Assembly (NCBI GenBank): GCA_937983075.1
Contig: CALKAQ010000033.1
Span: 4,114-68,113, forward strand
DNA length: 64,000 nt
Reading direction: 5' to 3'
Source of the DNA: an uncultured bacterium
GTDB lineage: Bacteria > Bacillota > Limnochordia > DTU080 > JAAYLA01
Part shown: positions 1-64,000 of the stretch, piece by piece
How the letters are laid out: every line of letters starts with the position of its first letter
How positions within the stretch are numbered: the stretch's first letter is position 1
Position numbers and translations under genes: made by a program
Notes under the pieces: generated by a model
Told to the model about the DNA's origin: nothing
What the model saw: the letters and a program-made list of their open reading frames with translations, nothing else
Database searches by the model: none

Positions 1-796
1 CGGCTCCGATACGAGTGCGGTCGCTTTGGCGGCGGCTCTGAAAGCTGAGGCGTGTGAAATCTATACCGACGTCGACGGCATTTATACCGCCGATCCGAGA
101 GTGGTGCCGAACGCCCGAAAGCTTGCCGACATTTCCTACGGTGAAATGTTGGAGATGGCTAGTTTAGGTGCTCTCGTACTGCAGCCGCGGGCTGTGGAGT
201 TCGCTGCCCAGTTCGGCATACAGGTTCACGTCCGCTCAAGTTTGAACGAAAGCGAAGGGACGATTGTGCGGGAGGAACGACGCATGGAGAAAGATATGAT
301 CGTCGTGGGAGCGGCTCACGACACCAATGTTGCAAAAATTGCCTTGACAGACGTTCCTGATCGACCGGGCATAGCCCATCGCATTTTTTCGCAGCTTGCC
401 GCCGAAGGCGTCAACGTCGACATGATCGTTCAGACCAACCGCAAACAGCAAGTCACCGATCTCGTATTCAGCACCAGTCGTGACGATTTGCCGCTCACCC
501 GCAAAATCATTGAGAAGGTACGAGAAGAACTGAACGCGGGCGAAGCGCTGTACAGCGACGATGTCGCCAAAGTGTCCATCGTCGGCGCGGGCATGGTGAG
601 CAATCCTGGAGTGGCGGCCCGAATGTTTGAAGCTCTAGCTGAAATCGGTGCCAACATCCATGTCATCAGCACTTCGGAAATTAAAGTTTCCTGTCTCATC
701 GACGAGGATAAGGTAGAAGAGGCCATGCGCGCGATTCACGCCAAGTTCGGACTTGATCAAGCCCCCGCAGCGGCGATGGATGCAACACAGTCGTGA
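1..796 (+). CDS. Aspartate kinase, C-terminal part (ACT regulatory domains); 5' end lies outside the window
   Basis: ORF 26..796 in a frame that is open to the window start; translation matches the aspartokinase catalytic end plus tandem ACT domains. Confidence 0.85.
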   Translation, partial: GSDTSAVALAAALKAEACEIYTDVDGIYTADPRVVPNARKLADISYGEMLEMASLGALVLQPRAVEFAAQFGIQVHVRSSLNESEGTIVREERRMEKDMIVVGAAHDTNVAKIALTDVPDRPGIAHRIFSQLAAEGVNVDMIVQTNRKQQVTDLVFSTSRDDLPLTRKIIEKVREELNAGEALYSDDVAKVSIVGAGMVSNPGVAARMFEALAEIGANIHVISTSEIKVSCLIDEDKVEEAMRAIHAKFGLDQAPAAAMDATQS

Positions 797-938
797 AAGT
801 CAATGAACGGGCCCACTCGTCCGGCAAAACGTTATTGTCGTACGGGTGGGCCTTGACCTGTAAATTGTGAACTCGCGATTCGGATCTTGTTCCCAAGTAT
901 TTTTTGTGGTAAACTAGATTTTGTCGTCGGTAATGATT

Positions 939-1016
939 CGGGCTGTAGCGCAGCTTGGTTAGCGCGCCACACTGGGGGTGTGGAGGTCGCGAGTTCAAAT
1001 CTCGCCAGCCCGACCA
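939..1016 (+). tRNA. tRNA-Pro (anticodon GGG)
   Basis: Manual fold: acceptor CGGGCUG/CAGCCCG, D-stem GCGC, anticodon stem CCACA/UGUGG with loop CUGGGGG, T-arm GCGAG-UUCAAAU-CUCGC, 3' ACCA. Confidence 0.85.
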
Positions 1017-1020
1017 TGTG

Positions 1021-1067
1021 CAGAGCTCGCATCAGCGTGAACGCGGTGCGGGCTCTGTTCTTTTATT
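1021..1067 (+). terminator. Intrinsic terminator hairpin downstream of tRNA-Pro
   Basis: CAGAGCUCGCA ... UGCGGGCUCUG stem followed by UUCUUUUAUU. Confidence 0.5.
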
Positions 1068-1105
1068 CAACGCTTTCGGTGAAAAGCGGCAGGAGCGATG
1101 AAACG

Positions 1106-1801
1106 ATGGCAACTTTCGTGATCTGTCACGGAACGTGGGATGGAGGTTGGTGTTGGCGGGAGGTCCGGCAACAGTTGAGGCGTCTGGGCCATGAAGTGTA
1201 TACACCGACCTTAACAGGGCTCGGAGAACGCTCTCATTTAAACGGCGCTCACATCGACTTCCATACGCACGTCCAAGACATTGTCAACGTCATCACATAC
1301 GAAAACTTAACCCGGGTCATCCTTGTCGGCCACAGTTACGGCGGAGCCGTCATCACCGGTGTGGCTGAGCACATACCCGACCGCATAGAGCATCTTGTCT
1401 ACCTGGACGCGTTGGTGCCGATCGACGGGAAGACAGTGGGTGATCTTTTTGGTGACGAAGTGTTTGCGCAAACCGCTGAGTTTGTAGCGGTGTTTGGTGA
1501 TGGCTGGCGCCTGCCTTATCCCGGTGAGATCGCAGACAGCAGAATTCACGACCATCCATGGCACACGTACACTCAGCCCATCCGGATCGCTCATCCCCGG
1601 GCAGCCGCATTGCCCCGGACTTTCGTCGCCTGCACCAAGCGCGATGCGGAAGCGGTGTATCACCAAGCCATTGAATCTTCCGCCGCTCGTGCACGCTCCT
1701 CCGGGTGGGAATACATCGAATTTGCAGCCGATCACAATCCGCACTTGACCATGCCGGCGGAGACGGCTGCTTTGCTCGCACAGTTTGCAAATGATGCTTA
1801 A
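1106..1801 (+). CDS. Alpha/beta hydrolase (esterase / methylesterase-like)
   Basis: In-frame ATG at 1106 preceded by AGGAGCG; protein begins MATFVICHGTWDGGW with GHSYGG nucleophile-elbow motif. Confidence 0.75.
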   Translation: MATFVICHGTWDGGWCWREVRQQLRRLGHEVYTPTLTGLGERSHLNGAHIDFHTHVQDIVNVITYENLTRVILVGHSYGGAVITGVAEHIPDRIEHLVYLDALVPIDGKTVGDLFGDEVFAQTAEFVAVFGDGWRLPYPGEIADSRIHDHPWHTYTQPIRIAHPRAAALPRTFVACTKRDAEAVYHQAIESSAARARSSGWEYIEFAADHNPHLTMPAETAALLAQFANDA

Positions 1802-1951
1802 AGCATTTCAAAGGACGGAAGGGTGCGGTGGGCAGGATCTTGCTCTGACTTTGTCGAAGACGCCGAATGAAAAAACAAAATTATCGGCAGTGAATCCAGC
1901 GAAGCGTAAATTGACCGCGCACGTATTGTAGAGAGAGAGGTGATTTCCACC

Positions 1952-2182
1952 ATGTCTTACCAGGAAGTTCTGAACAGGGAATTCCTCGAGACTCGGTGGC
2001 TGATTCTGCAATTGGCCGCTGCCTTGGATCGCTTGGACCGAGCTGGGGCACCGAAAGAGGGCGATGAAAGAATCGATCAGTTGCGGAAAGCACTCAACGT
2101 GCTGAATGATCATGAAGCCGAGCGAGCCGAACGGGTACAGCTCATCTTCTCACGCGAGTACGATCCAAATTGGCGAGATTAA
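1952..2182 (+). CDS. Hypothetical small protein (77 aa)
   Basis: ATG preceded by GAGGTGA; no recognisable family; sits directly upstream of the TatD gene. Confidence 0.4.
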
Positions 2183-2195
2183 GGGGGCGAGATGG

Positions 2196-3026
2196 ATGCG
2201 CTACATCGATCCGCATATTCATATGGTCTCCCGAACTACGGATGACTACCGCCGCATGGCGAAAGCGGGATGCGTTGCGATAAGTGAACCAGCCTTTTGG
2301 GCAGGGTTTGACCGCTCGTCCGTAGACGGGTTTCGGGATTACTTCCGACACTTGACCGAGTTTGAGGCCAAGCGCGCCGCAACCTACGGTATACAGCACT
2401 TTACCTGGATCTGCATCAATGCCAAAGAGGCTGAAAATGTCGAACTGGCACGGGAAGTCATCAAAATCATCCCTGAATTTCTCGATAACCCCAGCGTTTT
2501 GGGGATTGGAGAAATCGGGCTCAACAAGAACACTCCCAATGAAGTGACCGTCTTCCGCGAACAAGTGGAGCTTGCCCTGGAATACGACGAGCTCATCTTG
2601 ATCCACACGCCGCACCTCGAAGACAAGTATCAAGGTACGCGTATGATTCTCGACATACTATCGGAATATCCGAAGATCAATCCGGAACGTGTGTGCATCG
2701 ACCACGTCGAGGAACATACCATCAAATTGGCTTTGGATGCCGGGTATTGGGTCGGCATGACGCTCTATCCCGTTTCGAAATGCACACCGGCTCGAGCGGC
2801 CGATATGATTGAACGCTATGGCACGGAGCGAATCATGGTCAACAGTGCGGCCGACTGGGGTCCTTCAGATCCTCTCGCTGTACCCGAGTTCATTCTAGAA
2901 ATGCGCAGGCGGGGGCATAAAGAAGAAGACATTGCACGAGTCGTATACGAAAATCCCATCAAATTCTTCTCGGGCAGCCGCAGGTGGAAACCGTCTCCCG
3001 CTCTCTCAGCAAATTTGGAGGTTTAA
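2196..3026 (+). CDS. TatD-family metal-dependent hydrolase (EboB-like position)
   Basis: Start [10 protein letters not shown] (HxH metal motif) after AAGGGGG RBS; TIM-barrel amidohydrolase fold signatures. Confidence 0.8.
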
Positions 3027-3028
3027 GC

Positions 3029-4240
3029 ATGAAAGGCAAAGTAGGTTTATGGCTTGTAGGTGCATTGGGAGGCGTCGGTACCACAACTGCCGTCGGTCTC
3101 TCTGCAATTCGGCAAGGGATTGCCGAGACTACGGGGCTCGCAACGGAGCTACCCATGTTCAAAGAAGTTGACTTGCCCGCTTGGGAAAATTTCGTCGTCG
3201 GCGGTCACGACGTCCGCAAAGGTGACTTCAACACGGCGGCCAAAGAATTGCAGTCCTTGTCGGGGATTTTCTCTGATTCCCTGCTCCATGCGGTGCAAAG
3301 CGACCTGGAAACGTGGTCCGATAATTTGCGTCCCGGCATCGTCGTCGGGGCCAGCGAAACGGTCCGCAGCATTGCCGATTGGTATTTGGAAAGCGAACCC
3401 AAGTCGGACGCTGAACTTATTGCGGCGATACAACGTGATTTCGAAGACTTTCGTGAACGTCACGGCTGCGAGCAGGTCGTCGTCGTCAATGTGACGTCGT
3501 CGGAACCGACACCGGAGCCTTCCGAGTATTTGGAGTCGCGGGCTGCGCTTGAGGCGGCACTCGAACGCGGTGAATCCGGCATACTGCCTGCGAGCTCGCT
3601 TTACGGCTTGGCCGCGCTGCGTGCCGGATGCCCGTATGTAAACTTCACGCCGTCCGCCGGTCTGACGCCGCCCGCGGTGAAAGAAATCGCCGATTCCTTG
3701 GGCGTTCCTTACGCCGGCCAAGACGGCAAAACCGGTGAGACGCTGCTGAAAACGGTATTGGCGCCGATGTTCTTGTATCGCAATCTCAAAGTTCTCTCGT
3801 GGGTCGGTCACAACATTCTCGGCAATCGGGACGGACAAGTGCTCGACGATCCGCGTAACAAGCAAGGCAAGCTGAAGTCCAAAGACCGGGTGGTCGAAGA
3901 AATTCTCGGCTACCGGCCGCAAACTCACGTTTCGATTGAGTACATCCGCTCCTTGCAAGACTGGAAGACAGCGTGGGATTTCATCCATTTTGAAGGTTTT
4001 CTCGGAACCAAAATGACGCTGCAGTTTACCTGGCACGGATCGGACTCCATCCTGGCAGCTCCGCTCGTTCTCGACTTAGCAAGACTTGCGGCGTGGGAAA
4101 GCGCACAAGGATCCCAAGGCGCCTTGGTGCATTTGGCGGTGTTCTTCAAGAGTCCGCTCGGCGGTGCGCCGCATAACTTATTCGAGCAGTTCGTTATGCT
4201 CGAGGAGCGAATGAAACAGGTTCGGAAAGTAGGGCGATGA
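3029..4240 (+). CDS. myo-Inositol-1-phosphate synthase family sugar-phosphate cyclase (archaeal/bacterial short type)
   Basis: RBS GGAGG 7 nt upstream; MKGKVGLWLVGALGGVGTT N-terminus and NFTPS, GQDGKTGETL, LAPMFLYRN motifs align with archaeal MIPS. Confidence 0.85.
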   Translation: MKGKVGLWLVGALGGVGTTTAVGLSAIRQGIAETTGLATELPMFKEVDLPAWENFVVGGHDVRKGDFNTAAKELQSLSGIFSDSLLHAVQSDLETWSDNLRPGIVVGASETVRSIADWYLESEPKSDAELIAAIQRDFEDFRERHGCEQVVVVNVTSSEPTPEPSEYLESRAALEAALERGESGILPASSLYGLAALRAGCPYVNFTPSAGLTPPAVKEIADSLGVPYAGQDGKTGETLLKTVLAPMFLYRNLKVLSWVGHNILGNRDGQVLDDPRNKQGKLKSKDRVVEEILGYRPQTHVSIEYIRSLQDWKTAWDFIHFEGFLGTKMTLQFTWHGSDSILAAPLVLDLARLAAWESAQGSQGALVHLAVFFKSPLGGAPHNLFEQFVMLEERMKQVRKVGR

Positions 4241-5112
4241 TGAAACTGGGATTCAGTTCCAATGCATTTCGCAAATTTCCCTTGAGTGAAGCCATTGAGA
4301 CCATATCGCAAATTGGCTACAATGGTATTGAAATCATGTGCGATGCACCTCATGCCTACCCTCCTGATGTAACTGACGCGTATATTGCAGAAACACGCTC
4401 GTTGTTGCAACAGAAGGGGCTCACTGTAGCCAATCTCAATGCATTTATGATGACTGCGGCGCGAATGCGCCGCGGCGACGACGGAATTCCCGAATTTCCA
4501 CGATCCCCGGACGACTTTTGGCTCCCTTCGTACATTCAATCGGAACCGACGGGCCGTCGCACCCGTATCGAGCACACAATCAATTGCCTTCGGTTAGCCA
4601 AAGAGTTCGGTGCCGGCGGCATTTCAATCGAACCGGGCGGTCCTTTGGAGGATTTCTCCGAAGAAGAAGGCTTAAACCGCTTTGCCGCCGCTTTGGAGGA
4701 AATCATACCGGTTGCTGAAGAGCTCGGCGTCGAATTGCGCATTGAACCGGAACCCGGACTTGTGATCGAACGCTCCGATCAATACTTGAAGTTCATGGAG
4801 CGCATTGATTCGCCGATGGTCGGCCTGAATCTCGATATCGGTCACATTTACTGCGTGGGGGAAGACCCCGCCGATGCAATCCGTCGTCTGAGCGGCCACA
4901 TCCGGTACATTCAAATTGAGGACATCGCAGCAACACGGGTGCACCAACACCTCGTTCCAGGCGACGGTGCCATCGATTTCGATTCCGTGTTTGAGGCCTT
5001 GCGGGATGTGAACTACCAGGGGTGGGTAACCGTTGAGCTTTACCCGCTTCTCGACGATCCGCATACCGCGGCACAGCGCGCGTACGATTATCTCAAACCC
5101 TATTTCGATTAA
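4237..5112 (+). CDS. Xylose isomerase-like TIM-barrel protein (sugar phosphate isomerase/epimerase family), copy 1
   Basis: Start overlaps stop of upstream gene (ATGA); N-terminus MKLGFSSNAFRKFPLSEAIE typical of the AP-endonuclease-2/xylose-isomerase TIM-barrel family. Confidence 0.8.
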   Translation: MMKLGFSSNAFRKFPLSEAIETISQIGYNGIEIMCDAPHAYPPDVTDAYIAETRSLLQQKGLTVANLNAFMMTAARMRRGDDGIPEFPRSPDDFWLPSYIQSEPTGRRTRIEHTINCLRLAKEFGAGGISIEPGGPLEDFSEEEGLNRFAAALEEIIPVAEELGVELRIEPEPGLVIERSDQYLKFMERIDSPMVGLNLDIGHIYCVGEDPADAIRRLSGHIRYIQIEDIAATRVHQHLVPGDGAIDFDSVFEALRDVNYQGWVTVELYPLLDDPHTAAQRAYDYLKPYFD

Positions 5113-5179
5113 ATGAATCTCCGCCGCTGCGGCGGATGGCGTGGCAGATGGGAAACAAGCGGGTTGGGGGGATGCCGCT

Positions 5180-6043
5180 ATGCGGCTGGGATACAACACC
5201 AATGGTTTTGCACATCACAGCCTTGAAACTGCATTGGAGATCATAGCCGAATTGGGCTACAGCAGTGTAGCGATTACCCTCGACCACCACGTCCTCAATC
5301 CCTTCGAGCCGGATGTTTTGGGCAAAGCGCGTGTGATTCGCCAGCGTTTGAATTCCCTCGGATTGTCCAGTGTGATCGAAACCGGCGCGCGCTTTCTGCT
5401 CGACCCATGGAACAAACATGAGCCTACGTTGATGAGTGCAGATCCGGAAGGTCGGGCGCTGCGCATCGATTTTTTGCGCCGGTCGATCGAGTTGGCTGCC
5501 GAGCTGGAATCCGACGCTGTTTCCTTATGGTCGGGAAATCTCAAGGAGCCAATTTCCGAAGAAGCCGCGTGGGATCGGCTGCAGGCCGGATGCGAGATGG
5601 TGCTGCAGCATGCGGAACGTTTGGGTATTCCTCTGGCGTTCGAGCCGGAACCCGGTATGTGGGTCGACACGTTGGAGCAATACGGCGAATTGCGGCGGCG
5701 CATGCCGCATCCGCTTCTCGGCCTGACGATCGACATCGGACACATTCACTGTCAGCAAGAAGGTCCGATTGACGTGTTGATTGAGGAGTGGGCTCCTTAT
5801 TTGCGAAATGTGCACATTGAAGACATGCGCCGGGGCGTACACGAGCACTTGATGTTTGGCGAAGGGGAAATTGAATTCTCTTCGGTCATGGGCGCTCTGG
5901 AGCGGATTCGTTATCAAGGCGGAGTCCACGTTGAATTATCGCGCCACAGCCACATGGCACCGACCGTGGCTAAGGAGGCACGCCAGTTTTTGTTGCGAGC
6001 GCTGGCAGAATACAAGGAGGGTGCACCATGGCCAAGCATGTAG
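5180..6043 (+). CDS. Xylose isomerase-like TIM-barrel protein, paralogous copy 2
   Basis: MRLGYNTNGFAHHSLETALE parallels copy 1 N-terminus; GGGGGGA RBS; long ORF alternative start at 5141. Confidence 0.75.
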   Translation: MRLGYNTNGFAHHSLETALEIIAELGYSSVAITLDHHVLNPFEPDVLGKARVIRQRLNSLGLSSVIETGARFLLDPWNKHEPTLMSADPEGRALRIDFLRRSIELAAELESDAVSLWSGNLKEPISEEAAWDRLQAGCEMVLQHAERLGIPLAFEPEPGMWVDTLEQYGELRRRMPHPLLGLTIDIGHIHCQQEGPIDVLIEEWAPYLRNVHIEDMRRGVHEHLMFGEGEIEFSSVMGALERIRYQGGVHVELSRHSHMAPTVAKEARQFLLRALAEYKEGAPWPSM

Positions 6044-7344
6044 TCTTTCTTTCCATACCGCATTTGCGTCCGCAAGACGTCGAGAAGATGGCATCCTTGA
6101 CCAAGCTGCGCGAGCAGGGGGCCGCAGCGGCGCTCATTCCACAGTTTCCGGCGTTGACGTGGCCGGTGCAGGCGACGATGATGACGGGAGTCGCCCCGAG
6201 TGAACACGGCATCACGGCAAACGGGCTCTACCGCCGTGACACGGACGAAGTCGACATGTGGACGTTTTGGAACAAGGAAATTCAAGCACCACAGGTGTGG
6301 GACAAACTCAGAGAGGTTAGTCCGCAAACAACGACGGGCAGCTGGTTCCCACTTCTCACCAAAGGTGCCAACGTCCATTACGCCATGACGCCGAAACCGA
6401 AGCACAATCCGGATGGAACGGAAACCATGTGGTGCTATTCACGCCCGGAAGATCTGTACGAACAGCTTCTTCCGGAGCATGGTCATTTTCCCTTGCACCA
6501 TTTTTGGGGTCCGTTGTCTTCCATAAAAGGAAGCGAATGGATTGTCAACTCCGCGCTCTCGCTTTTTGAACGGGAAGCGCCTAACTTCCTATATATTTAC
6601 ATTCCGCAGCTGGACTACGCGGCACAAAAGACAGGACCGGACTCTCCGGAAGCCATGGAGCGCGTGCGCGAACTCGACGAACTCTTAGAGAAGTTTTTTG
6701 CTCGCTTGCATGAATTGGCGGACGATCTCGAAATCATCGTCGCAGGAGAATACGTCATCACGCCCGTTTCCAATCCGGTCTATCCGAACCGACTCCTGCG
6801 CGAAGCCGGTTTTCTTGCGCTCGGTGAAGAAGAAAACGGCCGTGAGCTTCTGCTGACGGGCAAAAGCAAGGCGTGGGCGCTGTGCGATCACCAAATTGCA
6901 CACGTTTACGTCAAAGATGCTGATGTCGAACAGGTTGCCGCGGTGTTCCGAGGGGTGCGGGGAATTGAGCACGTTCTCGTCGGTGATGCGAAGAAAGAAT
7001 GGGGAATCGATCATCCCAACAGCGGCGAAATTGTTTTGGTCTCCGATGCGAACAGCTGGTTTGCGTATCCGTGGTGGCTCGACGATGCCAAAGCACCTTC
7101 GTTTGCCGCCACGGTAGATATTCATCGCAAGCCTGGCTACGATCCGGTCGAATTGTTTTTGGATCCGGCCACGCGGAAAATTCCTTTGGATGCGAGTCTC
7201 GTTAAGGGCTCCCATGGGCGTGTCACCGATGACCCCAGTCTCCACACGGTGCTCATTTCCTCGAGACCAAGGCAACTGCCTGAGCAGTTGCACCAACGTG
7301 AAATACCCGGAATTATATTTGATGCTTTAGACATATCCATCTAG
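6028..7344 (+). CDS. Alkaline phosphatase superfamily type I phosphodiesterase / nucleotide pyrophosphatase family protein (EboF-like)
   Basis: AAGGAGGGTG RBS; QFPALTWPVQATMMTGVAPSEHGI resembles the NPP-family catalytic-Thr/metal site motif; overlaps upstream gene by 16 nt. Confidence 0.8.
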   Translation: MAKHVVFLSIPHLRPQDVEKMASLTKLREQGAAAALIPQFPALTWPVQATMMTGVAPSEHGITANGLYRRDTDEVDMWTFWNKEIQAPQVWDKLREVSPQTTTGSWFPLLTKGANVHYAMTPKPKHNPDGTETMWCYSRPEDLYEQLLPEHGHFPLHHFWGPLSSIKGSEWIVNSALSLFEREAPNFLYIYIPQLDYAAQKTGPDSPEAMERVRELDELLEKFFARLHELADDLEIIVAGEYVITPVSNPVYPNRLLREAGFLALGEEENGRELLLTGKSKAWALCDHQIAHVYVKDADVEQVAAVFRGVRGIEHVLVGDAKKEWGIDHPNSGEIVLVSDANSWFAYPWWLDDAKAPSFAATVDIHRKPGYDPVELFLDPATRKIPLDASLVKGSHGRVTDDPSLHTVLISSRPRQLPEQLHQREIPGIIFDALDISI

Positions 7345-7417
7345 AGAATTTGCTTGGATTGGACGCGCTCCCCGGGGAGAACTTCCCCTGGGGAGTGCAG
7401 AAAGGGTGGCCATTCCC

Positions 7418-8341
7418 ATGCCCGCTCCGCAAAAGAATGCGCTTCATGCGCAACCGAAGTTGCAGCGGAATTTTGTGCAAGCTTTTTTGCAACTCATCCG
7501 ACTGCCAAATCTATTCACCGCGGCTGCCGATCCGCTGGCTGGAGCTTTAGCCGCGGCCGGTCTGCTCGGATTGCCGCTGCATTGGCCAGCGGCGTTGGCT
7601 GCTGCTGCGGTGGGAGTGTTTCTTTATGCCGGCGGCGTCGTGCTCAACGACTATGTCGACTTGAAAGAGGATTCACAAGACAGGCCGGATCGCCCGCTGC
7701 CAAGCGGGGAGGTTTCTCCGGCGGAAGCATTGGCCGTTTCGGTCTGTCTTTTCGGCATTGGTGCCGGCTTGGCGCTCATTGCTTTACCCAGCGGAGCGAA
7801 ATGGACGGTCTTGGCTCTAATTCTTAGTATTCTTTTATATAATATTTGGGCCAAGCACGTTCCGGTCGCAGGCCCCATTGTCATGGGCGCATGCAGGGCG
7901 CTCAATATTTACGTCGGTTTGTGGACGGTCACCGGTGGATTCGAGGCGTTGTGGTGGGTAGGTCTTCTGAGTCTCGGCCACTTCGCCGCCTTCACGTATC
8001 TCGGCGAAGCGGAAGCAAGCACTCCAAGTCCATCGCAGATAGCTGCAGTCTTTTTGGCGGCAGCGGCGGTAAGCGGTGTTTTGGTTTGGCAGCTCGGTAC
8101 GGCGTGGATGACGTTGTTGGCCGTCGGTGTTTATTTCTTGATCAACGTTGAATCGGCTATCCGACTGATTCGGGAACGAGTCGGCGCCAACGTGCATCGC
8201 GGCGTCAAACGCGGCATTCTTTCTCACGTCTTGATTCATGTGGCAGTGGTCGGAGCGTTGGCCGGTATCGGCTATGGTCTCATTCCGTTGTTTTTGTTGG
8301 GAGCAAGCACCGTCGCAGCACGGACTTTAGTCATGACCTAA
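7418..8341 (+). CDS. UbiA-family prenyltransferase (EboC-like), polytopic membrane protein
   Basis: NDYVDLKEDSQDRPDRPLPSG (NDxxDxxxD Asp-rich motif), multiple TM segments; ATG at 7418 after AAAGGGTGG (ORF opens at GTG 7406). Confidence 0.85.
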   Translation: MPAPQKNALHAQPKLQRNFVQAFLQLIRLPNLFTAAADPLAGALAAAGLLGLPLHWPAALAAAAVGVFLYAGGVVLNDYVDLKEDSQDRPDRPLPSGEVSPAEALAVSVCLFGIGAGLALIALPSGAKWTVLALILSILLYNIWAKHVPVAGPIVMGACRALNIYVGLWTVTGGFEALWWVGLLSLGHFAAFTYLGEAEASTPSPSQIAAVFLAAAAVSGVLVWQLGTAWMTLLAVGVYFLINVESAIRLIRERVGANVHRGVKRGILSHVLIHVAVVGALAGIGYGLIPLFLLGASTVAARTLVMT

Positions 8342-8487
8342 TGTGGTTAGAGGCGAAAGTGGCGCAAGATTCCAACGGCAGCAAGAGTTACTAACAAAGG
8401 GACTGGCGCACAAAGGTAGAAGGACTTCATGTACTAGGTGACGAACAGTGCTTTCTGGCGATCAGCTAAAATCGAAGAGGTGTGAAT

Positions 8488-10011
8488 ATGAGTGAGATCA
8501 GTGTAGCCATGAAGGGCATCTGTAAGGACTTTGGTCCCGTTCGGGTCCTCTTCGATGTCGACTTTTCTGTGAAGAAGGGCGAAGTGCATGCTCTTCTTGG
8601 CGAAAATGGTGCGGGTAAGTCGACACTGATGAAGATCCTCGGTGGTTACCTGCAGCCGACTGAAGGCACAATCGAGATTTTCGGCGAAGAAGTCAAACTA
8701 ACCGACAGCGGACGGGCCGAAGATTTGGGTATCGTGCTCATCCACCAAGAGTTTAATCTCGCAGAAGATTTGACGGTCGAACAGAACATTTTTCTCGGCC
8801 GCGAAATTCGAAAAGGTCTTCTCGTGAATGAGCGCGAAATGCAGGAAAGATGCCGACAGGCTTTGGAGGAGCTTGAGTCAGCTCATATCGATCCGCGCAG
8901 CCGTGTGAAGGATCTCTCCGTATCGGAAAAGCAGATGGTCGAAATCACCAAGGCCATGTCGCGCAATACAAAGATTCTCATCCTCGATGAGCCGACTGCC
9001 GTTCTTACCGGCAGTGAGACAGCCGTTCTCTTTAAGCTCATTCGGCGCCTGAAGAGCCAGGGAGTAAGCATCATCTACATTTCGCACAAACTCGACGAAG
9101 TCAAGGAGATTTCCGATCGGATAACGGTCCTGCGCGACGGCAGATTGATTACCGTGCGTGACACTGCGGATGTCACGCCGGACGAGATGGCGAACTTAAT
9201 GGTAGGCCGCGAACTCGTTGATATGTACCCTCCCAAAAACCAAAATATCAACGATGAAGTCGTATTCGCGGTCGAAGGCGTTTCAGTGCCGAAGTTCTGT
9301 GAAAATTGCTCTTTTGAGCTCCGCCGCGGGGAAGTTCTTGGGTTTGCCGGTCTCGTTGGCTCGGGACGAACCGAGCTGATGGAAGGCATCCTCGGCCTGA
9401 GGCCGCGCACCTCGGGTAAGATTTACCGCAACGGTGAGGAAGTTAGAATTCGCACCGTCGCTGATGGTCTTAAATTGGGCATTGCGTATTTGAGCGAAGA
9501 CCGAAAGGGCAAAGGGCTTCACCTTGAGTTTACACTGACGCCAAATGTAACTTTGCTTGCGCTGAAGAAGTTTTGTAAGGGACTTTTCCTTGACAAAAAG
9601 CTCGAAGAAGAGGCGTTAAAGCAGGCGATTGAGGACTTCGAAATCAAGGTTCCCCATTTGAATACCAAGGTGAACACACTCAGCGGCGGTAATCAGCAGA
9701 AAGTCGCGCTGGGGAAGATCATGCAGGTTGATCCGGAAATCGTCATTTTGGATGAGCCGACCCGCGGTATCGACGTCGGCACCAAGCAGCAAATTTACTA
9801 TTTTGTACGTGAACTCACCGAGCAGGGAAGGTCGGTCATCTTGATTTCCTCGGAAATGCAAGAAATTATCGGGCTTTCCGATCGTGTTGCGGTGATGTTC
9901 GACGGCAGAATCACCGGTATCCTTACGGGCGATCAAATCAATGAAGAAACCATTGTCCGTTACGCCACGGGCTTGGAAGGGGTCAAGCAACATGCAGCAA
10001 AAACCGGCTGA
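8488..10011 (+). CDS. Sugar ABC transporter ATP-binding protein with duplicated ATPase domains (RbsA/MglA type)
   Basis: Two Walker A (GENGAGKST / second domain) and LSGGNQQK signature motifs; 509 aa. Confidence 0.85.
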   Translation: MSEISVAMKGICKDFGPVRVLFDVDFSVKKGEVHALLGENGAGKSTLMKILGGYLQPTEGTIEIFGEEVKLTDSGRAEDLGIVLIHQEFNLAEDLTVEQNIFLGREIRKGLLVNEREMQERCRQALEELESAHIDPRSRVKDLSVSEKQMVEITKAMSRNTKILILDEPTAVLTGSETAVLFKLIRRLKSQGVSIIYISHKLDEVKEISDRITVLRDGRLITVRDTADVTPDEMANLMVGRELVDMYPPKNQNINDEVVFAVEGVSVPKFCENCSFELRRGEVLGFAGLVGSGRTELMEGILGLRPRTSGKIYRNGEEVRIRTVADGLKLGIAYLSEDRKGKGLHLEFTLTPNVTLLALKKFCKGLFLDKKLEEEALKQAIEDFEIKVPHLNTKVNTLSGGNQQKVALGKIMQVDPEIVILDEPTRGIDVGTKQQIYYFVRELTEQGRSVILISSEMQEIIGLSDRVAVMFDGRITGILTGDQINEETIVRYATGLEGVKQHAAKTG

Positions 10012-11047
10012 GACTGTAGTACAACCAAAGCCGAGAATGCGCATTAATCTCGGGGCTTTCGGGCCGCTTATAGCGTTTATTGTGCTGTTTATTGTCGCTG
10101 CGATTATCGGCAGAGAGCAAAACTTTTTGTCGGCGCAGAATATCACCAACCTGTTGATACGTATGGCCTTGCTCGGTCCGGTTGCCATCGGTATGACGTT
10201 CGTCATCATCGGTGGGGGCCTTGACCTGTCGGTCGGTTCGATGATGGCCCTCATCGGCGGTCTGATGATCTTCTTGTCAGAATACCTGATCGATGTCATG
10301 GGCTATGGATTTTTCACCGCACTGTTGGTCATGATCGGTGCCGTCGTCATAGGGTTAATATTCGGTCTCATCAATGGGCTGCTGGTGACGAAAGCAAAGA
10401 TTGAACCATTTATCGTGACGCTCGGTACCATGGCCATCTTCCGTTCGGTGTTTGCATACTTGGCGGGAGGCGGCTCGCTCCGTTTTGATACGACGTTCAT
10501 GCGTGGAGCACGAGATGGATCCACCTGGGCGTACAGTACGATGTACAGCGGTAAAGTACTGCAATTCGGCGACTTTCCCGGCATCCCCTTGCCGTTCGTT
10601 GTGTTGATCGTTTTGGCGATCCTCGCAGGGATTTTGCTGAACAAAACGCGGTTTGGACGCTATGTTCTCGCCATCGGGTCCAATGAAAACGTCGCTCGCT
10701 ATTCAGCCATTAACGTCGACCGGATTAAACTGTACACCTACTGCCTCATCGGTGCATGCGTAGGTATTGCGACGATTCTCCAAATGGGACGTCTCGGTTC
10801 AGTACAGTATCAAACCGGTATGATGTTGGAACTGCAAGCCATTGCCGCTGTCGTTATTGGTGGCACCGCACTGAAAGGCGGTTCGGGCCGTATTTCAGGT
10901 ACTTTGCTCGGTGTAGCGATTTTCGTTCTCATCGAGATGGTGCTCAACATGCTGCCGTGGGTTGACAACAACCTCGTCGACACATTCCGTGGTGCCATCA
11001 TCATCGTGGCCGTTTGGCTGCAAATTCTCGGCAATCGAAAGCGGTAA
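9992..11047 (+). CDS. ABC transporter permease (RbsC/branched-chain type)
   Basis: Start MQQKPAE overlaps ATPase stop; about 10 TM segments. Confidence 0.8.
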   Translation: MQQKPAETVVQPKPRMRINLGAFGPLIAFIVLFIVAAIIGREQNFLSAQNITNLLIRMALLGPVAIGMTFVIIGGGLDLSVGSMMALIGGLMIFLSEYLIDVMGYGFFTALLVMIGAVVIGLIFGLINGLLVTKAKIEPFIVTLGTMAIFRSVFAYLAGGGSLRFDTTFMRGARDGSTWAYSTMYSGKVLQFGDFPGIPLPFVVLIVLAILAGILLNKTRFGRYVLAIGSNENVARYSAINVDRIKLYTYCLIGACVGIATILQMGRLGSVQYQTGMMLELQAIAAVVIGGTALKGGSGRISGTLLGVAIFVLIEMVLNMLPWVDNNLVDTFRGAIIIVAVWLQILGNRKR

Positions 11048-11067
11048 TCCTTTAACCTGCTTTTCGT

Positions 11068-11115
11068 GGGTTCCCCGACATCTTCTGAAGATGTTTGGGA
11101 ACCCGTTTTTCCTTT
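11068..11115 (+). terminator. Intrinsic terminator after the permease gene
   Basis: GGGUUCCCCGACAUCUUC / GAAGAUGUUUGGGAACCC long hairpin followed by GUUUUUCCUUUU. Confidence 0.55.
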
Positions 11116-11421
11116 TAACAAGGAATTCATGGTTAAAGCGATGAAAGACGGCATGGCGGCAAAAATTTCTTCCTGCAATCAGCTCGCAGCGACAAGAAAA
11201 AGAAGAATTTGTTGCTGGAGGAATGCAGGAATTTGTCTTTAATGTAGCGAAATGGAGAAGCAAGCAATGCACGTCTAGTACACCAGGAATTGAAGGGGGG
11301 TGGGGGATTTCACCGTGTGACCCGGGCTAAACGCCGAGCGCGGTGAAGATCTTCAACTAACGTTTACGTATTGAGAGGAATTTTTCCCAACGCAAATGGC
11401 CAAAGGAGGAATTCAGAGAAC

Positions 11422-12381
11422 ATGAAGAAGTTGAGAACGCTTTTGATCACTGCGATCGTTGCAGTTCTTGCTCTCGGCGCAGTTGCCAGCGCCCAACAAG
11501 AGCAAATTACCATTGGTGTCGCCATCCCGGCAGCGACTCACGGTTGGACGGGTGGCGTCAACTACTGGACCAACGAAACTGTGGCTTCGCTTGAAGCTCG
11601 CTATCCGAACCTGAAGTTCGTCGTCTTGGCTGCCAACAGCGCTGCTCAGCAGGCTGACCAGCTCCAGGACCTCTACGTATTGCACAACATCGATGCTCTC
11701 GTCATCCTGCCGTTCGAATCCGACCCGCTCACCGGCCCGGTTCGTGAACTCAAGGAATTGGGCGTCTGGGTAACGGTTGTCGACCGTGCTTTGGGTGAAG
11801 AAGGCATCGAAGACCTCTATGTCGCCGGTGACAACTACTCCTTCGGTCGTGTCGCTTGCGAATACATCGCTGAGCGTCTCGGCGGCCAAGGTGACATCAT
11901 CATTATGCGCGGTATGCCGATCGTCATCGATCAGCAGCGCTTCGACGCCTGCATGGAGGTTCTCTCCAAGACGAACATTCGAGTTCTTGACACCGCTTAC
12001 GCCAACTTCAACCGCGATGATGCTTTCGAGCGTATGGAAGAGTTCTTGATCCGCTACCCGAAGATCGATGCCATCTACGGCATGGATGACGACCAGGTAG
12101 TCGGTATCCTCGAGGCGATCGAACTCGCCGGCCGCACCGATATTCAGTTCATCGTCGGCGGTGCTGGTATGAAGGAAATGATCGAGCGTGTCATGAACAA
12201 CGATTCGATGATCCCGGTCGACGTCACCTATCCGCCGTCTCAGATTGCGACCGCTCTCGAAATCACCGCTCTGAACTTCGTGCGGAAGGGTGTTCCGGTC
12301 AACGGTAAGTTCATCATCGAGTCTGTTCTGGTCACGCCGGAAAACGCTGCTGAGCACTACTTCCCCGATTCGCCGTTCTAA
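11422..12381 (+). CDS. Sugar ABC transporter periplasmic substrate-binding protein (periplasmic binding protein-like I fold), lipoprotein/secreted
   Basis: AAAGGAGGA RBS, MKKLRTLLITAIVAVLALGAVASA signal peptide; PBP type I sequence features. Confidence 0.8.
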   Translation: MKKLRTLLITAIVAVLALGAVASAQQEQITIGVAIPAATHGWTGGVNYWTNETVASLEARYPNLKFVVLAANSAAQQADQLQDLYVLHNIDALVILPFESDPLTGPVRELKELGVWVTVVDRALGEEGIEDLYVAGDNYSFGRVACEYIAERLGGQGDIIIMRGMPIVIDQQRFDACMEVLSKTNIRVLDTAYANFNRDDAFERMEEFLIRYPKIDAIYGMDDDQVVGILEAIELAGRTDIQFIVGGAGMKEMIERVMNNDSMIPVDVTYPPSQIATALEITALNFVRKGVPVNGKFIIESVLVTPENAAEHYFPDSPF

Positions 12382-12442
12382 TGCACTGACGCACACGAGT
12401 GCGTAAGTGAGGCGAATCAGCGAAGGCATTCAAAGCCCGGGT

Positions 12443-12484
12443 AAAAAAAGCGTTGGTTCCCCACAGGGAACCAACGCTTTTTGC
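12443..12484. terminator. Bidirectional intrinsic terminator between convergent genes
   Basis: AAAGCGUUGGUUCCC-CACA-GGGAACCAACGCUUU perfect hairpin flanked by an A-tract and a U-tract. Confidence 0.6.
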
Positions 12485-12497
12485 ATGTATCTGCTCT

Positions 12498-13211
12498 TTA
12501 CCCAGCATGATCAGGGAAGTTCTCGTGTTCAATCATTGCCCGCACGATTTCAAACGAGCGGTTCGATGCGTGCTCAACAAATTCATTGAAGTTGTCCGGT
12601 GCTGATCCGTCGGCTTTGTCGGACATCGAACGAATGACCACAAACGGTACTCCGTTCTGCTGGCACACATGTGCAACCGCTGCGCCTTCCATCTCGGCGC
12701 ACAAAGCTTGAAAGACCTCATGCAGCTGTTTCGCTTTTTCACGGCTGCCGATAAACTGGTCACCTGAAACGATGCATCCCGCTCTTACCGTCGTGCCGTT
12801 GACGCTGCGACTCGATTGGAGGGCGAGTTCAACGAGCCGTTGGTCGGCGTAAAAGACGCTCTGAGGGTAGAAGGGGATGACACCGAGAGGAAAGCCGAGT
12901 GCCGTAGCATCGATGTCGTGATGCTGCAGATGCGTTGAAACGACAATATCACCGATCTCAAGGGAGGGGTCGAGAGCGCCGGCGACACCCGTAAAAATCA
13001 CCGACGTTGCTCCGAATTCAGAGATGAGGATTTGCGCGGTCATCGCTGCATTGACTTTGCCCACTCCGGATTTGCACAACACTACGTTTCGGCCTGCAAG
13101 CGTCCCTTGATAAAACGAAATCTGCGCTCGCACCGTTTCAGTTGCGTCTTGCAACGCCTGCTTGAACAACGCTACTTCTTCGTCCATTGCCCCGATGATG
13201 CCTATCACCAT
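12498..13211 (-). CDS. mtnN: 5'-Methylthioadenosine / S-adenosylhomocysteine nucleosidase
   Basis: MVIGIIGAMDEEV N-terminus and full-length similarity to the Pfs/MtnN family; AAGGAGGA RBS. Confidence 0.85.
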   Translation of the reverse strand: MVIGIIGAMDEEVALFKQALQDATETVRAQISFYQGTLAGRNVVLCKSGVGKVNAAMTAQILISEFGATSVIFTGVAGALDPSLEIGDIVVSTHLQHHDIDATALGFPLGVIPFYPQSVFYADQRLVELALQSSRSVNGTTVRAGCIVSGDQFIGSREKAKQLHEVFQALCAEMEGAAVAHVCQQNGVPFVVIRSMSDKADGSAPDNFNEFVEHASNRSFEIVRAMIEHENFPDHAG

Positions 13212-13429
13212 TGAGTCCTCCTTGCCAAGTTGAGCACGAAACTATATTAGACGAGTTCAGCCAAAATAGCCAGCGCCAAGCATGAAGGTAATCTTCAAGC
13301 ATAAAAGCCCAGAAAACCTGGGCTTGTTGTCGAAAATAGATCAGTTCGGTTGCACTAGCAGGGAAAAAGCCGCTTCGGACGACGGTCACTCAACCAACCC
13401 CACGAGCGAAGATCCGTCGAAGGGAGATC

Positions 13430-14266
13430 CTACACGCTCGTGAGCTGAGACAACGTGGAGTCAAAATGCCGACGTACAACCAAGTAAAAGAGGATGGTCG
13501 GAATGAGGGTGAGGGTACCGCCGGCCATCAGAAGGGCATAGCCGACGCGCAAATTTGCGCTTCCCAGGCTGTTGAGAGCAACTGAAACCGTGAGTTTTTC
13601 TGGTGTATCGAGAAGGATGAGTGGCAGGAAGTGTTCGTGCCATGCCAGGATGAAATGGATGAGCGCGTATGTCAAGACACCGGGTCGGATGAGAGGATAG
13701 ATGATTGGCAGCAGCTGATATTCAGACGCGCCTTCCACCCGTGCGATATCCAGCAAGTCGTTGGGAACTCGCCGAATGATCTCGGTAAGGAACAGAATGC
13801 CGATGCCGCTCACCGTGCCGGGCAGGATGACGGCAAATATATTGTCATAAAGCCCCAATCTGTTGATCCAGGTAAACAGGGGCACGATGATGACTTGATG
13901 TGGAATTAAAATGACCGAAATGGCCAGCAGATAGAGGAGGCGTGAAAAGCGAAAGCGATAACGTGCAAAAACAAATGCCGCTCCCAATGCAAAAACGGTA
14001 GCACCGATGGTTTGGAAGGTTGCAATTAAAAAGGTGCTGATGTATTGCTGCACAAACGGGATCCAACGACCGCTAAGCAGCTGACGAAAATAAACCAAAT
14101 CGAACTTTTCGGGCATAAAAGGGAAGACGCGGATGAACTCCTGGTTGCTCTTAAACGAAGCGGTGATCATCCACAACACGGGAAATGTAAAAATTGCACA
14201 TACAGCCAGCAGGATTAAGGTTGAAAGCATCTGCTTGAGCTGATGTCGCATTTGTCGGCTGATCAC
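13430..14266 (-). CDS. Carbohydrate ABC transporter permease (MalG/UgpE type)
   Basis: 6-TM permease with EAA-like loop; GTG start with GAGGA RBS. Confidence 0.8.
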   Translation of the reverse strand: MISRQMRHQLKQMLSTLILLAVCAIFTFPVLWMITASFKSNQEFIRVFPFMPEKFDLVYFRQLLSGRWIPFVQQYISTFLIATFQTIGATVFALGAAFVFARYRFRFSRLLYLLAISVILIPHQVIIVPLFTWINRLGLYDNIFAVILPGTVSGIGILFLTEIIRRVPNDLLDIARVEGASEYQLLPIIYPLIRPGVLTYALIHFILAWHEHFLPLILLDTPEKLTVSVALNSLGSANLRVGYALLMAGGTLTLIPTILFYLVVRRHFDSTLSQLTSV

Positions 14267-14341
14267 GATGCAACGTCCTCCTGACAGACACCGCCTACGT
14301 GACTCATCGCTTGCGTGCGGCTGCCTGCAAACGACAACGCC

Positions 14342-15265
14342 TTAATCTTCGCTTGATTTGAGGCGCAAGAACAGCCAAACCGCAGCAACGAGTATCGGCA
14401 CGATAATATAACTGATAGCCGTGGCAACGCCGAAGTTGCCGCCGGCTCCGTAAAACGCGGTGCGATAGATGAGGTTGACAATGAGCAAACCGGACTCCAG
14501 GGCACCGCCTCCGGTGCCTAAAATCGCGTGCGCACCGCTGAACAAAACAAATGCATCAAAGACCAAGAACAAGGCGGCGAACAGCAAAATAGGCCGCAAG
14601 AGTGGCACCGTTACGTAACGGAAAATTTGGAACCGATTCGCGCCTTCCGTCCGAGCGGCATCGTAGTAGGCTTGCGGAATGCCATCGAGACCGGCCCAGA
14701 TAAACATCGTGACAAACCCGGTCCAGCGCCATATTCCCAAGATAATAAGCGCTGGTTTGATCAACTTGGGATCTTTAAGCCAATCGAGATTTGGGGAGCC
14801 GAATGGTGCCAAAAGGACGTTGTTCAATAGTCCGTAACGCCCGCTGAAAAGATAGACAAAAAGGAGCCCCATCACAATGGGCGGCATGAGCGCAGGCACG
14901 AACAACAGAAAGCGAATCAGCCCCTGCAAGCGCGAATAGGCATTGCGCAGAAGCAAAGCGAGAGCAAAGGCTGCCGGAATGATGGTGATCAACGTACCTA
15001 CGAGGTAATAGCTGGTGTTGTATAATGCGCGCCAAAAAGACGTATTCGACAGCGACAGGACACGGGCGTAGTTCGCGAGTCCGATGAATTCACCCGAGAC
15101 ACTGTCCCGCATACTGAGATTTAAGCCTGCTATCAGCGGAACGACCCAAAACAGGCAGTAAAAGAGAAAGAAGGGGACGAGGAAGAGATAGGGTGGTCTC
15201 TTCCTCGTCGTTTTCATGGCCGTTTGTGCGGCTTTTGTTTCAGTCACAACAACCGGCGTGCGCAT
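14342..15265 (-). CDS. Carbohydrate ABC transporter permease (MalF/UgpA type)
   Basis: Polytopic membrane protein, typical permease of CUT1 family; follows SBP gene by 15 nt. Confidence 0.8.
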   Translation of the reverse strand: MRTPVVVTETKAAQTAMKTTRKRPPYLFLVPFFLFYCLFWVVPLIAGLNLSMRDSVSGEFIGLANYARVLSLSNTSFWRALYNTSYYLVGTLITIIPAAFALALLLRNAYSRLQGLIRFLLFVPALMPPIVMGLLFVYLFSGRYGLLNNVLLAPFGSPNLDWLKDPKLIKPALIILGIWRWTGFVTMFIWAGLDGIPQAYYDAARTEGANRFQIFRYVTVPLLRPILLFAALFLVFDAFVLFSGAHAILGTGGGALESGLLIVNLIYRTAFYGAGGNFGVATAISYIIVPILVAAVWLFLRLKSSED

Positions 15266-15280
15266 GATGTCTTTGTCGTC

Positions 15281-16579
15281 CTAGTTGCCGTAATATGCCT
15301 GATAGGTGTTGAAAATGATTCTCTCGACTTCCGGCAGAAGTTGGCTCGCGCTTTGGCCGTTCAGATGCGCGGTCGTGACGGCCGGCCAAAAGCTTTGCCA
15401 CGCTTCGATGAACAAGGTCTGGAACAAATGCTGATTTTGCGTGGGCAACTCGGGAGCGAGTTCGAGAAGCAAGGCGCCGAGCGATTGACCGCCGAAATAC
15501 GGATCAGATTTCAACAGACGCGGATCATCCCACGCAGGCATGTACGATGGGAACGAGTTGTCTTGGACGAAGCGCTGGACGCTGCCTTCGATGTCAGCAA
15601 GAGCAAACTCGATGAAGCTCCACGCCTCTTCGACTTTATTCGAGCCGGCGGTAATCAAGAGCCCCTGGCCGCCATAGCTGCTCGTACGGCGATCGTCGGA
15701 CACACCGTCATTCCAGCGCGGAAGCGGCATGGCTCGCCACAGGCCTTCCATATCGAAGGCGTTGTACTTCAAATAGTCGAGTCCAAGCCATTCCGGACCG
15801 ATGAGGGTAAGTACGTCGTGGAGCTCGCCGCCGATGAACAGACCGTCATACAGCGTGCCGCGTGACGGAACGAGAGCGATGTCCATTTCGAGCAAGTCGA
15901 TAATCCAATCGAGGGTATCAATGGCGAGGTCGCTCGTGATGGCCAGGTTGCCGTTCTTGTCAACAATGTCTCCGCCGCGCTGACGGAGGAGAATTTGGAA
16001 ATACGAGTGGTCGAGAGCGACCATATACTCTCCGGTTGTTTCTTTGACCTTGAGACCGATCTCAACGAAGTCATCCCACGTTTTGATGTCGTCGGGATTG
16101 ATGCCGAGCTCTTCAAACCGATCAGCCCGGTAATAGAGCATGACGGCCGAAAGCGATTGGGGAATTCCATAGATGCGATCATTGTACGAGAAGAGCGCCA
16201 TGCGCTGCGGCGGAATCTTTTCGTTCAATCCGCTTTCAAGCACCCGGTCGGTGAGATCGACGAACGGAACGTAGTTACCCAAATATGCGCCCACCAGATT
16301 TTCATCGAACTGGACGATGTCCGGCATGTTGACGCCGGTTTGCAGCGCGCTGTTGAAGCGGTAAACCAGGTCCATGAAACCGAAGGCTTGCACTTCGGCC
16401 CGGAAGTTCGGATCCACCTGCTCCTGATACAGTTTGACTACGTTTTCGAAGTCATGCAGGTCGGCCGCCGAGCTGAGCCAAATTTTTAAGGGTTCGGAAT
16501 CCGCGGCCATGACTGGAACTGCAATGAGTCCAAAAACAATTAATGTCAATAAAATTTTTCTAAAACGCAGTGCAAACAC
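15281..16579 (-). CDS. Extracellular solute-binding protein of a CUT1 sugar ABC transporter
   Basis: Signal peptide MFALRFRKILLTLIVFGLIAVPVMAADS; family-1 SBP features. Confidence 0.8.
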   Translation of the reverse strand: MFALRFRKILLTLIVFGLIAVPVMAADSEPLKIWLSSAADLHDFENVVKLYQEQVDPNFRAEVQAFGFMDLVYRFNSALQTGVNMPDIVQFDENLVGAYLGNYVPFVDLTDRVLESGLNEKIPPQRMALFSYNDRIYGIPQSLSAVMLYYRADRFEELGINPDDIKTWDDFVEIGLKVKETTGEYMVALDHSYFQILLRQRGGDIVDKNGNLAITSDLAIDTLDWIIDLLEMDIALVPSRGTLYDGLFIGGELHDVLTLIGPEWLGLDYLKYNAFDMEGLWRAMPLPRWNDGVSDDRRTSSYGGQGLLITAGSNKVEEAWSFIEFALADIEGSVQRFVQDNSFPSYMPAWDDPRLLKSDPYFGGQSLGALLLELAPELPTQNQHLFQTLFIEAWQSFWPAVTTAHLNGQSASQLLPEVERIIFNTYQAYYGN

Positions 16580-16863
16580 CCCCTAGTTGTTGTTAGTCTT
16601 AGTTTATATGATCCGCCATTGGTAATTCAACTGGTATTTTACACGTTGATCCCTTGTAGGGCCCATTTGGAAGGGGATTAGCGGAACTTGTCTCCGGGGA
16701 GCTCGGTTTATCGACAGCTTTCAACCGAGAACAACAAAATGTGCCAAAAGATCCAATACTCAAAGGTGCAGTGTTTTCAGTCGATTGAAGGAGGATTTGT
16801 GCCGCACTTGCCGAAGGTTCCCATACGACCGTTGACCGTTCGTTATCCTGTGAAATCGGGAGG

Positions 16864-17697
16864 GTGACACATTTGATTCGCAATCGCTTGGGGCGTCACA
16901 GTTTCATCCTGACGCTGGCGATGCTGCTCGTCGCCTGCGCTGCTTTTGCGGTTTCCGCACAGCTGTCTGAAGCCGAGCTGTGGGCTCACCGCGAAGGCAT
17001 TTCGCCCGAAGGATGGCTCGCCAGTTCATCCGTCAACTCCGAGTCCGCTCAGCTCGGCATCGACGGAAATGCGAATACGTCTTGGAATGCACTTGCTAAA
17101 GCCGGAGACTATTATGCGGTCGATCTCGGTGACGTCTACGCCGTAAACCGCCTCGAATGGCACACCGGAAAAACGGCGCTTGCCTATCCGCAAGATTTCC
17201 GCGTCGAAGTTTCGCTCGACGGTGACAATTGGACGACGGTTGCATCCGCCGACGATGCCGAACAATTCCTAGCGGAAGATCATCTTCTGCAGGTCATCTG
17301 GCCTGCAGTTGAGGCGCGGTACTTGCGCATTGTTCAGCAAAGCGACCAAGACGAGGCATTGAACCTGCAGCGGCTGATCGTTTGGGAAGAAGGCATGGAG
17401 GTCGGGGCACTCATCTATGAGTGGGTTTATATTCCCGCGAACCTCCTTGTAGCCGAAGGTACAAAGGTGAACTGGCTGCAGGCTGATTTCACGCCGCACA
17501 CGGTCACCGAGGGAATCCCGGCCACACCGCCGCATGAACGTATTTTCGATTCGATGTATGACGAAGAAGGCAATTGGGTTGGCTATATGTACCTGGGCGA
17601 CACATGGGCCTATGTTTTTAGGGAAGCGGGCTTTTTTGAGTACATCTGTTTGCCGCACCCGTTCATGGAAGGAACGGTGAAAGTGGTCCGGTTCTAA
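16864..17697 (+). CDS. Secreted fusion protein: N-terminal F5/8 type C (discoidin) domain + C-terminal amicyanin-like type-1 copper (cupredoxin) domain
   Basis: Signal peptide; GIDGNANTSWNA...RLEWHTG discoidin-like block; C-terminal FTPHTVT ... YICLPHPFMEGTVKVV matches the amicyanin His / C-x-P-H-P-F-M copper-ligand pattern. Start could be TTG at 16873. Confidence 0.65.
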   Translation: MTHLIRNRLGRHSFILTLAMLLVACAAFAVSAQLSEAELWAHREGISPEGWLASSSVNSESAQLGIDGNANTSWNALAKAGDYYAVDLGDVYAVNRLEWHTGKTALAYPQDFRVEVSLDGDNWTTVASADDAEQFLAEDHLLQVIWPAVEARYLRIVQQSDQDEALNLQRLIVWEEGMEVGALIYEWVYIPANLLVAEGTKVNWLQADFTPHTVTEGIPATPPHERIFDSMYDEEGNWVGYMYLGDTWAYVFREAGFFEYICLPHPFMEGTVKVVRF

Positions 17698-17732
17698 AGT
17701 AGGATATTAGGAATCGCATGCGAATCATGGAA

Positions 17733-17764
17733 GGGGCTGTCCCAACGGGCAGCCCCGTTTTTGA
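17733..17764 (+). terminator. Intrinsic terminator
   Basis: GGGGCUGUCCC-AAC-GGGCAGCCCC followed by GUUUUUGAU. Confidence 0.55.
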
Positions 17765-17799
17765 TGCCAAGAGTGCCTCAGCACAAGGAGGAAGCCTGA

Positions 17800-18204
17800 G
17801 TGGATCGTTATCAAAGGGGACGGGAAAAACTGGTTGAAATCCACGGCAACCGCAACCGCGGCCAGAAAGTACTCGACAGTTTCAACGAAATTGCTCCGGA
17901 CTTGCCGCGATTCATCACCGAGTTCGGCTACGGCGACATTTACTCGCGCCCCGGATTGGATGTGAAAACGCGGCAGCTCGCCACGGTCGCGGCGCTTGCC
18001 GCGCTCGGTACGTGGCCCAATGAATTGAAGGTGCACATTCACGGCGCCCTGAATGTCGGCTGCAGCAAGGAAGAAATCGTCGAAGTGATTTTGCAAATGG
18101 TGCTTTACGCAGGTTTTCCGGCGGCAATGAACGCCATGCACATCGCCAAACAAGCCTTCGACGAAAGGGAAGAAGACGAACAGCTGACATCTGACGGAAC
18201 TTGA
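17800..18204 (+). CDS. Carboxymuconolactone decarboxylase family protein (AhpD-like)
   Basis: GTG start after AAGGAGGA; sequence typical of 4-carboxymuconolactone decarboxylase family (PcaC-like). Confidence 0.75.
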
Positions 18205-18297
18205 ACGCGAGGCGATCCGGGCGAAGGGGTGTGCCGCGAGCAACACTTGCGCGTTGAGGCTTGAATGCCCGCGCGCATCATTCGCCCGGATTCGCCG

Positions 18298-19407
18298 TTA
18301 ACTTTGCAGCGAGAAATACCCGACCAGCCGATGGTTGATTTGTTCCTCAGTATATTCCGGAAACAGGTCGTGTTCGCGTACGAGATCGTACAAGCGTTCC
18401 ATCGGTTCACGTTTGTCTTCGCTCCGAAGCTGTTTGTCTTCCAAAGCTTCCCATGTTTCCAAAATGAACTGCCTTCCGCCGTCCTTTGCGATGCCCTGCT
18501 GCGCGAAGAAGTGCTCCAAGTGAGCGACGTCTTCAAGAAAGCCGTTGCCGAATCTTTCTTTGACCTTGCCGGACAAAAGAGCAATTTCGGCTTCGTACAT
18601 CGGCCGCTGGCTTGCTTTCTCTTTGCCGATCCACGGCGTTTCAAGAATGATGGGCTTATCTTTGAAAACTTCGTGGTTGACGATGTAGTGGAGCGCTCGA
18701 AAACCGATGTGCCCGGATCCGACGGGGGAGTGCCGGTCCTTCCTTGAACCGCGGGGATTCTTGCTGTCGTTGACGTGCAAAACGGCCAGCCGATCGAGTC
18801 CGATGATGCGGTCGAATTCTTCGATCACCCCGTCGAAGTCGTTCACGATGTCGTAACCGGCGTCGTGGACGTGACACGTATCGAAGCACACACTTAAGCG
18901 ATCGTTGTGGGTCGTTTTTTCAATGATGGAGGCCAGCTCCTCAAAAGTGCGGCCGATTTCCGTACCCTTGCCGGCCATGGTCTCCAATGCAATGTGAACG
19001 TCGTGGTCAACGGAAAGGACTTCATTTAAGCCCTCGACGATGCGATTGATCCCGTAGTCGAGATCTTTGTCCGTAAAAGCACCGGGATGGAGCACGATGT
19101 TTTTGACACCGATAAAGGCGGTGCGTTCGATTTCGCTCTGCAAAAATTCCACGGCAAGCGTAAAGACGTTCTTTTTGTATGAGGCAAGGTTGATGATATA
19201 CGGCGCATGGACTACGATGTCATCGATGCCGTGCTTTTCCATGAGAGCAAGTCCTTCGGGAACGTATTGCTCTTCCATTGGCTTGCGCTGGGTGTTTTGC
19301 GGCGCTCCTGTATAGATCATGAACGTGGTTGCACCATAGCTCAGCGCCTCTTCCACCGCGTTGAGCAAACCCTTCTTCGAAAAAGACACGTGGGAACCAA
19401 TTTTCAA
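18298..19407 (-). CDS. nfo: Endonuclease IV (AP endonuclease family 2) with ~85-aa C-terminal extension
   Basis: KIGSHVSF ... HAPYIINL ... [10 protein letters not shown] ... [13 protein letters not shown] ... [10 protein letters not shown] motifs; probable TTG start after GGGAG (track ORF opens at 19485). Confidence 0.8.
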
Positions 19408-19481
19408 AAGCAATGCACTCCCTGTTTCTTTGCTGTAGAAGCGTGGAGACCACAGTCGGCTGCGGCCTCCACGCGCGGTGA

Positions 19482-21350
19482 TCAAACGAAAAGGTCCACG
19501 AGGGAAAAGCCATCGGCTCCTACTTTCACCAGTCCTTTATCGGACATGTGAAGTTCTCGCAGCACGACAAGAGCCAACAGCGAAATCGTCATGAAAGCGT
19601 AGTTCAAATTGCAGCCGGCTTCGACGAGGGCACGGCTGATGTTGCGTGACTGTTCGGCCACACGTTCGTATGGTTCCGGAGACATCAGACCCGCGATGGG
19701 GAGGGGAAGCGTAACACATTGTTGTCCGTCGACTCCCTCCGTGATCACGCAAATCCCGCCGCCTATCTTGGCCAGCTCGTTTCCGGCACGCGCCATCAAC
19801 GCATCGGAATTGCCGATAATCATGAGATTGTGGCTGTCGTGTGCGACCGTCGTCGCAATCGCCGCCGGCACGTTGAAGCCCAATCCCGTCACAATTCCGT
19901 GCGCCATTTTTCCGGATGCGCGATGGCGCTCGATGACCGCGATTTTACATGCATCGACATCTCCCACAGCGTCAACTTGCAGTTGCCCTTGGCTCACCGG
20001 AAGTGTAAGGATGTCTTCGCGGGTTTCCACGGAATTCTCGATCACGCGGATGGCACGTACTTGAGCCGTGCCGCTTTCAAGCGGCGCCTTGATGATGAAA
20101 TCATCGGGCGTCAATTCTTTATGCAGACGAACGGTGTCCATCACTTCCGGCGGATAGTCAAATTGCGGAAGCTCTACGGTCAAACGCCCGTTTTCGGCGA
20201 CGACTTGTCCGGCCGCGATGGTCATGACCACGTTGACGTCGGCAAGGTTGCCGTCAAGCAGGATGATGTCTGCATAAGTGCCGGGCGTCACGCTGCCCAC
20301 ATCACGTGCCACGCCAAAGCGTTCCGCCGGGTTCAAGGTGGCCATTTGGAATGCAGTGATGGGTCGGACCCCTTGCTGGATGGCATGGCGGACGACGAAA
20401 TTCATGTGGCCTTCGTCAATGAGTGATTCCGAGCTGCGGTCGTCGGTGACGAGGATCAGCCGCCGCGGATCGAGGCCGTATTCGGTGTGGGCCCGGATGG
20501 TGGCCGCCACGTCGTGCCACGCTGAACCGCGGCGCATCATGCCGTACATGCCCAGGCGCACCCGCTCGATGATGTCTTCGGCCGTGGTGCTTTCATGGTC
20601 ACCCGTAATGCCTGCTGCCGCATACGCGACGAGCCGATCGTCGGGGGGCCAGGTAAAGTGGCCGTCCGCCACACGTCCCGCCCTGAGAGCAGCTTGAATT
20701 TCGCCGATCATCTTCGCATCGCCGTAAACGACCCCGGGGAAATTCATCACTTCGCCGAGTGCGATGACGTCCGGTCCCCAGCTCATGGCTTCGGCAACTT
20801 CATCGGGACCGATGACGGCACCGGGAGTCTCCAAGTCGAGAGAGCTGGCAGGGACGCACGATGCAACTTGCAAATACGCAGCCAACGGCGTCGTGCGGGC
20901 TTCGTCGAGCATCAGGCGAAGCCCTTGCAGCCCCAGAACGTTCGCAATCTCATGCGCGTCGAAGAAACCGCCGGTTGTGCCGAGCGGCAGGACGGCCCGA
21001 GCAAATTGCGTAACGGTAATCTGGCTGCTTTCGATATGGCAATGGCCGTCCAAAAATCCCGGAGCTATGTAGCGGCCGTCCGCGTCAATGACCGTGGTAT
21101 TGTCGTCGATAGTGAACGGCTCGTTCCGCCCGACATAGGCGATGCGGGAACCTTGAACTGCGACGTTGATGCCGTCCAGAATCTCACCCGAACACACATT
21201 GACGAGTCGGCCGTTGCGAATGACCAACGTCGCCGGGAGATCCCCCCGGGCTGTCGCCACGAGACGTGGAACCATGTCCGCAAGCGGCTCGCGTTTGAAA
21301 GGGGTGGTATTGTTGTTGGATTGAGCGGTCAAGAGGAATTCCCCCTCCAT
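19482..21350 (-). CDS. ade: Adenine deaminase
   Basis: [11 protein letters not shown] ... [12 protein letters not shown] metal-site motifs and full-length similarity to AdeC; start ambiguous (21350 or 21275; track ORF to 21437). Confidence 0.8.
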
Positions 21351-21564
21351 CGTTGATGAAATCTCACCCAAGGGTGGCCGGTGGACTCTTACACAATCGG
21401 CATCATAATCCCTGCCAAATTGAGTGGAGCTTCCCATATGATTCGCATGTTATCATGATGACAAGCCCACCTTTAGGAAGCGCAGGAAGGGGTAACGCAT
21501 TATCAAACCTTCACAACTTGTACAGCGATTTCAGGCTGCCCGGCGGGATGCAAGCCTCGCCGTA

Positions 21565-22284
21565 TTGGAAGGATTTCATCCGTTAAAACATGCGCTGCGT
21601 TTCGGAGCTGTCGTAGAAACCGTCGTGACGTGGCAGCCGAAGCTCCTTGAAGAGCTTGGCGAAATGCTTGCTCCCGATGTGGCTCAAGAAATTCAAAAGC
21701 GCCTGATCACGGTGGACGAGGCGACGTTTCGCCAACTCGCTCCGCAGCCGCCGAGAACCGGTGTGATTTCATTGGCCCAGCGACCTCAAGTCAACGCGCA
21801 GGAGCTGTTGCTGGCCGATCGTCAGGCTCCGCTGCTCGTGCTGGAGCGACCGGCCGATTTGGGCAACATCGGCGCGGCGATACGCGTGGCGGCAGGCGCA
21901 GGAGCCAGTGGCGTAGTGACAACGGGACCGAATGATCCATGGCATGCGGCAGCCATTCGCGGTGCTGCCGGACTGCAGTATGCCTTGCCGGTCGGACGTG
22001 TTGAATCGCTCACCGACGTCAACGGACCGTTGCTTGCGGTTCATCCGGAAGGCGAAACGCTGGTGCCCGGACTCATTCCTCCGAATGCCGTTCTCGTTTT
22101 CGGTTCGGAACGGCGGGGTCTCAGCGACGCCATGTTGTCTCGCGTGGAGCGCCCCATTGCGATACCGATGGAACCAGGCGTGTCGAGCTTGAACTTGGCA
22201 ACCTCCGTCGCGATCATGTTGTATACGTGGCGTCTCTGGCAAGCTTTCGGAGGAGAGCGGCGGCAGGAGGTGCATGGTACGTGA
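21565..22284 (+). CDS. TrmH/SpoU-family RNA 2'-O-methyltransferase (RlmB-like)
   Basis: SPOUT fold motifs ([39 protein letters not shown]); apparent TTG start. Confidence 0.75.
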
Positions 22285-22613
22285 AACATTGGCTGCTCCT
22301 GTTTTTCGCCATTCTGAGCGAGGTCATCGCCACTTCGGCGTTGAAAGCAAGCGACGGCTTCAGCAGATTTTGGCCTTCTGCTATCGTTGTCGCGGGGTAC
22401 AGCGTCGCTTTTTACCTTCTTTCGTTGACGCTCCGGACGCTTCCGGTCGGTGTGGCTTACGCCGTCTGGTCCGGCGTCGGTTTGGCACTGATTACAGCCA
22501 CAGCCTGGGTTCTTTACGGCCAGAAGCTCGATGCCGCTGCGATCATCGGCATGTTGCTCATCTTGGCAGGCGTAGTCGTCATCAACGCGTTTTCACGGAC
22601 GACAACCGTATGA
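22281..22613 (+). CDS. SMR-family small multidrug efflux protein (EmrE/QacE/SugE-like)
   Basis: Aligns with EmrE ([15 protein letters not shown] ... WSGVG); GTG start after GGAGGTG; overlaps upstream stop (GTGA). Confidence 0.8.
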
Positions 22614-22647
22614 CGAGCCAATATGTGATATAGAACGGAGTGTTACC

Positions 22648-24135
22648 TTGCGAATACAAGTTTACCAAGGCAACGTCACCGAAGTTCAAGTCGACGCTTT
22701 GATCGTCAATTTGTTTGAAGGCGTTCAGCATCCGGGAGGTGCAACCGGAGCCGTCGATCAACAAATCGGCGGTCTGATCAGCAAAATTATCGCCAACGGC
22801 GAATTTACCGGGAAACTGAATGAAACCGCCGTCATTTACCTTTCCGACGAAATGCCGTTTCGCAAGGTGGTCGTCGTAGGCCTCGGCAAGCGGGAAGAAT
22901 TTTCCCCCGAGCGGGTGCGCCAAGTAACGGCTGCGGCTTTCAGGACTGCAGCCAAGGGGAAATGCACTCGAATCGGCACAATTTTGCACGGCGCCGGAAT
23001 CGGAGGCCTGGACGTCAAAGAAGCGGCACAATGTTTAGCCGAAGGGGCTATCTTGGGTCAATATCGCTACGATGTGTACAAGAGCGATCCGGAATCCCGC
23101 GAGCCGATAGAGCTTTGGGTCATCGAAAGAGACCCAAGCAAGCTGGAGGCTTTGGAAGCAGGTTTGCAGCGAGGCACCGTTCTCGCTCAGGCCGCTAATT
23201 TCGCCCGTGACCTCGTCAATGCGCCGGGAAATGAGTTGACGCCCACCGCATTGGCCGAGCGGGCGAGAGCGATGGCGGAGGAAGTCGGGCTGGATTGCAC
23301 CGTTTTGGACCGGGATGAACTAGAGCGCCTCGGCATGGGGGCCTTGCTTGCTGTGGCCAAGGGGAGCGCAGAGCCGCCCAAACTCGTCGTGCTGCGCTAC
23401 AAAGGCAGCGAGCGCGAACAGCCCGTGGCACTGGTGGGCAAAGGCGTGACGTTTGATTCGGGAGGAATCAGCCTCAAGCCGAGCGCCGGCATGGCGGAGA
23501 TGAAAGGGGACATGGCCGGCGCCGCCGCGGTGTTGGGCGCTATGAAAGCAATCGCCCAACTGCAGCCGAAGGAGCATGTCATCGGCATCATCGCCTGTGT
23601 GGAGAACATGCCCTCGGGTACGGCGTTGAAACCCGGCGATATCGTTCGCTCCATGACGGGGAAAACCATCGAAATTGACAACACCGATGCGGAAGGGCGG
23701 CTGATTCTCGCTGACGCCGTAGCCTACGCTGAGTCATTGGGCGCTCATACCATTGTCGACGTCGCGACGCTGACAGGTGCTTGCATCATCGCATTGGGGA
23801 ACGTCTATACCGGTGCAGTCGGCAATAACTCGACCTTGGCGGATGAAGTGATCGAAGCGGGCAGGAAAGCCGGTGAACGCATATGGCAGCTGCCGGCCGA
23901 TCCGGAATATAAGGAGCAGTACAAGAGCGACGTCGCCGACATCAAAAACACCGGCGGACGCGAAGCGGGTGCCATCACCGGTGCATTGATCATCGGCGAG
24001 TTTGTCAAAGAAGCTCGCTGGCTTCATTTGGACATCGCAGGAACTGCCTGGACCGGAAAAGAGAAGCATTACATCGCCAAAGGGGGAACGGGAGTCGCCG
24101 TCCGCACCCTCGCGGAATGGATTTGCCAAGCTTAA
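22648..24135 (+). CDS. pepA: Leucyl aminopeptidase (M17 family)
   Basis: VGKGVTFDSGGISLKP and NTDAEGRL M17 signatures; TTG start. Confidence 0.85.
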   Translation: MRIQVYQGNVTEVQVDALIVNLFEGVQHPGGATGAVDQQIGGLISKIIANGEFTGKLNETAVIYLSDEMPFRKVVVVGLGKREEFSPERVRQVTAAAFRTAAKGKCTRIGTILHGAGIGGLDVKEAAQCLAEGAILGQYRYDVYKSDPESREPIELWVIERDPSKLEALEAGLQRGTVLAQAANFARDLVNAPGNELTPTALAERARAMAEEVGLDCTVLDRDELERLGMGALLAVAKGSAEPPKLVVLRYKGSEREQPVALVGKGVTFDSGGISLKPSAGMAEMKGDMAGAAAVLGAMKAIAQLQPKEHVIGIIACVENMPSGTALKPGDIVRSMTGKTIEIDNTDAEGRLILADAVAYAESLGAHTIVDVATLTGACIIALGNVYTGAVGNNSTLADEVIEAGRKAGERIWQLPADPEYKEQYKSDVADIKNTGGREAGAITGALIIGEFVKEARWLHLDIAGTAWTGKEKHYIAKGGTGVAVRTLAEWICQA

Positions 24136-24169
24136 ATTCATTCCCTTGCTGCTTCGCGTCGTCATGATT

Positions 24170-24208
24170 CTCCGCAGACCATCTTGTGGCTGCGGGGGAT
24201 TTTTTTAT
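24170..24208 (+). terminator. Intrinsic terminator after pepA
   Basis: CCGCAG-loop-CUGCGG hairpin followed by GGGAUUUUUUUAUU. Confidence 0.55.
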
Positions 24209-24257
24209 TGACTAGGGCGCGTCCGAACGGATACAATACAGTTAAACAATTGTTTAA
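24208..24257 (+). promoter_or_regulatory. Sigma-A type promoter (TTGACT-18-TACAAT) with 16-bp perfect palindrome operator TTAAACAATTGTTTAA overlapping the transcription start; presumed CadC autoregulatory site
   Basis: -35 about 24208-24213, -10 about 24232-24237, palindrome about 24242-24257, immediately upstream of the ArsR/CadC gene. Confidence 0.5.
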
Positions 24258-24281
24258 TCGTTTTGAGGGGACGTGGAATCC

Positions 24282-24650
24282 ATGACATTGCCGGCTCATT
24301 CCGCTGTCGATTGCTGCGATCAATTTGATCCAACTTCTCCCGACGCCAAAGAAGCTCTGCGCCAAAAGCTCGTGGAAGTGGCGGGGCTGTCTGAACTGTT
24401 CAAGGCGTTGGCCGATGAAACGCGCATGCAAATTTTGTACCTGCTCTCGTTGCAAGAACTTTGCGTTTGTGACATCGCCGAGATTATGGACATGAGTCTG
24501 CCGGCGGTTTCTCACCATCTGCGCCTGCTGAAGATGATGCGAATCGTCAAGTATCGCCGCGAAGGGAAAAACGTCTACTATTCGCTGGATGACCATCACG
24601 TATTGGGGCTGATCCAGCTCGCTTTGGAACATTACGCCGAAGAACGCTAG
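24282..24650 (+). CDS. cadC: ArsR/SmtB-family metal-sensing repressor, CadC-like
   Basis: N-terminal Cys pair (DCC), ELCVCDIA alpha-3 metal-site motif, HTH ...SHHLRLLK; GAGGGGA RBS. Confidence 0.8.
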   Translation: MTLPAHSAVDCCDQFDPTSPDAKEALRQKLVEVAGLSELFKALADETRMQILYLLSLQELCVCDIAEIMDMSLPAVSHHLRLLKMMRIVKYRREGKNVYYSLDDHHVLGLIQLALEHYAEER

Positions 24651-24675
24651 TCGGTGGACAGAGGAGACGTGTATC

Positions 24676-26847
24676 ATGCCAAAGGCCGCTGCGAACGCAC
24701 AACATGAACGCGTTACGGATTTTTGGGTGGAAGGCATCACCTGCCTGGACTGCGCCGCGAAGTTTGAGCGCAACGTCGCAGCGCTGCCCGGTGTAGCCCA
24801 AGCGACGTTGAACCACGCAACCGGAAAGCTGACGGTCGTCGGTGACGCGGATCTGCAGGCGATTCGCGCACTCGGCAAAGCCGAAAACTACGTCATCCAT
24901 TCCGCCCCCAGGCAAGCGGACGCGAAGCGACGCCGCTCCGCTCTCCAACCGGAGCTGATCCGTGCGATCGTTTCGGGCTTGGCGCTCTCAGCGGCGGTCG
25001 TACTGGAAGAAGGCTTCGGTGCCGCCGCCTTTTGGACCATTCCCCTCTACATCCTCGCTGTCGTCATTGGCGGCTGGGGAAATGCTCGCAAAGCGTTCTA
25101 TGCGCTGCCGCGCCTCCATTTCAACATGAGCGTGTTGATGACCGTCGCGGTCATTGGCGCCATGATCATCGGCGAGTGGACGGAAGGTGCCCTGGTCGCA
25201 TTCTTGTTCGCCGTCTCGGAGACGCTGGAAACTTGGACCTTCACCCGCGCACGCCGCTCCATACGTGAACTCATGGATGCAGCTCCGCGCGTCGCCACGG
25301 TGCGCCGTGACAGTGGAGAGATGACGGTTGATGTCCGGTCGGTTCACGTCGGGGACGTGATGATTGTGCGTCCCGGCGAAAAAATTTCGCTCGACGGCAC
25401 TATCGTCAAAGGCACGTCATCGATCGATGAAGCGCCGATTACGGGCGAGTCGGTACCGGTAGAGAAAGGACCGGGAGATTCCGTTTACGCCGGGACGCTC
25501 AATACCTTCGGTGTGCTCGAAGTGCGAGTCACCAAGCGCTCGGAAGACACAACCCTCGCCAAGATCCTCACGCTGGTGGAAGAAGCCCAAACTAAACGAG
25601 CGTCGGCACAAGCATTTGTCGACCGTTTTGCGGCCGTATACACTCCCATTGTGATGGCCCTTGCCGGCGGCATCGCCGTGCTGCCTCCGCTCGTTTTGGG
25701 GTTGGAGTGGAGCGAGTGGGTGTATCGCGGGCTGGCTTTGCTCGTCGTCGCTTGTCCTTGCGCTTTGGTCGTTTCGAGTCCTGTCGTCATCGTCAGCGCC
25801 ATCAGCAACGCCGCACGCCACGGTGTACTGATCAAAGGGGGAATCCACCTCGAAGAAACTGCAGCAGTCGAAGCCGTGGCTTTTGACAAAACCGGCACGC
25901 TGACGGCTGGAAAACCCGTCGTGACGGATATCATTCCGGCGTCGGGCCAGACCGAAGAAGCATTGCTCCGAACGGCCATGAGCGTTGAAGTGCATTCGGA
26001 ACATCCGTTGGCCAAAGCGGTCGTCGAGGCGGCCAAACGGCAAGGCATGGAGCCGGCGGACGTCGACCGGTTCAAAGCGATCAGCGGGCGCGGTGTGACC
26101 GCCACGCTGAACGGGAAAAACATTTTAGTCGGCAGCGAGCGCCTGTTGCTCGAAAACGGATACGCCCTCGGCGAGATCGAGGACGACATTCAACGTCTCC
26201 AAGGGGAAGGCAAGACGGTCATCCTCGTTGGCGCTGACCACGTGCTGTTAGGATTGCTTGCGATCGCGGATCAGCCCCGAGCATATACTCGTAATGCGCT
26301 GCAGGCCCTGAAAGAGGCCGGGGTGAAACACACCGTCATGCTGACCGGAGACCACGAACTCGCCGCCCGGCACGTTGCCGCTGTCGTCGGTGTCGATGAT
26401 TATATCGCCGGTTTGCTGCCGGATGAAAAAGCGAAAGCCGTGCGGCAGCTGCAGGAACGTTACGGGAAAGTCGCCATGGTCGGCGACGGGATTAATGACG
26501 CGCCGGCTTTGGCGACGGCGACGGTCGGCATCGCCATGGGGAGCGCCGGAACCGACGCCGCTTTGGAGACCGCCGACATTGCGCTCATGGCAGACGATCT
26601 CACCAAACTGGCGTACATCATCCGGCTGAGCCGTCAAGCGATGCGTGTCATGAAGCAAAACATCTATTTTTCGGTGCTGATCAAGCTGGTGGCCATTTTG
26701 GCGGTGTTCCCCGGCTGGCTGACGCTGTGGCTGGCGATTTTGTCCGACATGGGAGCGACAGTGCTCGTCACGTTGAACGGCATGCGGCTGTTATCGGTGC
26801 GCAACACTGAAGGTCGCGCGTCGCATCGAGTCGTCACGCATGTCTAG
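24676..26847 (+). CDS. cadA: Heavy-metal (Cd/Zn/Pb-type) translocating P1B-type ATPase
   Basis: N-terminal metal-binding domain with CxxC, CPC transmembrane motif, DKTGTLT phosphorylation site, GDGINDAP hinge. Confidence 0.85.
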   Translation: MPKAAANAQHERVTDFWVEGITCLDCAAKFERNVAALPGVAQATLNHATGKLTVVGDADLQAIRALGKAENYVIHSAPRQADAKRRRSALQPELIRAIVSGLALSAAVVLEEGFGAAAFWTIPLYILAVVIGGWGNARKAFYALPRLHFNMSVLMTVAVIGAMIIGEWTEGALVAFLFAVSETLETWTFTRARRSIRELMDAAPRVATVRRDSGEMTVDVRSVHVGDVMIVRPGEKISLDGTIVKGTSSIDEAPITGESVPVEKGPGDSVYAGTLNTFGVLEVRVTKRSEDTTLAKILTLVEEAQTKRASAQAFVDRFAAVYTPIVMALAGGIAVLPPLVLGLEWSEWVYRGLALLVVACPCALVVSSPVVIVSAISNAARHGVLIKGGIHLEETAAVEAVAFDKTGTLTAGKPVVTDIIPASGQTEEALLRTAMSVEVHSEHPLAKAVVEAAKRQGMEPADVDRFKAISGRGVTATLNGKNILVGSERLLLENGYALGEIEDDIQRLQGEGKTVILVGADHVLLGLLAIADQPRAYTRNALQALKEAGVKHTVMLTGDHELAARHVAAVVGVDDYIAGLLPDEKAKAVRQLQERYGKVAMVGDGINDAPALATATVGIAMGSAGTDAALETADIALMADDLTKLAYIIRLSRQAMRVMKQNIYFSVLIKLVAILAVFPGWLTLWLAILSDMGATVLVTLNGMRLLSVRNTEGRASHRVVTHV

Positions 26848-26862
26848 CGCACATTTCCTTCG

Positions 26863-26939
26863 TTGACATTTTTCCCCTTGACACAAGTCATCCGAGAGAA
26901 TTACAATATGAGTGCACTATGTACCTAGTGCACTCATAT
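26863..26939 (+). promoter_or_regulatory. Promoter (TTGACA-18-TACAAT) overlapped by a 14-6-14 perfect inverted repeat ATATGAGTGCACTA-TGTACC-TAGTGCACTCATAT
   Basis: Direct reading; contains two GTGCAC cores 16 bp centre-to-centre; upstream of hypothetical secreted protein gene. Confidence 0.45.
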
Positions 26940-26965
26940 TCATTTTCTGAAAGGAGCGGATCATC

Positions 26966-27709
26966 GTGTCGCGAACCGTGCGATTTTCGGTTTATGTCGG
27001 ACTTCTCGCAGCCTTATGGGCAGGAATGTCCTTGGGCGCATGGGCAAATGAAAGTGCCTTCAGCCCAGACGTCCACGAACTTTCCGATTCGAAGCTGCCT
27101 CTCGAGCAATTGGCCGCCAAATTGTTGGCCGCCAGATTGGATGAAGAAACCGCCGAGAGACTGGGTTACATTTTATATGAGCTCAATCAGCTGCTGGAGC
27201 CGGAAGATCTGCTGACGATTCTGCAATTGCTCGCGGTCAGAACGGAAAGATCGCATAGCGTCACTGCTTATGCCATGGCGGAACCGCTGACGGTTGTGGA
27301 AGAAACATCGACGCTGCGCCTACCGGCGGCAAGTGAAATACGCAGCATCGCCGTCGCACCGGCAATTCAACTCCGTCCGTATTTGCTCACCGAGCGCGTG
27401 GTGGCAACGGACGCGTCTCCGCGCCGGGCGCTGGCCGCTCGAGCAGTTGTCGGCGGACACCTGCCCGTGGTACAGCCTGCTGCAGCTCAACCTGACGTCC
27501 CCGCGTTGATTCAACAGCTGAACGCCGCGCTGCAAAATCCCGCCTTGGAATGGCGCCTGCCGGACGGCACCCGGCTTCGTCCGCGCATCATCATCGAACT
27601 CGTCCCAATGGACGAACCTCGTGTTGATCGAGGGAGCGCTCGGGCGCTGATACCGGAAAGCGCCGTCACCGAACGGGTCATCATCCAAGATGTCCTGATC
27701 GACGAATAA
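26966..27709 (+). CDS. Hypothetical secreted protein
   Basis: GTG start after AAAGGAGCGG; signal peptide; no recognised domain. Confidence 0.5.
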   Translation: MSRTVRFSVYVGLLAALWAGMSLGAWANESAFSPDVHELSDSKLPLEQLAAKLLAARLDEETAERLGYILYELNQLLEPEDLLTILQLLAVRTERSHSVTAYAMAEPLTVVEETSTLRLPAASEIRSIAVAPAIQLRPYLLTERVVATDASPRRALAARAVVGGHLPVVQPAAAQPDVPALIQQLNAALQNPALEWRLPDGTRLRPRIIIELVPMDEPRVDRGSARALIPESAVTERVIIQDVLIDE

Positions 27710-27823
27710 CCGTGACGGGGGAAAGGAGCACTTCGCTCCTTTCTCCCTGAACACGGCTGCATTGAAGGCGCGGCCTCCTCGTATTCATGAACGAGAAATG
27801 CGATACGAAGGAGGCGGCCGCCA

Positions 27824-28102
27824 ATGCTGCGCTGGATCAAAGGATTGACTTTGTTGGGAAACGTCCTGGGGACGATTGTGGTCGTATCGGGGCTCATCCG
27901 TTATTTCTTTGAAGGTCAAACCGTCGGCATCCTTATCGCCCTGGCGATCGTCATCGTCGGCCCGTTGGAAGACGTCCTCAAAAGAAAGGTGCGTAACCAT
28001 CCCGGCGGAGAAAAAGGCGAGGCTTGGGCTACCGTCGTCGATCTCATGACGAGTATCGCCTTCCTCGTGCTGCTCGGTTGGGTTGTTTTGATAGCATCAT
28101 AA
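27824..28102 (+). CDS. Small membrane protein (92 aa)
   Basis: GAAGGAGG RBS; two hydrophobic helices. Confidence 0.5.
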   Translation: MLRWIKGLTLLGNVLGTIVVVSGLIRYFFEGQTVGILIALAIVIVGPLEDVLKRKVRNHPGGEKGEAWATVVDLMTSIAFLVLLGWVVLIAS

Positions 28103-28142
28103 CCTTCTGAAGCAAAGGAGCGAGGCACGACAGCTTCCTCGC

Positions 28143-28199
28143 TTGACAAAATATGCGGGCCGACGTATGCTTTTTGTGCACTAGGTATATGGTGCACTA
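28143..28199 (+). promoter_or_regulatory. Promoter (TTGACA-17-TATGCT) followed by GTGCACTA-N8-GTGCACTA repeat (two GTGCAC cores 16 bp apart) upstream of the YtrA-type regulator
   Basis: Direct reading; same core spacing as the site at 26906-26939. Confidence 0.45.
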
Positions 28200-28273
28200 A
28201 TTCGTTCAACTTATCACCGCGATATCCGGATCATATGGAGTAGAGCGCCCGGACGAAGAAAAGAGGTGAAACG

Positions 28274-28708
28274 GTGCGCTTGGATTTTGATCCGTCCAAA
28301 CCGATTTACCAACAAATCATCGATGAATTCAAGCGAGCAGTCGCTCGCGGCGATTTGAAGCCCGGTGAAAAGATACCAGCGCAGCGAGAAATGGCACAAA
28401 TGGCCGGTGTCAATCCAAATACCGTACAGCGTGCGTACAGGGAGATGGAGCAGATGGGAATCGTGGAAACGCTGCGTGGTCAAGGGACGTTCATCCGTCA
28501 GGACTTGACGGCGTTGACGTCCATCCGAGAAGAAATGGCGCAGTTGGCTGTCGACAAGTTTGTTGAGGAAATGCGCGGCCTAGGGTTTGGAGACTGGGAC
28601 ATCTTGGCCATCGCTGCCCGCCGTCTCGGTATCGCGCCGCCGGGGGACAACAACTTAAAGAAAAACGACAAAGGGGGAACCGATGCGAATGCGGGCGACC
28701 CAAATTAA
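28274..28708 (+). CDS. GntR-family transcriptional regulator, short YtrA subfamily
   Basis: GntR winged HTH (PGEKIPAQREMAQMAGVNPNTVQRAYREME) with short C-terminal domain; GTG start after AAGAGGTGA. Confidence 0.8.
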   Translation: MRLDFDPSKPIYQQIIDEFKRAVARGDLKPGEKIPAQREMAQMAGVNPNTVQRAYREMEQMGIVETLRGQGTFIRQDLTALTSIREEMAQLAVDKFVEEMRGLGFGDWDILAIAARRLGIAPPGDNNLKKNDKGGTDANAGDPN

Positions 28709-29447
28709 ATCCAAACGATCATCAATCACCGTATCGGAACACGTTGACAATCAGCCGATCATTCGCATCGAAAACGTTTCAAAACGCTTTCCCGGTGCAG
28801 ATGCACTGCGCGGCGTGTCGGTCGACATTCCGCAAGGAACATTTGTCGGGTTGTTGGGCCCGAATGGCAGCGGCAAGTCAACGTTGCTCAAACTGATCGC
28901 CGGTCTGCTTTATCCCGATGAAGGCCGCATCTTGATCGAGGGGAAGACACCGGGCAGGGCAACGAAGGCGCGTGTGGCCTATTTGCCGGAGATCGACCAC
29001 CTTTATCCAACGATGACCGTAAAACAAACGCTCGATTTTATGCGTGCCTTTTTTGCTGACTGGAGCCAGGAACGGGCTGAACGGCTCGTGGACTTCATGG
29101 ATTTGCCGCTGACGGCACGCGTAGGTCAGATGTCCAAAGGCATGCGGGGTCGGTTGCGCCTCGTGGTCACCTTGGCGCGTTCAGCACCAGTCGTCCTGTT
29201 GGACGAGCCGTTGTCCGGCATCGATCCGCCTTCGCGCAACCGCATTGTCAAGGCGATTTTGTCGGAGTACATCTCGGGCGAGCAGACGATGATTTTGTCG
29301 ACCCACGAAATTCACGAATCGGAACCGTTGTTTGAACAGCTTTTGTTTTTGGATCACGGCAAGCTCATTTTGCAAGGGGATGCCGAGTCGCTCCGGCAAC
29401 AATACGGGAAATCCATTCGCGACCTGCTCGAGGAGGTGTACGCGTGA
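28683..29447 (+). CDS. ABC transporter ATP-binding protein
   Basis: Walker A GPNGSGKST, signature and Walker B motifs; start overlaps regulator gene. Confidence 0.8.
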   Translation: MRMRATQIKSKRSSITVSEHVDNQPIIRIENVSKRFPGADALRGVSVDIPQGTFVGLLGPNGSGKSTLLKLIAGLLYPDEGRILIEGKTPGRATKARVAYLPEIDHLYPTMTVKQTLDFMRAFFADWSQERAERLVDFMDLPLTARVGQMSKGMRGRLRLVVTLARSAPVVLLDEPLSGIDPPSRNRIVKAILSEYISGEQTMILSTHEIHESEPLFEQLLFLDHGKLILQGDAESLRQQYGKSIRDLLEEVYA

Positions 29448-30202
29448 ACGCTTTTTGGCAGCTGGTGCGTCAAGACGTCAAACGCGCCTGGCCTACAGCC
29501 ACGGTCCTCATCGCCGCTTATGTGGTGTGGCTGATGATGATGTACCGCAGCTCACTCCAACCCGGTTTTCCTGTATTCGAAACGCTCATCACTCGAATCA
29601 TCCCCATTTACATTGCTGTTGGCATTTGGCACAGCATCCAACGTTTTAGTATCTGGAACTCCTCGCGCATGCATTTGCTGCTTTCCCTGCCGACTGCGGG
29701 AATGGTGGTGACGGGCGCAGCTTTTTTGGTCCTTTGGCTGGAGCTGGTTGCGTACGGGCTCATTGTTTTTGGCGGTGCCTCGTTGCTGAGCTCATTCAGC
29801 GGTTCCCCATTGTTGGGACTTGACGGCGAGGCCGTTGGCTGGATCAGCTGGTTGTCCATTTTCCTGCGTCTGCTCGTTTTCATCGCGCTCATTGCAGCGA
29901 TACTTATTTCCATTGCTCAGTTCAGTTGGCTTTTGGGACGTACTTTTCGCAGATATCACGCTCCGGTGAGCATCATCACCGCTTGCGGCTTGTTGTGGAT
30001 CTTCTTGCGGCTAGGCATGGCGATTGGGAGTTGGTCCACTTGGGATCTGCCTTTTACCCTTTATTTCCTCGCGGAAGGCTATGACGTGAGGGGGCTGATG
30101 CAAATAACCCTTAACATGCTGCCATTGCTCGCGATGCTGGCACTTGCCTATGTGCTTTTTTGGCTGGGCGCCCGACTGTTTGAAGCGAGAATCGAGGTGT
30201 AA
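29444..30202 (+). CDS. Integral membrane protein, probable ABC-2 type permease partner
   Basis: GTG start after GAGGAGGTG; 6 predicted TM segments; operon position after ATPase. Confidence 0.6.
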   Translation: MNAFWQLVRQDVKRAWPTATVLIAAYVVWLMMMYRSSLQPGFPVFETLITRIIPIYIAVGIWHSIQRFSIWNSSRMHLLLSLPTAGMVVTGAAFLVLWLELVAYGLIVFGGASLLSSFSGSPLLGLDGEAVGWISWLSIFLRLLVFIALIAAILISIAQFSWLLGRTFRRYHAPVSIITACGLLWIFLRLGMAIGSWSTWDLPFTLYFLAEGYDVRGLMQITLNMLPLLAMLALAYVLFWLGARLFEARIEV

Positions 30203-30204
30203 CC

Positions 30205-31131
30205 ATGGAGGTATTGAAGCGACCACATCATGTCTTCACCGGGTTGCTGCTCCTTTTGGCCGTGCTGATTGCTCTCGACGTCTATCGGACCGGTATCGCC
30301 AACATAGTTGACGGCTTCGGTCGGGCATTGAACGTACGCGTCGAATCGAACGTGCCGCGAATGGGCCGGGTTGAGTTAGCAATGGAAGACCTCATCCGCC
30401 TTCGCATCGAACCGACGCGTGCTGCAAGTGAGATCGCTTCACCGGAAGTCACCCTTTACTGGGAGCCGGTTCCGAATGCGGCGTACTACCGGATCGGCGT
30501 ATCGCCGGGGAGCGTTTCCGATTTGATCAGGGGAGATGCCGTGATCCGACCATTCGCGGAGACAACCGATTACGAGGTGCGAATTCGACTGGATGAGCTG
30601 CGTTGGACGTGGTGGGAGAGACAGTACGACGGTGCGTTGATTTCACCGACCACACTGCTGGGAGCGATCATTCCAGGTGAACGACTGCTCATCGTCGTCG
30701 ATGCGTACAGCGACGAAGGCGACCTCATTGGCAGCAGCGTGATTATCGAAAGAGGCGGATATGCGATGGCGGCGCATGTCTGGCACATTGCAACGGATGG
30801 AAGCACGGGACTGGCGTGGTCTGCGGAAGCGCGTGCCATTTTGGAGGGAAGGTATGAAGAGGCACTTCTCGGGTTGCAGCGGCGGTTGGCCCAAAACCCG
30901 TATGACGAAGAAGCGCTCCACATCCTTTTCCGGGCTTACTACTTCGGTATCGATCGAACTCGCCGTTATCAAAACCCTGAACTCGCCGTGTTTTACGGCA
31001 CGCGGTTGCTTGAGGTGCTGCCGCCGGGCGACGTGCGCGAAGGGTACCTGCAACGGACGTACGAGATGGCCAACAAGGCGAACATCGCTTGGATCGCTCC
31101 CGACGCCGGCGTTGGACAGGAGGGTGAATGA
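30205..31131 (+). CDS. Hypothetical membrane-anchored protein
   Basis: Single N-terminal TM then soluble domain; no recognised family. Confidence 0.5.
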   Translation: MEVLKRPHHVFTGLLLLLAVLIALDVYRTGIANIVDGFGRALNVRVESNVPRMGRVELAMEDLIRLRIEPTRAASEIASPEVTLYWEPVPNAAYYRIGVSPGSVSDLIRGDAVIRPFAETTDYEVRIRLDELRWTWWERQYDGALISPTTLLGAIIPGERLLIVVDAYSDEGDLIGSSVIIERGGYAMAAHVWHIATDGSTGLAWSAEARAILEGRYEEALLGLQRRLAQNPYDEEALHILFRAYYFGIDRTRRYQNPELAVFYGTRLLEVLPPGDVREGYLQRTYEMANKANIAWIAPDAGVGQEGE

Positions 31132-31928
31132 TGAACCGACCGTTTTTGGCACTGCTGCGCAAAGAATTCCATTTAGCAAAGTTCCGCATCGGGATGGTCA
31201 GCTTGGTGATCATTCTCCTCAACTTCGCCTTGTATTTGTTGGCGCTGCGTGGTTTGTACGCCACACCCTTGGGCATGCTTCAACTTCTAGTGATATTTCT
31301 TTTCGCCCTCTGGCGGGGATATGAGAGCATGCACGATGAGTGGGCCGGCGGTCAGGCAACACTCCTTCTGACACTGCCGATTCCGGGCTGGTACCATACG
31401 TTCGTCAAAACATTCGTTTCGCTGGCAGAAGTCGTGTGGTACGCCATACTCGTAACGGCGGGCACGTTTGTTTTGACTTTGCCGTCGGGAGACGCGTTTA
31501 TGATTTCCGGCTTCTATTTTGAAGCCGAATACGCTTTAACATCAAGTGTTCTGTGGAAAGTGTTTTTTTGGATGATCTTCAATTTTGCAAGGATATATTT
31601 CATCCTCATCAGCATCACGCAGATTGCTTTTGTGGTCGGGCGTACAGTATCGCAACGGCGCGGAATCGCTGCGCTGTTCGGCGGCGGAGTCTTTTTGTGG
31701 TTCATTGACCGCGTGGGGGTGCTTTTGGCCCCGGCCTTTGCATGGCTGCCGCGAGTATACGGCACGAGCTTCATGGCGGTTTCGACCTCCAGTATGGGGA
31801 TTGCTTCAAGCCATTTGTCGTTGGATCTCAATCCAACCCCGAGCGGCGAAATTGCCGGACTCTTCATCGCAACGATTCTCGCCTATTTGATCGTCGGTTG
31901 GCTCCTCGAGCGTCGAGCACAACTTTGA
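31128..31928 (+). CDS. Integral membrane protein (possible second permease)
   Basis: Start overlaps upstream stop (ATGA); multiple TM helices. Confidence 0.55.
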   Translation: MMNRPFLALLRKEFHLAKFRIGMVSLVIILLNFALYLLALRGLYATPLGMLQLLVIFLFALWRGYESMHDEWAGGQATLLLTLPIPGWYHTFVKTFVSLAEVVWYAILVTAGTFVLTLPSGDAFMISGFYFEAEYALTSSVLWKVFFWMIFNFARIYFILISITQIAFVVGRTVSQRRGIAALFGGGVFLWFIDRVGVLLAPAFAWLPRVYGTSFMAVSTSSMGIASSHLSLDLNPTPSGEIAGLFIATILAYLIVGWLLERRAQL

Positions 31929-31942
31929 AAGGTGGAGACGAA

Positions 31943-33142
31943 TTGCGCAAGCATCTGGGTATATGGCTGATATGGATTACGCTTGTTGCCGTTGCCGCCG
32001 CTGACGTTGCAGTCAACGGCTGGCATGCCATCTTCTCTACGGAAGACGCGCTCGATGCATCACTGGGGACGTCTGCGGCGAATGCGGCACGAATTTCGCA
32101 CATCGCCATGGGGCGCGAATATACAACGAGCGTTGCTGCAGCGGACGTGGAACGTCTGGTGATTGACAATCCGGCCGGATCGGTTGTGGTGCACGGTATG
32201 GCGAATAACGACAACATCGAGCTGCAAGCATGGCTGATTGTGTATACGAACGATGAGAACGAAAGCAAGGAAGTGTTGGAACAAACTCAATTCACGGTTG
32301 TGATGGATCATGGAGTCCTTCGCCCCGAGCTGGATCCGGATCCGGGTACACTTTTATCCGCGGATTCGCCTTGGGACGTTTTGTGGGAAATTTCGGTGCC
32401 TAGCCATATCCATGTTGACATTGTAAACCGCTACGGACCGGTGCGCGTGCAAGGATTATCCGGAGCGTTGCATGTCACGAACGAGCGCGATCTTGTCGAC
32501 ATCAGCGAAGTCGAAGGTACGGTCCACGTTGTCCTCTACGACGGTCAGCTCGAAGTGCAGCAAGTCGACGGGGCGATCGTTGTGGAGGCAAGCAACAGTG
32601 AGCTGCATTTGAGCTCAGTCACTGGATCCATTGAACTCGAAGCCTCGGATTCCGACATCACGGGCAGTATGTTTCACGGCCATTCTCACCTGAATGTGAC
32701 GTCGGGACACATCCACTTGAGCGAATTTTCGGGTGATATCGCCCTGCGTTTGGTCGATACGAGTATGTTTGCGCGAACGACGCAGCCGTTTGAGACATTG
32801 AGCGCCGATATCATTGGGCAAAACGCTGTTTTCGAATTCCCTGACAACGAAGCCGTCGGTGAGATGGATGTACGTGTCGAGTCTTCGCACGTCGCATTCT
32901 TGATTCCACCGCCTGTCGATCATACATTCAATATTCATGTAAGACGGGGAGCCAGATTGGTATCCGAGTGGGATTTCGAATTGGCAGCAGAAGACGGGGG
33001 GAAGCTGTATCGCGCTGTGTTCGGAGAAGGCAGTCATTTGTTTACGATCGAGGCGGTCAATGGAGCCCGTGTCAATTTAGGATTGCCTCAATCGAACCGT
33101 GAAATCAGGATGTTCATCGAACAGAACATCCTGAGTCCCTAA
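31943..33142 (+). CDS. DUF4097 (LiaG/YvlB-like putative adhesin beta-helix) domain protein with N-terminal membrane anchor
   Basis: TTG start after GGTGGAG; N-terminal TM; repetitive V-x-V-x beta-strand pattern (VHVT, VHVVLYDGQLEV, LHLSSVTGSIELEASDSDI) typical of DUF4097. Confidence 0.65.
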   Translation: MRKHLGIWLIWITLVAVAAADVAVNGWHAIFSTEDALDASLGTSAANAARISHIAMGREYTTSVAAADVERLVIDNPAGSVVVHGMANNDNIELQAWLIVYTNDENESKEVLEQTQFTVVMDHGVLRPELDPDPGTLLSADSPWDVLWEISVPSHIHVDIVNRYGPVRVQGLSGALHVTNERDLVDISEVEGTVHVVLYDGQLEVQQVDGAIVVEASNSELHLSSVTGSIELEASDSDITGSMFHGHSHLNVTSGHIHLSEFSGDIALRLVDTSMFARTTQPFETLSADIIGQNAVFEFPDNEAVGEMDVRVESSHVAFLIPPPVDHTFNIHVRRGARLVSEWDFELAAEDGGKLYRAVFGEGSHLFTIEAVNGARVNLGLPQSNREIRMFIEQNILSP

Positions 33143-33167
33143 TGTCGAGGTGATGCGAGCCACGCAG

Positions 33168-35099
33168 TCACATGTACCAAATTTCCTCGACGCATTCGGG
33201 TGGAATTTCATCCAGAAAGATGGAAGGAAGGCAGTCGACCGGCTCGCCGTGGCGCAAACGGGATTCGGCGTAGGTCAGGGTGAGCACCTCCATCGCCCGG
33301 GTCATGCCGACGTAGCAAAGCCGGCGTTCTTCTTCCAAGGCAAAGGTGTCACCGAGCGTCCTTTCGTGCGGAAAAATCCTTTCTTCCATGCCGATCATGA
33401 AGACGACGGGAAATTCCAATCCCTTCGAGGCGTGCACGGTCATGAGCGTGATCATATCGGCGTTGTCATCGTCCTGATCGATGTCCGTCAACAACGATAC
33501 ATAGTCGAGAAACTGTTTGAGCGTGCCTTCATCGCCATGGCGGCGATCGAATTCAGCGCCTAAACGAGCGAACTCTTCGATGTTTTCCAGGCGTTCGCGG
33601 TCTTTTTCTTTGGATGAATCAAACATGCTGCGGTATCCGAATCGATCGAAAATCGCGCGCAGCAAGTCGCTGATACTGAGAAAGTCTTGCTGCAAATGAT
33701 ACTCTTCGATCATCGCTGTAAAGCGTTGCATTGCGAGAGCCGGCACTCCAGTCACACCGGCTGCCTCGCTGTGCTTCAAGGCTTCAAAAAGTGAGCACTC
33801 GTGCTCGTTGGCATATTGTGCATACTTTTGGAGCGTTTTGGCACCGACGCCGCGCTTGGGAAGGTTGATGACGCGCTGCAGGCTCAGCGAATCTTGCGGA
33901 TTGTGGATCAGGCGCAAGTAAGCGAGAATGTCTTTCACTTCTTTGCGGTCGTAGTAGCGCATGCCGCCGACGATGCGATAGGGAATTCGGTGCTTCAGGC
34001 ATTCTTCTTCGACAACCCGTGATTGATGATTGGTACGATACAAAATAGCGATGTCCGAAAAACGGTACCGCTGGCGCAGAAAAAGGATTTCGCTCATCAC
34101 CCAGGCGGCTTCGTGGCGGTCCGACGGGCAGCGGCAAATGCGAACGGGTTCGCCGCGGCCGTTCTCGGTCCAAAGACGCTTTTTGATTTGGTTGGGGTTG
34201 CGCGAGATCACGGCGTTCGCCGCGTCGAGAATCATTTGGGTAGAACGGTAGTTTTGCTCCAGCTTGATCACTCGCGCGTCGGGGTAGTCTTTTTGGAAAT
34301 TGAGGATGTTTGAGATGTCGGCCAGTCGAAAACTATACACTGATTGAAAGTCATCGCCGACGACGCACAAATTGCGGTATTTCGCCGCCAGCTGTTGAAT
34401 CAACGCGTATTGCAAATGGTTGGTGTCTTGATACTCGTCGACCATGATGTAGCGAAACCGTTCTTGATAGACGTCAAGCACATCGGGGTGCTCGCGGAAC
34501 AACCGCAGCGTCAAAAGGAGGAGGTCGTCGAAGTCGACGGCATTTTGCTCTCTCAGTTTGCGCTGATAAAGGCGATACACTTGGGCAATCTGCCGCTCTG
34601 ACGAACCCGAAGCTTGGGCTGCGTACTCCTCCGGCGTGAGAAAACGGTTTTTCGCCCGGCCAATCGCCGTGCGATAATAGGCGGGTTCTTTGGCTTCCTT
34701 GCCCAATGAGGCGAGGCATTCTTTAATCAGCGCATTTTGGTCGGCATCATCAAAAATAGAAAAGTTCGGGTCGAACCCTAACTGATCGATGTCGGCACGC
34801 AGTATACGGACGCACATGGCGTGGAACGTACAAATCCAGGCGCCACGTGCTTCATTGCCGGTCAGGCGGGCGATGCGTTCACGCATTTCCCGCGCGGCCT
34901 TGTTGGTAAATGTTACCGCCAAAATTTGTTCCGGATGGACTTGCTCATTTTCGATCAGATGTGCAATACGATGGGTGATAACTCGAGTCTTACCCGAACC
35001 GGCACCTGCAATGACCATCACCGGACCTTCGGTAGTCAACACGGCCTCGCGCTGTGGTTCATTCAAGCCTTCCAGAAGAGTGGCGTTGAGCAGAGCCAT
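33168..35099 (-). CDS. UvrD/Rep/PcrA-family ATP-dependent DNA helicase
   Basis: GAGSGKT Walker A, helicase motifs throughout; ATG after GGAGGT. Confidence 0.85.
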   Translation of the reverse strand: MALLNATLLEGLNEPQREAVLTTEGPVMVIAGAGSGKTRVITHRIAHLIENEQVHPEQILAVTFTNKAAREMRERIARLTGNEARGAWICTFHAMCVRILRADIDQLGFDPNFSIFDDADQNALIKECLASLGKEAKEPAYYRTAIGRAKNRFLTPEEYAAQASGSSERQIAQVYRLYQRKLREQNAVDFDDLLLLTLRLFREHPDVLDVYQERFRYIMVDEYQDTNHLQYALIQQLAAKYRNLCVVGDDFQSVYSFRLADISNILNFQKDYPDARVIKLEQNYRSTQMILDAANAVISRNPNQIKKRLWTENGRGEPVRICRCPSDRHEAAWVMSEILFLRQRYRFSDIAILYRTNHQSRVVEEECLKHRIPYRIVGGMRYYDRKEVKDILAYLRLIHNPQDSLSLQRVINLPKRGVGAKTLQKYAQYANEHECSLFEALKHSEAAGVTGVPALAMQRFTAMIEEYHLQQDFLSISDLLRAIFDRFGYRSMFDSSKEKDRERLENIEEFARLGAEFDRRHGDEGTLKQFLDYVSLLTDIDQDDDNADMITLMTVHASKGLEFPVVFMIGMEERIFPHERTLGDTFALEEERRLCYVGMTRAMEVLTLTYAESRLRHGEPVDCLPSIFLDEIPPECVEEIWYM

Positions 35100-35503
35100 C
35101 GTCGAAGACCTCCAGCTTTGCAATGCGAGTACAAAATCGGGAAGTTTGTATCATCCATAACCATGCGAAGAGGGGCGAAGTCGTTGCAGTGTTGTCCAAA
35201 CCTTTGCGGGTATGCAGACGAAAACGGCCTTTATTCTAGCACAGGGCTAGGAGGCAGAGCAACGATCATGACAATCATTTCGGCAGCACGCTGGGACGAC
35301 AGGCATCCCATCGATACAAGAGGATTGGCGTTCCTGGAGTTTTTGGTCTATAATGACGTGGGTTACAATTCCTCCAAACCACCGTCATCCGCAGCAGTAC
35401 GGATTGGCCGACAACCGGATGAAACACCATCACAATAATGTCGCCTCGAGCCGGAAACCCGTTCGGTTCGCCGCCATGGTGTGCCAGTCAGGAGAGTTTC
35501 GCT

Positions 35504-37390
35504 ATGCATATGCAAATTGATGAAGAACTGAGAACCATGCTTCCCAGTGATTTACAGCAGTTGCTTGACACTTGTGTCGAAGTAACCATGCCGAAGAATC
35601 GGGAAGAGTTGATATACTACGCCTTCGGACGTTCTCATGAATCCGACTACTATGAAGTCGGGTACGACGTTCCTGGCAAAGGTTTTGTGGTTGAAGCGAC
35701 GTTAGCACGTTGTACCAACGGAATCGCAGTGAATTATACGGATCCGTATATGCGCCGCCGTGATCCGGACTCCATGTTGATCGGAGACGATGGAGTTACG
35801 GATAAAGAACGGTACATTGAGCGTTACGGCAAGCCATTCGAAGAACTGCGGCGCGAAAGCCTCGAATGGCTCAGAACACAACGCCTGATTGTGCTTTTCT
35901 TTCGGGCGGGGGGCAGCGCAGTCAACTGCCCGTCGGTGTTGGTTGCTCCGGAAAACGCCGCTTTCTTTGCCTTGGCGCTTGCCGACTTGCAAGGACATGT
36001 CCCGCCGGACGAAGTCGACGAATCGTTCCGAGTGAAGTCGGTCATTTACCTTGCGCCGCCGTTTCGCCTGACGCATTTCAACGGAGAGCAAGTGGTTGTA
36101 CATAACCGACTTGCCGATGTGCATGAAATTTTCTCCTACAACTTGTATCCTGGACCGAGCGCGAAAAAAGGCGTTTACGGCGCGCTGCTGGCTTTAGGCG
36201 AAGAGGAAGGCTGGGTAACCAATCACGCTGCGACCGTTCAACTGGTAACGCCGTACGACAACACGTTCACGATCATGCATGAAGGAGCCAGTGGCAGCGG
36301 CAAGAGCGAAATTCTGGAGGAAATGCACAGGCAGCCGGACGGTCGCGTCAAAGTAGGGGAAAACGTCGTTACCGGTGAAGAGCTGATCATCAACATCGGA
36401 GACACTTGCACGCTGCACCGTGTGACCGATGACATGGCTCTCGCCCATCCGAACTTTCAGGGAGATCCGCGCAAACTGCAGGTGAGCGACGCGGAACACG
36501 GGTGGTTTTTGCGAATCGACCACATCCGGGAATACGGTACGGCACCGCTGTACGAAAAGCTGACGATTCATCCGAAAGAACCGTTGCTCTTCTTGAACAT
36601 CCGCGGTGTTCCGGGAGCTACGTGTTTGATCTGGGAACATACGGAAGACGCTCCCGGCAAGCCGTGTCCGAACCCGCGAGTCATTTTGCCGCGCAAAATG
36701 ATGCCCGGTGTCGTCGATGGGCCGGTGTCGGTCGACGTGCGCAGCTTTGGCATACGGACGCCGAAGTGCACACGGGAAGAACCGTCGTATGGCATCGTAG
36801 GCATGCTGCACATTTTACCGCCGGCATTGGCTTGGCTGTGGCGCCTCGTCGCTCCGCGAGGGCACGACAATCCAAGCATCACCGAGAGCAAGGGATTGCA
36901 GAGCGAAGGCGTCGGCTCATACTGGCCTTTTGCGACGGGTCGACGCGTGACGCACGCCAACTTGCTTTTGGACCAAATTCGTTCGGTGCCCGGTACTCGG
37001 TATGTACTCTTCCCGAACCAATATATTGGTGCGTGGAAAGTCGGCTTCATGCCGGAGTGGATCGGGCGCGAGTATTTGGCCCGTAGGGGAACCGCACGCA
37101 TGCGTCCTGAGCAAGTGGTTCCATCACGCTCGCCGCTTCTCGGTTATGCGCTTCGCTCGCTTCGCGTCGACGGCAATCCGATTCCGGCCGGGCTGCTTGA
37201 AGTCGATCGTCAGCCTGAAGTCGGTCCCGAAGCGTTCGACGCTGGCGCACGCATGCTGCAGCAATTTTTCGCTGAGACTTTGGAGCCTTACTTGGAAGCG
37301 GATCTCGACCCCTTGGGACGGCGCATCATTGAATGCTGTCTCGAAGGCGGCGACGTCGAAGACTACGAACGTCTGTTGCCAATGGAATAA
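35504..37390 (+). CDS. Large P-loop protein of unknown function (Walker A GASGSGKSE reminiscent of HPr kinase/PEPCK-type P-loops)
   Basis: ATG after CAGGAGAG; 628 aa; single recognisable nucleotide-binding motif; no family assignment possible by eye. Confidence 0.55.
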   Translation: MHMQIDEELRTMLPSDLQQLLDTCVEVTMPKNREELIYYAFGRSHESDYYEVGYDVPGKGFVVEATLARCTNGIAVNYTDPYMRRRDPDSMLIGDDGVTDKERYIERYGKPFEELRRESLEWLRTQRLIVLFFRAGGSAVNCPSVLVAPENAAFFALALADLQGHVPPDEVDESFRVKSVIYLAPPFRLTHFNGEQVVVHNRLADVHEIFSYNLYPGPSAKKGVYGALLALGEEEGWVTNHAATVQLVTPYDNTFTIMHEGASGSGKSEILEEMHRQPDGRVKVGENVVTGEELIINIGDTCTLHRVTDDMALAHPNFQGDPRKLQVSDAEHGWFLRIDHIREYGTAPLYEKLTIHPKEPLLFLNIRGVPGATCLIWEHTEDAPGKPCPNPRVILPRKMMPGVVDGPVSVDVRSFGIRTPKCTREEPSYGIVGMLHILPPALAWLWRLVAPRGHDNPSITESKGLQSEGVGSYWPFATGRRVTHANLLLDQIRSVPGTRYVLFPNQYIGAWKVGFMPEWIGREYLARRGTARMRPEQVVPSRSPLLGYALRSLRVDGNPIPAGLLEVDRQPEVGPEAFDAGARMLQQFFAETLEPYLEADLDPLGRRIIECCLEGGDVEDYERLLPME

Positions 37391-37561
37391 AACCATCATA
37401 CGCCGCATTGGTTGGGGCAAAATGAAGCGGCGCTCTCGTTGGCTGAGGGCGCCGCTTTGCTTTTCTGGGAGAAATGTCCCTACCGTGTGCATAGTTAGAA
37501 AGGGTACCATACATATGCTAGCAGACGGTCATCAGGCCAAGTGACGGGTAGGAGTGAAGGC

Positions 37562-38770
37562 ATGAAAAGCGAAACGGCCGAGTTGACTCTTCAATCAGCG
37601 ATCGCCAAGCGAAAGCCCACAGCTCTCATGCTCGGTGGCTTGCTGTTTGTCGCGTTTTTTGACACGTTCACACAGCTGCCCCTTGCAGCGCCGTACGCCG
37701 AATCATTAGGCGCTCAAGGTTTTTGGATCGGTTTCATTTTTGGTACATACTCAATCACCAATGCGGTAGGGAATGTTTTTGCCGGGTGGATTCTGGATCA
37801 TGTCGGCCGCAAGCTACCGCTTTGCGTCGGCTTTTTAGGTGCCGGTACCGCTGTAGCGTTGTATGGCACTGCGAACTCCCCGGAAATGCTCTTTGTCATT
37901 CGAGCGATTCACGGGCTTTTGGGCGGCTTGCTCGTCCCGACGGTATTCACCATCAACGCCGACTGGGCCGAGAAAGCCGAGCATCGCCGGGCTTCCGGGC
38001 GCATCGGCATGAGCATCGGCATTGCCGCTTTGGTCGGACCTTCTTTGGCCGGAATTCTCGGTGATCGACTTGGTGCCCCCACGGTATTTGTCATTGTCGG
38101 CGTCTCGTTGATGCTCGCTGGGCTATGGGTGACACGTTGGAACTTTCTGGACCGCTCACCGGAAGAGCGTGAAGAAGCCGTGCTGGTTCAAAAGGCCGGT
38201 AAACGCGAGCCTTTTGTGTGGACCAACGAGATGTTGTTGACAGCCACCATCGGCGCCTTGCTGCTCACGTCCTGCCTGGGCTCGCTGACGGTTGTATTGC
38301 CGTTGGAACTGACTGCGGCCGGATACTCCAGCGCTGCAACCGGTGCTGCATTCAGCGCTTTTGCCGTCACAGCAATGCTCGTCATGCTGTTGGGAAATCG
38401 TCTCCTCAATTTTGCCACAGACGGCGTCAACATTGGCATCGGATTCGCTGCGATCTCACTCGCCTTCATGATCTTCTCCGTTTGGCCTGGGCTGATCGGC
38501 GCCATCGTGGCGATGGCCGTGTTCGGCATGGGGTTCGGCGTGCTGTTCCCGCCATTGAACGCGCTCGTGGGAGACGGCAATGCGGCTTCAGCCAGGGGAC
38601 GCTCGTATGGTTTGTTTTATGCCGGTTTTTCCGGTGGCTTTATCGTTGCCCCGCCAGTGGCAGGGTGGCTTGCCGAAACGGCGGGTTCCAGTTGGGTTTT
38701 CGTCGGATTGGCCATGTTGGCGCTCGCTGCGACCATCCGCATGTGGCGCAGCTCGTTGCCGCGGGCATGA
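37562..38770 (+). CDS. MFS transporter
   Basis: 12 TM segments, MFS motif GxLxDxxGRKL after TM2. Confidence 0.8.
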   Translation: MKSETAELTLQSAIAKRKPTALMLGGLLFVAFFDTFTQLPLAAPYAESLGAQGFWIGFIFGTYSITNAVGNVFAGWILDHVGRKLPLCVGFLGAGTAVALYGTANSPEMLFVIRAIHGLLGGLLVPTVFTINADWAEKAEHRRASGRIGMSIGIAALVGPSLAGILGDRLGAPTVFVIVGVSLMLAGLWVTRWNFLDRSPEEREEAVLVQKAGKREPFVWTNEMLLTATIGALLLTSCLGSLTVVLPLELTAAGYSSAATGAAFSAFAVTAMLVMLLGNRLLNFATDGVNIGIGFAAISLAFMIFSVWPGLIGAIVAMAVFGMGFGVLFPPLNALVGDGNAASARGRSYGLFYAGFSGGFIVAPPVAGWLAETAGSSWVFVGLAMLALAATIRMWRSSLPRA

Positions 38771-39063
38771 GGCAAAGCATATGGGTGAAAAGGGAGATGC
38801 CATGATCTCCGCTGTTTCATTGTGAAAGGCAAAGTGAAGGTCTATAGGCTGTCGGCAAATGGCAGCGAGCGGATTTGGCGTGTCCTTGGAGGACGGCGAA
38901 CGCATCGCCGACGTGCCTTTTTTCGATGGCGGTGGTTACCCGGCAAGCGCCCAAGTCATGGAAGTTTCGGATATTGTCTTTATTCGCTGCGACGCCCGAA
39001 TGGCAAAAGGGAGCACCGCCATTCGGGCGTTTTCAGCATGACGAAGAGAGGGATCAATCCCAT

Positions 39064-40164
39064 TCACGATGCGGCAACCCGCTGCGGCTGGTAGGGGCAC
39101 GATGGATCGACGCCGAGCCAGTCGCCTTTCGTGTGGAAAGCAAAGGCCCGGGAGCCCCCGCAAACCTTGTTGAACGGGCAGTGACGACACTTGCCGCCAA
39201 ATTGATCGGGCTTGCGCAAATCGCGAAATAGTCTGCTGCGCTGATAGGCACGAATCACGGAGCGTGTGCGCACATTTCCCTCAGTAACCGGTACGAAGGG
39301 ACCCGGTTGAATGTCGCCGACGTGCGTAATGAACAACAGCCCATTGCCTGGACGCAAACCGAAATCCTCGCTGATGGTTTCATCCTGCAAAATGTCATCG
39401 AGTCGCTGTCCATCGCGGAGACGCTTTTCAATACGAACCCGGTTTAGAGAAGGCGACAGATGCCCGCGTATTTTGAACGGTACCGTTTGTTCGGTCTCAG
39501 CTATCCACCAAAGGAGGACTTCTTTTTGCATCGGGCTGAGCGCTTGCAACCCTTGATTCCCGTTGACCGGAATGTAAAAGTAAAGGTTCCAAACGGACGC
39601 CTGCCATGCGCGTACTTGCTCGAAAATCGCCGGTATTTGCGTCAACGTTTGATCAGCCACCAACGTATTGATTTCAAGCTTTAATCCGCTCTGCAGAACG
39701 GATTGCGCCAGCATGCGCGTGCGGTCGTACGACCCGGGGATCGCCGAAACCCGATCGTGTGTCTCCGCGTCTGAACCGTTAAGATTCAACGTGACGGATT
39801 CGACTCCGGCGACGGCAAGTTCCTTTAGACGGTCGACACTCAGCTCGGGAAGCGCGGACAATTCGACCGCTAACGGAAACCCGTGCGCTTTGGTCCGACG
39901 GATGAGGTCAAAAAGATCAGGGCGGCACAGGGGATTGCCGCCGGTAAAGATCAACCGCGGCGGAGGCGAACCAAAATTCGCCAAGTGGTCGATAAGCGCA
40001 AGTGCTTCCTCAGTGGTCAATTCTCTCGGATGCTGTTCCGCCGTCGACCTACTCGGACAATAGGCGCACGCCAGCGGACAGGAGCGAGTGACCTCCCAAT
40101 AAATTTCCTTTGGAGCACTTGCTGATGTAAAGCGTTGCATGGTCTTTAGGGAAGCAATGCTCAT
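39064..40164 (-). CDS. Radical SAM enzyme with C-terminal SPASM/twitch-type auxiliary cluster domain
   Basis: CPLACAYCP (CxxxCxxC) near N-terminus, GGNPL glycine-rich motif, C-terminal CRHCPFNKVCGG...DPSCPY; ATG after GGAGGAGA. Confidence 0.8.
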   Translation of the reverse strand: MSIASLKTMQRFTSASAPKEIYWEVTRSCPLACAYCPSRSTAEQHPRELTTEEALALIDHLANFGSPPPRLIFTGGNPLCRPDLFDLIRRTKAHGFPLAVELSALPELSVDRLKELAVAGVESVTLNLNGSDAETHDRVSAIPGSYDRTRMLAQSVLQSGLKLEINTLVADQTLTQIPAIFEQVRAWQASVWNLYFYIPVNGNQGLQALSPMQKEVLLWWIAETEQTVPFKIRGHLSPSLNRVRIEKRLRDGQRLDDILQDETISEDFGLRPGNGLLFITHVGDIQPGPFVPVTEGNVRTRSVIRAYQRSRLFRDLRKPDQFGGKCRHCPFNKVCGGSRAFAFHTKGDWLGVDPSCPYQPQRVAAS

Positions 40165-40186
40165 ACCGCATTCTCCTCCCAAATGT

Positions 40187-40270
40187 TCATCCCCAGAAAA
40201 TACAGAACCTTAAAACGATATCGGGTGATACGTCTCCAATATACAATGCGATCAATACCATTGTAATCAT
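40187..40270 (-). other. Candidate 27-aa ORF (MITMVLIALYIGDVSPDIVLRFCIFWG) ending 23 nt upstream of the radical SAM start; speculative
   Basis: Open frame only; no convincing RBS. Confidence 0.15.
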
Positions 40271-40377
40271 TGGACTGAAAGGACCGTAGAGTCAGCTATC
40301 GCTAAAGCACCAAAAGAATGTCCGATCTTCTTGGGGCATTTGTCACTTTGATGGACGGCCTGCGGCCACCGATTGGA

Positions 40378-40983
40378 CTACTTAACCATCCGCTGGGTTA
40401 TTTTCATCATGGTCCAAGCCACAACGCCGAGTGATGGCCATGTGATGATCCAAATGTTTTGTGCCCAGTGCGATCGCCACGGAGCCGTTTCTTCCCACGG
40501 CTCCGTGCCGGATTGTTCTCCGCCCCGTACTGCATAAGCGAGGCCGAGCAGCGTGGCCAGTCGCATCGTATGGATGATCAAGGAGACAAAAAATGTACGC
40601 CAACTTCCACCGCCTAAAAGATGAAGACCGGCGAGGAGTTGTTCGAACCCAGCCGTGCCCAGTGCACAAAAGAACAGGTATGGAAATTGCAGTACGGGGA
40701 GACTGCGAGGCAAAAACTGAAAATACAACAAACCTTGCACGCCATAAAACACCACGAGCCAGATCGCTTCACGCCCGAAAACTGGCAACAAAAGGTCAGC
40801 ACCTTGCCAGATGAGCCGTACCGAAGCTAGGCCGTATTCGACGCATGCCCCCACAACCACGCTGGCCAAAATCCCGAATCCGTACTGACGGAAACGGCGG
40901 GGATCAGAAAGCCACAGCATCGCGCCGATGAGCAAGACGGCAACAACGAGCCAACGCCAAGCCATCAAAAGACCTCCTGCCAA
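40378..40983 (-). CDS. Hypothetical integral membrane protein
   Basis: Six hydrophobic segments; no family recognised. Confidence 0.5.
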   Translation of the reverse strand: MAGGLLMAWRWLVVAVLLIGAMLWLSDPRRFRQYGFGILASVVVGACVEYGLASVRLIWQGADLLLPVFGREAIWLVVFYGVQGLLYFQFLPRSLPVLQFPYLFFCALGTAGFEQLLAGLHLLGGGSWRTFFVSLIIHTMRLATLLGLAYAVRGGEQSGTEPWEETAPWRSHWAQNIWIITWPSLGVVAWTMMKITQRMVK

Positions 40984-41108
40984 TCACGCTGCACAACGGA
41001 ACCGGCTGTATATTTTGCCGTGGTGACGACGCGAATATGAACACCGCATGTCTCTCGTACAGGAAACAAGCACGAGGCGAAAGAAAAATGACTTAGGAAG
41101 GGGAGGCA

Positions 41109-41558
41109 ATGGCTGTGCCCGTAGTCAAAGTTTGCATAAAAGCAAATGCCGCACTCCAGACTGTATACGATCTGGTGAAAGATTTTGAGTCCTTTGCATC
41201 GTTCATGCCGAACGTCAATCGGATTGAAATTCAAGAGCGCGGCGACGGCTATGTTTTGTCCGCATGGGACGTATCCGTGGTCGGACGCCAATTGAGCTGG
41301 ATCGAACGGGATGAATTCGACGATGAAAATTTCATCATCCGCTACCAGCAGGTTGAAGGAAAATTGGCCAGGTTTGAGGGCGAATGGCGGTTTGAACGCG
41401 TTGAAGACGGTGTCGAGATTTCGCTCGTGGTCGATTTTGATTTAGGCAAACCCACCTTGGCGGCACTCTTCCATCCCGTTCTCATCAGGGCGATTGAGGA
41501 GAACGCGTTAAACATGTTGCATGCAATCAAGGAGAAGGCAGAAAGAGAGGGTGGCTGA
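41109..41558 (+). CDS. SRPBCC-superfamily protein (polyketide cyclase/dehydrase-like, START fold)
   Basis: Size and sequence pattern typical of Polyketide_cyc2-type proteins. Confidence 0.6.
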   Translation: MAVPVVKVCIKANAALQTVYDLVKDFESFASFMPNVNRIEIQERGDGYVLSAWDVSVVGRQLSWIERDEFDDENFIIRYQQVEGKLARFEGEWRFERVEDGVEISLVVDFDLGKPTLAALFHPVLIRAIEENALNMLHAIKEKAEREGG

Positions 41559-41563
41559 CGCCA

Positions 41564-43057
41564 TTGCGCCTACCGGGGCAATTCTCCAGAGCCAAAACGT
41601 TGTGCATCCACGGCGTGCTGTTCAGCATATGGCTCACGCTGGTCGGTTCCATCGTCGCAGGAGCGACGAGCGTCGGTCATGCGGAAACGCTCGGCGAGCT
41701 TTGGTCGGTCGAGATCGAACCTGGCAACTACGTCGCAGCTTTGGGCAACCTCGTCGGTGATTCGGCTGAAGAGCTCGTTCTCGCCGTCGACAACGGCATT
41801 TTCGTCTATACATGGGATCAAACGAATCACACGTATGTGTTGACAAGCCATGTGACGGATGTTTCGGCACCTGTGTCGGCACTTGCCTTGGGCGATTTCT
41901 TTGCGGAGAATCGACGGGAATTGCTGGTGGGCACATCGGGTTCCGGCCTTATTCGGGTGTACCGGATGACCGACGACGGTCTGCAGTTTGCGTCGACCGT
42001 AGTTCGTCTTTGGTCCACCGTGCGTCAAATTGTCACGGTGGACATGGATGGCGACGGACGGCGCGAGATCGTCGCGCTGAGCGAAAATGGCGACGTGGTC
42101 GCATTGCGGCCCCAATCGACGGGCTACGCCGAAATATGGCGTAAGCAGGGAGGGAACAATCCTGTTCGCCTACTGACTGTAGGCGATCTGACCGGGGACG
42201 GGCTGCCCGAAATCATCATTGCCCGGGAGCAAGGCTATATCGGCATCTATGGTTGGCGCCGCTCAAGAGAAGACACAAAAACTGGCGCTGATGTCGAAGC
42301 TTCGTGGGAGCTTCTCCACGAAGCGTTTCCTTGGGGAGCCGTTCGCACGCTCGATTTGGTCGATCTCGATCGCAACGGGAAGCTGTACATTCTCGTCTTG
42401 ACGGACCAAGGATTGCTCTATGCGTACGGGTTTGACGACGGCCAATGGAACCATCATCAAACGTGGGATGCAGGTGTGTTGTTGTCGGCTACCGAACTGC
42501 ATCTGCTTCACGCCTATCCTCCAGATCGACCCATTTGGCTTGGCATCACGAGCGAGGGACTGAAAGCTTGGGAATTCGCAGACGGCATCTTTACGCCGTT
42601 TTGGGAAGCTCCCATCCAACCCAGCGCAGTATTTCAAGGCTCGAGCGGTGCGCTGGCAACCATTGAACCCGGAGGCAAGTTGCGCCTGCTCGGACGGGTT
42701 CCTGACGATCAGCTGCGCGTTTCGGTGAACCATCGCCACTACGAATTGGAGCACCCGTTTTTGTTGGAAGATGGTCATCTCTGGTTGGCGGCTCGCGATT
42801 GGCAGCGCTTGCTTTCATTGCGCGGGTGGTTTACTCGCCACGGAGAGCGTTGGACCGGTGTAGGCCCCGGTTTTCAATTGTTTATCGTCGATGCAGGCGG
42901 GACCACGGTTTGGGTCAACGGTCGGCAGCGGGAAATATCGCCCGCGGCGCGGATGTTCAACGACGAACTCTACTTGCCGGTTGCATTTGCGGATCGCCTC
43001 GGTTATCACAGCGAATTCGAACCGACCCTCCGTACGTTGAAACTGACTCGGAGATGA
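41564..43057 (+). CDS. Secreted protein with FG-GAP/VCBS-like repeats and C-terminal copper-amine-oxidase N-terminal-like (stalk) domain
   Basis: Signal peptide; repeated DxDGDGxxE(I/L) calcium-loop motifs; C-terminal block resembles Cu_amine_oxidN1 domains common in Firmicute envelope proteins. Confidence 0.6.
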   Translation: MRLPGQFSRAKTLCIHGVLFSIWLTLVGSIVAGATSVGHAETLGELWSVEIEPGNYVAALGNLVGDSAEELVLAVDNGIFVYTWDQTNHTYVLTSHVTDVSAPVSALALGDFFAENRRELLVGTSGSGLIRVYRMTDDGLQFASTVVRLWSTVRQIVTVDMDGDGRREIVALSENGDVVALRPQSTGYAEIWRKQGGNNPVRLLTVGDLTGDGLPEIIIAREQGYIGIYGWRRSREDTKTGADVEASWELLHEAFPWGAVRTLDLVDLDRNGKLYILVLTDQGLLYAYGFDDGQWNHHQTWDAGVLLSATELHLLHAYPPDRPIWLGITSEGLKAWEFADGIFTPFWEAPIQPSAVFQGSSGALATIEPGGKLRLLGRVPDDQLRVSVNHRHYELEHPFLLEDGHLWLAARDWQRLLSLRGWFTRHGERWTGVGPGFQLFIVDAGGTTVWVNGRQREISPAARMFNDELYLPVAFADRLGYHSEFEPTLRTLKLTRR

Positions 43058-43163
43058 AACTGGATGCGTCGGTCATGGTATAGATCTATATGACCAAGCA
43101 TAGACATGTCTCGATTCGACCGGACGCACTGAGGCGTGCCGAGGTTGGGGAGGGACATGGAAC

Positions 43164-43562
43164 ATGCAAACAGCCAACAGCGGCGGCAGCATCATTTCAC
43201 GGCTGCCGATCGACATCATCGCGGTGGTCCGAGGAACGCTGCTGGGCGCCGGATTTGCCCTCTTGGGCGCAGTGTTGTTGAGCGTAGTCATCACGCTGGC
43301 GGAATGGGACCCGATTCCGACGTATTTGTACGCCTACCATTACGTGTGCATAGCGCTTGGTGCAGCCCTCGCCGCAAAAAACACGAAGCGATTGGGCTGG
43401 CTTCACGGAGGCATTGTCGGCGTTTTATACTTGCTGTTTATTGCTTGGTTGTTTCCGCCCGGCTTTCATCTCGTAGCTTCGGCGAGCGCGAACTGGCTTC
43501 CCGGCATCCTGTATAGCTTTGCGGCCGGTGCCTTGGGCGGCGTCATCGGGGTGAACGCTTAG
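43164..43562 (+). CDS. Small integral membrane protein (YrzE/TIGR04086-like)
   Basis: Four hydrophobic helices, glycine-rich; GGAGGGA RBS. Confidence 0.5.
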   Translation: MQTANSGGSIISRLPIDIIAVVRGTLLGAGFALLGAVLLSVVITLAEWDPIPTYLYAYHYVCIALGAALAAKNTKRLGWLHGGIVGVLYLLFIAWLFPPGFHLVASASANWLPGILYSFAAGALGGVIGVNA

Positions 43563-43654
43563 TCAGGCATTCACGGCAGGGATGTGCGTGCAAGCGTGGT
43601 ATTCAATGGGAAGGGCGAAATACGCTCATTCTCGAGTCGGAAGGAGTACCACGC

Positions 43655-44182
43655 GTGACCAAAGCTGAACTCGCTCGACGCATTTATGAAGCTGCTCATC
43701 TTGAAGGTGAATTTCTCCTCAGATCGGGCCAAATCAGCAACGAATATTTTGATAAATATCGGTTTGAATCTGACCCCGAGCTGTTAGCTGCAATTGCCGA
43801 ACAGATGGAGGCTTTGTTGCCTGAAGGAACGCAATGGCTCGCCGGCCTCGAGCTTGGAGGCGTTCCTCTGGCGACGGCGCTGTCGTTGCGGACCGGCCTG
43901 CCGGTGTTGTTCGTGCGCAAAAAGGCGAAGCCGTACGGCACGCAAAGACTGGCTGAAGGCGGAGACTTTGCCGGCTCCCGGGTCGCCGTCATCGAAGACG
44001 TCATTACAACCGGCGGTCAGGTCATCGAGTCCACTCAAGCCCTGGCTGATCTGGGAGCTGAAATTGCGGGCGTGCTTTGTGTGATCGATCGTGAAGCCGG
44101 TGGGCGTGAAAACATTGCTCAAGCCGGCTGGGAGCTTCGCTCCGTATTTACCAAAAGTGAACTCGAAGCGCACCGGTCATAG
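43655..44182 (+). CDS. Orotate phosphoribosyltransferase-like type I phosphoribosyltransferase (short form)
   Basis: PRPP-binding motif VAVIEDVITTGG; GTG start after GAAGGAG. Confidence 0.7.
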   Translation: MTKAELARRIYEAAHLEGEFLLRSGQISNEYFDKYRFESDPELLAAIAEQMEALLPEGTQWLAGLELGGVPLATALSLRTGLPVLFVRKKAKPYGTQRLAEGGDFAGSRVAVIEDVITTGGQVIESTQALADLGAEIAGVLCVIDREAGGRENIAQAGWELRSVFTKSELEAHRS

Positions 44183-44198
44183 CCGCCGCTTCGGCGTG

Positions 44199-44573
44199 TC
44201 ATAAATAACCGCCCGAACGTTGGATGATCTGCCGAGCTTGCTCAACCATGTCGGGATCATCAACGACGGCGGAAAGCACCCAACGATACCGGGGAGGACC
44301 ATCCGCATCGGCCATGCCGCTTGCATCGGGATGGGCGGCCTCGAGCACGCGGCTGTCGTCCCCGGACCGTTGTGCCCCCAAGGTTAAATCGGTCAGTCCG
44401 GCAAAGTCTCCCGTCAACGGACTGACCATATCTTCATTTTCGTCTTCCCCCGACATGCCCAATTCATCCACTGCGACATCCGACACACCTAAACGCCTCA
44501 ACCGTTCCTGCGCCTCTTCGGCATCCCGAAAATCTTGAAAGTACGCCAGGAACGTTCTGCCTTCGATCTTCAA
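44199..44573 (-). CDS. Hypothetical acidic protein (possibly general stress protein 17M/YflT-like N-terminal domain)
   Basis: Weak resemblance only. Confidence 0.4.
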   Translation of the reverse strand: MKIEGRTFLAYFQDFRDAEEAQERLRRLGVSDVAVDELGMSGEDENEDMVSPLTGDFAGLTDLTLGAQRSGDDSRVLEAAHPDASGMADADGPPRYRWVLSAVVDDPDMVEQARQIIQRSGGYL

Positions 44574-44652
44574 AGACCATGCGCCTCCTTGACGTCAACG
44601 TCCGATAATGACTATTTTGGCCGGATTCGACGTTCCTATGCGGCGATTTGGG

Positions 44653-45036
44653 TCAAGGCAAATGTTCCGGTGGTTTGATGTCCCAGCGAGTTTCAACAGG
44701 CGGGGGAGGAAAGTGTTTGGCCGCATAGGGTAAAATGGCTTCATCCATGACTTGACGAACGCTGACCACGGCTGCTTCCATGTCTCGAAGCGCCCGCTGA
44801 ACGGCCGGTGCTGAAGCCCCTTGCGTCTCGCGGCGCACAGCACGCAGCGTTGCCGCAGCCACATACAGTGCGGCCTCTAGGCCGTGCAGCAAGGTCCAGA
44901 CGCTTTTTCCGTCCATGGTTTCGATGGCTTCCGGCCGACGAATGAGGTGTTCCAACGATTGTCCTGCCGTCAGCAGGTCCTGACGAATCATTTCCAGGCG
45001 ACGATGAATCACTGCATCCCTGATGATGTCGAACAA
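44653..45036 (-). CDS. Hypothetical protein
   Basis: ORF with coding-like composition; no family recognised. Confidence 0.4.
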   Translation of the reverse strand: MFDIIRDAVIHRRLEMIRQDLLTAGQSLEHLIRRPEAIETMDGKSVWTLLHGLEAALYVAAATLRAVRRETQGASAPAVQRALRDMEAAVVSVRQVMDEAILPYAAKHFPPPPVETRWDIKPPEHLP

Positions 45037-45289
45037 AATCGCTCACGCTCCTCACGGCTAGTATGCTCTACCGCTCATGTAGGTTCCAGGCCAGGACTAA
45101 TATTCCTAAAGAAGGAAATATCTTGGTCGAGTTGAATGTACATTCGAAGTCCACAACACTCATGCGGACCTGTCTTTTCGTATTTGCAAAAACACTTCGC
45201 GGATAAAACTGACAATTTTCTTTTCCCTTTTGCATTGGGTTGGTGGTCACTGCATTTGCGATGCATGACAGGGGGGGTGGTTTATCATC

Positions 45290-46462
45290 GTGTCAAGGGA
45301 ACCCATCACCGCGCTATTCATCGGAACACATCCGCCCGATGAGCCTACGAAAGCACTGCTGCGCGAAATGCACGATTCCCGCATTCACTTCGCTGCAGCT
45401 GCCGATATCGACGATGCCAAAGCGCAGCTCCACACCAAACAATTTGATATTGTACTCTTCGACATGGAACCATGTCGCATCGGCGGTTTCGAGACGTTCC
45501 TCAACGTGCGTGATATGTGCAAGAACTTGCCCGTTGTCGTGATCAGCGCTTTGAACGACGAGTCCATCGCTCTTAAAACCATTCAGCACGGCGCACAAGA
45601 TTACTTGGTCAAAAGCCGGGTCGATCCTAGTCTCCTGTCCCGCACGCTCTTGTACGCCATGGAACGCTATCGCCTGATGAAAAAAATTGAAATGCAGGCA
45701 CGGCAATTGGAACGGGATAAATCACAAGCCCGCTTCATTGAAATCATCGCTCATGAGCTGCGCAACCCGATGTCTGTCGCTAAAGCCATTTTGACATTGC
45801 TCCGTGTGCAAGTGAAAAACAACAGTATTCCACCGGACTTGCTGGATCGACTGCAGACGGTTGAGAACGAAATCGACAGACTATCCGGTCTTCTTAACGC
45901 CGTTTTGGAAGCGTTCCGCACGCAAGAAGGTGAATTTGATTTTATTTGGGAAGCATGCGACCTGCAGCAAATGATTCACGAAGCGCTGACGCCGTTCCGG
46001 GCTTGCGAAGGCTCCAAACATCGATTCTTGGTCAACGACGCCGTAGAGCCGATCTACGTATCCGGCGACCGACGGCACTTGGAGCAAGTTCTTCGGAGTC
46101 TCTTTGAAAACGCCATGAAGTACTCTCCCAACGGAGGTCGCATTTGGATTGACTACGGGCAACGGGACGAATGGGCCTGGATTACGGTCGAAGACGAAGG
46201 GCTCGGCATTCCCGAAGAAGATCTGGAACACGTATTTGAAGGATTTTACCGTGCCGGCAATGCAATATCGCATGATCTGGCAGGACTCGGACTGGGTCTT
46301 TTCATCGGCAAAGCGATTATCGAGGCCCATGACGGTCGTATTTGGGCTGAAAACAAACCCGAAGGCGGAGCGAAGTTTTCCATTGAAATTCCGCTCGCTG
46401 CCTGTACGGCCGCCCAAGCGGCTGGTATTCGCAACACAAAACGAAAAACGGCCTCAAACTGA
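45290..46462 (+). CDS. Cytoplasmic hybrid two-component protein: N-terminal receiver (REC) domain fused to HisKA + HATPase_c histidine kinase
   Basis: Receiver Asp in DIVLFDM context; H-box IAHELRNP; N, G1, G2 boxes (NAMKYSPNGG, EDEGLGI, GLGLGL); no TM segments. Confidence 0.75.
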   Translation: MSREPITALFIGTHPPDEPTKALLREMHDSRIHFAAAADIDDAKAQLHTKQFDIVLFDMEPCRIGGFETFLNVRDMCKNLPVVVISALNDESIALKTIQHGAQDYLVKSRVDPSLLSRTLLYAMERYRLMKKIEMQARQLERDKSQARFIEIIAHELRNPMSVAKAILTLLRVQVKNNSIPPDLLDRLQTVENEIDRLSGLLNAVLEAFRTQEGEFDFIWEACDLQQMIHEALTPFRACEGSKHRFLVNDAVEPIYVSGDRRHLEQVLRSLFENAMKYSPNGGRIWIDYGQRDEWAWITVEDEGLGIPEEDLEHVFEGFYRAGNAISHDLAGLGLGLFIGKAIIEAHDGRIWAENKPEGGAKFSIEIPLAACTAAQAAGIRNTKRKTASN

Positions 46463-46473
46463 TTGAGGCCGTT

Positions 46474-46549
46474 TGGCAGGGGAGACAGGACTCGAACCTG
46501 CAACCCCCGGTTTTGGAGACCGGTGCTCTGCCAATTGAGCTACTCCCCT
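46474..46549 (-). tRNA. tRNA-Trp (anticodon CCA)
   Basis: Reverse complement folds as AGGGGAG acceptor, GCUC D-stem, anticodon arm CCGGU-CUCCAAA-ACCGG, T-arm GCAGG-UUCGAGU-CCUGU, 3' GCCA. Confidence 0.85.
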
Positions 46550-46780
46550 AAAACACCTCTAATAATAGCATAGAAAACGACGGCGGTCAACGCTTGATGA
46601 GCTGATTTTATTGTTCTGGTGCTGTTTTTCATGCATTCACATAGTGGGGCCGGTTGCGCAACCAAAAAATCGTACTTGGTCAGCAGGTGGGAAGGGATGC
46701 GATGGCGAAAATGTCCAGAAACAAAAATCACGATAATATAGATTTCCGTGCTTTTTAGGTCCGTATGAACAGGAGGTTAT

Positions 46781-47875
46781 GTGTTGCAACGCGATTTGCC
46801 GGCTAAGACGTCGTTCAATCTGTGTCTGGAATATTTCATCGATTCGCTGACGGGACGTTCGCAAGCAACGCGTCAGGCGTATTACCGAGATTTGCTGCAG
46901 TTCAAATTGTATTTGGTCTTACATCGACCGGACTGTATTGTCCGTGGATCACCGGAACGAATTCGTGATTTGCAGCTTGAACTCGAGCGTGCCAGCGGGC
47001 GCCTTGTTGACACTCGCTTTCACCGCCAGCACTCACGGGAAGAAATCCGCCCGCGAGCTATTCTGGATGAATTCGACTGCGATTTGGCGCGTGTCACACG
47101 TGAAGTTATCGTGAGCTATTTCGGCTACTTGGAAACTGCCCGCAACGTCGGACGAAATACATTGTACCGTCGCTCATCGTCACTGCGACGCTTTTTTCGC
47201 TTGCTCGCCAAAGAAGGATTCGAAATCGACCATGGAGCCTTAGAAAAATTGAGTGACCTTGATATTCGGCCCAAACGGGTTTTACCCGTGGTGCTCACGC
47301 AGGAAGAAGCACTTCATTTTATGGAAGTTGTCGATCGCGTCCGCGATCGAGCGATTCTATTGGTGATGTTGTACATGGGACTCCGAATTGCCGAATTGGT
47401 ACGCCTTAACGTCGATGACATTACAGAAGACACAACGGGAATTACGTTTATCGGCAAGGGTTCAAAAGAGCGCTATGTTCCGGTTCACCCAACCGTCAGA
47501 GACGCCGTTGTTCTGTATAAGGTAACCGAGCGTCGCCCCGCCAAGAAGGATTCCCTGGGAGAACCGTTATTTGTTAGTCAGCAAGGCAACCGCATGGATC
47601 CGTCGACGGTGCGTCGGATGGTTTACAAATACGCTCAGAAGGCTACTATGGTGGATCCGCGGAAGCGCTCTCGCCTTTCCCCGCATAAATTTAGACATAC
47701 CTTTGCTACGTTGCTGCTGCAAGGCGATGTAGACATCCGCCACATTCAAGAGCTGTTAGGCCATGAACATTTATCGACAACCCAAATTTATACGTCGGTT
47801 GTCCGGCGTGATTTGCACCGTGCAATTGAAAGACATCCACTCGGCCGTCTCGATCATTCCCAAACGGACGAGTGA
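46781..47875 (+). CDS. Tyrosine recombinase (XerC/XerD-family integrase)
   Basis: N-terminal SAM-like core-binding domain; catalytic R (LRIAEL), HxxR (HKFRHTFAT) and Y (TTQIYTSV). Confidence 0.85.
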   Translation: MLQRDLPAKTSFNLCLEYFIDSLTGRSQATRQAYYRDLLQFKLYLVLHRPDCIVRGSPERIRDLQLELERASGRLVDTRFHRQHSREEIRPRAILDEFDCDLARVTREVIVSYFGYLETARNVGRNTLYRRSSSLRRFFRLLAKEGFEIDHGALEKLSDLDIRPKRVLPVVLTQEEALHFMEVVDRVRDRAILLVMLYMGLRIAELVRLNVDDITEDTTGITFIGKGSKERYVPVHPTVRDAVVLYKVTERRPAKKDSLGEPLFVSQQGNRMDPSTVRRMVYKYAQKATMVDPRKRSRLSPHKFRHTFATLLLQGDVDIRHIQELLGHEHLSTTQIYTSVVRRDLHRAIERHPLGRLDHSQTDE

Positions 47876-48327
47876 CGTTCGAATGCAACACGTACATGAG
47901 GCTCGACATCTGACGGTGCGTCATTCAGCGATACGGGAACGGCAATGCGATCGCCCGGCTGCAGTCTGGCGTATGACTGCGGCGAAATTTGATTTAACTC
48001 GGCGATGTGATGGAGCGTTTTGCGTGGATCCCACCCTTTGGGTCCATATTGAACCGCTATATCCCATAGCGTATCGCCTTTCCGTATCACTATGGTGGCA
48101 TACGTGTATTCCTTGCCGCGGTTGAAGAGCTCAACCATTCGATACGCCGCAGCCCAGGCGGCAAAAAGCGCAACCAAAATGCTTGCGATGATCAGAGCCC
48201 ACGCCAATCGATATCGCGCCGGAAGCGTGCGTGTGCGCTTTGTCGACAGTTCACCGACTGATGTTGCGATCATGTCGCAAGCCGACTTGGCAGCCGTACA
48301 TTCACCGTACGTATGTACTCCGAACAT
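47854..48327 (-). CDS. yneA: LysM-domain membrane protein, YneA-like (SOS-induced cell division inhibitor type)
   Basis: TM segment then LysM (IVIRKGDTLWDIAVQYG...LNQISPQSYARLQPGDRIAVP); divergent from lexA with Cheo boxes between; ATG after GGAGGTG. Confidence 0.65.
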   Translation of the reverse strand: MFGVHTYGECTAAKSACDMIATSVGELSTKRTRTLPARYRLAWALIIASILVALFAAWAAAYRMVELFNRGKEYTYATIVIRKGDTLWDIAVQYGPKGWDPRKTLHHIAELNQISPQSYARLQPGDRIAVPVSLNDAPSDVEPHVRVAFERHSSVWE

Positions 48328-48354
48328 CTGATCCCACCTCCGTTTTCATCCTAA

Positions 48355-48420
48355 CAGGAACGTATGTGCGGTGTCAATACAAGAAGCGAACTTGCGTTTG
48401 CAAAAACCGAACATGTGTGT
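48355..48420. promoter_or_regulatory. Three LexA (Cheo-type, GAAC-N4-GTTC-like) boxes in the yneA-lexA divergent intergenic region
   Basis: GGAACGTATGTGCG, CGAACTTGCGTTTG, CGAACATGTGTGTT read directly. Confidence 0.55.
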
Positions 48421-48465
48421 TAAAGTGAAATCAATTGATCTACTCGGTAGAAGGGAGTGCCTGCA

Positions 48466-49077
48466 GTGGATGATCTCAGCCCCAGGCAACGGCAAATTTT
48501 AGAATTTATTCGTTCCGAGGTGATGAAGAAGGGATATCCCCCATCCGTACGTGAGGTCGGTCAAGCTGTCGGGCTGAGCTCCAGTTCAACCGTTCACGCT
48601 CACCTCGGAAAGCTCGAAGAAAAAGGCTACATTCGCCGCGATCCAACGAAGCCCCGGGCCATCGAGCTGTTGGACCGTGCGAACGGTGAACAAATCAGGA
48701 AAGACATTGTTCAAGTTCCGGTTGTCGGCAGGGTCACTGCCGGTGCCCCCATCTTGGCGGTTGAAAACATCGATGATTATTTCCCCATGCCGAAAGAGTT
48801 TGCCGGCGATGGAGAGACTTTTATGCTCAAAGTGCGGGGCAACAGCATGATCGAAGCAGGAATATTCGACAGCGATTATGTTGTCGTCAGACGTCAGTCG
48901 CACGCTGAAAACGGTGATATCGTCGTCGCCCTTTTGGAAGATGAGGCGACGGTCAAACGGTTTTTCCGCGAGACCAATCACGTACGCTTGCAACCGGAAA
49001 ATCCGCATATGCAGCCGATTTTGGTGCGCGACGTGCAGATTTTGGGCAAAGTGATTGGGGTTTTCCGAAAGCTATAA
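48466..49077 (+). CDS. lexA: LexA repressor
   Basis: N-terminal winged HTH ([25 protein letters not shown]), Ala-Gly cleavage site, S119/K156-type peptidase S24 motifs (GNSM ... VKRF); GTG start 10 nt after AAGGGAG (track ORF opens at 48457). Confidence 0.85.
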
Positions 49078-49177
49078 GGCGGCGCGTAAATGCCACCGCC
49101 CTGCGGTTGAGCTGAGCGGTTGAGCTGAATGGAAGAAACGCCTATCAGACATGCGATAGGCGTTTCTCTCAGCAGGG

Positions 49178-49600
49178 TCAAGAAGTTTTTTGAGCTAAGC
49201 GTAGCCTTGAAGCGTTGATTTCGAGCGGTTTATCGTTGCGAGCCAGCCGCCCGGCATCGGGCAGTTGTCGCAATGGTCGTTTTCTTTGGTTCCGCAGAAA
49301 GACAATCGTTTTTTGATCGATGCCAAGAAGATCAAAAAACAGATGAAATGCTTGTTCGCGTCCTGCGAGTTCCGGATGCTTTGTTTCCGCTTCACGGTCG
49401 AGTCGAGGCAGCTGCGTGTACGTTCGAACTGCTTCCTTGTATGCTTCGTCTACGCCGCCGCGTTCAACGGCTTCCATAAAATGCGTATATTGATCTCGGC
49501 GTGCCTCGGCATGATGGTGCCAGTAAAGGGGTTCGGATGTTTGAAGACTGAATAGCAAGTCTTGTTTTGCGAGACGCTTGAACTTCTTCAGCCCCCGCAT
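49178..49600 (-). CDS. Hypothetical protein
   Basis: ORF only; C-terminal part low complexity, boundaries uncertain. Confidence 0.3.
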   Translation of the reverse strand: MRGLKKFKRLAKQDLLFSLQTSEPLYWHHHAEARRDQYTHFMEAVERGGVDEAYKEAVRTYTQLPRLDREAETKHPELAGREQAFHLFFDLLGIDQKTIVFLRNQRKRPLRQLPDAGRLARNDKPLEINASRLRLAQKTS

Positions 49601-49749
49601 GACCTCTTCTTTGCCGACGAGAATAATGATTTTTCACTCCCCTCTCGTGAACAACGCCAAACCAACCGCCGCCATGTTTGTTCCTGAAGCCTTCTCGGTG
49701 GCATGAAAAAAGCCACTGGGACAATGACGTTGTCCGAGTGACTTGGGTT

Positions 49750-50001
49750 TCACGACGAGTTCTGTTTTGCCTTGAGTGGTTGATATTGAATCCTTTCGCC
49801 GCCGAGCCAGTAAAAGTAGCCAGAGCTCGGCTCATCCGCCCTTGGCCGCACGGCTACCGCCCACGCCGTAAGAAGGCTGCCGTAATCGATACCTTCTGAG
49901 CTGCCCGTGTCGCCGACGTGGGACTTGCGCCGTGCCCATGCTTGCAGCTGCTGGTACGTCAACCGGGCCGGCGGCGGAATGAGATGTAGGTTCTGATCCA
50001 T
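49750..50001 (-). CDS. Hypothetical small protein
   Basis: ATG (MDQNLHL) preceded by AAGGGGGAG; no family. Confidence 0.3.
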   Translation of the reverse strand: MDQNLHLIPPPARLTYQQLQAWARRKSHVGDTGSSEGIDYGSLLTAWAVAVRPRADEPSSGYFYWLGGERIQYQPLKAKQNSS

Positions 50002-50102
50002 CGGCAGGGCTCCCCCTTCCCCGTCCGCAAGACCATTCCTCGACATCGGTTGTAGTATACGTCAATTCTCGGCAAAAAGATGTACGGGAAAAAAGATCGG
50101 CA

Positions 50103-50312
50103 CTACGAAGAAGGGGTGTTTTCTCCCTCTCTCGTCGCATAGATTGAAATGCCGAACTCACCGGACTCTGTGCGGGTGAGTCCGAAAATAAATCCTTTGT
50201 GCTTCAGGCTCTGGTTCAAAAAGGTAATCAGACGGTGGACATCTCCGGAAAGCGTGAATGTTTCGCTCGCAAAGTGCTGTAGACGGTCGGTTTTTGTATG
50301 GTTCGTTGGCAT
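50103..50312 (-). CDS. Hypothetical small protein (69 aa)
   Basis: ATG after GAGG; no family. Confidence 0.35.
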   Translation of the reverse strand: MPTNHTKTDRLQHFASETFTLSGDVHRLITFLNQSLKHKGFIFGLTRTESGEFGISIYATREGENTPSS

Positions 50313-50368
50313 CCAGGTGCCTCGCTTTCAACATATTTGTCGGTCGCATTTGCTGTTGCGCTGTATCT

Positions 50369-50614
50369 CTAGGATACCATGAACACCCGCGAAATTTGGA
50401 GGGAAAGCGCCGCAAACAGCACGACGACGTACAATAGCGCCATCACCGTACCGATCATTACGAGAAAATGCGTGAAGACTCCTTCCGACGACCTAGGATG
50501 CAGTTCTGTGAGGTGAATGTGCGCGCCGCGGATGCTTAGGCTTTCGAATATGAGGACGGAAATGCCGGCAGCTATCACTCCCACGGTCACCCAAACGTGA
50601 GCAAACGAATCCAC
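50369..50614 (-). CDS. Small membrane protein (81 aa)
   Basis: Two TM helices; GTG start after AAGGAG. Confidence 0.3.
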   Translation of the reverse strand: MDSFAHVWVTVGVIAAGISVLIFESLSIRGAHIHLTELHPRSSEGVFTHFLVMIGTVMALLYVVVLFAALSLQISRVFMVS

Positions 50615-50710
50615 GCCTGTTTCAGCTCCTTGCGCGCTTTGATGCGCCGTTTGCTAAAACAGGATATGCCGCTTCATCGTGGCGGGTGCGCTCACGCTGA
50701 GCGACGTGGC

Positions 50711-51382
50711 TTAGGGCAGCAAGCCATATTTTTTGCGGGCCAGCTTGGCTTTCTGTTCAATTTTGTTTTTGATGCGACAGAGTGCGTTGTCGATAGACTT
50801 CGTATGAGTGTTCAACTCATCCGCCATTTCTTTATAGGACAACCCGCTGATATACAACTGGAAGACGTTGTGCTCAAACGTGCTCAAGATTTGTTTGATC
50901 AAATCTTGCACAAACTGTAGATGCTCTTTTTCTATCAAGATCGTTTCCGGGTTGTCCATGTTGTGGTTTGAAATCACTTCCATCAACGTTCGATCGCCGT
51001 CAGCGTCATAGATTGGCTTATAAAGCGAAGTGTAGGAATTTAACGGGATGTGCTTCTGGCGGGTCGTACCTTTGACTGCACTGATGATGTTGCGTATGAT
51101 GCACAGCTTCGCAAACGACCAAAAGGACGACGTACCAGGCGAGAAATCTCGTATCGCTTTGAAGAGGCCGATCATGCCTTCTTGCATCAAGTCATCGTCT
51201 TCCGCACCTTGCAGGAAATACGGGCGGGTCCATATGTAAACGAGCTTTTGATATTTGCGGAGCAAATATTCAACGGCATCTTCGTCTCCTTGTTGGGCCA
51301 GTGCGACAATCTCTTCGTCAGTGAGCTCCGAGTAGTCTATCTTCGCTTTTTGGCTACTCTTTTCAGTAAGCGAACCATTCAA
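50711..51382 (-). CDS. sigH: Sporulation/transition-state sigma factor SigH (Spo0H)
   Basis: Strong alignment to B. subtilis SigH across regions 2-4 (DLMQEGMIGLFKAIRDF, CIIRNIISAVKGTTRQKHIPLNSYTSL, HTKSIDNALCRIKNKIE). Confidence 0.8.
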   Translation of the reverse strand: MNGSLTEKSSQKAKIDYSELTDEEIVALAQQGDEDAVEYLLRKYQKLVYIWTRPYFLQGAEDDDLMQEGMIGLFKAIRDFSPGTSSFWSFAKLCIIRNIISAVKGTTRQKHIPLNSYTSLYKPIYDADGDRTLMEVISNHNMDNPETILIEKEHLQFVQDLIKQILSTFEHNVFQLYISGLSYKEMADELNTHTKSIDNALCRIKNKIEQKAKLARKKYGLLP

Positions 51383-51772
51383 GAGCTTTCACTCCTAACG
51401 TTGACAAACGTCAACTTTTTGAGATGTCCAGTTCTAATATTTCTCTTCGATGCTCCATTCCCCTCTCAAAAGTCAATGAAGAGTGTCTATTTAAGTAGTT
51501 CTTCTCATCCCGTGTTTCGGAAACAAAAAAAGAGCCGCTTCAAACCGGTCTGAGCAGGCTCTCAACAGAAACGAAATAAAGGTGTGTGTGTGGGCATTCA
51601 CCGTCTGCGTAGTCTTGATTACACGCTTTGGATCGTGCCCACCCCGCTTGAAGCGCGCCGACCTCGGTCGGTGCGAACCAAAGGAAGGTCAATATCAATG
51701 CAGTCGTATAGAGGAATAATGGGAAATCAACCGCACGAAGTTTTGCCTTCAGCCTTCCCTTACGGGTGTGAG

Positions 51773-52156
51773 TTAGGCGCTTTCGTCGACCTTTACGACT
51801 TCCGGCTGCTGAATTCCGCGAGGAATTTCATTGATGCGCGTGTCCGTTGCATTGAATGATTTCACCAAGTAGTTGCAGGCATTCCACGGATCGACCGTGT
51901 CACCGCATGTAAACACATCAATCGCTGCATAGCCAAGCTCCGGCCACGTGTGGATGGCAAGGTGACTTTCGGAGATGACGACGACTCCGCTGACACCTTG
52001 GGGGGCAAACTGGTGAAAGGCCACTTCGCGAATTTCCGCACCGGCCCTCAGTGCCGCCTCCACCATAATGTTTTCCACCCGACGCCGATCGTTCAATACC
52101 TCAGGATCACATCCGTACGCCTCGCACAAGATGTGACGACCCAAAGTATGAATCAT
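51773..52156 (-). CDS. speH: S-adenosylmethionine decarboxylase proenzyme (pyruvoyl-dependent, SpeH type)
   Basis: ISESH self-cleavage motif ([16 protein letters not shown]); promoter TTGACA-17-TAGAAT upstream. Confidence 0.85.
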
Positions 52157-52336
52157 TGTTTAGCCCCCTTTCATAATGCTCCGAACAAGAAATCAAGCTT
52201 CATTCTAAGCATGAGGGGGCCGCATGTCAAGATAAATTAATAGGCATGTGGAAATATGTGATCGTGCAGCGGAGCGCTTGAATTTAGCATTTGGACAATA
52301 TCAACTTGCAAATTGGGCGCTTGCCCGCTTGGCCAC

Positions 52337-53575
52337 CTACAGTTGTTCGAGTGCCGTGACGACTTCCTCCAGCGCAATGAAAATGTGCTCTTTGGATGTG
52401 CCGCCTTGCAGGAACACCGCATACGGCGGACGCATAGGGCCGTCGGCTGAAAACTCCAGCGAGCCGCCTTGTACAAAGGTGCCGGCCGCCATAATGACGG
52501 GATCGGCGTATCCCGGCAAATCTCCCGGCTCCGGAGTCACGATGGCGTCGATCGGCGATGCTTGCTGTACCGCTCGGCAGAAAGCCCGCATTTTATCGGG
52601 ATCGTTTAAAATCACGACTTGCACTGTATCGGTGCGGACGTCGTCCACACCGGGCCGCACTTCGTATCCCATGGATTCAAACAGCGCCGCGGCGGTGACG
52701 GCTCCGATGACTGCTTCACCGACGACATGCGGAGCCATGAACAGACCCTGTAGCAGGATGCGCCCCAGCCCGAAAGTCGGCCCGACATCGCTGCCTAGCC
52801 CCGGTGCCGTAATCGCTTCGGCGGCGAGTTCAACGAGATCGCGACGGCCGGCGATGTATCCACCCGAAGGCGCCAATGTGCCGCCGGGATTCTTGATCAA
52901 AGAACCGGCCATCAGATCAACCCCTACGTTTGTCGGTTCTTGGTCTTCGACGAATTCACCGTAGCAGTTGTCGACAAAAACGACGATGTCCGGGCGATAT
53001 TGGTGTATGGCATCTGTGGCTTCTTCGATTTGCGCGATGCTCAGCGATGGCCGAAGTGAGTAGCCACGGGAACGTTGAATGAGGACCATCCGTGTTTCCG
53101 GACGAATGGCCGCCAGCGCGGCCGGAATATCGATGTTGCCCTCCGGAGTTAGCTCCACCTCATCGTAAGCGATGCCCCATGCACGCAGTGAACTCTTGCC
53201 GGGGCCTTGAATCACTTGCCGCAAGGTGTCGTAAGGAGCGCCGCTGATGGAAAGCAGGTGATCGCCGGGTCGCAATATGCCAAACAAGCTCTTGGTGATG
53301 GCGTGCGTGCCCGAAATGAGCTGCGGCTGAACGACCGCGGCTTCCGCCTGCAAACTTGCCGCAAACACGTTGTTCAAGGCTTCACGGGCGGGATCATTGT
53401 AGCCGTAGCCCGTTGTTCCGGTAAGGTGGAACTCCGTGATGTGATTGCTGCGGAAAGCATCGAGAACTCGCTTTTGGTTTTTCAATCGAACCGCATCGAC
53501 ATGCGCCCAGGCGCTTTGGGCACGACGGATCGCTTGTTGAACCAAAGGCAACTCCGAAATCAGATGTACCGCCAT
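52337..53575 (-). CDS. ynbB: YnbB-family PLP-dependent enzyme (methionine gamma-lyase-like; aluminium resistance protein family)
   Basis: Full-length similarity to B. subtilis YnbB / Met_gamma_lyase family (PLP Lys region SLIKNPGG). Confidence 0.8.
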   Translation of the reverse strand: MAVHLISELPLVQQAIRRAQSAWAHVDAVRLKNQKRVLDAFRSNHITEFHLTGTTGYGYNDPAREALNNVFAASLQAEAAVVQPQLISGTHAITKSLFGILRPGDHLLSISGAPYDTLRQVIQGPGKSSLRAWGIAYDEVELTPEGNIDIPAALAAIRPETRMVLIQRSRGYSLRPSLSIAQIEEATDAIHQYRPDIVVFVDNCYGEFVEDQEPTNVGVDLMAGSLIKNPGGTLAPSGGYIAGRRDLVELAAEAITAPGLGSDVGPTFGLGRILLQGLFMAPHVVGEAVIGAVTAAALFESMGYEVRPGVDDVRTDTVQVVILNDPDKMRAFCRAVQQASPIDAIVTPEPGDLPGYADPVIMAAGTFVQGGSLEFSADGPMRPPYAVFLQGGTSKEHIFIALEEVVTALEQL

Positions 53576-53799
53576 TAGATCTTCGTCACCGCCGAACGAA
53601 CTTTCACCCGTTTGCCTCCAAGGCTGTCGATGGTCGAGTCACGCAGCTGTTTTTCCGAATGAACTTGGAGGCGCCACTTGCCACTTTCCAGCGGGCGAAT
53701 TTCCAGTTCACCGCTGATCTCATGCTTTTCCCAGAGTTTATCGACTGCTTTGCGCAGCGTCGCTTCGTCGTCGAACTCGAGGGCGAAAGATATGATCAT
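53575..53799 (-). CDS. Hypothetical small protein (74 aa), stop overlaps ynbB start (TAATG)
   Basis: ORF with translational coupling to ynbB. Confidence 0.45.
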   Translation of the reverse strand: MIISFALEFDDEATLRKAVDKLWEKHEISGELEIRPLESGKWRLQVHSEKQLRDSTIDSLGGKRVKVRSAVTKI

Positions 53800-53824
53800 A
53801 AGTTGATTCCTTCCCTGCCGTTGA

Positions 53825-54654
53825 TTAATCGTTCGTTGCCACCGTCGTCAAGGTCCCACGGTCGATGCCTTGACGGAACGATGCCATAAAACTGTAGGCG
53901 ACCTCCGCTGCAGCTTCCGGGGACGAAGCGTTTTCATGAATGGTGTTGATCAGCGCGCTGCCGACAATGACGCCATCGGCCACGCCGGCTACTTGTGCCG
54001 CCTGATCCGGCGTGGAAATGCCAAACCCCACGGCGAGAGGAATGTCGGTCACTTTGCGGACACGACTCAAAAACGGCTCAAGAGCGGTCGATATGTGTGT
54101 GCGCACACCGGTAACACCGGTCAAGGAGACGCAGTAAATAAAGCCGGACGCTTGCTCGGTCGTGCGCTTAATGCGCTCGGGCGTACTTGTGGGAGCCAGG
54201 AGGTAAATGAGGTCAAGCCCGGCGTCCTTCGCTTTTTGCCGCAAGCTTTCGCTGGCTTCGAGAGGCAGGTCGGGGACGATCAAGCCGTCGATGCCCGCTG
54301 CGGCGGCGTCGGCAACGAAACGTTCTTCGCCCTGTCGGAAAATGCAGTTGTAATATACCAAATATAAAAGCGGCACTTCGACCCCTTGCGTACGCATTTG
54401 TTTGACCGATTCGTGCACTTTGGCGATGGTCGTGCCGGCCTCGAGCGCTCGTTGGGCCGCGAGCTGAATCGTCGGACCGTCGGCGAGCGGATCGGAATAA
54501 GGTATGCCGATTTCGATTAAATCGGCTCCACCGGAGACAAGCGCAGGCACGATGGCCTCGGTTGCCGCCAATGAAGGATCTCCCGCCGTGATATACGGGA
54601 TGAGTGCTGTTCGTTTCTCGGCACGCAGCCGTTTGAACGTATCGGCAATGCGAC

Positions 54655-54658
<4 letters not shown>
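53825..54658 (-). CDS. trpA: Tryptophan synthase alpha subunit
   Basis: [28 protein letters not shown] canonical N-terminus; start overlaps trpB stop. Confidence 0.9.
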
Positions 54659-55851
<1,193 letters not shown>

Positions 55852-56469
55852 GGTAAGAACTCCTCGCTCTCGCAATAAACTGCTGCATTTTCTCATGGTC
55901 CTTGACGCCGGGGGATTCTTCCACCCCGCTCGAGGTATCGACGCCGAACGGCTGGACGACCTTGATCGCTTCGGCGACATTGTCCGGGGTAAGGCCACCG
56001 GCAAGGATGATACGACGTTTCCGAGCAATCTCCGTTGCCAAGGACCAATCAAAAATGTGCCCGGTTCCGCCGGGAACACCCGGAACGTATGAATCGAGCA
56101 AAAAGGTGTCCACCGGATATTCGTCAAGACGCGCCAAGCTTTCTGCATCCTTCACCCGGATGCTTTTGATCACTCTGCGGCCCAAAGGGAGCAGAGCCTC
56201 AACCTGCTCGGGCGTTTCGGATCCATGCAGCTGCAGAACGTCTAAATCGACCTGGTCGAGAACGGCTGCAATTTCATCTCGCGTAGCGTTGACGAACACT
56301 CCCACCCGGGAAATGAACGGACCGAGCTCTTTGCTGATGCGCCGAGCTTGCTCAGCGGTGATTTGCCGTGGACTCGGCGCAAAGATGAAGCCTACGGCGT
56401 TTGCCCCGGCGGCTTCAGCGGCCCGGGCATCTTCCGGGCGAGTCATGCCGCACAATTTAATTTGGATCA

Positions 56470-57276
56470 TCATGCGCGTTGCCCCTGCACACTTGATGAT
56501 GTACCGAGCAGCTCATCGACCGCGCTGCCGATGTCATCGCGTCGCATCAATGCCTCACCGACGAGGACGGCTTTCGCCCCTGCCTCCCCCATCCGCTCGA
56601 CGTCGGCACGCGTGAAGATGCCGCTTTCGGCGACGAGAGGAATTTCGGGCGGGATTCGTTTGGCAAGCCGGACCGTCGTATCAAGATTCGTTTCGAAGGT
56701 GTGGAGGTTTCGATTGTTCACGCCGATCAAACGGGCGCCCGATTCGAGCGCTGTATCGAGCTCCGCTTCGTCGTGCACCTCGACGAGGGCGTCCATGCCC
56801 AACTCTTCGGCAAGCTGGCGAAAATCGCGCAGCTGGTGTCGGTCGAGACATGCAACGATAAGCAAAATTGCATCCGCCCGCCAAGCCCGGCTTTCAACCA
56901 CCTGATACGGATCGATGATGAATTCCTTGCGCAAAATGGGCAAGCGAATTTCCTGCCGAATTTGCGGCACGTATTCCAGGTGGCCGCCAAAGAACTCTTC
57001 GTCGGTCAACACGGAAACAGCGGCAGCTCCATGCTTCTCATACGTGCGAGCAATCTCGACCGGATCAAAATCCGCACGTATGATCCCTTTCGACGGCGAG
57101 GCCCGCTTGACTTCCGCAATGAGCTGCACCGGGCGATCGTCTCGTGTGATCGCTTCAATGAACGGCACCGGCGGATCGTTTTCCCGAATGCGTGCTTCAA
57201 GAAACCGTTGCGCAACGAGGCGCTTTTGTTCAGCGACCTGTTCTTTCTTATGGGCTACGATGCGTTCGAGAATCAA
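56470..57276 (-). CDS. trpC: Indole-3-glycerol phosphate synthase
   Basis: ILERIVAHKKEQV ... IGS synthase motifs; probable TTG/GTG start (57276 or 57285) overlapping trpD end. Confidence 0.85.
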   Translation of the reverse strand: MILERIVAHKKEQVAEQKRLVAQRFLEARIRENDPPVPFIEAITRDDRPVQLIAEVKRASPSKGIIRADFDPVEIARTYEKHGAAAVSVLTDEEFFGGHLEYVPQIRQEIRLPILRKEFIIDPYQVVESRAWRADAILLIVACLDRHQLRDFRQLAEELGMDALVEVHDEAELDTALESGARLIGVNNRNLHTFETNLDTTVRLAKRIPPEIPLVAESGIFTRADVERMGEAGAKAVLVGEALMRRDDIGSAVDELLGTSSSVQGQRA

Positions 57277-57277
57277 T

Positions 57278-58300
57278 TTACGCACAGCTCCTGATTGTAT
57301 AGTCACGCAAGGCTTCGAGTTTGGCCAAGGCCTTGCCCGAGTCAATGCTGTCCGCTGCCAGGGCGACGCCGTCCTTCAAGTTGTCGGCAAGTCCGGTGAC
57401 GACCAACGCCGCCGCGGCATTCATCAAGACGACGTCGCGCGGCGCACCCTTTTCTCCGGCAAGGACCGCTTGAATGATTTGGGCATTGGTGACGCTGTCG
57501 CCGCCGATTACGGATTCGCGGGACGCGGTTTGGAGCCCAAAATCTTCCGGCTCGATGATTTGCGTTGTAACTTTCCCTTCCTGCAGCAGCGAAACCCGCG
57601 TGGGTGCGCTGATGGAAATTTCGTCGAGGCGGTCGAGCCCGTGCACGACATACGCCATCTCGACGCCGAGCCGACCGAGGACCTCGGCTAATATGGGCGT
57701 CAGTTCAGGCTTGTAGACACCGACAACCTGCACGTGGGCGCCTGCCGGGTTCGTCAGGGGACCTAAAATGTTAAAGATCGTTCGGATGCCGATTTCCTTT
57801 CTCGGGTTGACGGCGTATTTCATCGCTCCGTGGAACGTCGGCGCAAACAAAAAACCAATGCCGACGTCGTCGATACACTGTTGTACCTGCATGGGCGTAA
57901 GGTCGATGCGTACTCCCAGCTGCTCGAGTACATCCGCCGATCCGCAGCGGCTTGAAACCGAACGGTTGCCGTGTTTCGCCACGGTTGCCCCCGCACCTGC
58001 AACGACAAATGCAGCAGCCGTGGAAATATTGAACGTTTGCGATCCGTCGCCCCCCGTTCCGCACGTATCGACGATTTTGGCGGCACGCGGCCGAATTTGA
58101 TCGGCTTTGGCCCGCATGACCCGAGCGCTGCCCGCGATTTCATCGACCGTTTCGCCTTTCATACGCAGCGCCGTGATATACGCGGCGATTTGGCTCGGCG
58201 TCGCTTGTCCACTCATAATTTCATCCATGACCGCCTGAGCTTCTGATTCCGTTAAATCGATTCCGTCGACAACCTTTGCAATCGCTTCTCGAATCACCAT
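57278..58300 (-). CDS. trpD: Anthranilate phosphoribosyltransferase
   Basis: ATG after GGGGAGGGG; GTGGDG motif; full-length TrpD similarity. Confidence 0.9.
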   Translation of the reverse strand: MVIREAIAKVVDGIDLTESEAQAVMDEIMSGQATPSQIAAYITALRMKGETVDEIAGSARVMRAKADQIRPRAAKIVDTCGTGGDGSQTFNISTAAAFVVAGAGATVAKHGNRSVSSRCGSADVLEQLGVRIDLTPMQVQQCIDDVGIGFLFAPTFHGAMKYAVNPRKEIGIRTIFNILGPLTNPAGAHVQVVGVYKPELTPILAEVLGRLGVEMAYVVHGLDRLDEISISAPTRVSLLQEGKVTTQIIEPEDFGLQTASRESVIGGDSVTNAQIIQAVLAGEKGAPRDVVLMNAAAALVVTGLADNLKDGVALAADSIDSGKALAKLEALRDYTIRSCA

Positions 58301-58321
58301 GAATTCCCCTCCCCGCACAGG

Positions 58322-58981
58322 TCATGAAAACGGTGAATTTTTGTCGGCTCGCTCGGCATCCACACGCGGAATCAACGGATTGCGAGGTTTCGCTGCGCTT
58401 TCCACCACCGGCAAGCCGGCTCGCCGCATGAAGTTCGCCAACAGCACGTGTCCCCAATCGGTGAGAATCGATTCCGGATGGAATTGAAATCCCTCTACGT
58501 CGAAATCACGGTGACGGATCCCCATGACTTCGCCTGCAGCGGTTTTGGAAGTAACGATCAACTCTTCGCCTATGGAATCGGGGTCGACGACCAACGAATG
58601 ATAGCGGGTTGCGTTGAATGGCGACGGAACGCCTTCATAAAGTCCCGAACCCGAGTGGTGGATTTCGGATGTTTTGCCGTGCATCAATGTTTCCGCCGGG
58701 ACGATGCGTGCGCCAAAAGCTTGTGCGATGCACAAATGCCCGAGACTGACGCCGAGAATCGGGATTTTGCCGGCGAACTGCCGGATGACGCTCAACGAAA
58801 TGCCGGCTTTGTCAGGCGTCGACGGCCCCGACGAGATGACGACAGCACTCGGATGCTTCTCGGCGATTTCCTCGGGAGTGATTTTGTCATTTCGATACAC
58901 CTCAACCGAAGCGCCCAGCTCTCCGAAGTACTGCACCAAGTTATAAGTAAAGGAATCGTAGTTGTCGATAATGATGATCAC
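58322..58981 (-). CDS. trpG: Anthranilate synthase component II (glutamine amidotransferase)
   Basis: Class I GATase triad context (GVSLGHLCIAQ ... FHPES); ~25-aa C-terminal tail. Confidence 0.85.
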   Translation of the reverse strand: MIIIIDNYDSFTYNLVQYFGELGASVEVYRNDKITPEEIAEKHPSAVVISSGPSTPDKAGISLSVIRQFAGKIPILGVSLGHLCIAQAFGARIVPAETLMHGKTSEIHHSGSGLYEGVPSPFNATRYHSLVVDPDSIGEELIVTSKTAAGEVMGIRHRDFDVEGFQFHPESILTDWGHVLLANFMRRAGLPVVESAAKPRNPLIPRVDAERADKNSPFS

Positions 58982-60507
58982 TCGGCTGCCTCCTCTGCAA
59001 TGACGACGGCCTTGAGCAAGCCACGAGCTTTGTTGAGCGTTTCTTCATATTCTTTTTCGGGATCGGAGTCGGCCACCACACCCGCGCCGGCTTGAATGTG
59101 CGCTTTTCCGTTGTGTACGACGACGGTTCGAATCGTGATGCAGCTGTCCATATTCCCGGAAAAACCGAAATATCCGATGGCACCGCCGTACGGTCCCCTC
59201 CGCGATGGTTCCAGCTCGTCGATAATTTCCATCGCCCGCACTTTCGGTGCCCCGGACAGCGTTCCGGCAGGAAATGCGGCTCGCAGCAAATCAAAGGCGT
59301 CACGCCCAGGCGCCAGTCGCCCCCGCACATTCGATACGATGTGCATGACGTGAGAGTAGCGTTCGATCATCATCAGCTCATCGACAACGACGCTGCCCGG
59401 TTCGCATACTCGCCCGAGGTCGTTGCGGCCGAGATCGACGAGCATCAAATGTTCGGCGATTTCTTTTTCGTCAGCCAAGAGGTCGCGTTCCAAGGCTAAA
59501 TCTTCCGCCGGATCATCACTGCGTGGACGCGTGCCCGCGATAGGCCGCAGCATCACTTCGGCGTCCTCCGCCCGAACCATGACCTCGGGAGACGAACCGA
59601 CAATCGCCACGCCGTCGAGCTTTAAATAGAAAAGATACGGCGACGGATTCACGGTACGCAGAACGCGATAAATGTTAAATGCGTCGCCACGCACAGGCAG
59701 CGTGAAGCGCTGTGAGAGCACCACCTGGAAGATGTCGCCCGCTCGGATGTACGCCTTGGCCTTCTCCACAGCGGATATAAATGCTTCTTTGGTGAAATTG
59801 GAAGTGATTTTGTCGGTGCGGGGAGGAGCTTGCAAAAGACCGCTTAGCGGCGACAGGCCATGCTCTTGTTGTAAAGCCGCCAGGACTCGGTCGATTTCAG
59901 CGAGGGCCCGATTGTAGGCCGTATCAGGATCGCCTTGAATGTGCGCGTTGTGGACGATTTGCAGCTTGCCACGCACATGATCGAAAATCAAGACCGTGTC
60001 GGTGAAGAGAAACGTCGATTCGGGCAAGCCGAGATCGTCGGGGTTGTTGTCGGGTATGTCCTCGGTATATCGCACCATGTCGTAACTGAAATAGCCGACC
60101 GCACCGCCGTAAAAACGCGGCAGCCCCGGAACCTCGACCGGCTGGTAGCGCTTTAACAGATCGCGCAAGGCGTCAATCGGGTCGTCCACCCAAAAGCGCT
60201 CTTTTCCCGCGGATGTTTCAATCTCGACTTGCTTTCCCCAGCTGCGGAATATAAGCGATGCGCTGGTTCCGACGAAAGAATAGCGCCCGAGCCGCTCGCC
60301 TCCTTCGACGCTCTCAAGAAGATAGGCATTGCGGCTTTCGCCCAGTTTTTTCAATGCGGATACCGGCGTATCGATATCGGCGATGATTTCTTTATAAACG
60401 GGGACCAAATTTCCTCTTTTTGCAAGTTCGTGAAACGTGCGACGATCAGGTACGATGCCGTCGTTGGTGGACGTATGATCCACAAACATTCGGGGTTGAA
60501 TGCCCAT
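58978..60507 (-). CDS. trpE: Anthranilate synthase component I
   Basis: Chorismate-binding enzyme motifs; probable ATG at 60507 after GAGGAAAGGAG (track ORF extends to 60585 into the terminator). Confidence 0.85.
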   Translation of the reverse strand: MGIQPRMFVDHTSTNDGIVPDRRTFHELAKRGNLVPVYKEIIADIDTPVSALKKLGESRNAYLLESVEGGERLGRYSFVGTSASLIFRSWGKQVEIETSAGKERFWVDDPIDALRDLLKRYQPVEVPGLPRFYGGAVGYFSYDMVRYTEDIPDNNPDDLGLPESTFLFTDTVLIFDHVRGKLQIVHNAHIQGDPDTAYNRALAEIDRVLAALQQEHGLSPLSGLLQAPPRTDKITSNFTKEAFISAVEKAKAYIRAGDIFQVVLSQRFTLPVRGDAFNIYRVLRTVNPSPYLFYLKLDGVAIVGSSPEVMVRAEDAEVMLRPIAGTRPRSDDPAEDLALERDLLADEKEIAEHLMLVDLGRNDLGRVCEPGSVVVDELMMIERYSHVMHIVSNVRGRLAPGRDAFDLLRAAFPAGTLSGAPKVRAMEIIDELEPSRRGPYGGAIGYFGFSGNMDSCITIRTVVVHNGKAHIQAGAGVVADSDPEKEYEETLNKARGLLKAVVIAEEAAE

Positions 60508-60560
60508 GCGCAGAAGGGCTCCTTTCCTCTGTATGCCCACCCCACATGCCGTTTGGACGG

Positions 60561-60602
60561 AAAAATAAAAGAAAATCCAACGCATGTGACCTTATGCCTT
60601 GG
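60561..60602 (-). terminator. Leader intrinsic terminator (attenuator) upstream of trpE
   Basis: CCAAGGCAU-AAGGUCAC-AUGCGUUGG stem-loop followed by AUUUUCUUUUAUUUUU on the transcribed strand. Confidence 0.55.
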
Positions 60603-60660
60603 GAAGACCGAGAGGAATGTACAGCAAGATTGCAAGGAAGGAGGAAGGGAGGGATGCTTC

Positions 60661-60708
60661 CTCAGCTCATCTTGTCTCAACTCGTCTCATCTCGGCTCTT
60701 CTCAACTA
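60661..60708 (-). promoter_or_regulatory. Array of about 9 (G/U)AG triplets with 2-3 nt spacers in the trp leader: candidate TRAP binding site
   Basis: Transcribed strand reads UAG-uu-GAG-aa-GAG-cc-GAG-au-GAG-ac-GAG-uu-GAG-acaagau-GAG-cu-GAG. Confidence 0.55.
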
Positions 60709-60745
60709 GGCTGGGCAGTGTATAATGCGGTAAACATTTGTAGTC

Positions 60746-60775
60746 ATTGTAATCATTGGCTGTCGTTATTGTCAA
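60746..60775 (-). promoter_or_regulatory. Sigma-A promoter for the trp operon (TTGACA-18-TACAAT)
   Basis: Perfect consensus hexamers on the minus strand about 200 nt upstream of trpE. Confidence 0.55.
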
Positions 60776-61282
60776 CCGTCAGCGGCGGGAAATACATGCC
60801 GTCGGATCCAGCACAAAGACAGTCTTCGGAATCACTTCGCGTGCTTGACGAATCCAAAAAGCACCGCCGACTGTGACGAAAATAACTCGGACGTAGTCCA
60901 AATCGTCATGACGATCGAGATATCGCCACACCTCTTCCCGCAATTGAAGATTTTTCCTTCCCGCCCAGAGTGGATTGTTTTTGTCGATTAGCCGTTAAAG
61001 GCAAACCAAGGTGACCAGTGGATTTTAAGTTCGCCCTGCTGGTCATCCCTTACAACGTGATGATTTTCGATAAATGAATACTCTTTTCTTCCGATTTGTA
61101 CAAAGTCCTCCTCGTGGCGCAACAAATGCGTCATGATCGGTGCAACCCCCTCTATTGACGGTCCTTCCAGTTCTCGATGCCGTCATGAACCCATCGACCC
61201 ATTGTACTATCACCAATGGCGCCGCAGCACCATATGCTACGTTAGGTCTTCGCAACCGTTTTGCGACCCGGAGGTTCGGATA

Positions 61283-61585
61283 ATGGTACAACTGATTCCG
61301 TTGGACATTGACGGGCGTCAAGCGATTGGTGTACGTGTGGATTTGCCGCAAACCAACTTAATCGCAATTACCACTGACAAAGGCTATATCATGTGTGGCG
61401 CACTCGACGTGCAGCTGCTGAATGAGCGATTGGCCAACCGCAAAATCATTGCCGGACGGGCTGTAGGCGTACGCACATTTGAAGATCTTTTGCAAGCTCC
61501 CCTGGAATCGGTTACGGACGGTGCGAAGGAAATTGGCATCCACGTGGGCATGGCGGGTATCGAGGCGATAGCCAAAATGTTTTAG
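61283..61585 (+). CDS. DUF1805 (YunC-like) family protein
   Basis: ATG after GGAGGT; 100-aa protein with conserved YunC-like pattern; longer track ORF is a 5' extension. Confidence 0.55.
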   Translation: MVQLIPLDIDGRQAIGVRVDLPQTNLIAITTDKGYIMCGALDVQLLNERLANRKIIAGRAVGVRTFEDLLQAPLESVTDGAKEIGIHVGMAGIEAIAKMF

Positions 61586-61839
61586 CAGGATTCAACGGAA
61601 CGGATTTCCGCACCCGTATCCGTTGCTTCGACTTCCCTTGAAGCGCTGCGTTCTCCGGCGAGCCGACCGCATACAATGCACGCCCCCCGCTCCCAGCTTT
61701 TCCTGCGCAGCTCAAGGGGCGCATAGGCACTTCCTTCCAGAAAGCCTTCGCGCTGACCGGTGCGCCGCCCAATGGCATAGCCCATGACGAGGGCAAGAAA
61801 AACGGTGAGGATGACGGCAGCGACAACGGCGGGACTCAT
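61582..61839 (-). CDS. Small membrane protein with C-terminal CxxC
   Basis: ATGA overlap with upstream gene; one TM helix. Confidence 0.35.
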   Translation of the reverse strand: MSPAVVAAVILTVFLALVMGYAIGRRTGQREGFLEGSAYAPLELRRKSWERGACIVCGRLAGERSASREVEATDTGAEIRSVESC

Positions 61840-62483
61840 GGCAGCCACCCTTTCGGAGGATCTGCAATTCCCGGCGATTCCCGCTTGGTGCGCAGCGCCA
61901 GACGCCACACCCACGTATCGAGCACGGCAGCGGCAACAATGGTAAGCGCCGTTTCAATCGGATACAGCCACGCTGCGAGAGCAAAGCACGCCAACGCGAC
62001 GCCGTTCACCTCCACCCAGCCAAAGCGACGCAAGAGGTTGGGATTCCCGGACATTTGGTCGACGTGGTAATCGATCGTATCGTCAACGGCTTGAACGAAC
62101 ACCATCATCGCCAGGCCCCAAAGTTGTCTGACGGGGCCGAGAAGGAGTGCGCCGAGTCCCAACACCACCAAGCTTTCCTGCCAGCCTGTCAGTCCGCTTG
62201 GCAGAGCGCGCCTCAAATCTTGCACCATGCCAGTCGAATAAGCCGCCAAAAAAAGCGACAGAGCGACGGAAGGATGAAAAGCAGCGCCGACGGCCAAAAG
62301 AACGAGTCCGTAAGGCAACGTTGCTTCGCCGAGCCGAACGGCCGGACTGGGAATGCCTGTCTGCGAATCGTATCGGAGATCCAAAAAGTCGTCCATGAGT
62401 TTTACGGCCAAACCCGCGCAGAGAATGGCGGCACCTGCACGGACGGTGGCCATGAGCGCCTCTTCAAATCCAACGCCAGACAA
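61836..62483 (-). CDS. Hypothetical integral membrane protein
   Basis: Multiple TM helices; start overlaps GTPase gene end. Confidence 0.45.
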   Translation of the reverse strand: MSGVGFEEALMATVRAGAAILCAGLAVKLMDDFLDLRYDSQTGIPSPAVRLGEATLPYGLVLLAVGAAFHPSVALSLFLAAYSTGMVQDLRRALPSGLTGWQESLVVLGLGALLLGPVRQLWGLAMMVFVQAVDDTIDYHVDQMSGNPNLLRRFGWVEVNGVALACFALAAWLYPIETALTIVAAAVLDTWVWRLALRTKRESPGIADPPKGWLP

Positions 62484-63072
62484 ATCGTTTCACCTCACGG
62501 AACCCCTCGCGTTTCAGGGCCGATATGGGGGCGATTGGATGCCCGGAAAATTCACGTCGAATGCGCTCCAAACCTTCACGTGCTTTCGGCAGATCCATTT
62601 TGTTGGCCAGGATCAAATACCCCCCTCGCATCAGCGCAAATTGTGCGACCTGGTAATCAACTTCGCCGAACGCTTCGACGGCGCCGCGTTCGGCGGCACG
62701 CGAGGCATCAACCATGTGCAGCACGAGTTTGGCGTCGCGCACGGCAGCCAGCGTCTGGGCCATGGACGACCGAATGTCTTGGTCGGCCGGAATTCCATCG
62801 ATGAGACCGCTCGTGTCGACAATCTCAAACCGCTTGACACCCTTGCCGGCAGGCAAGTCGACGGTGATGGACTGAAGTTTGCGGGTGTGATGTGGCTTAT
62901 CACTGACCAACTCACGCAATGCCTGTTCAACAGTATACGTCGTGCGAGTGACCGTTCCAGACGGGTCTTTGGCCGTGACGACGAATTCTTTCATGCCGAG
63001 GAACGCCGCAAACTGGATGACGAATAGGCTCTTGCCCACGTTGGTCTTGCCAATGATGATGCATTGTTTCAA
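62464..63072 (-). CDS. Small GTP-binding protein (MMR_HSR1/Era-like GTPase domain only)
   Basis: G1 GKTNVGKS, G3 DTSGL, G4 NKMD motifs. Confidence 0.7.
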   Translation of the reverse strand: MKQCIIIGKTNVGKSLFVIQFAAFLGMKEFVVTAKDPSGTVTRTTYTVEQALRELVSDKPHHTRKLQSITVDLPAGKGVKRFEIVDTSGLIDGIPADQDIRSSMAQTLAAVRDAKLVLHMVDASRAAERGAVEAFGEVDYQVAQFALMRGGYLILANKMDLPKAREGLERIRREFSGHPIAPISALKREGFREVKRFVWRWI

Positions 63073-63959
63073 ACGGCGTTCACCTCCTCGAGGTCCGCCT
63101 CCTCGATCACCATCAGTTCTTCCCGGCTTGAGTGCTGCTTTTTCACGAGTCGAACCGCTTGGCGCCGAATCGCCCGTTCGATCAAATTGCGCACCATGCG
63201 TGCATTGCCGGCGTTCGGGTCGTTGCGAGCCACTTGCTGCTCTAAAATTTTCTTGAGCCGCTCCCGCGCGGCCGGCGACAAACGGTATTGGCGTTGACGC
63301 AGCATGTGATGTGCGATTTGCAGCAATTCTTCGGGTGTATAATCCGGGAACGGAATGTGGATGGGAAAGCGCGATTGCAACCCCGGATTCGTCTGCAAAA
63401 AGCCTTCCATCTCGTCGTGATAGCCGGCGAGAATCAATATGAACTCGTCTTTGTGGTCTTCCATGGCTTTAACGAGCGTATCGATGGCCTCCTTGCCGAA
63501 ATCCTTTTCACCGCCTCGGGCTAAGGCGTATGCTTCATCGATGAATAAGATGCCGCCCATCGCTTGGTTGATCTGATGGCGCGTTTTTTGCGCCGTGTGC
63601 CCGATATATTCACCGACGACGTCGGCGCGCTCGCATTCCACCAAATGTCCTTTGGACAACACGCCCATTTCACGGAACATCCGGCCAAATATTCTGGCGA
63701 CTGTTGTTTTTCCGGTGCCTGGGTTGCCTTTAAAAATCATATGCAGGACCAGCGGCTCACTGACCAAATGCTGCTTTTTGCGGCGCTGTTGAATCTCGAC
63801 GAATGCCTGCACTTCTTTGACGAGCTTTTTGACGGATTCCAGCCCGATCAGCGAATTGAGTTCCGCTTCCACTTCGCGCAAACGTTGCAGCCTTGCTTCT
63901 TCGTCATCTTCCGCTTTTTCTTTCGCTTTGGGACGTGACGAATGCACCATGTTCGACAC
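63069..63959 (-). CDS. spoVK: Stage V sporulation protein K (AAA+ ATPase); true start may lie beyond 63959
   Basis: Walker A GNPGTGKTT, Walker B ILFIDEAY, SpoVK/CbbX-family features; start overlaps GTPase gene (ATGA). Confidence 0.8.
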   Translation of the reverse strand: MSNMVHSSRPKAKEKAEDDEEARLQRLREVEAELNSLIGLESVKKLVKEVQAFVEIQQRRKKQHLVSEPLVLHMIFKGNPGTGKTTVARIFGRMFREMGVLSKGHLVECERADVVGEYIGHTAQKTRHQINQAMGGILFIDEAYALARGGEKDFGKEAIDTLVKAMEDHKDEFILILAGYHDEMEGFLQTNPGLQSRFPIHIPFPDYTPEELLQIAHHMLRQRQYRLSPAARERLKKILEQQVARNDPNAGNARMVRNLIERAIRRQAVRLVKKQHSSREELMVIEEADLEEVNAV

Positions 63960-64000
63960 GGGAGCTCCGTCGTGATTCAGTTGCTCCTGGCCTTTGTCGA

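Follow-up and report, generated by a model that had tools for sequence, protein, structure and literature searches.

Introduction

The ebo genes have been tied to saccharoquinoline and to thallusin, an algal growth signal (preprint of May 2026, bioRxiv 10.64898/2026.05.21.724671). According to that preprint, thallusin is lost upon single deletion of eboB, eboC, eboE or eboF, eboE is counted as a core gene required for thallusin, the quinoline ring is labelled by L-aspartate, and EboC proteins of three phyla farnesylate hydroxyquinaldic acids. Farnesylation of 8-HQA by Ubi-297/EboC has also been described (PMC9235831), and EboD is a DEI synthase (PMC12904256). Because the preprint links ebo genes to these two compounds, the ebo product is no longer wholly unknown, and a sequence-only reading of the locus studied here, which took it as such, is outdated on this point.

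Canonical eboABCDEF clusters (Bacteroidota, Cyanobacteria, Leptospira and eustigmatophyte plastids) and the EDB cluster of Pseudomonas fluorescens have EboB, EboC and EboF homologous to those of the window, the 64-kb stretch of DNA that was analysed, and the logic is shared as well: a cyclitol synthase, modifying enzymes and a UbiA prenyltransferase. These clusters also have EboA, EboD and EboE, whereas the window cluster has none of the three, and identity is 41-47% for EboB and 25-34% for EboC. The EboG-type operon (Yurchenko et al. 2016, PMC5133447) shares with our locus a small G-family protein directly upstream of EboB and the lack of EboA. The EboG-type loci compared here come from Acidobacteriota, Armatimonadota and Vicinamibacterales and have the order C-D-G-B-E-F (L005, L011, L022, L041, L084 and L090). 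They encode a DHQS-like EboD and an EboE of 380-410 aa and lack myo-inositol-1-phosphate synthase (MIPS) and the TIM-barrel proteins that we call Ta and Tb; the window shows the reverse. Identity to the window proteins is 58-64% for EboB, 37-40% for EboF and 29-38% for EboC, and these loci form the sister clade in the EboB and EboF trees.

The Actinomycetota-type ebo/ino cluster, described in Saccharomonospora sp. CNQ-490 and represented here by a Streptomyces locus (L008), is a MIPS-containing variant in which ino1-3 replace eboD (bioRxiv 10.64898/2026.05.21.724671). As in the window, MIPS replaces EboD (42% identity) and a Tb-like TIM barrel is present, encoded between UbiA and EboA (45%). 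Unlike the window, this type keeps EboE (432 bits on model NF035939), has EboA (PF28008) in place of the G family, and carries a third, unrelated TIM barrel (T3), a SCO3242-family UbiA and another gene order; its EboB is just 43% identical. Members have been tied experimentally to saccharoquinoline and thallusin; among the thallusin producers tested in the preprint, none is a Firmicute and none has the window's front end. The BE-40644 cluster of Actinoplanes sp. A40644, which was compared by its description, also combines a cyclitol synthase with a UbiA-family farnesyltransferase to give a drimane-type isoprenoid-cyclitol hybrid, but there an EEVS makes the cyclitol from sedoheptulose-7-phosphate and the UbiA lies outside the EboC group.

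Results

Positions 1952 to 8341 of the forward strand hold seven co-directional, close-packed genes, in the order eboG-like, eboB, MIPS, Ta, Tb, eboF and eboC-like. As a whole, they are probably best explained as a biosynthetic operon for a variant ebo pathway, which would lead to a prenylated cyclitol-derived metabolite. The sequence-only reading had counted six tight co-directional genes; all six are present, but it overlooked the first one, and position 1952, taken as the TatD start, is the ATG of a 76-aa ORF (1952-2182). Since this is a separate conserved ORF with its own ribosome-binding site and in another frame than TatD, the unit has seven genes. In gene order, the junctions are gaps of 13 and 2 nt, a 4-nt overlap (MIPS/Ta), a 28-nt gap, a 16-nt overlap (Tb/eboF) and a 61-nt gap. 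The earlier domain assignments held up against Pfam throughout. Directly upstream lies a gene for an alpha/beta-hydrolase of 231 aa (1106-1801, forward strand; Pfam Abhydrolase_6/_1), a possible accessory gene whose membership of the unit is uncertain. The mechanical ORF (887-1801) includes a tRNA-Pro at 939-1016, and the start at 1106 agrees with the gene calls in L091 and L094.

The eight-gene arrangement recurs across independent assemblies, far beyond chance, and an index of the searched collection lists the identical TatD protein for 63 blocks. A second Firmicute lineage (L001) keeps the arrangement with cluster proteins merely 56-84% identical to those of the window, and dN/dS is 0.02-0.14 across all genes. 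At least two Firmicute lineages, with unlike downstream flanks, have kept the operon under purifying selection. In both, the hydrolase directly precedes the 76-aa ORF (81% and 56% identity); it was found at none of the non-Firmicute ebo loci compared.

The 76-aa ORF matched no Pfam or NCBIfam family, EboA included, and no eboA was found at the cluster, as had been noted earlier. The ORF is kept in every relative (dN/dS 0.14). A profile HMM of 12 family members from outside the Firmicutes matched a single one of the 944 ORF segments of the window, namely this ORF (E 1e-22), and phmmer retrieved 487 cluster representatives, each of 67-151 aa. The ORF is 37% identical to the one between eboD and eboB in L005. 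Its AF2 model consists of three helices (pLDDT 92.9), and a PDB fold search with this model gave no match. It belongs to the family of short proteins whose genes immediately precede eboB where an ebo locus lacks eboA, the published "EboG" position.

In neighbor-joining trees, the TatD protein, the phosphodiesterase and the UbiA protein fall, respectively, inside EboB, EboF and EboC clades whose members come from genuine ebo loci (bootstraps 76-100), in line with the earlier assignment to the ebo family. EboB (2196-3026, 276 aa, PF01026 TatD_DNase; the mechanical ORF begins at 2106, the real start is the ATG at 2196) is 71-74% identical to TatD of the Planctomycetota loci described below (type 3), 58-64% to EboG-type and 41-47% to EboA-type proteins; the value is 58% for the canonical-type locus L005 (UbiA-DHQS-G-TatD-EboE-PDE). 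Seven Planctomycetota loci are its sister group (bootstrap 100), within the EboG-type clade (100), and 74 of the 75 family-conserved residues are kept, with the H7/H9 HxH motif among them. EboF (6028-7344, 438 aa, PF01663 Phosphodiest, 171 bits), an alkaline-phosphatase-superfamily type I phosphodiesterase/phosphatase, is 45-51% identical to type-3 and 34-40% to other EboF proteins and keeps 70 of 80 conserved columns; it groups with type 3 (86), then with Streptomyces (96) and then with the EboG type (98). The UbiA-family membrane prenyltransferase (7406-8341, 311 aa, PF01040; an alternative start at 7418 gives 307 aa) has the NDxxDxxxD motif at residues 81-89 and several hydrophobic segments. 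Its top NCBIfam match is EboC (NF035940; 176 bits, cutoff 250), and the SCO3242 family comes second (123 bits). Type-3 UbiA proteins also score below the EboC cutoff (194-222 bits), and those of EboG-type (type-2) loci (315 bits) and Chloroflexi (279 bits) above it. The window protein and those of type-3 loci make up a clade of 16 (76), joined next by the EboG type (86). With a score below the curated cutoff and only 33-47% identity to the UbiA proteins of all other lineages, the window protein may have another substrate specificity.

The front end is where this locus departs from the usual ebo pathway. MIPS (3029-4240, 403 aa, PF07994 NAD_binding_5 and PF01658 Inos-1-P_synth; the mechanical ORF begins at 2984) matches the Archaeoglobus fulgidus enzyme 1u1i over its full length (E 1e-96), and the alignment with 1u1i shows conserved counterparts of D225, K274, K278, K306, D332 and K367; all 72 conserved columns are kept. 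This archaeal-type, canonical-looking MIPS stands in for EboD, which is DHQS-like, not homologous to it and absent from the cluster. Ta (4237-5112, 291 aa) and Tb (5141-6043, 300 aa from a GTG; an alternative start at 5180 gives 287 aa) are xylose-isomerase-like TIM barrels (PF01261 AP_endonuc_2, 156 and 131 bits). With 33% identity and an HHalign E value of 3e-47, they are paralogues of about 290 aa. The earlier order B-D-E-E'-F-C, in which they were a duplicated eboE, must be given up together with its EboD: NF035939 (cutoff 250) gives 32 bits on the best of the two and nothing on the other, compared with 432-443 bits for true EboE controls, and HHalign similarity is superfamily-level at most (Ta, a partial match of 159 columns, E 1e-10; Tb, probability 23%). 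No EboE orthologue was found in the cluster or elsewhere in the 64-kb window. Since there is neither an EboD homologue nor an EboE duplication, the earlier claim that this domain set defines ebo does not hold; the set is an alternative front end.

The NCBIfam matches of Ta, all under cutoff, are fructoselysine 3-epimerase (86 bits), IolE (77), IolO (69) and EboE (32), and Ta is predicted to be a metal-dependent cyclitol dehydratase, isomerase or epimerase. The IolE and IolO matches could also suggest separate known pathways, with inositol or sugar uptake and catabolism (the TIM barrels being IolE/IolI) beside an unrelated prenyltransferase, or inositol-containing or ether lipids. A CUT2 sugar ABC transporter directly downstream, with no terminator detectable in between, and the matches of UbiA to DGGGP-synthase models (78-82 bits) fit such a view. 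However, the iol scores are far under their cutoffs of 290-300 bits, MIPS is biosynthetic and not catabolic, and the cluster has no IolG, IolD, IolB or IolC and no CDP-alcohol phosphatidyltransferase. The L001 lineage lacks the transporter and keeps the seven genes together, the window transporter is just 29-37% identical to a Streptomyces one, and TatD, the G-family ORF, the phosphodiesterase and UbiA are specifically related to ebo-locus genes. We consider this explanation very improbable.

The closest relatives of every protein are found in Planctomycetota, in MIPS-Ta-EboC-Tb-EboF loci with a nearby EboG-EboB pair, that is, with the same seven families (Tundrisphaera spp., Isosphaeraceae, Phycisphaerae and Thermogutta MAGs; L006, L010, L021, L023, L030, L058, L067, L072 and L081). 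In addition to the EboB and EboF values given above, identity is 49-55% for Tb, 44-49% for Ta (encoded next to UbiA there) and 46-57% for MIPS, which adjoins Ta and UbiA; the trees agree. Like the Firmicute cluster, these loci have no EboD or EboE within 10 kb. Their genes are split, with MIPS-Ta-C-Tb-F on one strand, C being between Ta and Tb, and G-B on the other strand up to about 5 kb away, whereas the Firmicute genes form a single co-directional G-B-MIPS-Ta-Tb-F-C series behind the hydrolase. We found no description of these loci as a type in the literature.

Among 88 non-redundant EboC loci, 47 have both D and E, and 25 have MIPS and/or Ta/Tb but neither D nor E; no locus combines D with MIPS or T, and E accompanies MIPS plus T in Streptomyces only. 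The two modules are thus near-exclusive, and our cluster carries a swapped front end. It is possible, although we hold this tentatively, that MIPS, Ta and Tb make a different cyclitol from that of EboD and EboE, so that the same back end yields a distinct prenylated cyclitol or quinoline, in the Planctomycetota counterparts too. This would agree with the absence of EboE, with the separate UbiA group that Firmicute and type-3 loci form, all of it below both the EboC and SCO3242 cutoffs, with the separate EboF clade of the same loci, and with the suggestion of Yurchenko et al. (PMC5133447) that EboA and EboG variants give different end products. On the other hand, a MIPS front end does not keep Actinomycetota from making thallusin and saccharoquinoline, their UbiA, although further from EboC than the window protein, shows identical activity in vitro (bioRxiv 10.64898/2026.05.21.724671), and EboB is strongly conserved across types (58-74%).

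Discussion

In the ebo-type pathway that we favor, MIPS would convert glucose-6-phosphate into myo-inositol-3-phosphate, as strong homology and the conserved catalytic residues suggest. Ta and Tb, which resemble metal-dependent IolE, IolI and epimerase proteins, may then dehydrate or isomerize an inositol-derived intermediate to a deoxy-inosose-type ketocyclitol, with dephosphorylation plausibly by EboF. The step from inositol to inosose needs an oxidation, though no dehydrogenase is encoded in the cluster. The conserved back end, made up of EboB, the small EboG that partners it, and EboF, would process the ketocyclitol. Following the thallusin model in the literature, the ketocyclitol and an L-aspartate-derived unit would condense to a hydroxylated quinoline-2-carboxylate; an aspartate-condensing enzyme has been identified for no ebo system. 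The membrane-bound UbiA may add a farnesyl group and possibly cyclize it, for which the in vitro precedent comes from EboC homologues of other phyla only. The most likely class of product is a saccharoquinoline/thallusin-type meroterpenoid with a farnesyl/drimane-quinoline structure.

Alternatively, the prenylated cyclitol could stay in the membrane as a lipid carrier for the passage of some other metabolite, rather than being a diffusible natural product; a role of this kind, in metabolite traffic, has been proposed for ebo in scytonemin export by Nostoc. There, every ebo mutant builds up scytonemin monomer in its cytoplasm (PMC6282210), the NCBIfam name of EboE is "metabolite traffic protein", and UbiA is an integral membrane enzyme. 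We regard this as unlikely: the Nostoc phenotype has been ascribed to indirect effects and thallusin was detected in cyanobacteria with ebo genes (bioRxiv 10.64898/2026.05.21.724671), and no cargo pathway adjoins the cluster in the window.

The gene set is most likely shared with Planctomycetota by ancient horizontal transfer. As for the host, SpoIVA is encoded 7.7 kb upstream on a contig of the same species, which points to an endospore-former, as the sequence-only reading had proposed. Its idea of a Bacillales-like genome is not supported, as the nearest named SpoIVA matches are from unclassified Firmicutes MAGs (70-72%) and Limnochordia (64-67%), and this similarity puts the host near Limnochordia.

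Organization and conservation of the cluster

The window carries an ebo back end of the EboG type together with a front end made up of a myo-inositol-1-phosphate synthase (MIPS) and two TIM-barrel proteins, and neither EboD nor EboE was found in the 64 kb. Seven closely packed ORFs lie on the + strand between 1952 and 8341. They begin with a 76-aa ORF (1952-2182; ATG start, with the ribosome-binding region GAGAGAGAGGTGA in front), followed by a TatD gene (2196-3026) that also starts with ATG and whose product begins with MRYIDPHIH, the HxH start of the family. Next come the gene for a protein of the MIPS family (3029-4240, or from 2984 in the mechanical ORF), those for two AP_endonuc_2 TIM barrels identified with Pfam, called Ta (4237-5112) and Tb (5141-6043), one for a type I phosphodiesterase (PDE; 6028-7344; PF01663, 171 bits), and one for a UbiA protein (7406-8341; Pfam). 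Pfam confirms every domain named in the sequence-only reading, and the genes listed there are real, although they number seven rather than six; the start coordinate given there, 1952, is that of the small ORF and not of TatD.

Upstream, a tRNA-Pro(GGG) gene (939-1016, +) separates an alpha/beta-hydrolase gene from an aspartate kinase gene, of which the window contains the 3' portion (26-796, +). The mechanical ORF of the hydrolase (887-1801, +) crosses this tRNA, so that its first ~73 codons are spurious and the true start is at 1106 (1106-1801). Several metagenome contigs of the window lineage begin just past the same tRNA gene, perhaps because assemblies break there. The genes that come next downstream (8488-12381, +) start 146 nt after the UbiA gene and encode the ATPase, permease, and binding protein of a sugar ABC transporter of the CUT2 (ribose) type. 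This transporter is found in the lineages of two comparison contigs (L002 and L091) and is missing downstream of the cluster in a third (L001), which places it outside the unit and rules it out as a cluster member; the 29 to 37% identity that it shares with a transporter near the Streptomyces cluster is a likeness at the family level only. A scan of positions 700 to 8700 for promoter and terminator consensus sequences gave counts no higher than expected from shuffling, and no hairpin was present in either flanking intergenic region, including the one after the UbiA gene; the operon boundaries are therefore drawn from spacing and synteny only.

The cluster is a real, maintained unit. In public assemblies, 63 indexed blocks contain a TatD protein identical to that of the window, and the contigs examined keep the order hydrolase, 76-aa ORF, TatD, MIPS, Ta, Tb, PDE, and UbiA. 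The arrangement is also kept in L002 to L004 (81 to 97% protein identity) and in L001 (56 to 84%), where the downstream genes differ (aminotransferase ... lspA-rluD-pyrR-pyrB-pyrC). In a comparison with L002, all eight genes of the window have dN/dS values of 0.02 to 0.14, with the value of 0.14 belonging to the 76-aa ORF. Of the alignment columns with a conservation of 95% or more in relatives outside the Firmicutes, the window proteins keep 74/75 in TatD, 72/72 in MIPS, 35/36 in Tb, 34/38 in Ta, 70/80 in PDE, and 29/32 in UbiA.

The back end belongs with ebo loci

Searching 98 loci by tblastn with reference proteins allowed us to distinguish three architectures. Type 1 (A-B-C-D-E-F, the letters standing for EboA to EboF) occurs in Bacteroidota, Leptospira, and cyanobacteria, and type 2 (C-D-G-B-E-F) in Acidobacteriota, Armatimonadota, and Vicinamibacterales. 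In type 3, MIPS-Ta-C-Tb-F is accompanied by a G-B pair that lies close by on the opposite strand; this architecture occurs in the Planctomycetota (Isosphaeraceae, Tundrisphaera, Phycisphaerae, and Thermogutta) and has no D or E within 10 kb. Its gene set is exactly that of the window, where the genes are joined into one operon. A type-3 C-Tb-F fragment was also seen in a bin labelled as belonging to the candidate phyla radiation (JABMRB010000538.1, Candidatus Nealsonbacteria); this fragment is probably mis-binned, because its proteins are Planctomycetota-like (Tb, 53%; F, 51%).

Neighbor-joining trees (200 bootstraps) of EboB, EboF, and EboC place the window among the proteins of ebo loci, so that the initial recognition of an ebo system was right in kind. 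The TatD-family hydrolase belongs to the EboB clade and retains H7/H9 as well as the remaining conserved positions occupied by His, Glu, and Asp. Its identity is 71 to 74% to type 3, 58 to 64% to type 2, and 41 to 47% to type 1, and in the tree seven type-3 loci form the sister group of the Firmicute trio (bootstrap, 100), with type 2 (100) and then Streptomyces (100) next out, all against the EboA-type remainder. The phosphodiesterase is identified as EboF by its PF01663 match and its tree position within the EboF set, grouping with type 3 (86), then Streptomyces (96), and then type 2 (98); the identities are 45 to 51% to type 3 and 34 to 40% to other types.

The UbiA protein has several hydrophobic segments and the motif NDYVDLKED at residues 81 to 89. 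Its best NCBIfam match is EboC (NF035940) at 176 bits, below the cutoff of 250, and the second is the actinomycete SCO3242 family (123 bits; cutoff, 260). The type-3 UbiA proteins of Planctomycetota also fall below the EboC cutoff (194 to 222 bits). Outside its own lineage, the relatives of the window protein start at 44% identity and then drop to 39% or less; some are named EboC, and their contexts are ebo loci, such as L005, which consists of UbiA, DHQS, a 103-aa ORF, TatD, EboE (401 aa), and PDE. In the phylogenetic check proposed for UbiA, the protein forms a clade with the UbiA proteins of type 3 (76) and then type 2 (86). The nearest outgroup of the Firmicute UbiA proteins is on a 2.9-kb contig (L007; Logan ERR13909482; 44% identity; bootstrap, 100), which has the same F-then-C order as the window, encodes a PDE of 56% identity, and may come from an intermediate lineage; this short contig covers only a part of the cluster.

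The small accessory protein of the system (EboA or EboG) is represented by the 76-aa ORF. Neither Pfam nor NCBIfam gave a family match for this ORF. It is not EboA, which was undetected in the cluster and elsewhere in the 64-kb window. In L005, the ORF that separates eboD from eboB shares 37% identity with it. When the 944 ORF segments of the window were searched with an HMM of the G family, built from 12 members of which none is from a Firmicute, the 76-aa ORF was the one match (E 1e-22; runner-up, E 1.2). A phmmer search of 1.84 billion representatives returned 487 relatives, all of 67 to 151 aa. AlphaFold2 models the protein confidently as three helices (pLDDT 92.9), and a fold search of the PDB with this model gave nothing at E <1. 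EboG has been described as short and poorly conserved, replacing EboA in Acidobacteria, Chloroflexi, Deinococcales, and others, and the EboB tree of Yurchenko et al. separates the eboA and eboG types with full support (PMC5133447). Because position, taxa, and the EboB tree agree, we infer that the 76-aa ORF belongs to the published EboG family.

MIPS and two TIM barrels take the place of EboD and EboE

The gene-by-gene ebo mapping proposed at first, in the order B-D-E-E'-F-C, does not hold, as MIPS is not EboD and the TIM barrels are not EboE. The MIPS protein is full length and matches the A. fulgidus enzyme (1u1i) end to end over residues 22 to 409 (E 1e-96). The alignment keeps the counterparts of D225, K274, K278, K306, D332, and K367, which we take to be the catalytic residues of the A. 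fulgidus enzyme. The similarity to the five-membered-cyclitol synthase 6k96 is distant (E 2e-12). Given the match to 1u1i and this distance, the window protein is most likely a true synthase converting glucose-6-phosphate into inositol-3-phosphate. It is unrelated to EboD, the DHQS-like sugar-phosphate cyclase (DEI synthase), for which there is no gene in the cluster or the 64-kb window. By analogy with the Actinomycetota type, MIPS is the predicted holder of the cyclase role.

EboE is a TIM barrel of about 380 to 410 aa. On the EboE model NF035939 (cutoff, 250 bits), Ta scores 32 bits and Tb gives no match, while control EboE proteins score 432 to 443 bits. With HHalign, Ta and Tb match each other at E 3e-47; the match of Ta with EboE is only partial and at the superfamily level (159 columns, E 1e-10), and that of Tb with EboE has a probability of 23%. 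No tblastn match to EboE was obtained across the 64-kb window. A hidden EboE was sought in the window's sole other long AP_endonuc_2 protein (18298-19485, -), whose length of 395 aa is EboE-like; it is an endonuclease IV (Nfo; NF002196, 429 bits) with extensions of ~26 aa at the N terminus and ~90 aa at the C terminus relative to the model. In Ta and Tb, the acidic residues and histidines conserved in the family are retained, and it is a reasonable prediction that they are metal-dependent dehydratases, isomerases, or epimerases acting on a cyclitol. An inositol catabolic (iol) operon was also considered, in which such barrels would correspond to IolE. The IolE model gives 77 bits for Ta and 43 bits for Tb against a cutoff of 290, which rejects this reading, and the cluster contains no dehydrogenase, IolD, IolB, or IolC.

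The replacement of EboD and EboE recurs in other loci. The window proteins share 46 to 57% (MIPS), 44 to 49% (Ta), and 49 to 55% (Tb) identity with their type-3 counterparts. Among 88 non-redundant EboC loci, D and E occur together in 47, MIPS and/or Ta/Tb without D or E in 25, and D alongside MIPS or Ta/Tb in none; EboE is combined with MIPS and a Tb-like barrel only in the Streptomyces locus. This suggests that two alternative front-end modules feed a common back end consisting of EboB with EboA or EboG, EboF, and EboC. The Streptomyces locus (L008) contains MIPS, UbiA (SCO3242 family, 383 bits), a barrel T1, EboA, TatD, EboE, PDE, and a further barrel T3 that is related to neither Ta nor Tb. 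Compared with this locus, the window shows 45% identity between Tb and T1 and 42% between the MIPS proteins, and it differs from the Actinomycetota ebo/ino type in having no EboA, EboE, or T3 barrel.

The variant is new, and the kind of system is already known; the variant is shared with Planctomycetota and is compacted here into one Firmicute operon. The absence of eboD in two of three Planctomycetes was reported by Yurchenko et al. (PMC5133447), and in Actinomycetota, which have no eboD, ino1 (MIPS) and ino2/ino3 are found instead (10.64898/2026.05.21.724671). In the literature we found no description of the EboE-less MIPS, Ta, and Tb gene set as a type. We consider it possible, if somewhat doubtful, that MIPS, Ta, and Tb are a self-sufficient replacement for EboD and EboE, which would make EboE, listed as a core gene in the same preprint (10.64898/2026.05.21.724671), part of the front end and not of the core; the module would then lead either to the same ketocyclitol or to a separate family of products. 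The first case would mean a new route from inositol phosphate, and the second an uncharacterised family of prenylated cyclitols or quinolines common to Planctomycetota and one uncultured spore-forming Firmicute lineage. If so, the Firmicute version would be the most compact natural operon for reconstituting the pathway.

Host

A contig of the same species (L091; TatD identical, remaining proteins ~99%) extends the upstream region, with the order der, plsY, gpsA, spoIVA, hom, thrC, thrB, aspartate kinase, tRNA, and hydrolase. From the SpoIVA on this contig, the host is an endospore former. The best named relatives of SpoIVA are from unclassified "Firmicutes bacterium" metagenome-assembled genomes (70 to 72%) and from those of Limnochordia (64 to 67%), with no Bacillales among the top 120 matches. 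These matches place the host in an uncultured lineage of Bacillota close to Limnochordia, and the Bacillales-like identity that had been suggested does not hold. Nothing points to a recent horizontal transfer of the cluster: its GC and GC3 agree with those of the rest of the window, and there is no integrase beside the adjacent tRNA-Pro.

A UbiA profile scan of 185,579 GTDB species representatives yielded 522 EboC-like relatives, none of them closer to the window protein than 35 to 47% identity, and no Firmicutes were among the best 80 of the 522. The window sequence matches both search patterns, and the window lineage is therefore either absent from this collection or masked in it; the scan cannot show that Firmicutes at large are without ebo genes.

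Proposed pathway and significance

The product of ebo clusters, still described as unknown in the sequence-only reading, has since been linked to thallusin. Production of thallusin follows the ebo genes in five phyla (bioRxiv 10.64898/2026.05.21.724671, May 2026), and in Stieleria it is abolished by deleting eboB, C, E, or F (10.64898/2026.05.21.724671). The quinoline ring nitrogen and four carbon atoms come from L-aspartate, and EboC of three phyla farnesylates 6,7,8-trihydroxyquinaldate (10.64898/2026.05.21.724671); Ubi-297/EboC farnesylates 8-hydroxyquinaldic acid (PMC9235831). For the window we propose that MIPS, as its homology supports, would form inositol-3-phosphate, and that Ta and Tb, with EboF removing the phosphate, might convert this into a deoxy-inosose-like ketocyclitol, which is formally a dehydration of inositol. 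By analogy with the system of the preprint, EboB and EboG may then combine the ketocyclitol with an aspartate-derived unit into a hydroxyquinoline carboxylate, and the UbiA enzyme would farnesylate it, as demonstrated for its homologues. The predicted end product would be thallusin, saccharoquinoline, or some other prenylated compound derived from a cyclitol. One could speculate that aspartate semialdehyde, in a Friedlander-type condensation, would fit the labelling. The weak points of this scheme are that the cluster has no dehydrogenase and no EboE and that its UbiA protein scores under the EboC model threshold. The genes hom-thrC-thrB-aspartate kinase lie directly upstream of the cluster (window 26-796, +; L091 4016-8601), an adjacency that may be a coincidence.

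Cupredoxin (plastocyanin/azurin-like) genes were seen directly beside EboC in two unrelated loci (L005, 9434-9919, -; L007, 1850-2281, -). In the window, a protein with F5/8-type-C and cupredoxin domains is encoded 8.5 kb downstream of the cluster (16864-17697, +), and its C-terminal motif C-x-PHPFM-x-G-x-VKVV is that of the L007 protein. The conversion of saccharoquinoline into thallusin includes an oxidative step. A cupredoxin as a conserved oxidative partner of EboC was rejected, as the other loci do not generally show the pattern of L005 and L007.

The ebo genes are among the most widespread bacterial gene clusters with unsolved enzymology; in vitro activities have so far been obtained for EboD and EboC only, and thallusin was connected to these genes just a few months ago. 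A locus in which EboD and EboE are both swapped and EboB, EboG, EboF, and EboC are kept helps to sort the enzymes of the pathway into those that form the cyclitol and those that form the quinoline. It also widens the host range to endospore-forming Firmicutes, a phylum missing from published surveys. The preprint survey sets a minimum of 10 clusters per phylum and lists eleven phyla; in the accessible parts of this source, Bacillota are neither among the eleven nor named in the text or supplement (10.64898/2026.05.21.724671). A review of February 2026 still assigns the ebo cluster to Gram-negative bacteria and eustigmatophytes. Cultured Planctomycetota (Tundrisphaera) have the same gene set, seen in the complete genomes of Tundrisphaera sp. 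TA3 (NZ_CP195100.1) and T. lichenicola P12 (NZ_CP195106.1), and should be testable for thallusin production, and a single co-directional operon of 6.4 kb is convenient for heterologous reconstitution.

Two other features of the window were observed. A tRNA gene (46477-46549, -) lies beside a phage-type tyrosine integrase gene (46781-47875, +), and this pair may mark the edge of an integrated element unrelated to the cluster. The second is a gene at 35438-37390 (+) beside those for a UvrD/PcrA-type helicase and an MFS transporter; its 650-aa product matches DUF4914 over the full length (1020 bits).

Follow-up and report, generated by a model that had tools for sequence, protein, structure and literature searches.

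Paired GTGCAC boxes at two adjacent promoters as predicted operators of a YtrA-subfamily GntR repressor

Two neighbouring promoters at this locus carry the same paired motif, which raises the question of what recognizes it and whether it places the transcription units behind both promoters under common control. The window, by which we mean the whole 64-kb stretch of DNA that was analysed, contains two copies of GTGCAC-N10-GTGCAC, at 26912–26933 (site 1) and 28176–28197 (site 2). At each site the two hexamers (26912–26917 and 26928–26933; 28176–28181 and 28192–28197) are spaced 16 bp centre to centre, as the preliminary description had reported. A scan for the arrangement with at most one mismatch, covering these 64 kb of the host genome, found it in two places against 0.2 expected, and it is therefore not at random frequency in the window. 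Single GTGCAC hexamers are not enriched (16 against 18 expected), so that the paired arrangement is the special feature. The 10-mer TAGTGCACTA, allowing one mismatch, is confined within the window to the four boxes of the two sites.

Both promoters are near-consensus and read rightwards, and the distance from the end of the -10 hexamer to the first G of box 1 is exactly 4 nt in each. Promoter 1 (26878–26907) has a -35 TTGACA (26878–26883), an 18-nt spacer and a -10 TACAAT (26902–26907); promoter 2 (28143–28171) has a -35 TTGACA (28143–28148), a 17-nt spacer and a -10 TATGCT (28166–28171). Operator 1 (26910–26935) reads GAGTGCACTA-TGTACC-TAGTGCACTC, with two boxes at a 16-bp period, and is part of a longer palindrome, ATATGAGTGCACTA-TGTACC-TAGTGCACTCATAT (26906–26939), whose arms are perfect over 14 nt and lengthen to 15 nt at 26905–26940. 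Operator 2 (28174–28199), a candidate autoregulatory site, reads TTGTGCACTA-GGTATA-TGGTGCACTA, with the core GTGCACTA-GGTATATG-GTGCACTA at 28176–28199. The earlier observations of a perfect palindrome with a consensus promoter upstream of the gene at 26966, and of a second promoter followed by a second GTGCAC pair upstream of the regulator gene at 28274, thus both stand. The operators had also been described as overlapping the -10 and the transcription start; the cores do overlap the predicted transcription start, but not the -10 hexamer, the only contact with it being the extended arm of site 1, which covers the final three bases of that hexamer.

The first gene behind promoter 2 (28274–28708, transcribed rightwards) encodes a 144-residue GntR regulator of the YtrA subfamily, with a Pfam GntR (PF00392) winged helix-turn-helix (wHTH) at residues 12–74 (E=7e-17). 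In its AF2 model (pLDDT 87) the wHTH comprises helices 11–25, 37–44 and 48–60 and a β-hairpin (64–74), followed by two C-terminal helices (78–102 and 107–118) and a disordered tail; conservation is high in the recognition helix, VNPNTVQRAYREME. Foldseek and phmmer place the regulator closest to the YtrA-type structures 4r1h, 3neu, 3by6, 2du9/2ek5 and 6sbs, and the subfamily features are found together here: a wHTH, a two-helix C-terminal domain of about 50 residues, an ABC operon, and a long GT/AC palindrome. The closest match among GTDB species representatives is 60% identical. PmtR of Staphylococcus aureus and Rv1152 of Mycobacterium tuberculosis, YtrA-type repressors tied to envelope or peptide export functions (PMC5080381, PMC4923875), are its best NCBIfam matches; the scores for NF047563 (62.1 bits, cut-off 200) and NF053730 (65.4 bits, cut-off 170) lie so far under the equivalog cut-offs that the regulator falls outside both orthologous groups.

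The regulator gene is followed by five further rightwards-transcribed genes. The first encodes an ABC transporter ATPase (28683–29447; Pfam ABC_tran, 8e-30), and its start overlaps the 3' end of the regulator gene by 26 nt; this overlap recurs in the homologous loci L005 and L006, and the arrangement of regulator and ABC transporter genes in L005, L006, L040 and L086. The remainder of the operon (29444–33142), in which stop and start codons overlap or abut, consists in the list of open reading frames (ORFs) of genes for a 252-residue membrane protein (29444–30202), a 308-residue protein (30205–31131), a 266-residue membrane protein (31128–31928) and a protein of about 400 residues (about 31928–33142). 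Pfam gave no match at threshold for these proteins, and a relaxed Pfam search of those without annotation returned sub-threshold matches only (DUF4097, BTAD/TPR, YtpI and DUF6724). The DUF4097 label previously given to the last gene does not hold (PF13349, E=0.047, 13.5 bits against a cut-off of 22.9); its product is weakly LiaG/DUF4097-like, and scores 18.5 bits (E=9e-4) with the LiaG model, which has a cut-off of 285.

Promoter 1 precedes two rightwards-transcribed genes from the ORF list, coding for a 247-residue orphan protein that carries a hydrophobic, signal-like segment at its N terminus (26966–27709) and a 92-residue small membrane protein (27824–28102). The 247-residue protein has no match in Pfam or NCBIfam and belongs to a set of only three clusters among 5.8 billion proteins; Pfam assigns the 92-residue protein to no family at threshold, and its gene is syntenic in L001–L005 and L088 at 60–77% identity. 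We infer that the two genes are co-transcribed, with a strong hairpin between them. Operator 1 is conserved upstream of homologues of the 247-residue protein in L001–L003, L088 and L087, and the hexamers of promoter 1 are kept in L088 and L087, where the spacer diverges. The only known homologues of the protein are 63% and 42% identical to it, and site 1 is kept together with the promoter hexamers upstream of both. This conservation, across spacers that have diverged, supports the earlier proposal that 26966–28102 and 28274–33142 form one regulon.

The motif is widely conserved, with the family consensus -10/aa/TAGTGCACTA-N6-TAGTGCACTA, a 26-bp element with a fixed 16-bp box spacing in which about 20 of the 26 positions hardly vary even at phyla-level distances. 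Of 76 usable genome loci, drawn from many Bacillota lineages, 73 have it in front of the orthologous GntR gene, 65 of them within 260 nt and a further eight at 260–1400 nt, and the other three lack it; in the three of those eight loci with ORFs listed, a membrane-protein gene lies between motif and GntR gene. The other flanking DNA, 473 kb in all, yielded two sites only. Orthologous sites to operator 2 are present in L001, L005, L006, L008, L009 and about 70 more loci, and the architecture of promoter 2, with both hexamers in place, is found again in 45 of 57 homologous loci; the last base of the -10 (position -4) is T in 91% of the sites at homologous loci. The conservation in orthologous intergenic regions that the preliminary description had called for is therefore present, with both the 16-bp spacing and the register to the -10 fixed. 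An unbiased metagenome scan points the same way, in that 40 of its 120 exact matches to the motif are closely followed by a gene of this GntR family, which starts 14–532 nt downstream in the correct orientation.

We also scored the window with a position weight matrix (PWM) trained on 57 distant homologous loci only (from Paenibacillus, Limnochordia, Halanaerobium, Syntrophomonas and others), with the window and its close relatives left out. Sites 1 and 2 score 27.4 and 27.2 bits, the next best position in the window scores below 8 bits, and the top score in 20 shuffles is 15.7. A chance origin of the motif pair is rejected on the evidence of shuffling, of a PWM trained independently and of conservation.

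Both motifs are thus very probably operators of the YtrA-subfamily GntR repressor encoded at 28274–28708. The suggestion that this adjacent YtrA-like protein is the cognate factor gains sequence-level support from its co-occurrence with the motif in 73 of 76 loci, and from the distantly trained PWM picking exactly the two sites; we infer that the repressor binds and represses at both. Each predicted operator is a 26-bp palindrome of two TAGTGCACTA-like boxes 16 bp apart; it starts 3 nt after the -10, and so covers the predicted transcription start and the first 25 or so transcribed bases. This position, +1 to about +25, argues for repression. A repressor dimer, placing one winged helix in each box about 54 Å apart, would keep the open complex from forming or hinder escape from the promoter. 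At promoter 2 the outcome would be autorepression of the operon of GntR, ABC-transporter and membrane-protein genes, and at promoter 1 it would bring the lineage-specific two-gene unit, of the secreted-type orphan and the 92-residue membrane protein, under the same repressor. Judging from the YtrA-family systems that have been characterised, the genes are probably freed from repression when the substrate, which is likely to be a peptide or compound active on the envelope, is engaged by the cognate ABC transporter; the ATPase might sequester the repressor, as happens with MbrR, or an effector might displace it, as with PmtR.

This architecture is one already described for the YtrA family, and introduces no new principle. 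The operator of Bacillus subtilis YtrA, AGTGTA-N13-TACACT, differs from this one in the sequence of its boxes and sets them farther apart (19 bp, as compared with 16 bp). As here, B. subtilis YtrA is a short GntR repressor with two C-terminal helices that is encoded with ABC genes and autoregulated, and a small membrane protein gene adjoins its regulator gene; that gene lies within the operon in B. subtilis, but upstream of the regulator's promoter here, and no orthology is recognisable between the transporter and accessory genes of the two. B. subtilis YtrA controls its own operon and one more membrane-protein unit (ytrGABCDEF and ywoBCD; PMC12772383), the scheme predicted here, and regulons of an own operon plus one membrane-protein locus are on record elsewhere (PMC12772383, PMC6746942). 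One of these is that of Sulfolobus acidocaldarius YtrA (6sbs), whose motif covers the transcription start, as here, and whose binding is aided by flanking secondary half-sites; it is compact, with a 14-bp core, whereas the boxes here are 16 bp apart, as expected for extended bacterial dimers (PMC6746942).

MbrR of Streptococcus salivarius is a YtrA-like repressor whose gene shares a transcript with those of an ABC ATPase and permease (MbrAB), and its motif occurs at several transcription units. MbrR recognizes promoter-proximal sites, a 22-bp palindrome in which G3 and C20 are critical (bioRxiv 10.64898/2026.02.18.706565). The motif here, GTG...CAC, has G at position 3 in 94% and C at position 20 in 89% of sites, the two motifs being compared by positions alone; G1T2 and A21C22 of the consensus are 20 bp apart. 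The MbrR regulon includes a CaaX protease and flotillin, neither of which is seen here. YtrA-type factors in general have long palindromic motifs, autoregulation and usually a single ABC operon (PMC4494728), and the motifs of Suvorova et al. 2015, like this one, are long palindromes with GT and AC far from the centre (PMC4494728). The YtrA cases in that study are mostly single ABC operons with single sites, and its genome set includes Paenibacillus, Syntrophomonas and Thermoanaerobacter, so that the orthologous group may already be catalogued there (PMC4494728). The string GTGCACTA does not occur in the part of its supplement that is without YtrA site rows, and a literature search for GTGCACTA and related strings returned unrelated matches only (microRNA seeds and primers).

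The arms of site 1 run well past the consensus and in L001/L088 show a pair of compensatory substitutions (T>C with A>G), a hint that something more, for example an RNA hairpin, constrains the sequence. It is conceivable, if on the doubtful side, that site 1 doubles as the intrinsic terminator of the upstream ArsR-regulated operon of cadA, a P-type ATPase gene, in which case the GntR regulon would be insulated from cadA read-through transcription. Gene cadA lies directly upstream in the window, L088 and L087, and in the window it ends 58 nt before the palindrome; a terminator scan flags 26905–26940, with a 15-pair stem and the tail CATTTTCTGA, and nothing else terminator-like between the cadA stop (26847) and the palindrome. 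As RNA, operator 1 folds into a 15-bp stem (-21.4 kcal/mol, z-score -7.2) followed by a U-rich tail, the DNA behind the palindrome being T-rich in all three loci, and the change from the TA...TA of the consensus to GAG...CTC adds G-C pairs and is likewise kept in all three. Against this, the U tract is weak and interrupted (CAUUUUCU), the three independent sequences provide one compensatory event only, and a symmetric protein would equally predict symmetric flanks, secondary flanking half-sites being known for YtrA factors (PMC6746942, PMC4494728).

A second alternative concerns how the operator is occupied, with each 10-bp box (TA-GT-GC-AC-TA, of the form GT-N2-AC) bound by a dimer of its own, the two about 1.5 helical turns apart, instead of a single extended dimer reaching across the pair. 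In its favour, conservation extends to all ten positions of either box, both boxes being self-complementary; in the window's clade the two boxes of site 2 read as direct repeats (GTGCACTAG...GTGCACTAG); EMSA of MbrR with 30-bp probes shows two complexes (bioRxiv 10.64898/2026.02.18.706565); and the family-wide consensus is NyGTNxACNy (PMC4494728). We nevertheless regard two dimers as unlikely, as the dimers of YtrA-type factors have an extended shape, and the 62 Å between the recognition helices of CGL2947, as quoted in PMC6746942, fits 16–17 bp; a distance of 17 bp separates the family-wide specificity positions (12–13 and 29–30, PMC4494728), in agreement with G3 and C20 here; and an AlphaFold3 model of MbrR has one dimer across both repeats (bioRxiv 10.64898/2026.02.18.706565). 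The self-palindromic character of the 10-bp boxes is not required by a simple model of one monomer per box. That the boxes are miniature GntR palindromes (GT-N2-AC, TA-flanked) holding two dimers on opposite faces of the DNA, and that site 1 is also the cadA terminator, seems rather improbable; it would make a single element both the promoter-proximal operator and the transcriptional insulator of an orphan secreted protein confined to this lineage.

It is very improbable that the motifs work at the RNA level alone, as leader hairpins or attenuators. Both sites do fold, operator 2 at -12.1 kcal/mol (z-score -4.2) in addition to operator 1 as given above, but what is conserved is base identity rather than pairing, with some 20 of 26 positions nearly invariant, and variants such as TAATGCAC are mostly uncompensated in the partner box. 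Transcripts from both promoters would lack part of the left arm, since the predicted transcription start lies inside box 1; an Rfam scan of 26500–28600 gave one meaningless sub-threshold miRNA match on the palindrome; and the motif tracks one transcription-factor family. That another factor binds the sites and the GntR link is coincidental, a global regulator or the ArsR-family protein (24273–24650) whose gene lies with cadA directly upstream of site 1, is hardly credible, as the motif accompanies GntR in 73 of 76 loci whose neighbourhoods are unrelated in other respects, the L006, Paenibacillus and Halanaerobium loci show no ArsR or cadA, and an ArsR operator is expected upstream of arsR, not downstream of cadA.

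With the GntR regulator as the probable binder of both sites, the analysis supplies a predicted operator, TAGTGCACTA-N6-TAGTGCACTA at 3 nt after the -10, for a large and widespread YtrA-type group in the Bacillota that spans Paenibacillus, Limnochordia, Halanaerobiales and Syntrophomonadaceae, and whose ABC modules probably take part in responding to antimicrobial peptides or to stress on the cell envelope. It also gives a regulatory context to two otherwise unannotatable genes, those of the 247-residue orphan, with its three known relatives, and the 92-residue membrane protein. An AF2 model of the former, built on a three-sequence alignment, was discarded (pLDDT 35, pTM 0.24), and a single AGTGCACTC in L005 was rejected as a remnant operator because it sits within a diverged homologue of the 247-residue gene. 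The hairpin between the two genes (27710–27756, plus strand; -31 kcal/mol, z-score -5.8) has no U tract, and we note that a counterpart is present in L005 and L087.

Exactly two sigma-70-type promoters were found by a consensus scan of positions 26500–28500, TTGACA-18-TACAAT (26878–26907) and TTGACA-17-TATGCT (28143–28171), and each is followed by a paired-box operator. Operator 1, ATATGAGTGCACTA-TGTACC-TAGTGCACTCATAT (26906–26939), is a palindrome with arms that are perfect over 14 nt and extendable to 15 nt (26905–26940), and operator 2, GTGCACTA-GGTATATG-GTGCACTA, is located at 28176–28199; in both, the GTGCAC hexamers are 16 bp apart centre to centre, as the preliminary description had it. 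Within the 64-kb window, these sites are the sole two matches to GTGCAC-N10-GTGCAC with at most one mismatch, against 0.2 expected, which is clearly not a random frequency; lone GTGCAC hexamers are not in excess (16 observed, 18 expected), and a window search for the 10-mer TAGTGCACTA (at most one mismatch) returns only the four boxes of the two operators. At both promoters exactly 4 nt separate the last T of the -10 from the first G of the first box, and with this fixed register the core operator spans the predicted transcription start and roughly the next 25 nt, so that the overlap initially proposed with the -10 and the start holds for the start, the -10 hexamer lying outside.

Promoter 1 is preceded by an ArsR-family regulator gene (24273–24650) and, 3′ of it, a cadA-like gene for a P-type ATPase with an HMA domain (24676–26847), both identified as ORFs with domain matches; the pair is also syntenic with the 247-aa gene in two contigs from elsewhere, L087 and L088. 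Downstream of promoter 1 are the 247-aa protein gene (26966–27709) and, in the ORF list, a 92-aa membrane protein gene (27824–28102). The 247-aa product has a hydrophobic N-terminus and a strongly conserved C-terminal segment (LIQQLNxALQNPxLEWRLPDGTxLxPRIIIELVP), and neither a family match nor a usable structure model was obtained for it. Between the two genes is a very stable hairpin (27710–27756; z-score -5.8 at -31 kcal/mol) that lacks a U tract and might act in partial termination or in stabilizing the RNA; similar hairpins are found at the equivalent position in L005 and L087. Promoter 2 and its operator precede the 144-aa GntR gene (28274–28708), which overlaps the ABC ATPase gene (28683–29447) by 26 nt, and four further genes with overlapping or abutting stop and start codons extend the operon to 33142. 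The last of these has a weak likeness to LiaG (E=9e-4) and DUF4097 (E=0.047), both far under the curated cut-offs, and its earlier DUF4097 label was not confirmed.

The regulator has a GntR winged helix-turn-helix domain by domain search, and its AlphaFold2 model (33-sequence alignment, mean pLDDT 87) shows this domain followed by exactly two helices (78–102 and 107–118) and a disordered tail. The closest solved structures by sequence and fold are the short YtrA-type proteins 3neu, 4r1h, 3by6, 2du9/2ek5 (CGL2947), and 6sbs, in agreement with the YtrA-subfamily assignment made at the outset. The nearest NCBIfam models, Rv1152 and PmtR, score far under their equivalog cut-offs, and the regulator is a YtrA-subfamily protein outside both orthologous groups.

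Operator 2 is kept at the equivalent place in all of the related contigs (L001–L006) encoding GntR proteins 88%, 73%, and 71% identical, for example as TATGCT-ttct-GTGCACTAgttacatgGTGCACTAgg in L001, TATGCT-ctcg-GTGCACTAgtgttgtgGTGCACTAgt in L005, and TATTAT-aaca-GTGCACTAggcaattaGTGCACTAgg in L006. The 247-aa protein is an orphan with only three clusters of relatives in a set of 5.8 billion proteins, one of identical sequence and the others at 63% and 42% identity, and operator 1 is present upstream of all three. In L088 (TACAAT-aCGAGTGCACTAaattacTAGTGCACTCGtat) and L087 (TACAAT-aCGAGTGCACTAatcaccTAGTGCACTCGtgtat) the -35 and -10 hexamers are also conserved and the promoter spacers are divergent, giving a clear phylogenetic footprint upstream of the 63% and 42% identical homologues; this supports the single regulon proposed earlier, in which the 247-aa/92-aa unit would share its control with the GntR operon.

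A search with the 33-homologue alignment against one genome per GTDB species yielded 80 more distant loci, spanning Paenibacillus, Cohnella-like taxa, Limnochordia, Halanaerobiales, Syntrophomonadaceae, Thermoanaerobacterium, Moorella, and others, and two GTGCAC-like hexamers 16 bp apart, sought upstream of the GntR gene, form a near-invariant arrangement across them. A matrix built from 57 of the distant sites, leaving out the window and its close relatives, has the consensus T(-10 end)-a-a-TAGTGCACTAGT-nn-A(c)TAGTGCACTA, with about 20 of its 26 positions strongly conserved and both promoter hexamers in fixed register at 45 of the 57 sites. It scores the window operators at 27.4 and 27.2 bits and everything else there below 8 bits; maxima in 20 shuffled windows have a median of about 4 and reach 15.7 bits. 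The motif is clearly conserved upstream of orthologues: in 65 of the 76 loci with sufficient upstream sequence, a site scoring 14 bits or more lies no further than 260 nt from the GntR start, and a further eight loci have one 260–1400 nt upstream. In 3/3 of these far-site loci with ORFs listed a membrane-protein gene intervenes, so that in some lineages the regulator is second in the operon, as in B. subtilis ytrG-ytrA; examples are L013 (3490–4001, 154 aa) and L086 (3106–3986, 273 aa, permease-like), and L010–L012, L023, L080, and L081 probably share this order. No motif is recognisable within 1.4 kb upstream of GntR in the remaining three loci (L074, L079, and L082, from Paenibacillus radicis, Clostridium perfringens, and an Oscillospiraceae MAG); their regulators, 43–46% identical, are probably members of other orthologous groups that use different operators. 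The remaining 473 kb of flank contain only two further sites. One of these two (6788–6813, 26.8 bits) is in a Bacillota MAG (L040), just past the GntR/ABC operon and in front of a gene (6923–7558) for a 211-aa protein with a signal peptide, unrelated to the 247-aa protein; the window is therefore not the only case of a second operator at an exported protein encoded nearby.

An unbiased scan of a metagenome collection of hundreds of gigabases for exact GTGCACTA-N6-TAGTGCAC returned at least 120 stretches. Among the 120 matches listed, 40 are followed at 14–532 nt by the start of a correctly oriented homologue of the window's GntR, several others show this promoter architecture on contigs that break off, and the rest are unrelated (terminator-like hairpin stems, tandem (GTGCACTA)n arrays, and a single family of ~100-bp palindromes), so the bare pattern is not exclusive at this scale; the association of the motif with the window's GntR family is nonetheless overwhelming. 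The tandem arrays are short and on unrelated contigs (L120 874, L123 1627–1656, L184 264). The ~100-bp palindromes (L092, L098, L104, L107, L114, L131, L142, L144, L146, L159, and others), centred on GTGCACTATTATAATAGTGCAC with arms ...gcaggtcgccttgtctgccgtgccgtgca..., come from a few metagenomes (Ga0056123, Ga0056132, Ga0209681, and others) and are an unrelated repeat element containing the pattern by chance.

Comparative conservation, the matrix, and the metagenome association together support the initial interpretation of both sites as operators of the YtrA-like GntR itself, and hence an ABC module autorepressed by a YtrA-type factor that has one more promoter as its target. The kind of system is already known and its surprise value is low, but this instance is new and well defined; of practical use are an exact operator consensus that covers a wide group of Bacillota and the assignment of two orphan genes (247-aa and 92-aa) to the regulon. 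YtrA-subfamily motifs are unusually long palindromes with GT/AC distant from the dyad, and the target of most of the factors is one ABC operon, in which the factor itself is encoded (PMC4494728). YtrA of B. subtilis acts as repressor of ytrGABCDEF and has ywoBCD as its one other target unit (PMC12772383); YtrA of S. acidocaldarius, from a motif over the transcription start, keeps down a membrane-protein locus besides its own operon (PMC6746942), and pmtR-pmtABCD is under repression by PmtR (PMC5080381). In S. salivarius, MbrR recognises palindromes close to promoters, with G3 and C20 essential, and comes off the DNA when the ABC ATPase MbrA sequesters it (bioRxiv 10.64898/2026.02.18.706565). 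The matrix sites have G at position 3 (94%) and C at position 20 (89%).

The operator position, about +1 to +25, is a repressor-type placement, a reading that the published work on the family supports, and induction would probably proceed via the cognate transporter, by repressor sequestration or effector displacement. The 16–17-bp separation corresponds to ~54–58 Å, compatible with the 62 Å between CGL2947 recognition helices given in a passage of PMC6746942, from which we infer one extended dimer contacting both boxes. The site 1 palindrome may in addition terminate cadA transcription: it exceeds the consensus, reaching AATATGAG...CTCATATT, its GAG...CTC deviation, which adds G-C, is kept in all three orthologues, its arms show one compensatory T>C / A>G change, its RNA fold (-21.4 kcal/mol) is followed by a T-rich tail, and it is always directly downstream of cadA, with no other terminator-like site between the cadA stop and the palindrome; with a weak U tract and three sequences only, this stays a minority hypothesis. 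Binding of one dimer per box would fit boxes that are each a 10-bp palindrome (TA-GT-GC-AC-TA) and, at site 2 in the window's clade, read as direct repeats, but we consider it improbable beside a single extended dimer. A purely RNA-level role is unlikely, as base identity is conserved, box variants are mostly without compensation, the predicted transcription start is inside box 1, and an Rfam scan gave no match.

In the window's clade, operator 2 and the GntR start are separated by a long leader of ~75–175 nt (28200–28273; L001 1700–1780; L005 930–1047), against a median of 26 nt in other lineages; a short conserved stretch, AGCGCCCGG, lies ~20 nt before the ribosome-binding site in leaders of the clade. 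In L191 (1159–1240), more box-like sequences (GCGCACTAGTTATATAGTTAACTAGTGTGC) lie within the 40 nt after the operator that precedes a GntR homologue, suggesting a double site in that lineage.

Follow-up and report, generated by a model that had tools for sequence, protein, structure and literature searches.

The region from 60775 to 60561 on the minus strand of the window, i.e. the whole 64,000-nt stretch of DNA that was analysed, is best explained as the leader of an operon, trpEGDCFBA, that is under Bacillus-like control by TRAP (MtrB). We assign this reading a probability of roughly 0.88, and from it we infer both TRAP binding and termination in vivo. A TRAP-regulated trp operon had been predicted in an earlier note on this DNA, and the prediction is supported by the triplet array in the leader, by negative Rfam scans, by an mtrB gene assigned to the population genome and by the alternation of two RNA folds in silico. 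As far as in-silico tests reach, the leader shows every feature that defines a TRAP-dependent trp attenuator. The leader is a further example of a well-known switch with a textbook mechanism, expected wherever mtrB is present, and its differences from B. subtilis are details. The result provides a confident functional annotation of trp operon regulation in an uncultured Firmicute known only from metagenomes.

The 5' part of the leader contains the following features:

60746..60775, minus strand: Sigma-A-type promoter (sequence read; score 11/12)
60661..60713, minus strand: putative TRAP-binding array, also the predicted 5' arm of the antiterminator (shuffle controls; identical in six independent SRA contigs)
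CAG 60713-11, UAG 60708-06, GAG 60703-01, 60698-96, 60693-91 and 60688-86, minus strand: NAG triplets (sequence read)
GAG 60683-81 and 60678-76, AAG 60673-71, GAG 60668-66 and 60663-61, minus strand: NAG triplets, continued (sequence read)

The promoter consists of TTGACA at 60775-60770, a spacer of 18 nt and TACAAT at 60751-60746, and is the top-scoring promoter-like site in a promoter scan of 58000-64000. Described earlier as perfect, it turns out to be near-consensus, with 11 of the 12 consensus positions matching and the extended -10 absent. Transcription of the trp genes would start at about 60739, ~7 nt past TACAAT, which places the UAG of the array ~31 nt downstream of the putative start. 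Directly upstream of the -35 box, a 54-aa ORF (60779-60943, minus strand) shows a weak match to UPF0236 (E=2.4e-4, 20.5 bits, with a gathering score of 24.3), which we take to be a transposase-related family. This ORF may be an insertion-sequence remnant beside the trp promoter.

The triplet string previously read from the minus strand, UAG-uu-GAG-aa-GAG-cc-GAG-au-GAG-ac-GAG-uu-GAG...GAG-cu-GAG, matches the sequence exactly. The count of about nine spaced triplets holds for the (G/U)AG type, of which nine are present, but the gap left in the string is an in-register ac-AAG-au and a CAG-cc lies one step upstream, giving a total of 11 NAG triplets. These run from 60713 to 60661 (minus strand) with a strict 5-nt period, all ten spacers being exactly 2 nt, and comprise 9/11 G/UAG, one CAG and one AAG. 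A TRAP site is defined by 11 NAG triplets, N being mostly G or U, at distances of 2-3 nt (PMC3184956, PMC3064811), while nine to eleven triplets have been used as a criterion (PMC3184956, PMC4347634). The 60713-60661 array falls within the range of 9-11 NAG triplets with 2-3 nt spacing, and it sits in the 5' untranslated leader of trpE, between the promoter and a hairpin with a U tract. The array is non-random, far beyond chance. With spacers of 2-3 nt, the longest (G/U)AG chain has 7 members in the leader vs 3 in the remaining window (both strands) and 2-4 in 100 dinucleotide shuffles, and the NAG chain has 11 members vs 3-6 in 200 window shuffles.

Downstream of the leader, the operon order trpEGDCFBA was established from 60507 down to 53825 (minus strand), with Pfam matches for all seven genes. 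The assignments below are based on Pfam and on the gene calls on identical contigs:

60507-58978, minus strand: trpE
58981-58322, minus strand: trpG
58300-57278, minus strand: trpD
57285-56470, minus strand: trpC
56473-55820, minus strand: trpF
55851-54655, minus strand: trpB
54658-53825, minus strand: trpA

Gene callers annotate a 535-aa TrpE from the in-frame ATG at 60585 (P0141; L001-L006). The extra 26 codons of this form (60585-60508) correspond to the 3' arm of the terminator, the U tract and the Shine-Dalgarno (SD) region. Since alignments with TrpE homologues begin no earlier than residue 18-20 of the 509-aa form, the orthologue with 83% identity (L090) is called at the same MGIQ start with the same Shine-Dalgarno upstream, and the 535-aa ORF crosses the terminator, the shorter start at 60507 is right, as had been suggested before. 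A systematic mis-call of the trpE start is hereby corrected, to 509 aa instead of 535 aa. The window also contains the tRNA-Trp(CCA) gene mentioned earlier (46474-46549, minus strand), 14 kb from the leader; no link between this gene and the trp leader is evident.

Next, the region between the array and trpE was examined by folding. It contains the following features:

60634..60654, minus strand: pyrimidine tract UCCCUCCCUUCCUCCUUCCUU, 21 nt, all pyrimidine (MFE structures, duplex energy)
60596..60640, minus strand: predicted 3' arm of the antiterminator, CUUCCUU...CCUCUCGGUCUUC (60640-60603), and its extension (co-transcriptional fold snapshots; truncated-transcript fold)
60561..60602, minus strand: attenuator, hairpin CCAAGGCAU-(8-nt loop)-AUGCGUUGG followed by A and UUUUCUUUUAUUUUU (sequence read; folding)
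60505..60529, minus strand: trpE ribosome-binding region, SD GAGGAAAGGAG at 60529-60519 and ATG at 60507-60505 (sequence read; same SD and MGIQ start in L090)

The hairpin CCAAGGCAU/AUGCGUUGG at 60602-60577 (minus strand) closes an 8-nt loop with 8 pairs and one G.G mismatch, at an energy of -9.1 kcal/mol. It is followed by an A and then by UUUUCUUUUAUUUUU (60575-60561), a U tract with 13 U in 15 nt that is interrupted by a C and an A. The end of the tract at 60561 lies 53 nt before the trpE ATG at 60507, in agreement with the ~50 nt given earlier for a hairpin and U tract. The 60602-60577 hairpin is weak, and a generic terminator scan did not list it.

In the free RNA, folding predicts a long imperfect hairpin of ~115 nt, with the array (60711-60657) as its 5' arm and 60640-60596 as its 3' arm. 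This antiterminator is extended by two further sets of pairs, GCCU 60711-08 with AGGC 60599-96 and G60706/G60703 with C60601/C60602. Because these pairs use the terminator's own 5' arm, the 3' arm of the antiterminator overlaps the 5' arm of the terminator. According to the fold snapshots, the MFE of every transcript ending from 60594 to 60561 keeps the extension. The terminator pair probability amounts to 0.07-0.25 in the free RNA vs 0.52-0.91 when 60713-60661 is forced single-stranded, mimicking bound TRAP. Mutually exclusive antiterminator and terminator structures had been anticipated for this leader, and folding with the array free or blocked gives this alternation in silico. In the models, the exclusivity rests on the 4-6 pair extension and on the co-transcriptional order; the MFE structure predicted for the complete read-through transcript accommodates both the terminator and the core of the antiterminator. 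The two alternative structures lie only ~2 kcal/mol apart if the leader is folded without its first 23 nt, and because this margin is small the outcome would depend on folding order, as in the model system. The fold z-scores are modest (-1.6 and -2.3, the latter for the truncated-transcript fold), and since all six strain contigs share one and the same leader, they carry no covariation signal.

The pyrimidine tract had been proposed as the antiterminator partner of the array. This applies to its last 7 nt, which pair with the array, but the main 3' arm is 60640-60596, and in the MFE structure most of the tract is found in the apical loop of the free-RNA antiterminator. Its better-supported predicted role is that of an anti-Shine-Dalgarno for trpE once TRAP frees the tract. 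The unpaired probability of the SD is ~0.97 in the free RNA vs ~0.3 with the array blocked, and pairing of the SD with the tract at 60651-60641 is predicted in the array-blocked state only, with a probability of ~0.44 (plus alternative registers). The duplex of tract and SD has an energy of -15.3 kcal/mol. TRAP is known to alter secondary structure so that a ribosome-binding site is blocked (PMC4347634). Two further complementarities were observed in the leader. The segment CACAUGCGUUGG (60587-60577, minus strand) in the 3' arm of the terminator is complementary to CCAAACGGCAUGUG (60555-60542), the two enclosing the U tract. Near the 5' end of the leader, GUUUACCGCAU (60735-60725, minus strand) is complementary to AUGCG..UUGGAU in the same arm.

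Based on these folds, the switch would work as follows. When Trp is scarce, TRAP would be inactive and the nascent RNA would form the ~115-nt hairpin, with the array at 60711-60657 as 5' arm and 60640-60596 as 3' arm. As the base of this hairpin would take in C60602/C60601 and AGGC 60599-96, the weak terminator would not be formed and RNA polymerase would read into trpE. When Trp is plentiful, the Trp-loaded TRAP ring would wrap the 11 NAG triplets around its rim as they emerge, making the 5' arm unavailable. With the array held by TRAP, the hairpin at 60602-60577 and its U tract would form, and transcription would stop at ~60561-60570. A second layer may act on read-through transcripts with TRAP bound, in which the freed tract would pair with the trpE SD, resulting in less translation.

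An mtrB homologue, which such a switch calls for, is absent from the 64-kb window (tblastn with TRAP), from the 10-kb flanks on identical contigs and from the other fetched loci. The window proteins occur in metagenome assemblies and SRA runs only. An initial TRAP search gave Bacillaceae only among the matches listed. An exhaustive HMMER search of the TRAP family, which is compact, gave 127 representatives at 50% identity, and word-indexed searches gave thousands of 90% clusters, many from GC-rich lineages, which adds to the evidence for TRAP control well beyond Bacillaceae. A profile made of GC-rich TRAPs retrieved P0402, a protein of 73 aa encoded on 68 contigs (sources NCBI, Logan, ENA), including NODE_95_length_75378_cov_5.92 of assembly ERZ794981. 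The same assembly contains a trp contig, NODE_66_length_87620_cov_6.14, that matches the window at 99.91% identity along 15.6 kb, a stretch in which trpGDCFBA is included. The coverage of both contigs matches (5.92 for NODE_95 vs 6.14 for NODE_66), and the NODE_95 segment has a GC content of 56.1% and a tetranucleotide correlation with the window of r=0.97, the window's internal control being 0.96-0.97. P0402 is also found in run SRR23005580, which has a trp-operon contig with an identical leader. Based on the shared assembly, coverage, composition and co-occurrence, the population genome with this trp operon very probably encodes TRAP. The mtrB homologue, the absence of which would have spoken against the earlier note, was found on NODE_95 of ERZ794981, the linkage being of the binning type and not by contiguous sequence.

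P0402 matches the Pfam family TrpBP (PF02081) with 141.6 bits (E=6.9e-42) over profile positions 2-68 of 69, and shares 70% identity over its full length with the TRAP of G. stearothermophilus (PDB 1C9S) and 62% with that of B. subtilis. In an alignment with both, it keeps EKLD (Lys37), K.RG (Lys56, Arg58), GLTRG.DT..HH and AQFTEHTS. We take Lys37, Lys56 and Arg58 (B. subtilis numbering) to be the RNA-binding residues of TRAP, while the GLTRG.DT..HH and AQFTEHTS segments presumably line its Trp pocket. Judged by its sequence, P0402 is a bona fide TRAP of the TrpBP family. Two other candidates for this organism's TRAP, P0395 (81 index blocks, mtrB after dnaE) and P0387, had been chosen by their source and contig-count signature and were rejected as belonging to other organisms, with tetranucleotide correlations of 0.65 and 0.63 and GC contents of 58.5% and 67%, respectively.

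The mtrB gene is found here in the order aroA, ytrI and ytrH (opposite strand), mtrB, a 69-aa DUF2007-like ORF, accDA, pfkA and pyk. Two other GC-rich Bacillota have mtrB immediately behind dnaE, where it overlaps either dnaE or the gene that comes next; pyk lies after mtrB in L095. The mtrB loci with a non-Bacillus context are:

L104, 10001-10222: mtrB
L095, 10001-10282: mtrB
L098, 4164-4448: mtrB

When the window and the fetched contigs, which make up a small part of the genome, were searched by tblastn with an approximate B. subtilis anti-TRAP sequence, no match was obtained at E<0.4. To our knowledge, anti-TRAP (rtpA) behind a Trp T-box occurs only in B. subtilis and close relatives, and it is accessory rather than defining.

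The leader was then compared to those of relatives. Among species representatives, no TrpE exceeded 58% identity. TrpE homologues at 83% (L090), 71% and 66% identity also have leaders with NAG arrays, and the triplets upstream of trpE number at least 12 in L090, whose contig starts inside the array, 8 in L091 and 10 in L093. Six more Bacillota MAGs from the species-representative scan carry 6-10 (G/U)AG triplets upstream of trpE. No DNA-level match of the window to L090 or L091 was obtained with blastn (E<=1e-20). NAG arrays are thus lineage-wide and typical of Bacillota with mtrB. The leaders L014, L022, L023, L026, L038, L063, L090, L091 and L093 resemble the one described here in having a promoter, 7-12 triplets and a hairpin, usually with a U tract, followed by trpE, and a CU-rich complement of the GAG array is found in several of them. 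This CU-rich segment is adjacent to the SD in L022, L023 and L026, but to the array in the leader described here. Unlike here, a clear 5' stem-loop is present in L091 and L093, together with a promoter and a hairpin and U-tract terminator. The terminator probability in L093 is 0.02 in the free RNA vs 0.83 with the array blocked, while the terminator of L091 is predicted to form in both cases. The leader of L090 (1-217) has no recognisable U-tract terminator and contains GUUUCAACUCAU, 12 nt located ~30 nt 5' of the SD that form a perfect complement of part of the array; control in L090 may be at the translational level only. The transcriptional part is not uniformly conserved among relatives (L090, L091). 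If L090 truly lost its terminator and kept the array, this lineage would show TRAP control shifting between transcriptional and translational modes. Second, short arrays were also observed: five triplets right after trpE in L026 (1857-1879), a Clostridium sp. MAG, and a 5-triplet array ~865 nt past the end of the trpE match in L023 (12329-12351). TRAP controls trpG translation in B. subtilis, of which the array after trpE in L026 is reminiscent.

Like the leader described here, the leader of the B. subtilis trpEDCFBA operon has 11 NAG triplets, mostly GAG or UAG, directly upstream of trpE, and in it, too, the array coincides in part with the 5' side of an antiterminator, a few nucleotides of which also belong to the downstream terminator. 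The B. subtilis attenuator combines 11 repeats with a weak terminator, a poor stem and an interrupted U tract (PMC3064811), and the terminator found here is likewise weak, with a poor stem (a mismatch) and an interrupted U tract. A second, translational layer by means of a TRAP-released, SD-sequestering structure is a further probable likeness. In contrast to B. subtilis, all ten spacers are exactly 2 nt, one arm of a very long predicted hairpin takes up the array in full rather than its 3' part alone, and the only candidate for a 5' stem-loop ahead of the array is a marginal, unconvincing 5-bp hairpin. Furthermore, trpG is inside the operon, and mtrB, which follows folE (mtrA) in B. subtilis, has ytrH on one side and accDA-pfkA-pyk on the other. 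The limited DNA examined showed no anti-TRAP gene. The B. subtilis trp operon is, we assume, embedded in an aro supraoperon, which the operon described here is not. The closest solved TRAP is that of G. stearothermophilus (70% identity to P0402), an 11-mer with (GAGAU)n RNA in PDB 1C9S, and the array found here is close to an idealised GAG-NN repeat as in that complex. The C-terminal tail differs between the two proteins (QVQSGRT against VIESEGKK). As this tail sets an 11-mer vs a 12-mer ring (PMC3184956), the ring size of P0402 is not readable from its sequence.

Part of this evidence could also be read as TRAP binding the array and acting mainly or only on translation or mRNA fate, the freed tract sequestering the trpE SD and the hairpin and U tract being too weak to contribute more than a little. 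The SD core, ~97% unpaired in the free RNA and ~30% with the array blocked, fits such a reading, as do the predicted tract partner at 60651-60641 (P ~0.44, -15.3 kcal/mol), the known RBS-blocking structure induced by TRAP (PMC4347634) and L090, with its array and 12-nt array complement 5' of the SD but without a U-tract terminator. The weak hairpin, missed by the generic scan, points the same way; however, the B. subtilis attenuator is equally weak and yet efficient with TRAP bound (PMC3064811), and the hairpin with 13 U in 15 nt stands exactly where an attenuator is expected, its 5' arm overlapping the antiterminator. As the two layers are compatible and both operate in B. subtilis, we regard control without a transcriptional part as unlikely. 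An even less probable explanation takes the array and its pyrimidine-rich complement as a long structured 5' UTR, such as an mRNA-stabilising or RNase III hairpin, or as the site of another protein, with the TRAP gene coming from another organism. The long hairpin is indeed the dominant predicted structure, but a plain helix needs no triplet periodicity, and NAG arrays upstream of trpE recur in relatives with a diverged flanking leader, which argues for selection on the triplets rather than on the helix. HutP binds UAG with 4-nt spacers and CsrA binds GGA, sites that differ from a 2-nt-spaced NAG array. Although mtrB is connected with the window through binning alone, coverage, composition (r=0.97 vs 0.63-0.65 for the foreign TRAP contigs) and co-occurrence all place the TRAP contig in this genome.

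Trp operons of other bacteria are also controlled by T-box riboswitches or by ribosome-mediated attenuation at a leader peptide, and a tRNA-Trp gene is located in the window. A scan of the window at the Rfam gathering threshold retrieved two tRNAs only, and a permissive Rfam scan (E<=10) of 60350-60950 retrieved nothing on the transcribed strand. These scans bear out the earlier statement that the leader has no T-box sequence, and they rule out a T-box or other curated riboswitch or leader. The leader ORFs ending before the terminator have 11-12 codons without any Trp codon, and no tandem Trp codons occur, so the leader is not a ribosome-mediated attenuator either; both possibilities together are left with a negligible probability. 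The preferred reading thus remains TRAP-dependent attenuation in the manner of Bacillus. A more far-reaching, tentative view that we consider possible but doubtful is that of a compact dual switch unlike that of Bacillus. In such a switch the entire 11-triplet site would form one arm of the ~115-nt hairpin, and the tract in its apical loop, once released by TRAP, would act ~115 nt away as trpE anti-SD, in an uncultured Bacillota lineage with mtrB moved from folE to a dnaE/ytrH-pyk neighbourhood.

Finally, some observations were made on the surroundings of the trp operon (52337-64000, minus strand). The operon is flanked by a spoVK-like AAA gene and a small GTPase gene on one side and by an ynbB-like gene on the other. 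As spoVK, ynbA and ynbB are presumably adjacent in B. subtilis, the trp operon looks like an insertion into a conserved spoVK-ynb block. Farther along from the operon, lexA is found with a divergent LysM gene, in a yneA-like arrangement. Between trpA and the Met_gamma_lyase (ynbB-like) gene lies a conserved ORF of 74 aa (53575-53799, minus strand), the stop of which overlaps the start of that gene, and a copy with 66% identity is present at the same place in L091. No Pfam family matches this TRAP-sized ORF at threshold (RraB E=0.012), and its AlphaFold model, with the order beta-alpha-beta-beta-beta-beta (pLDDT 69), shows no significant PDB fold match. The TRAP fold is all-beta, and with a fold unlike TRAP and no Pfam or fold match, the ORF was rejected as a TRAP analogue.
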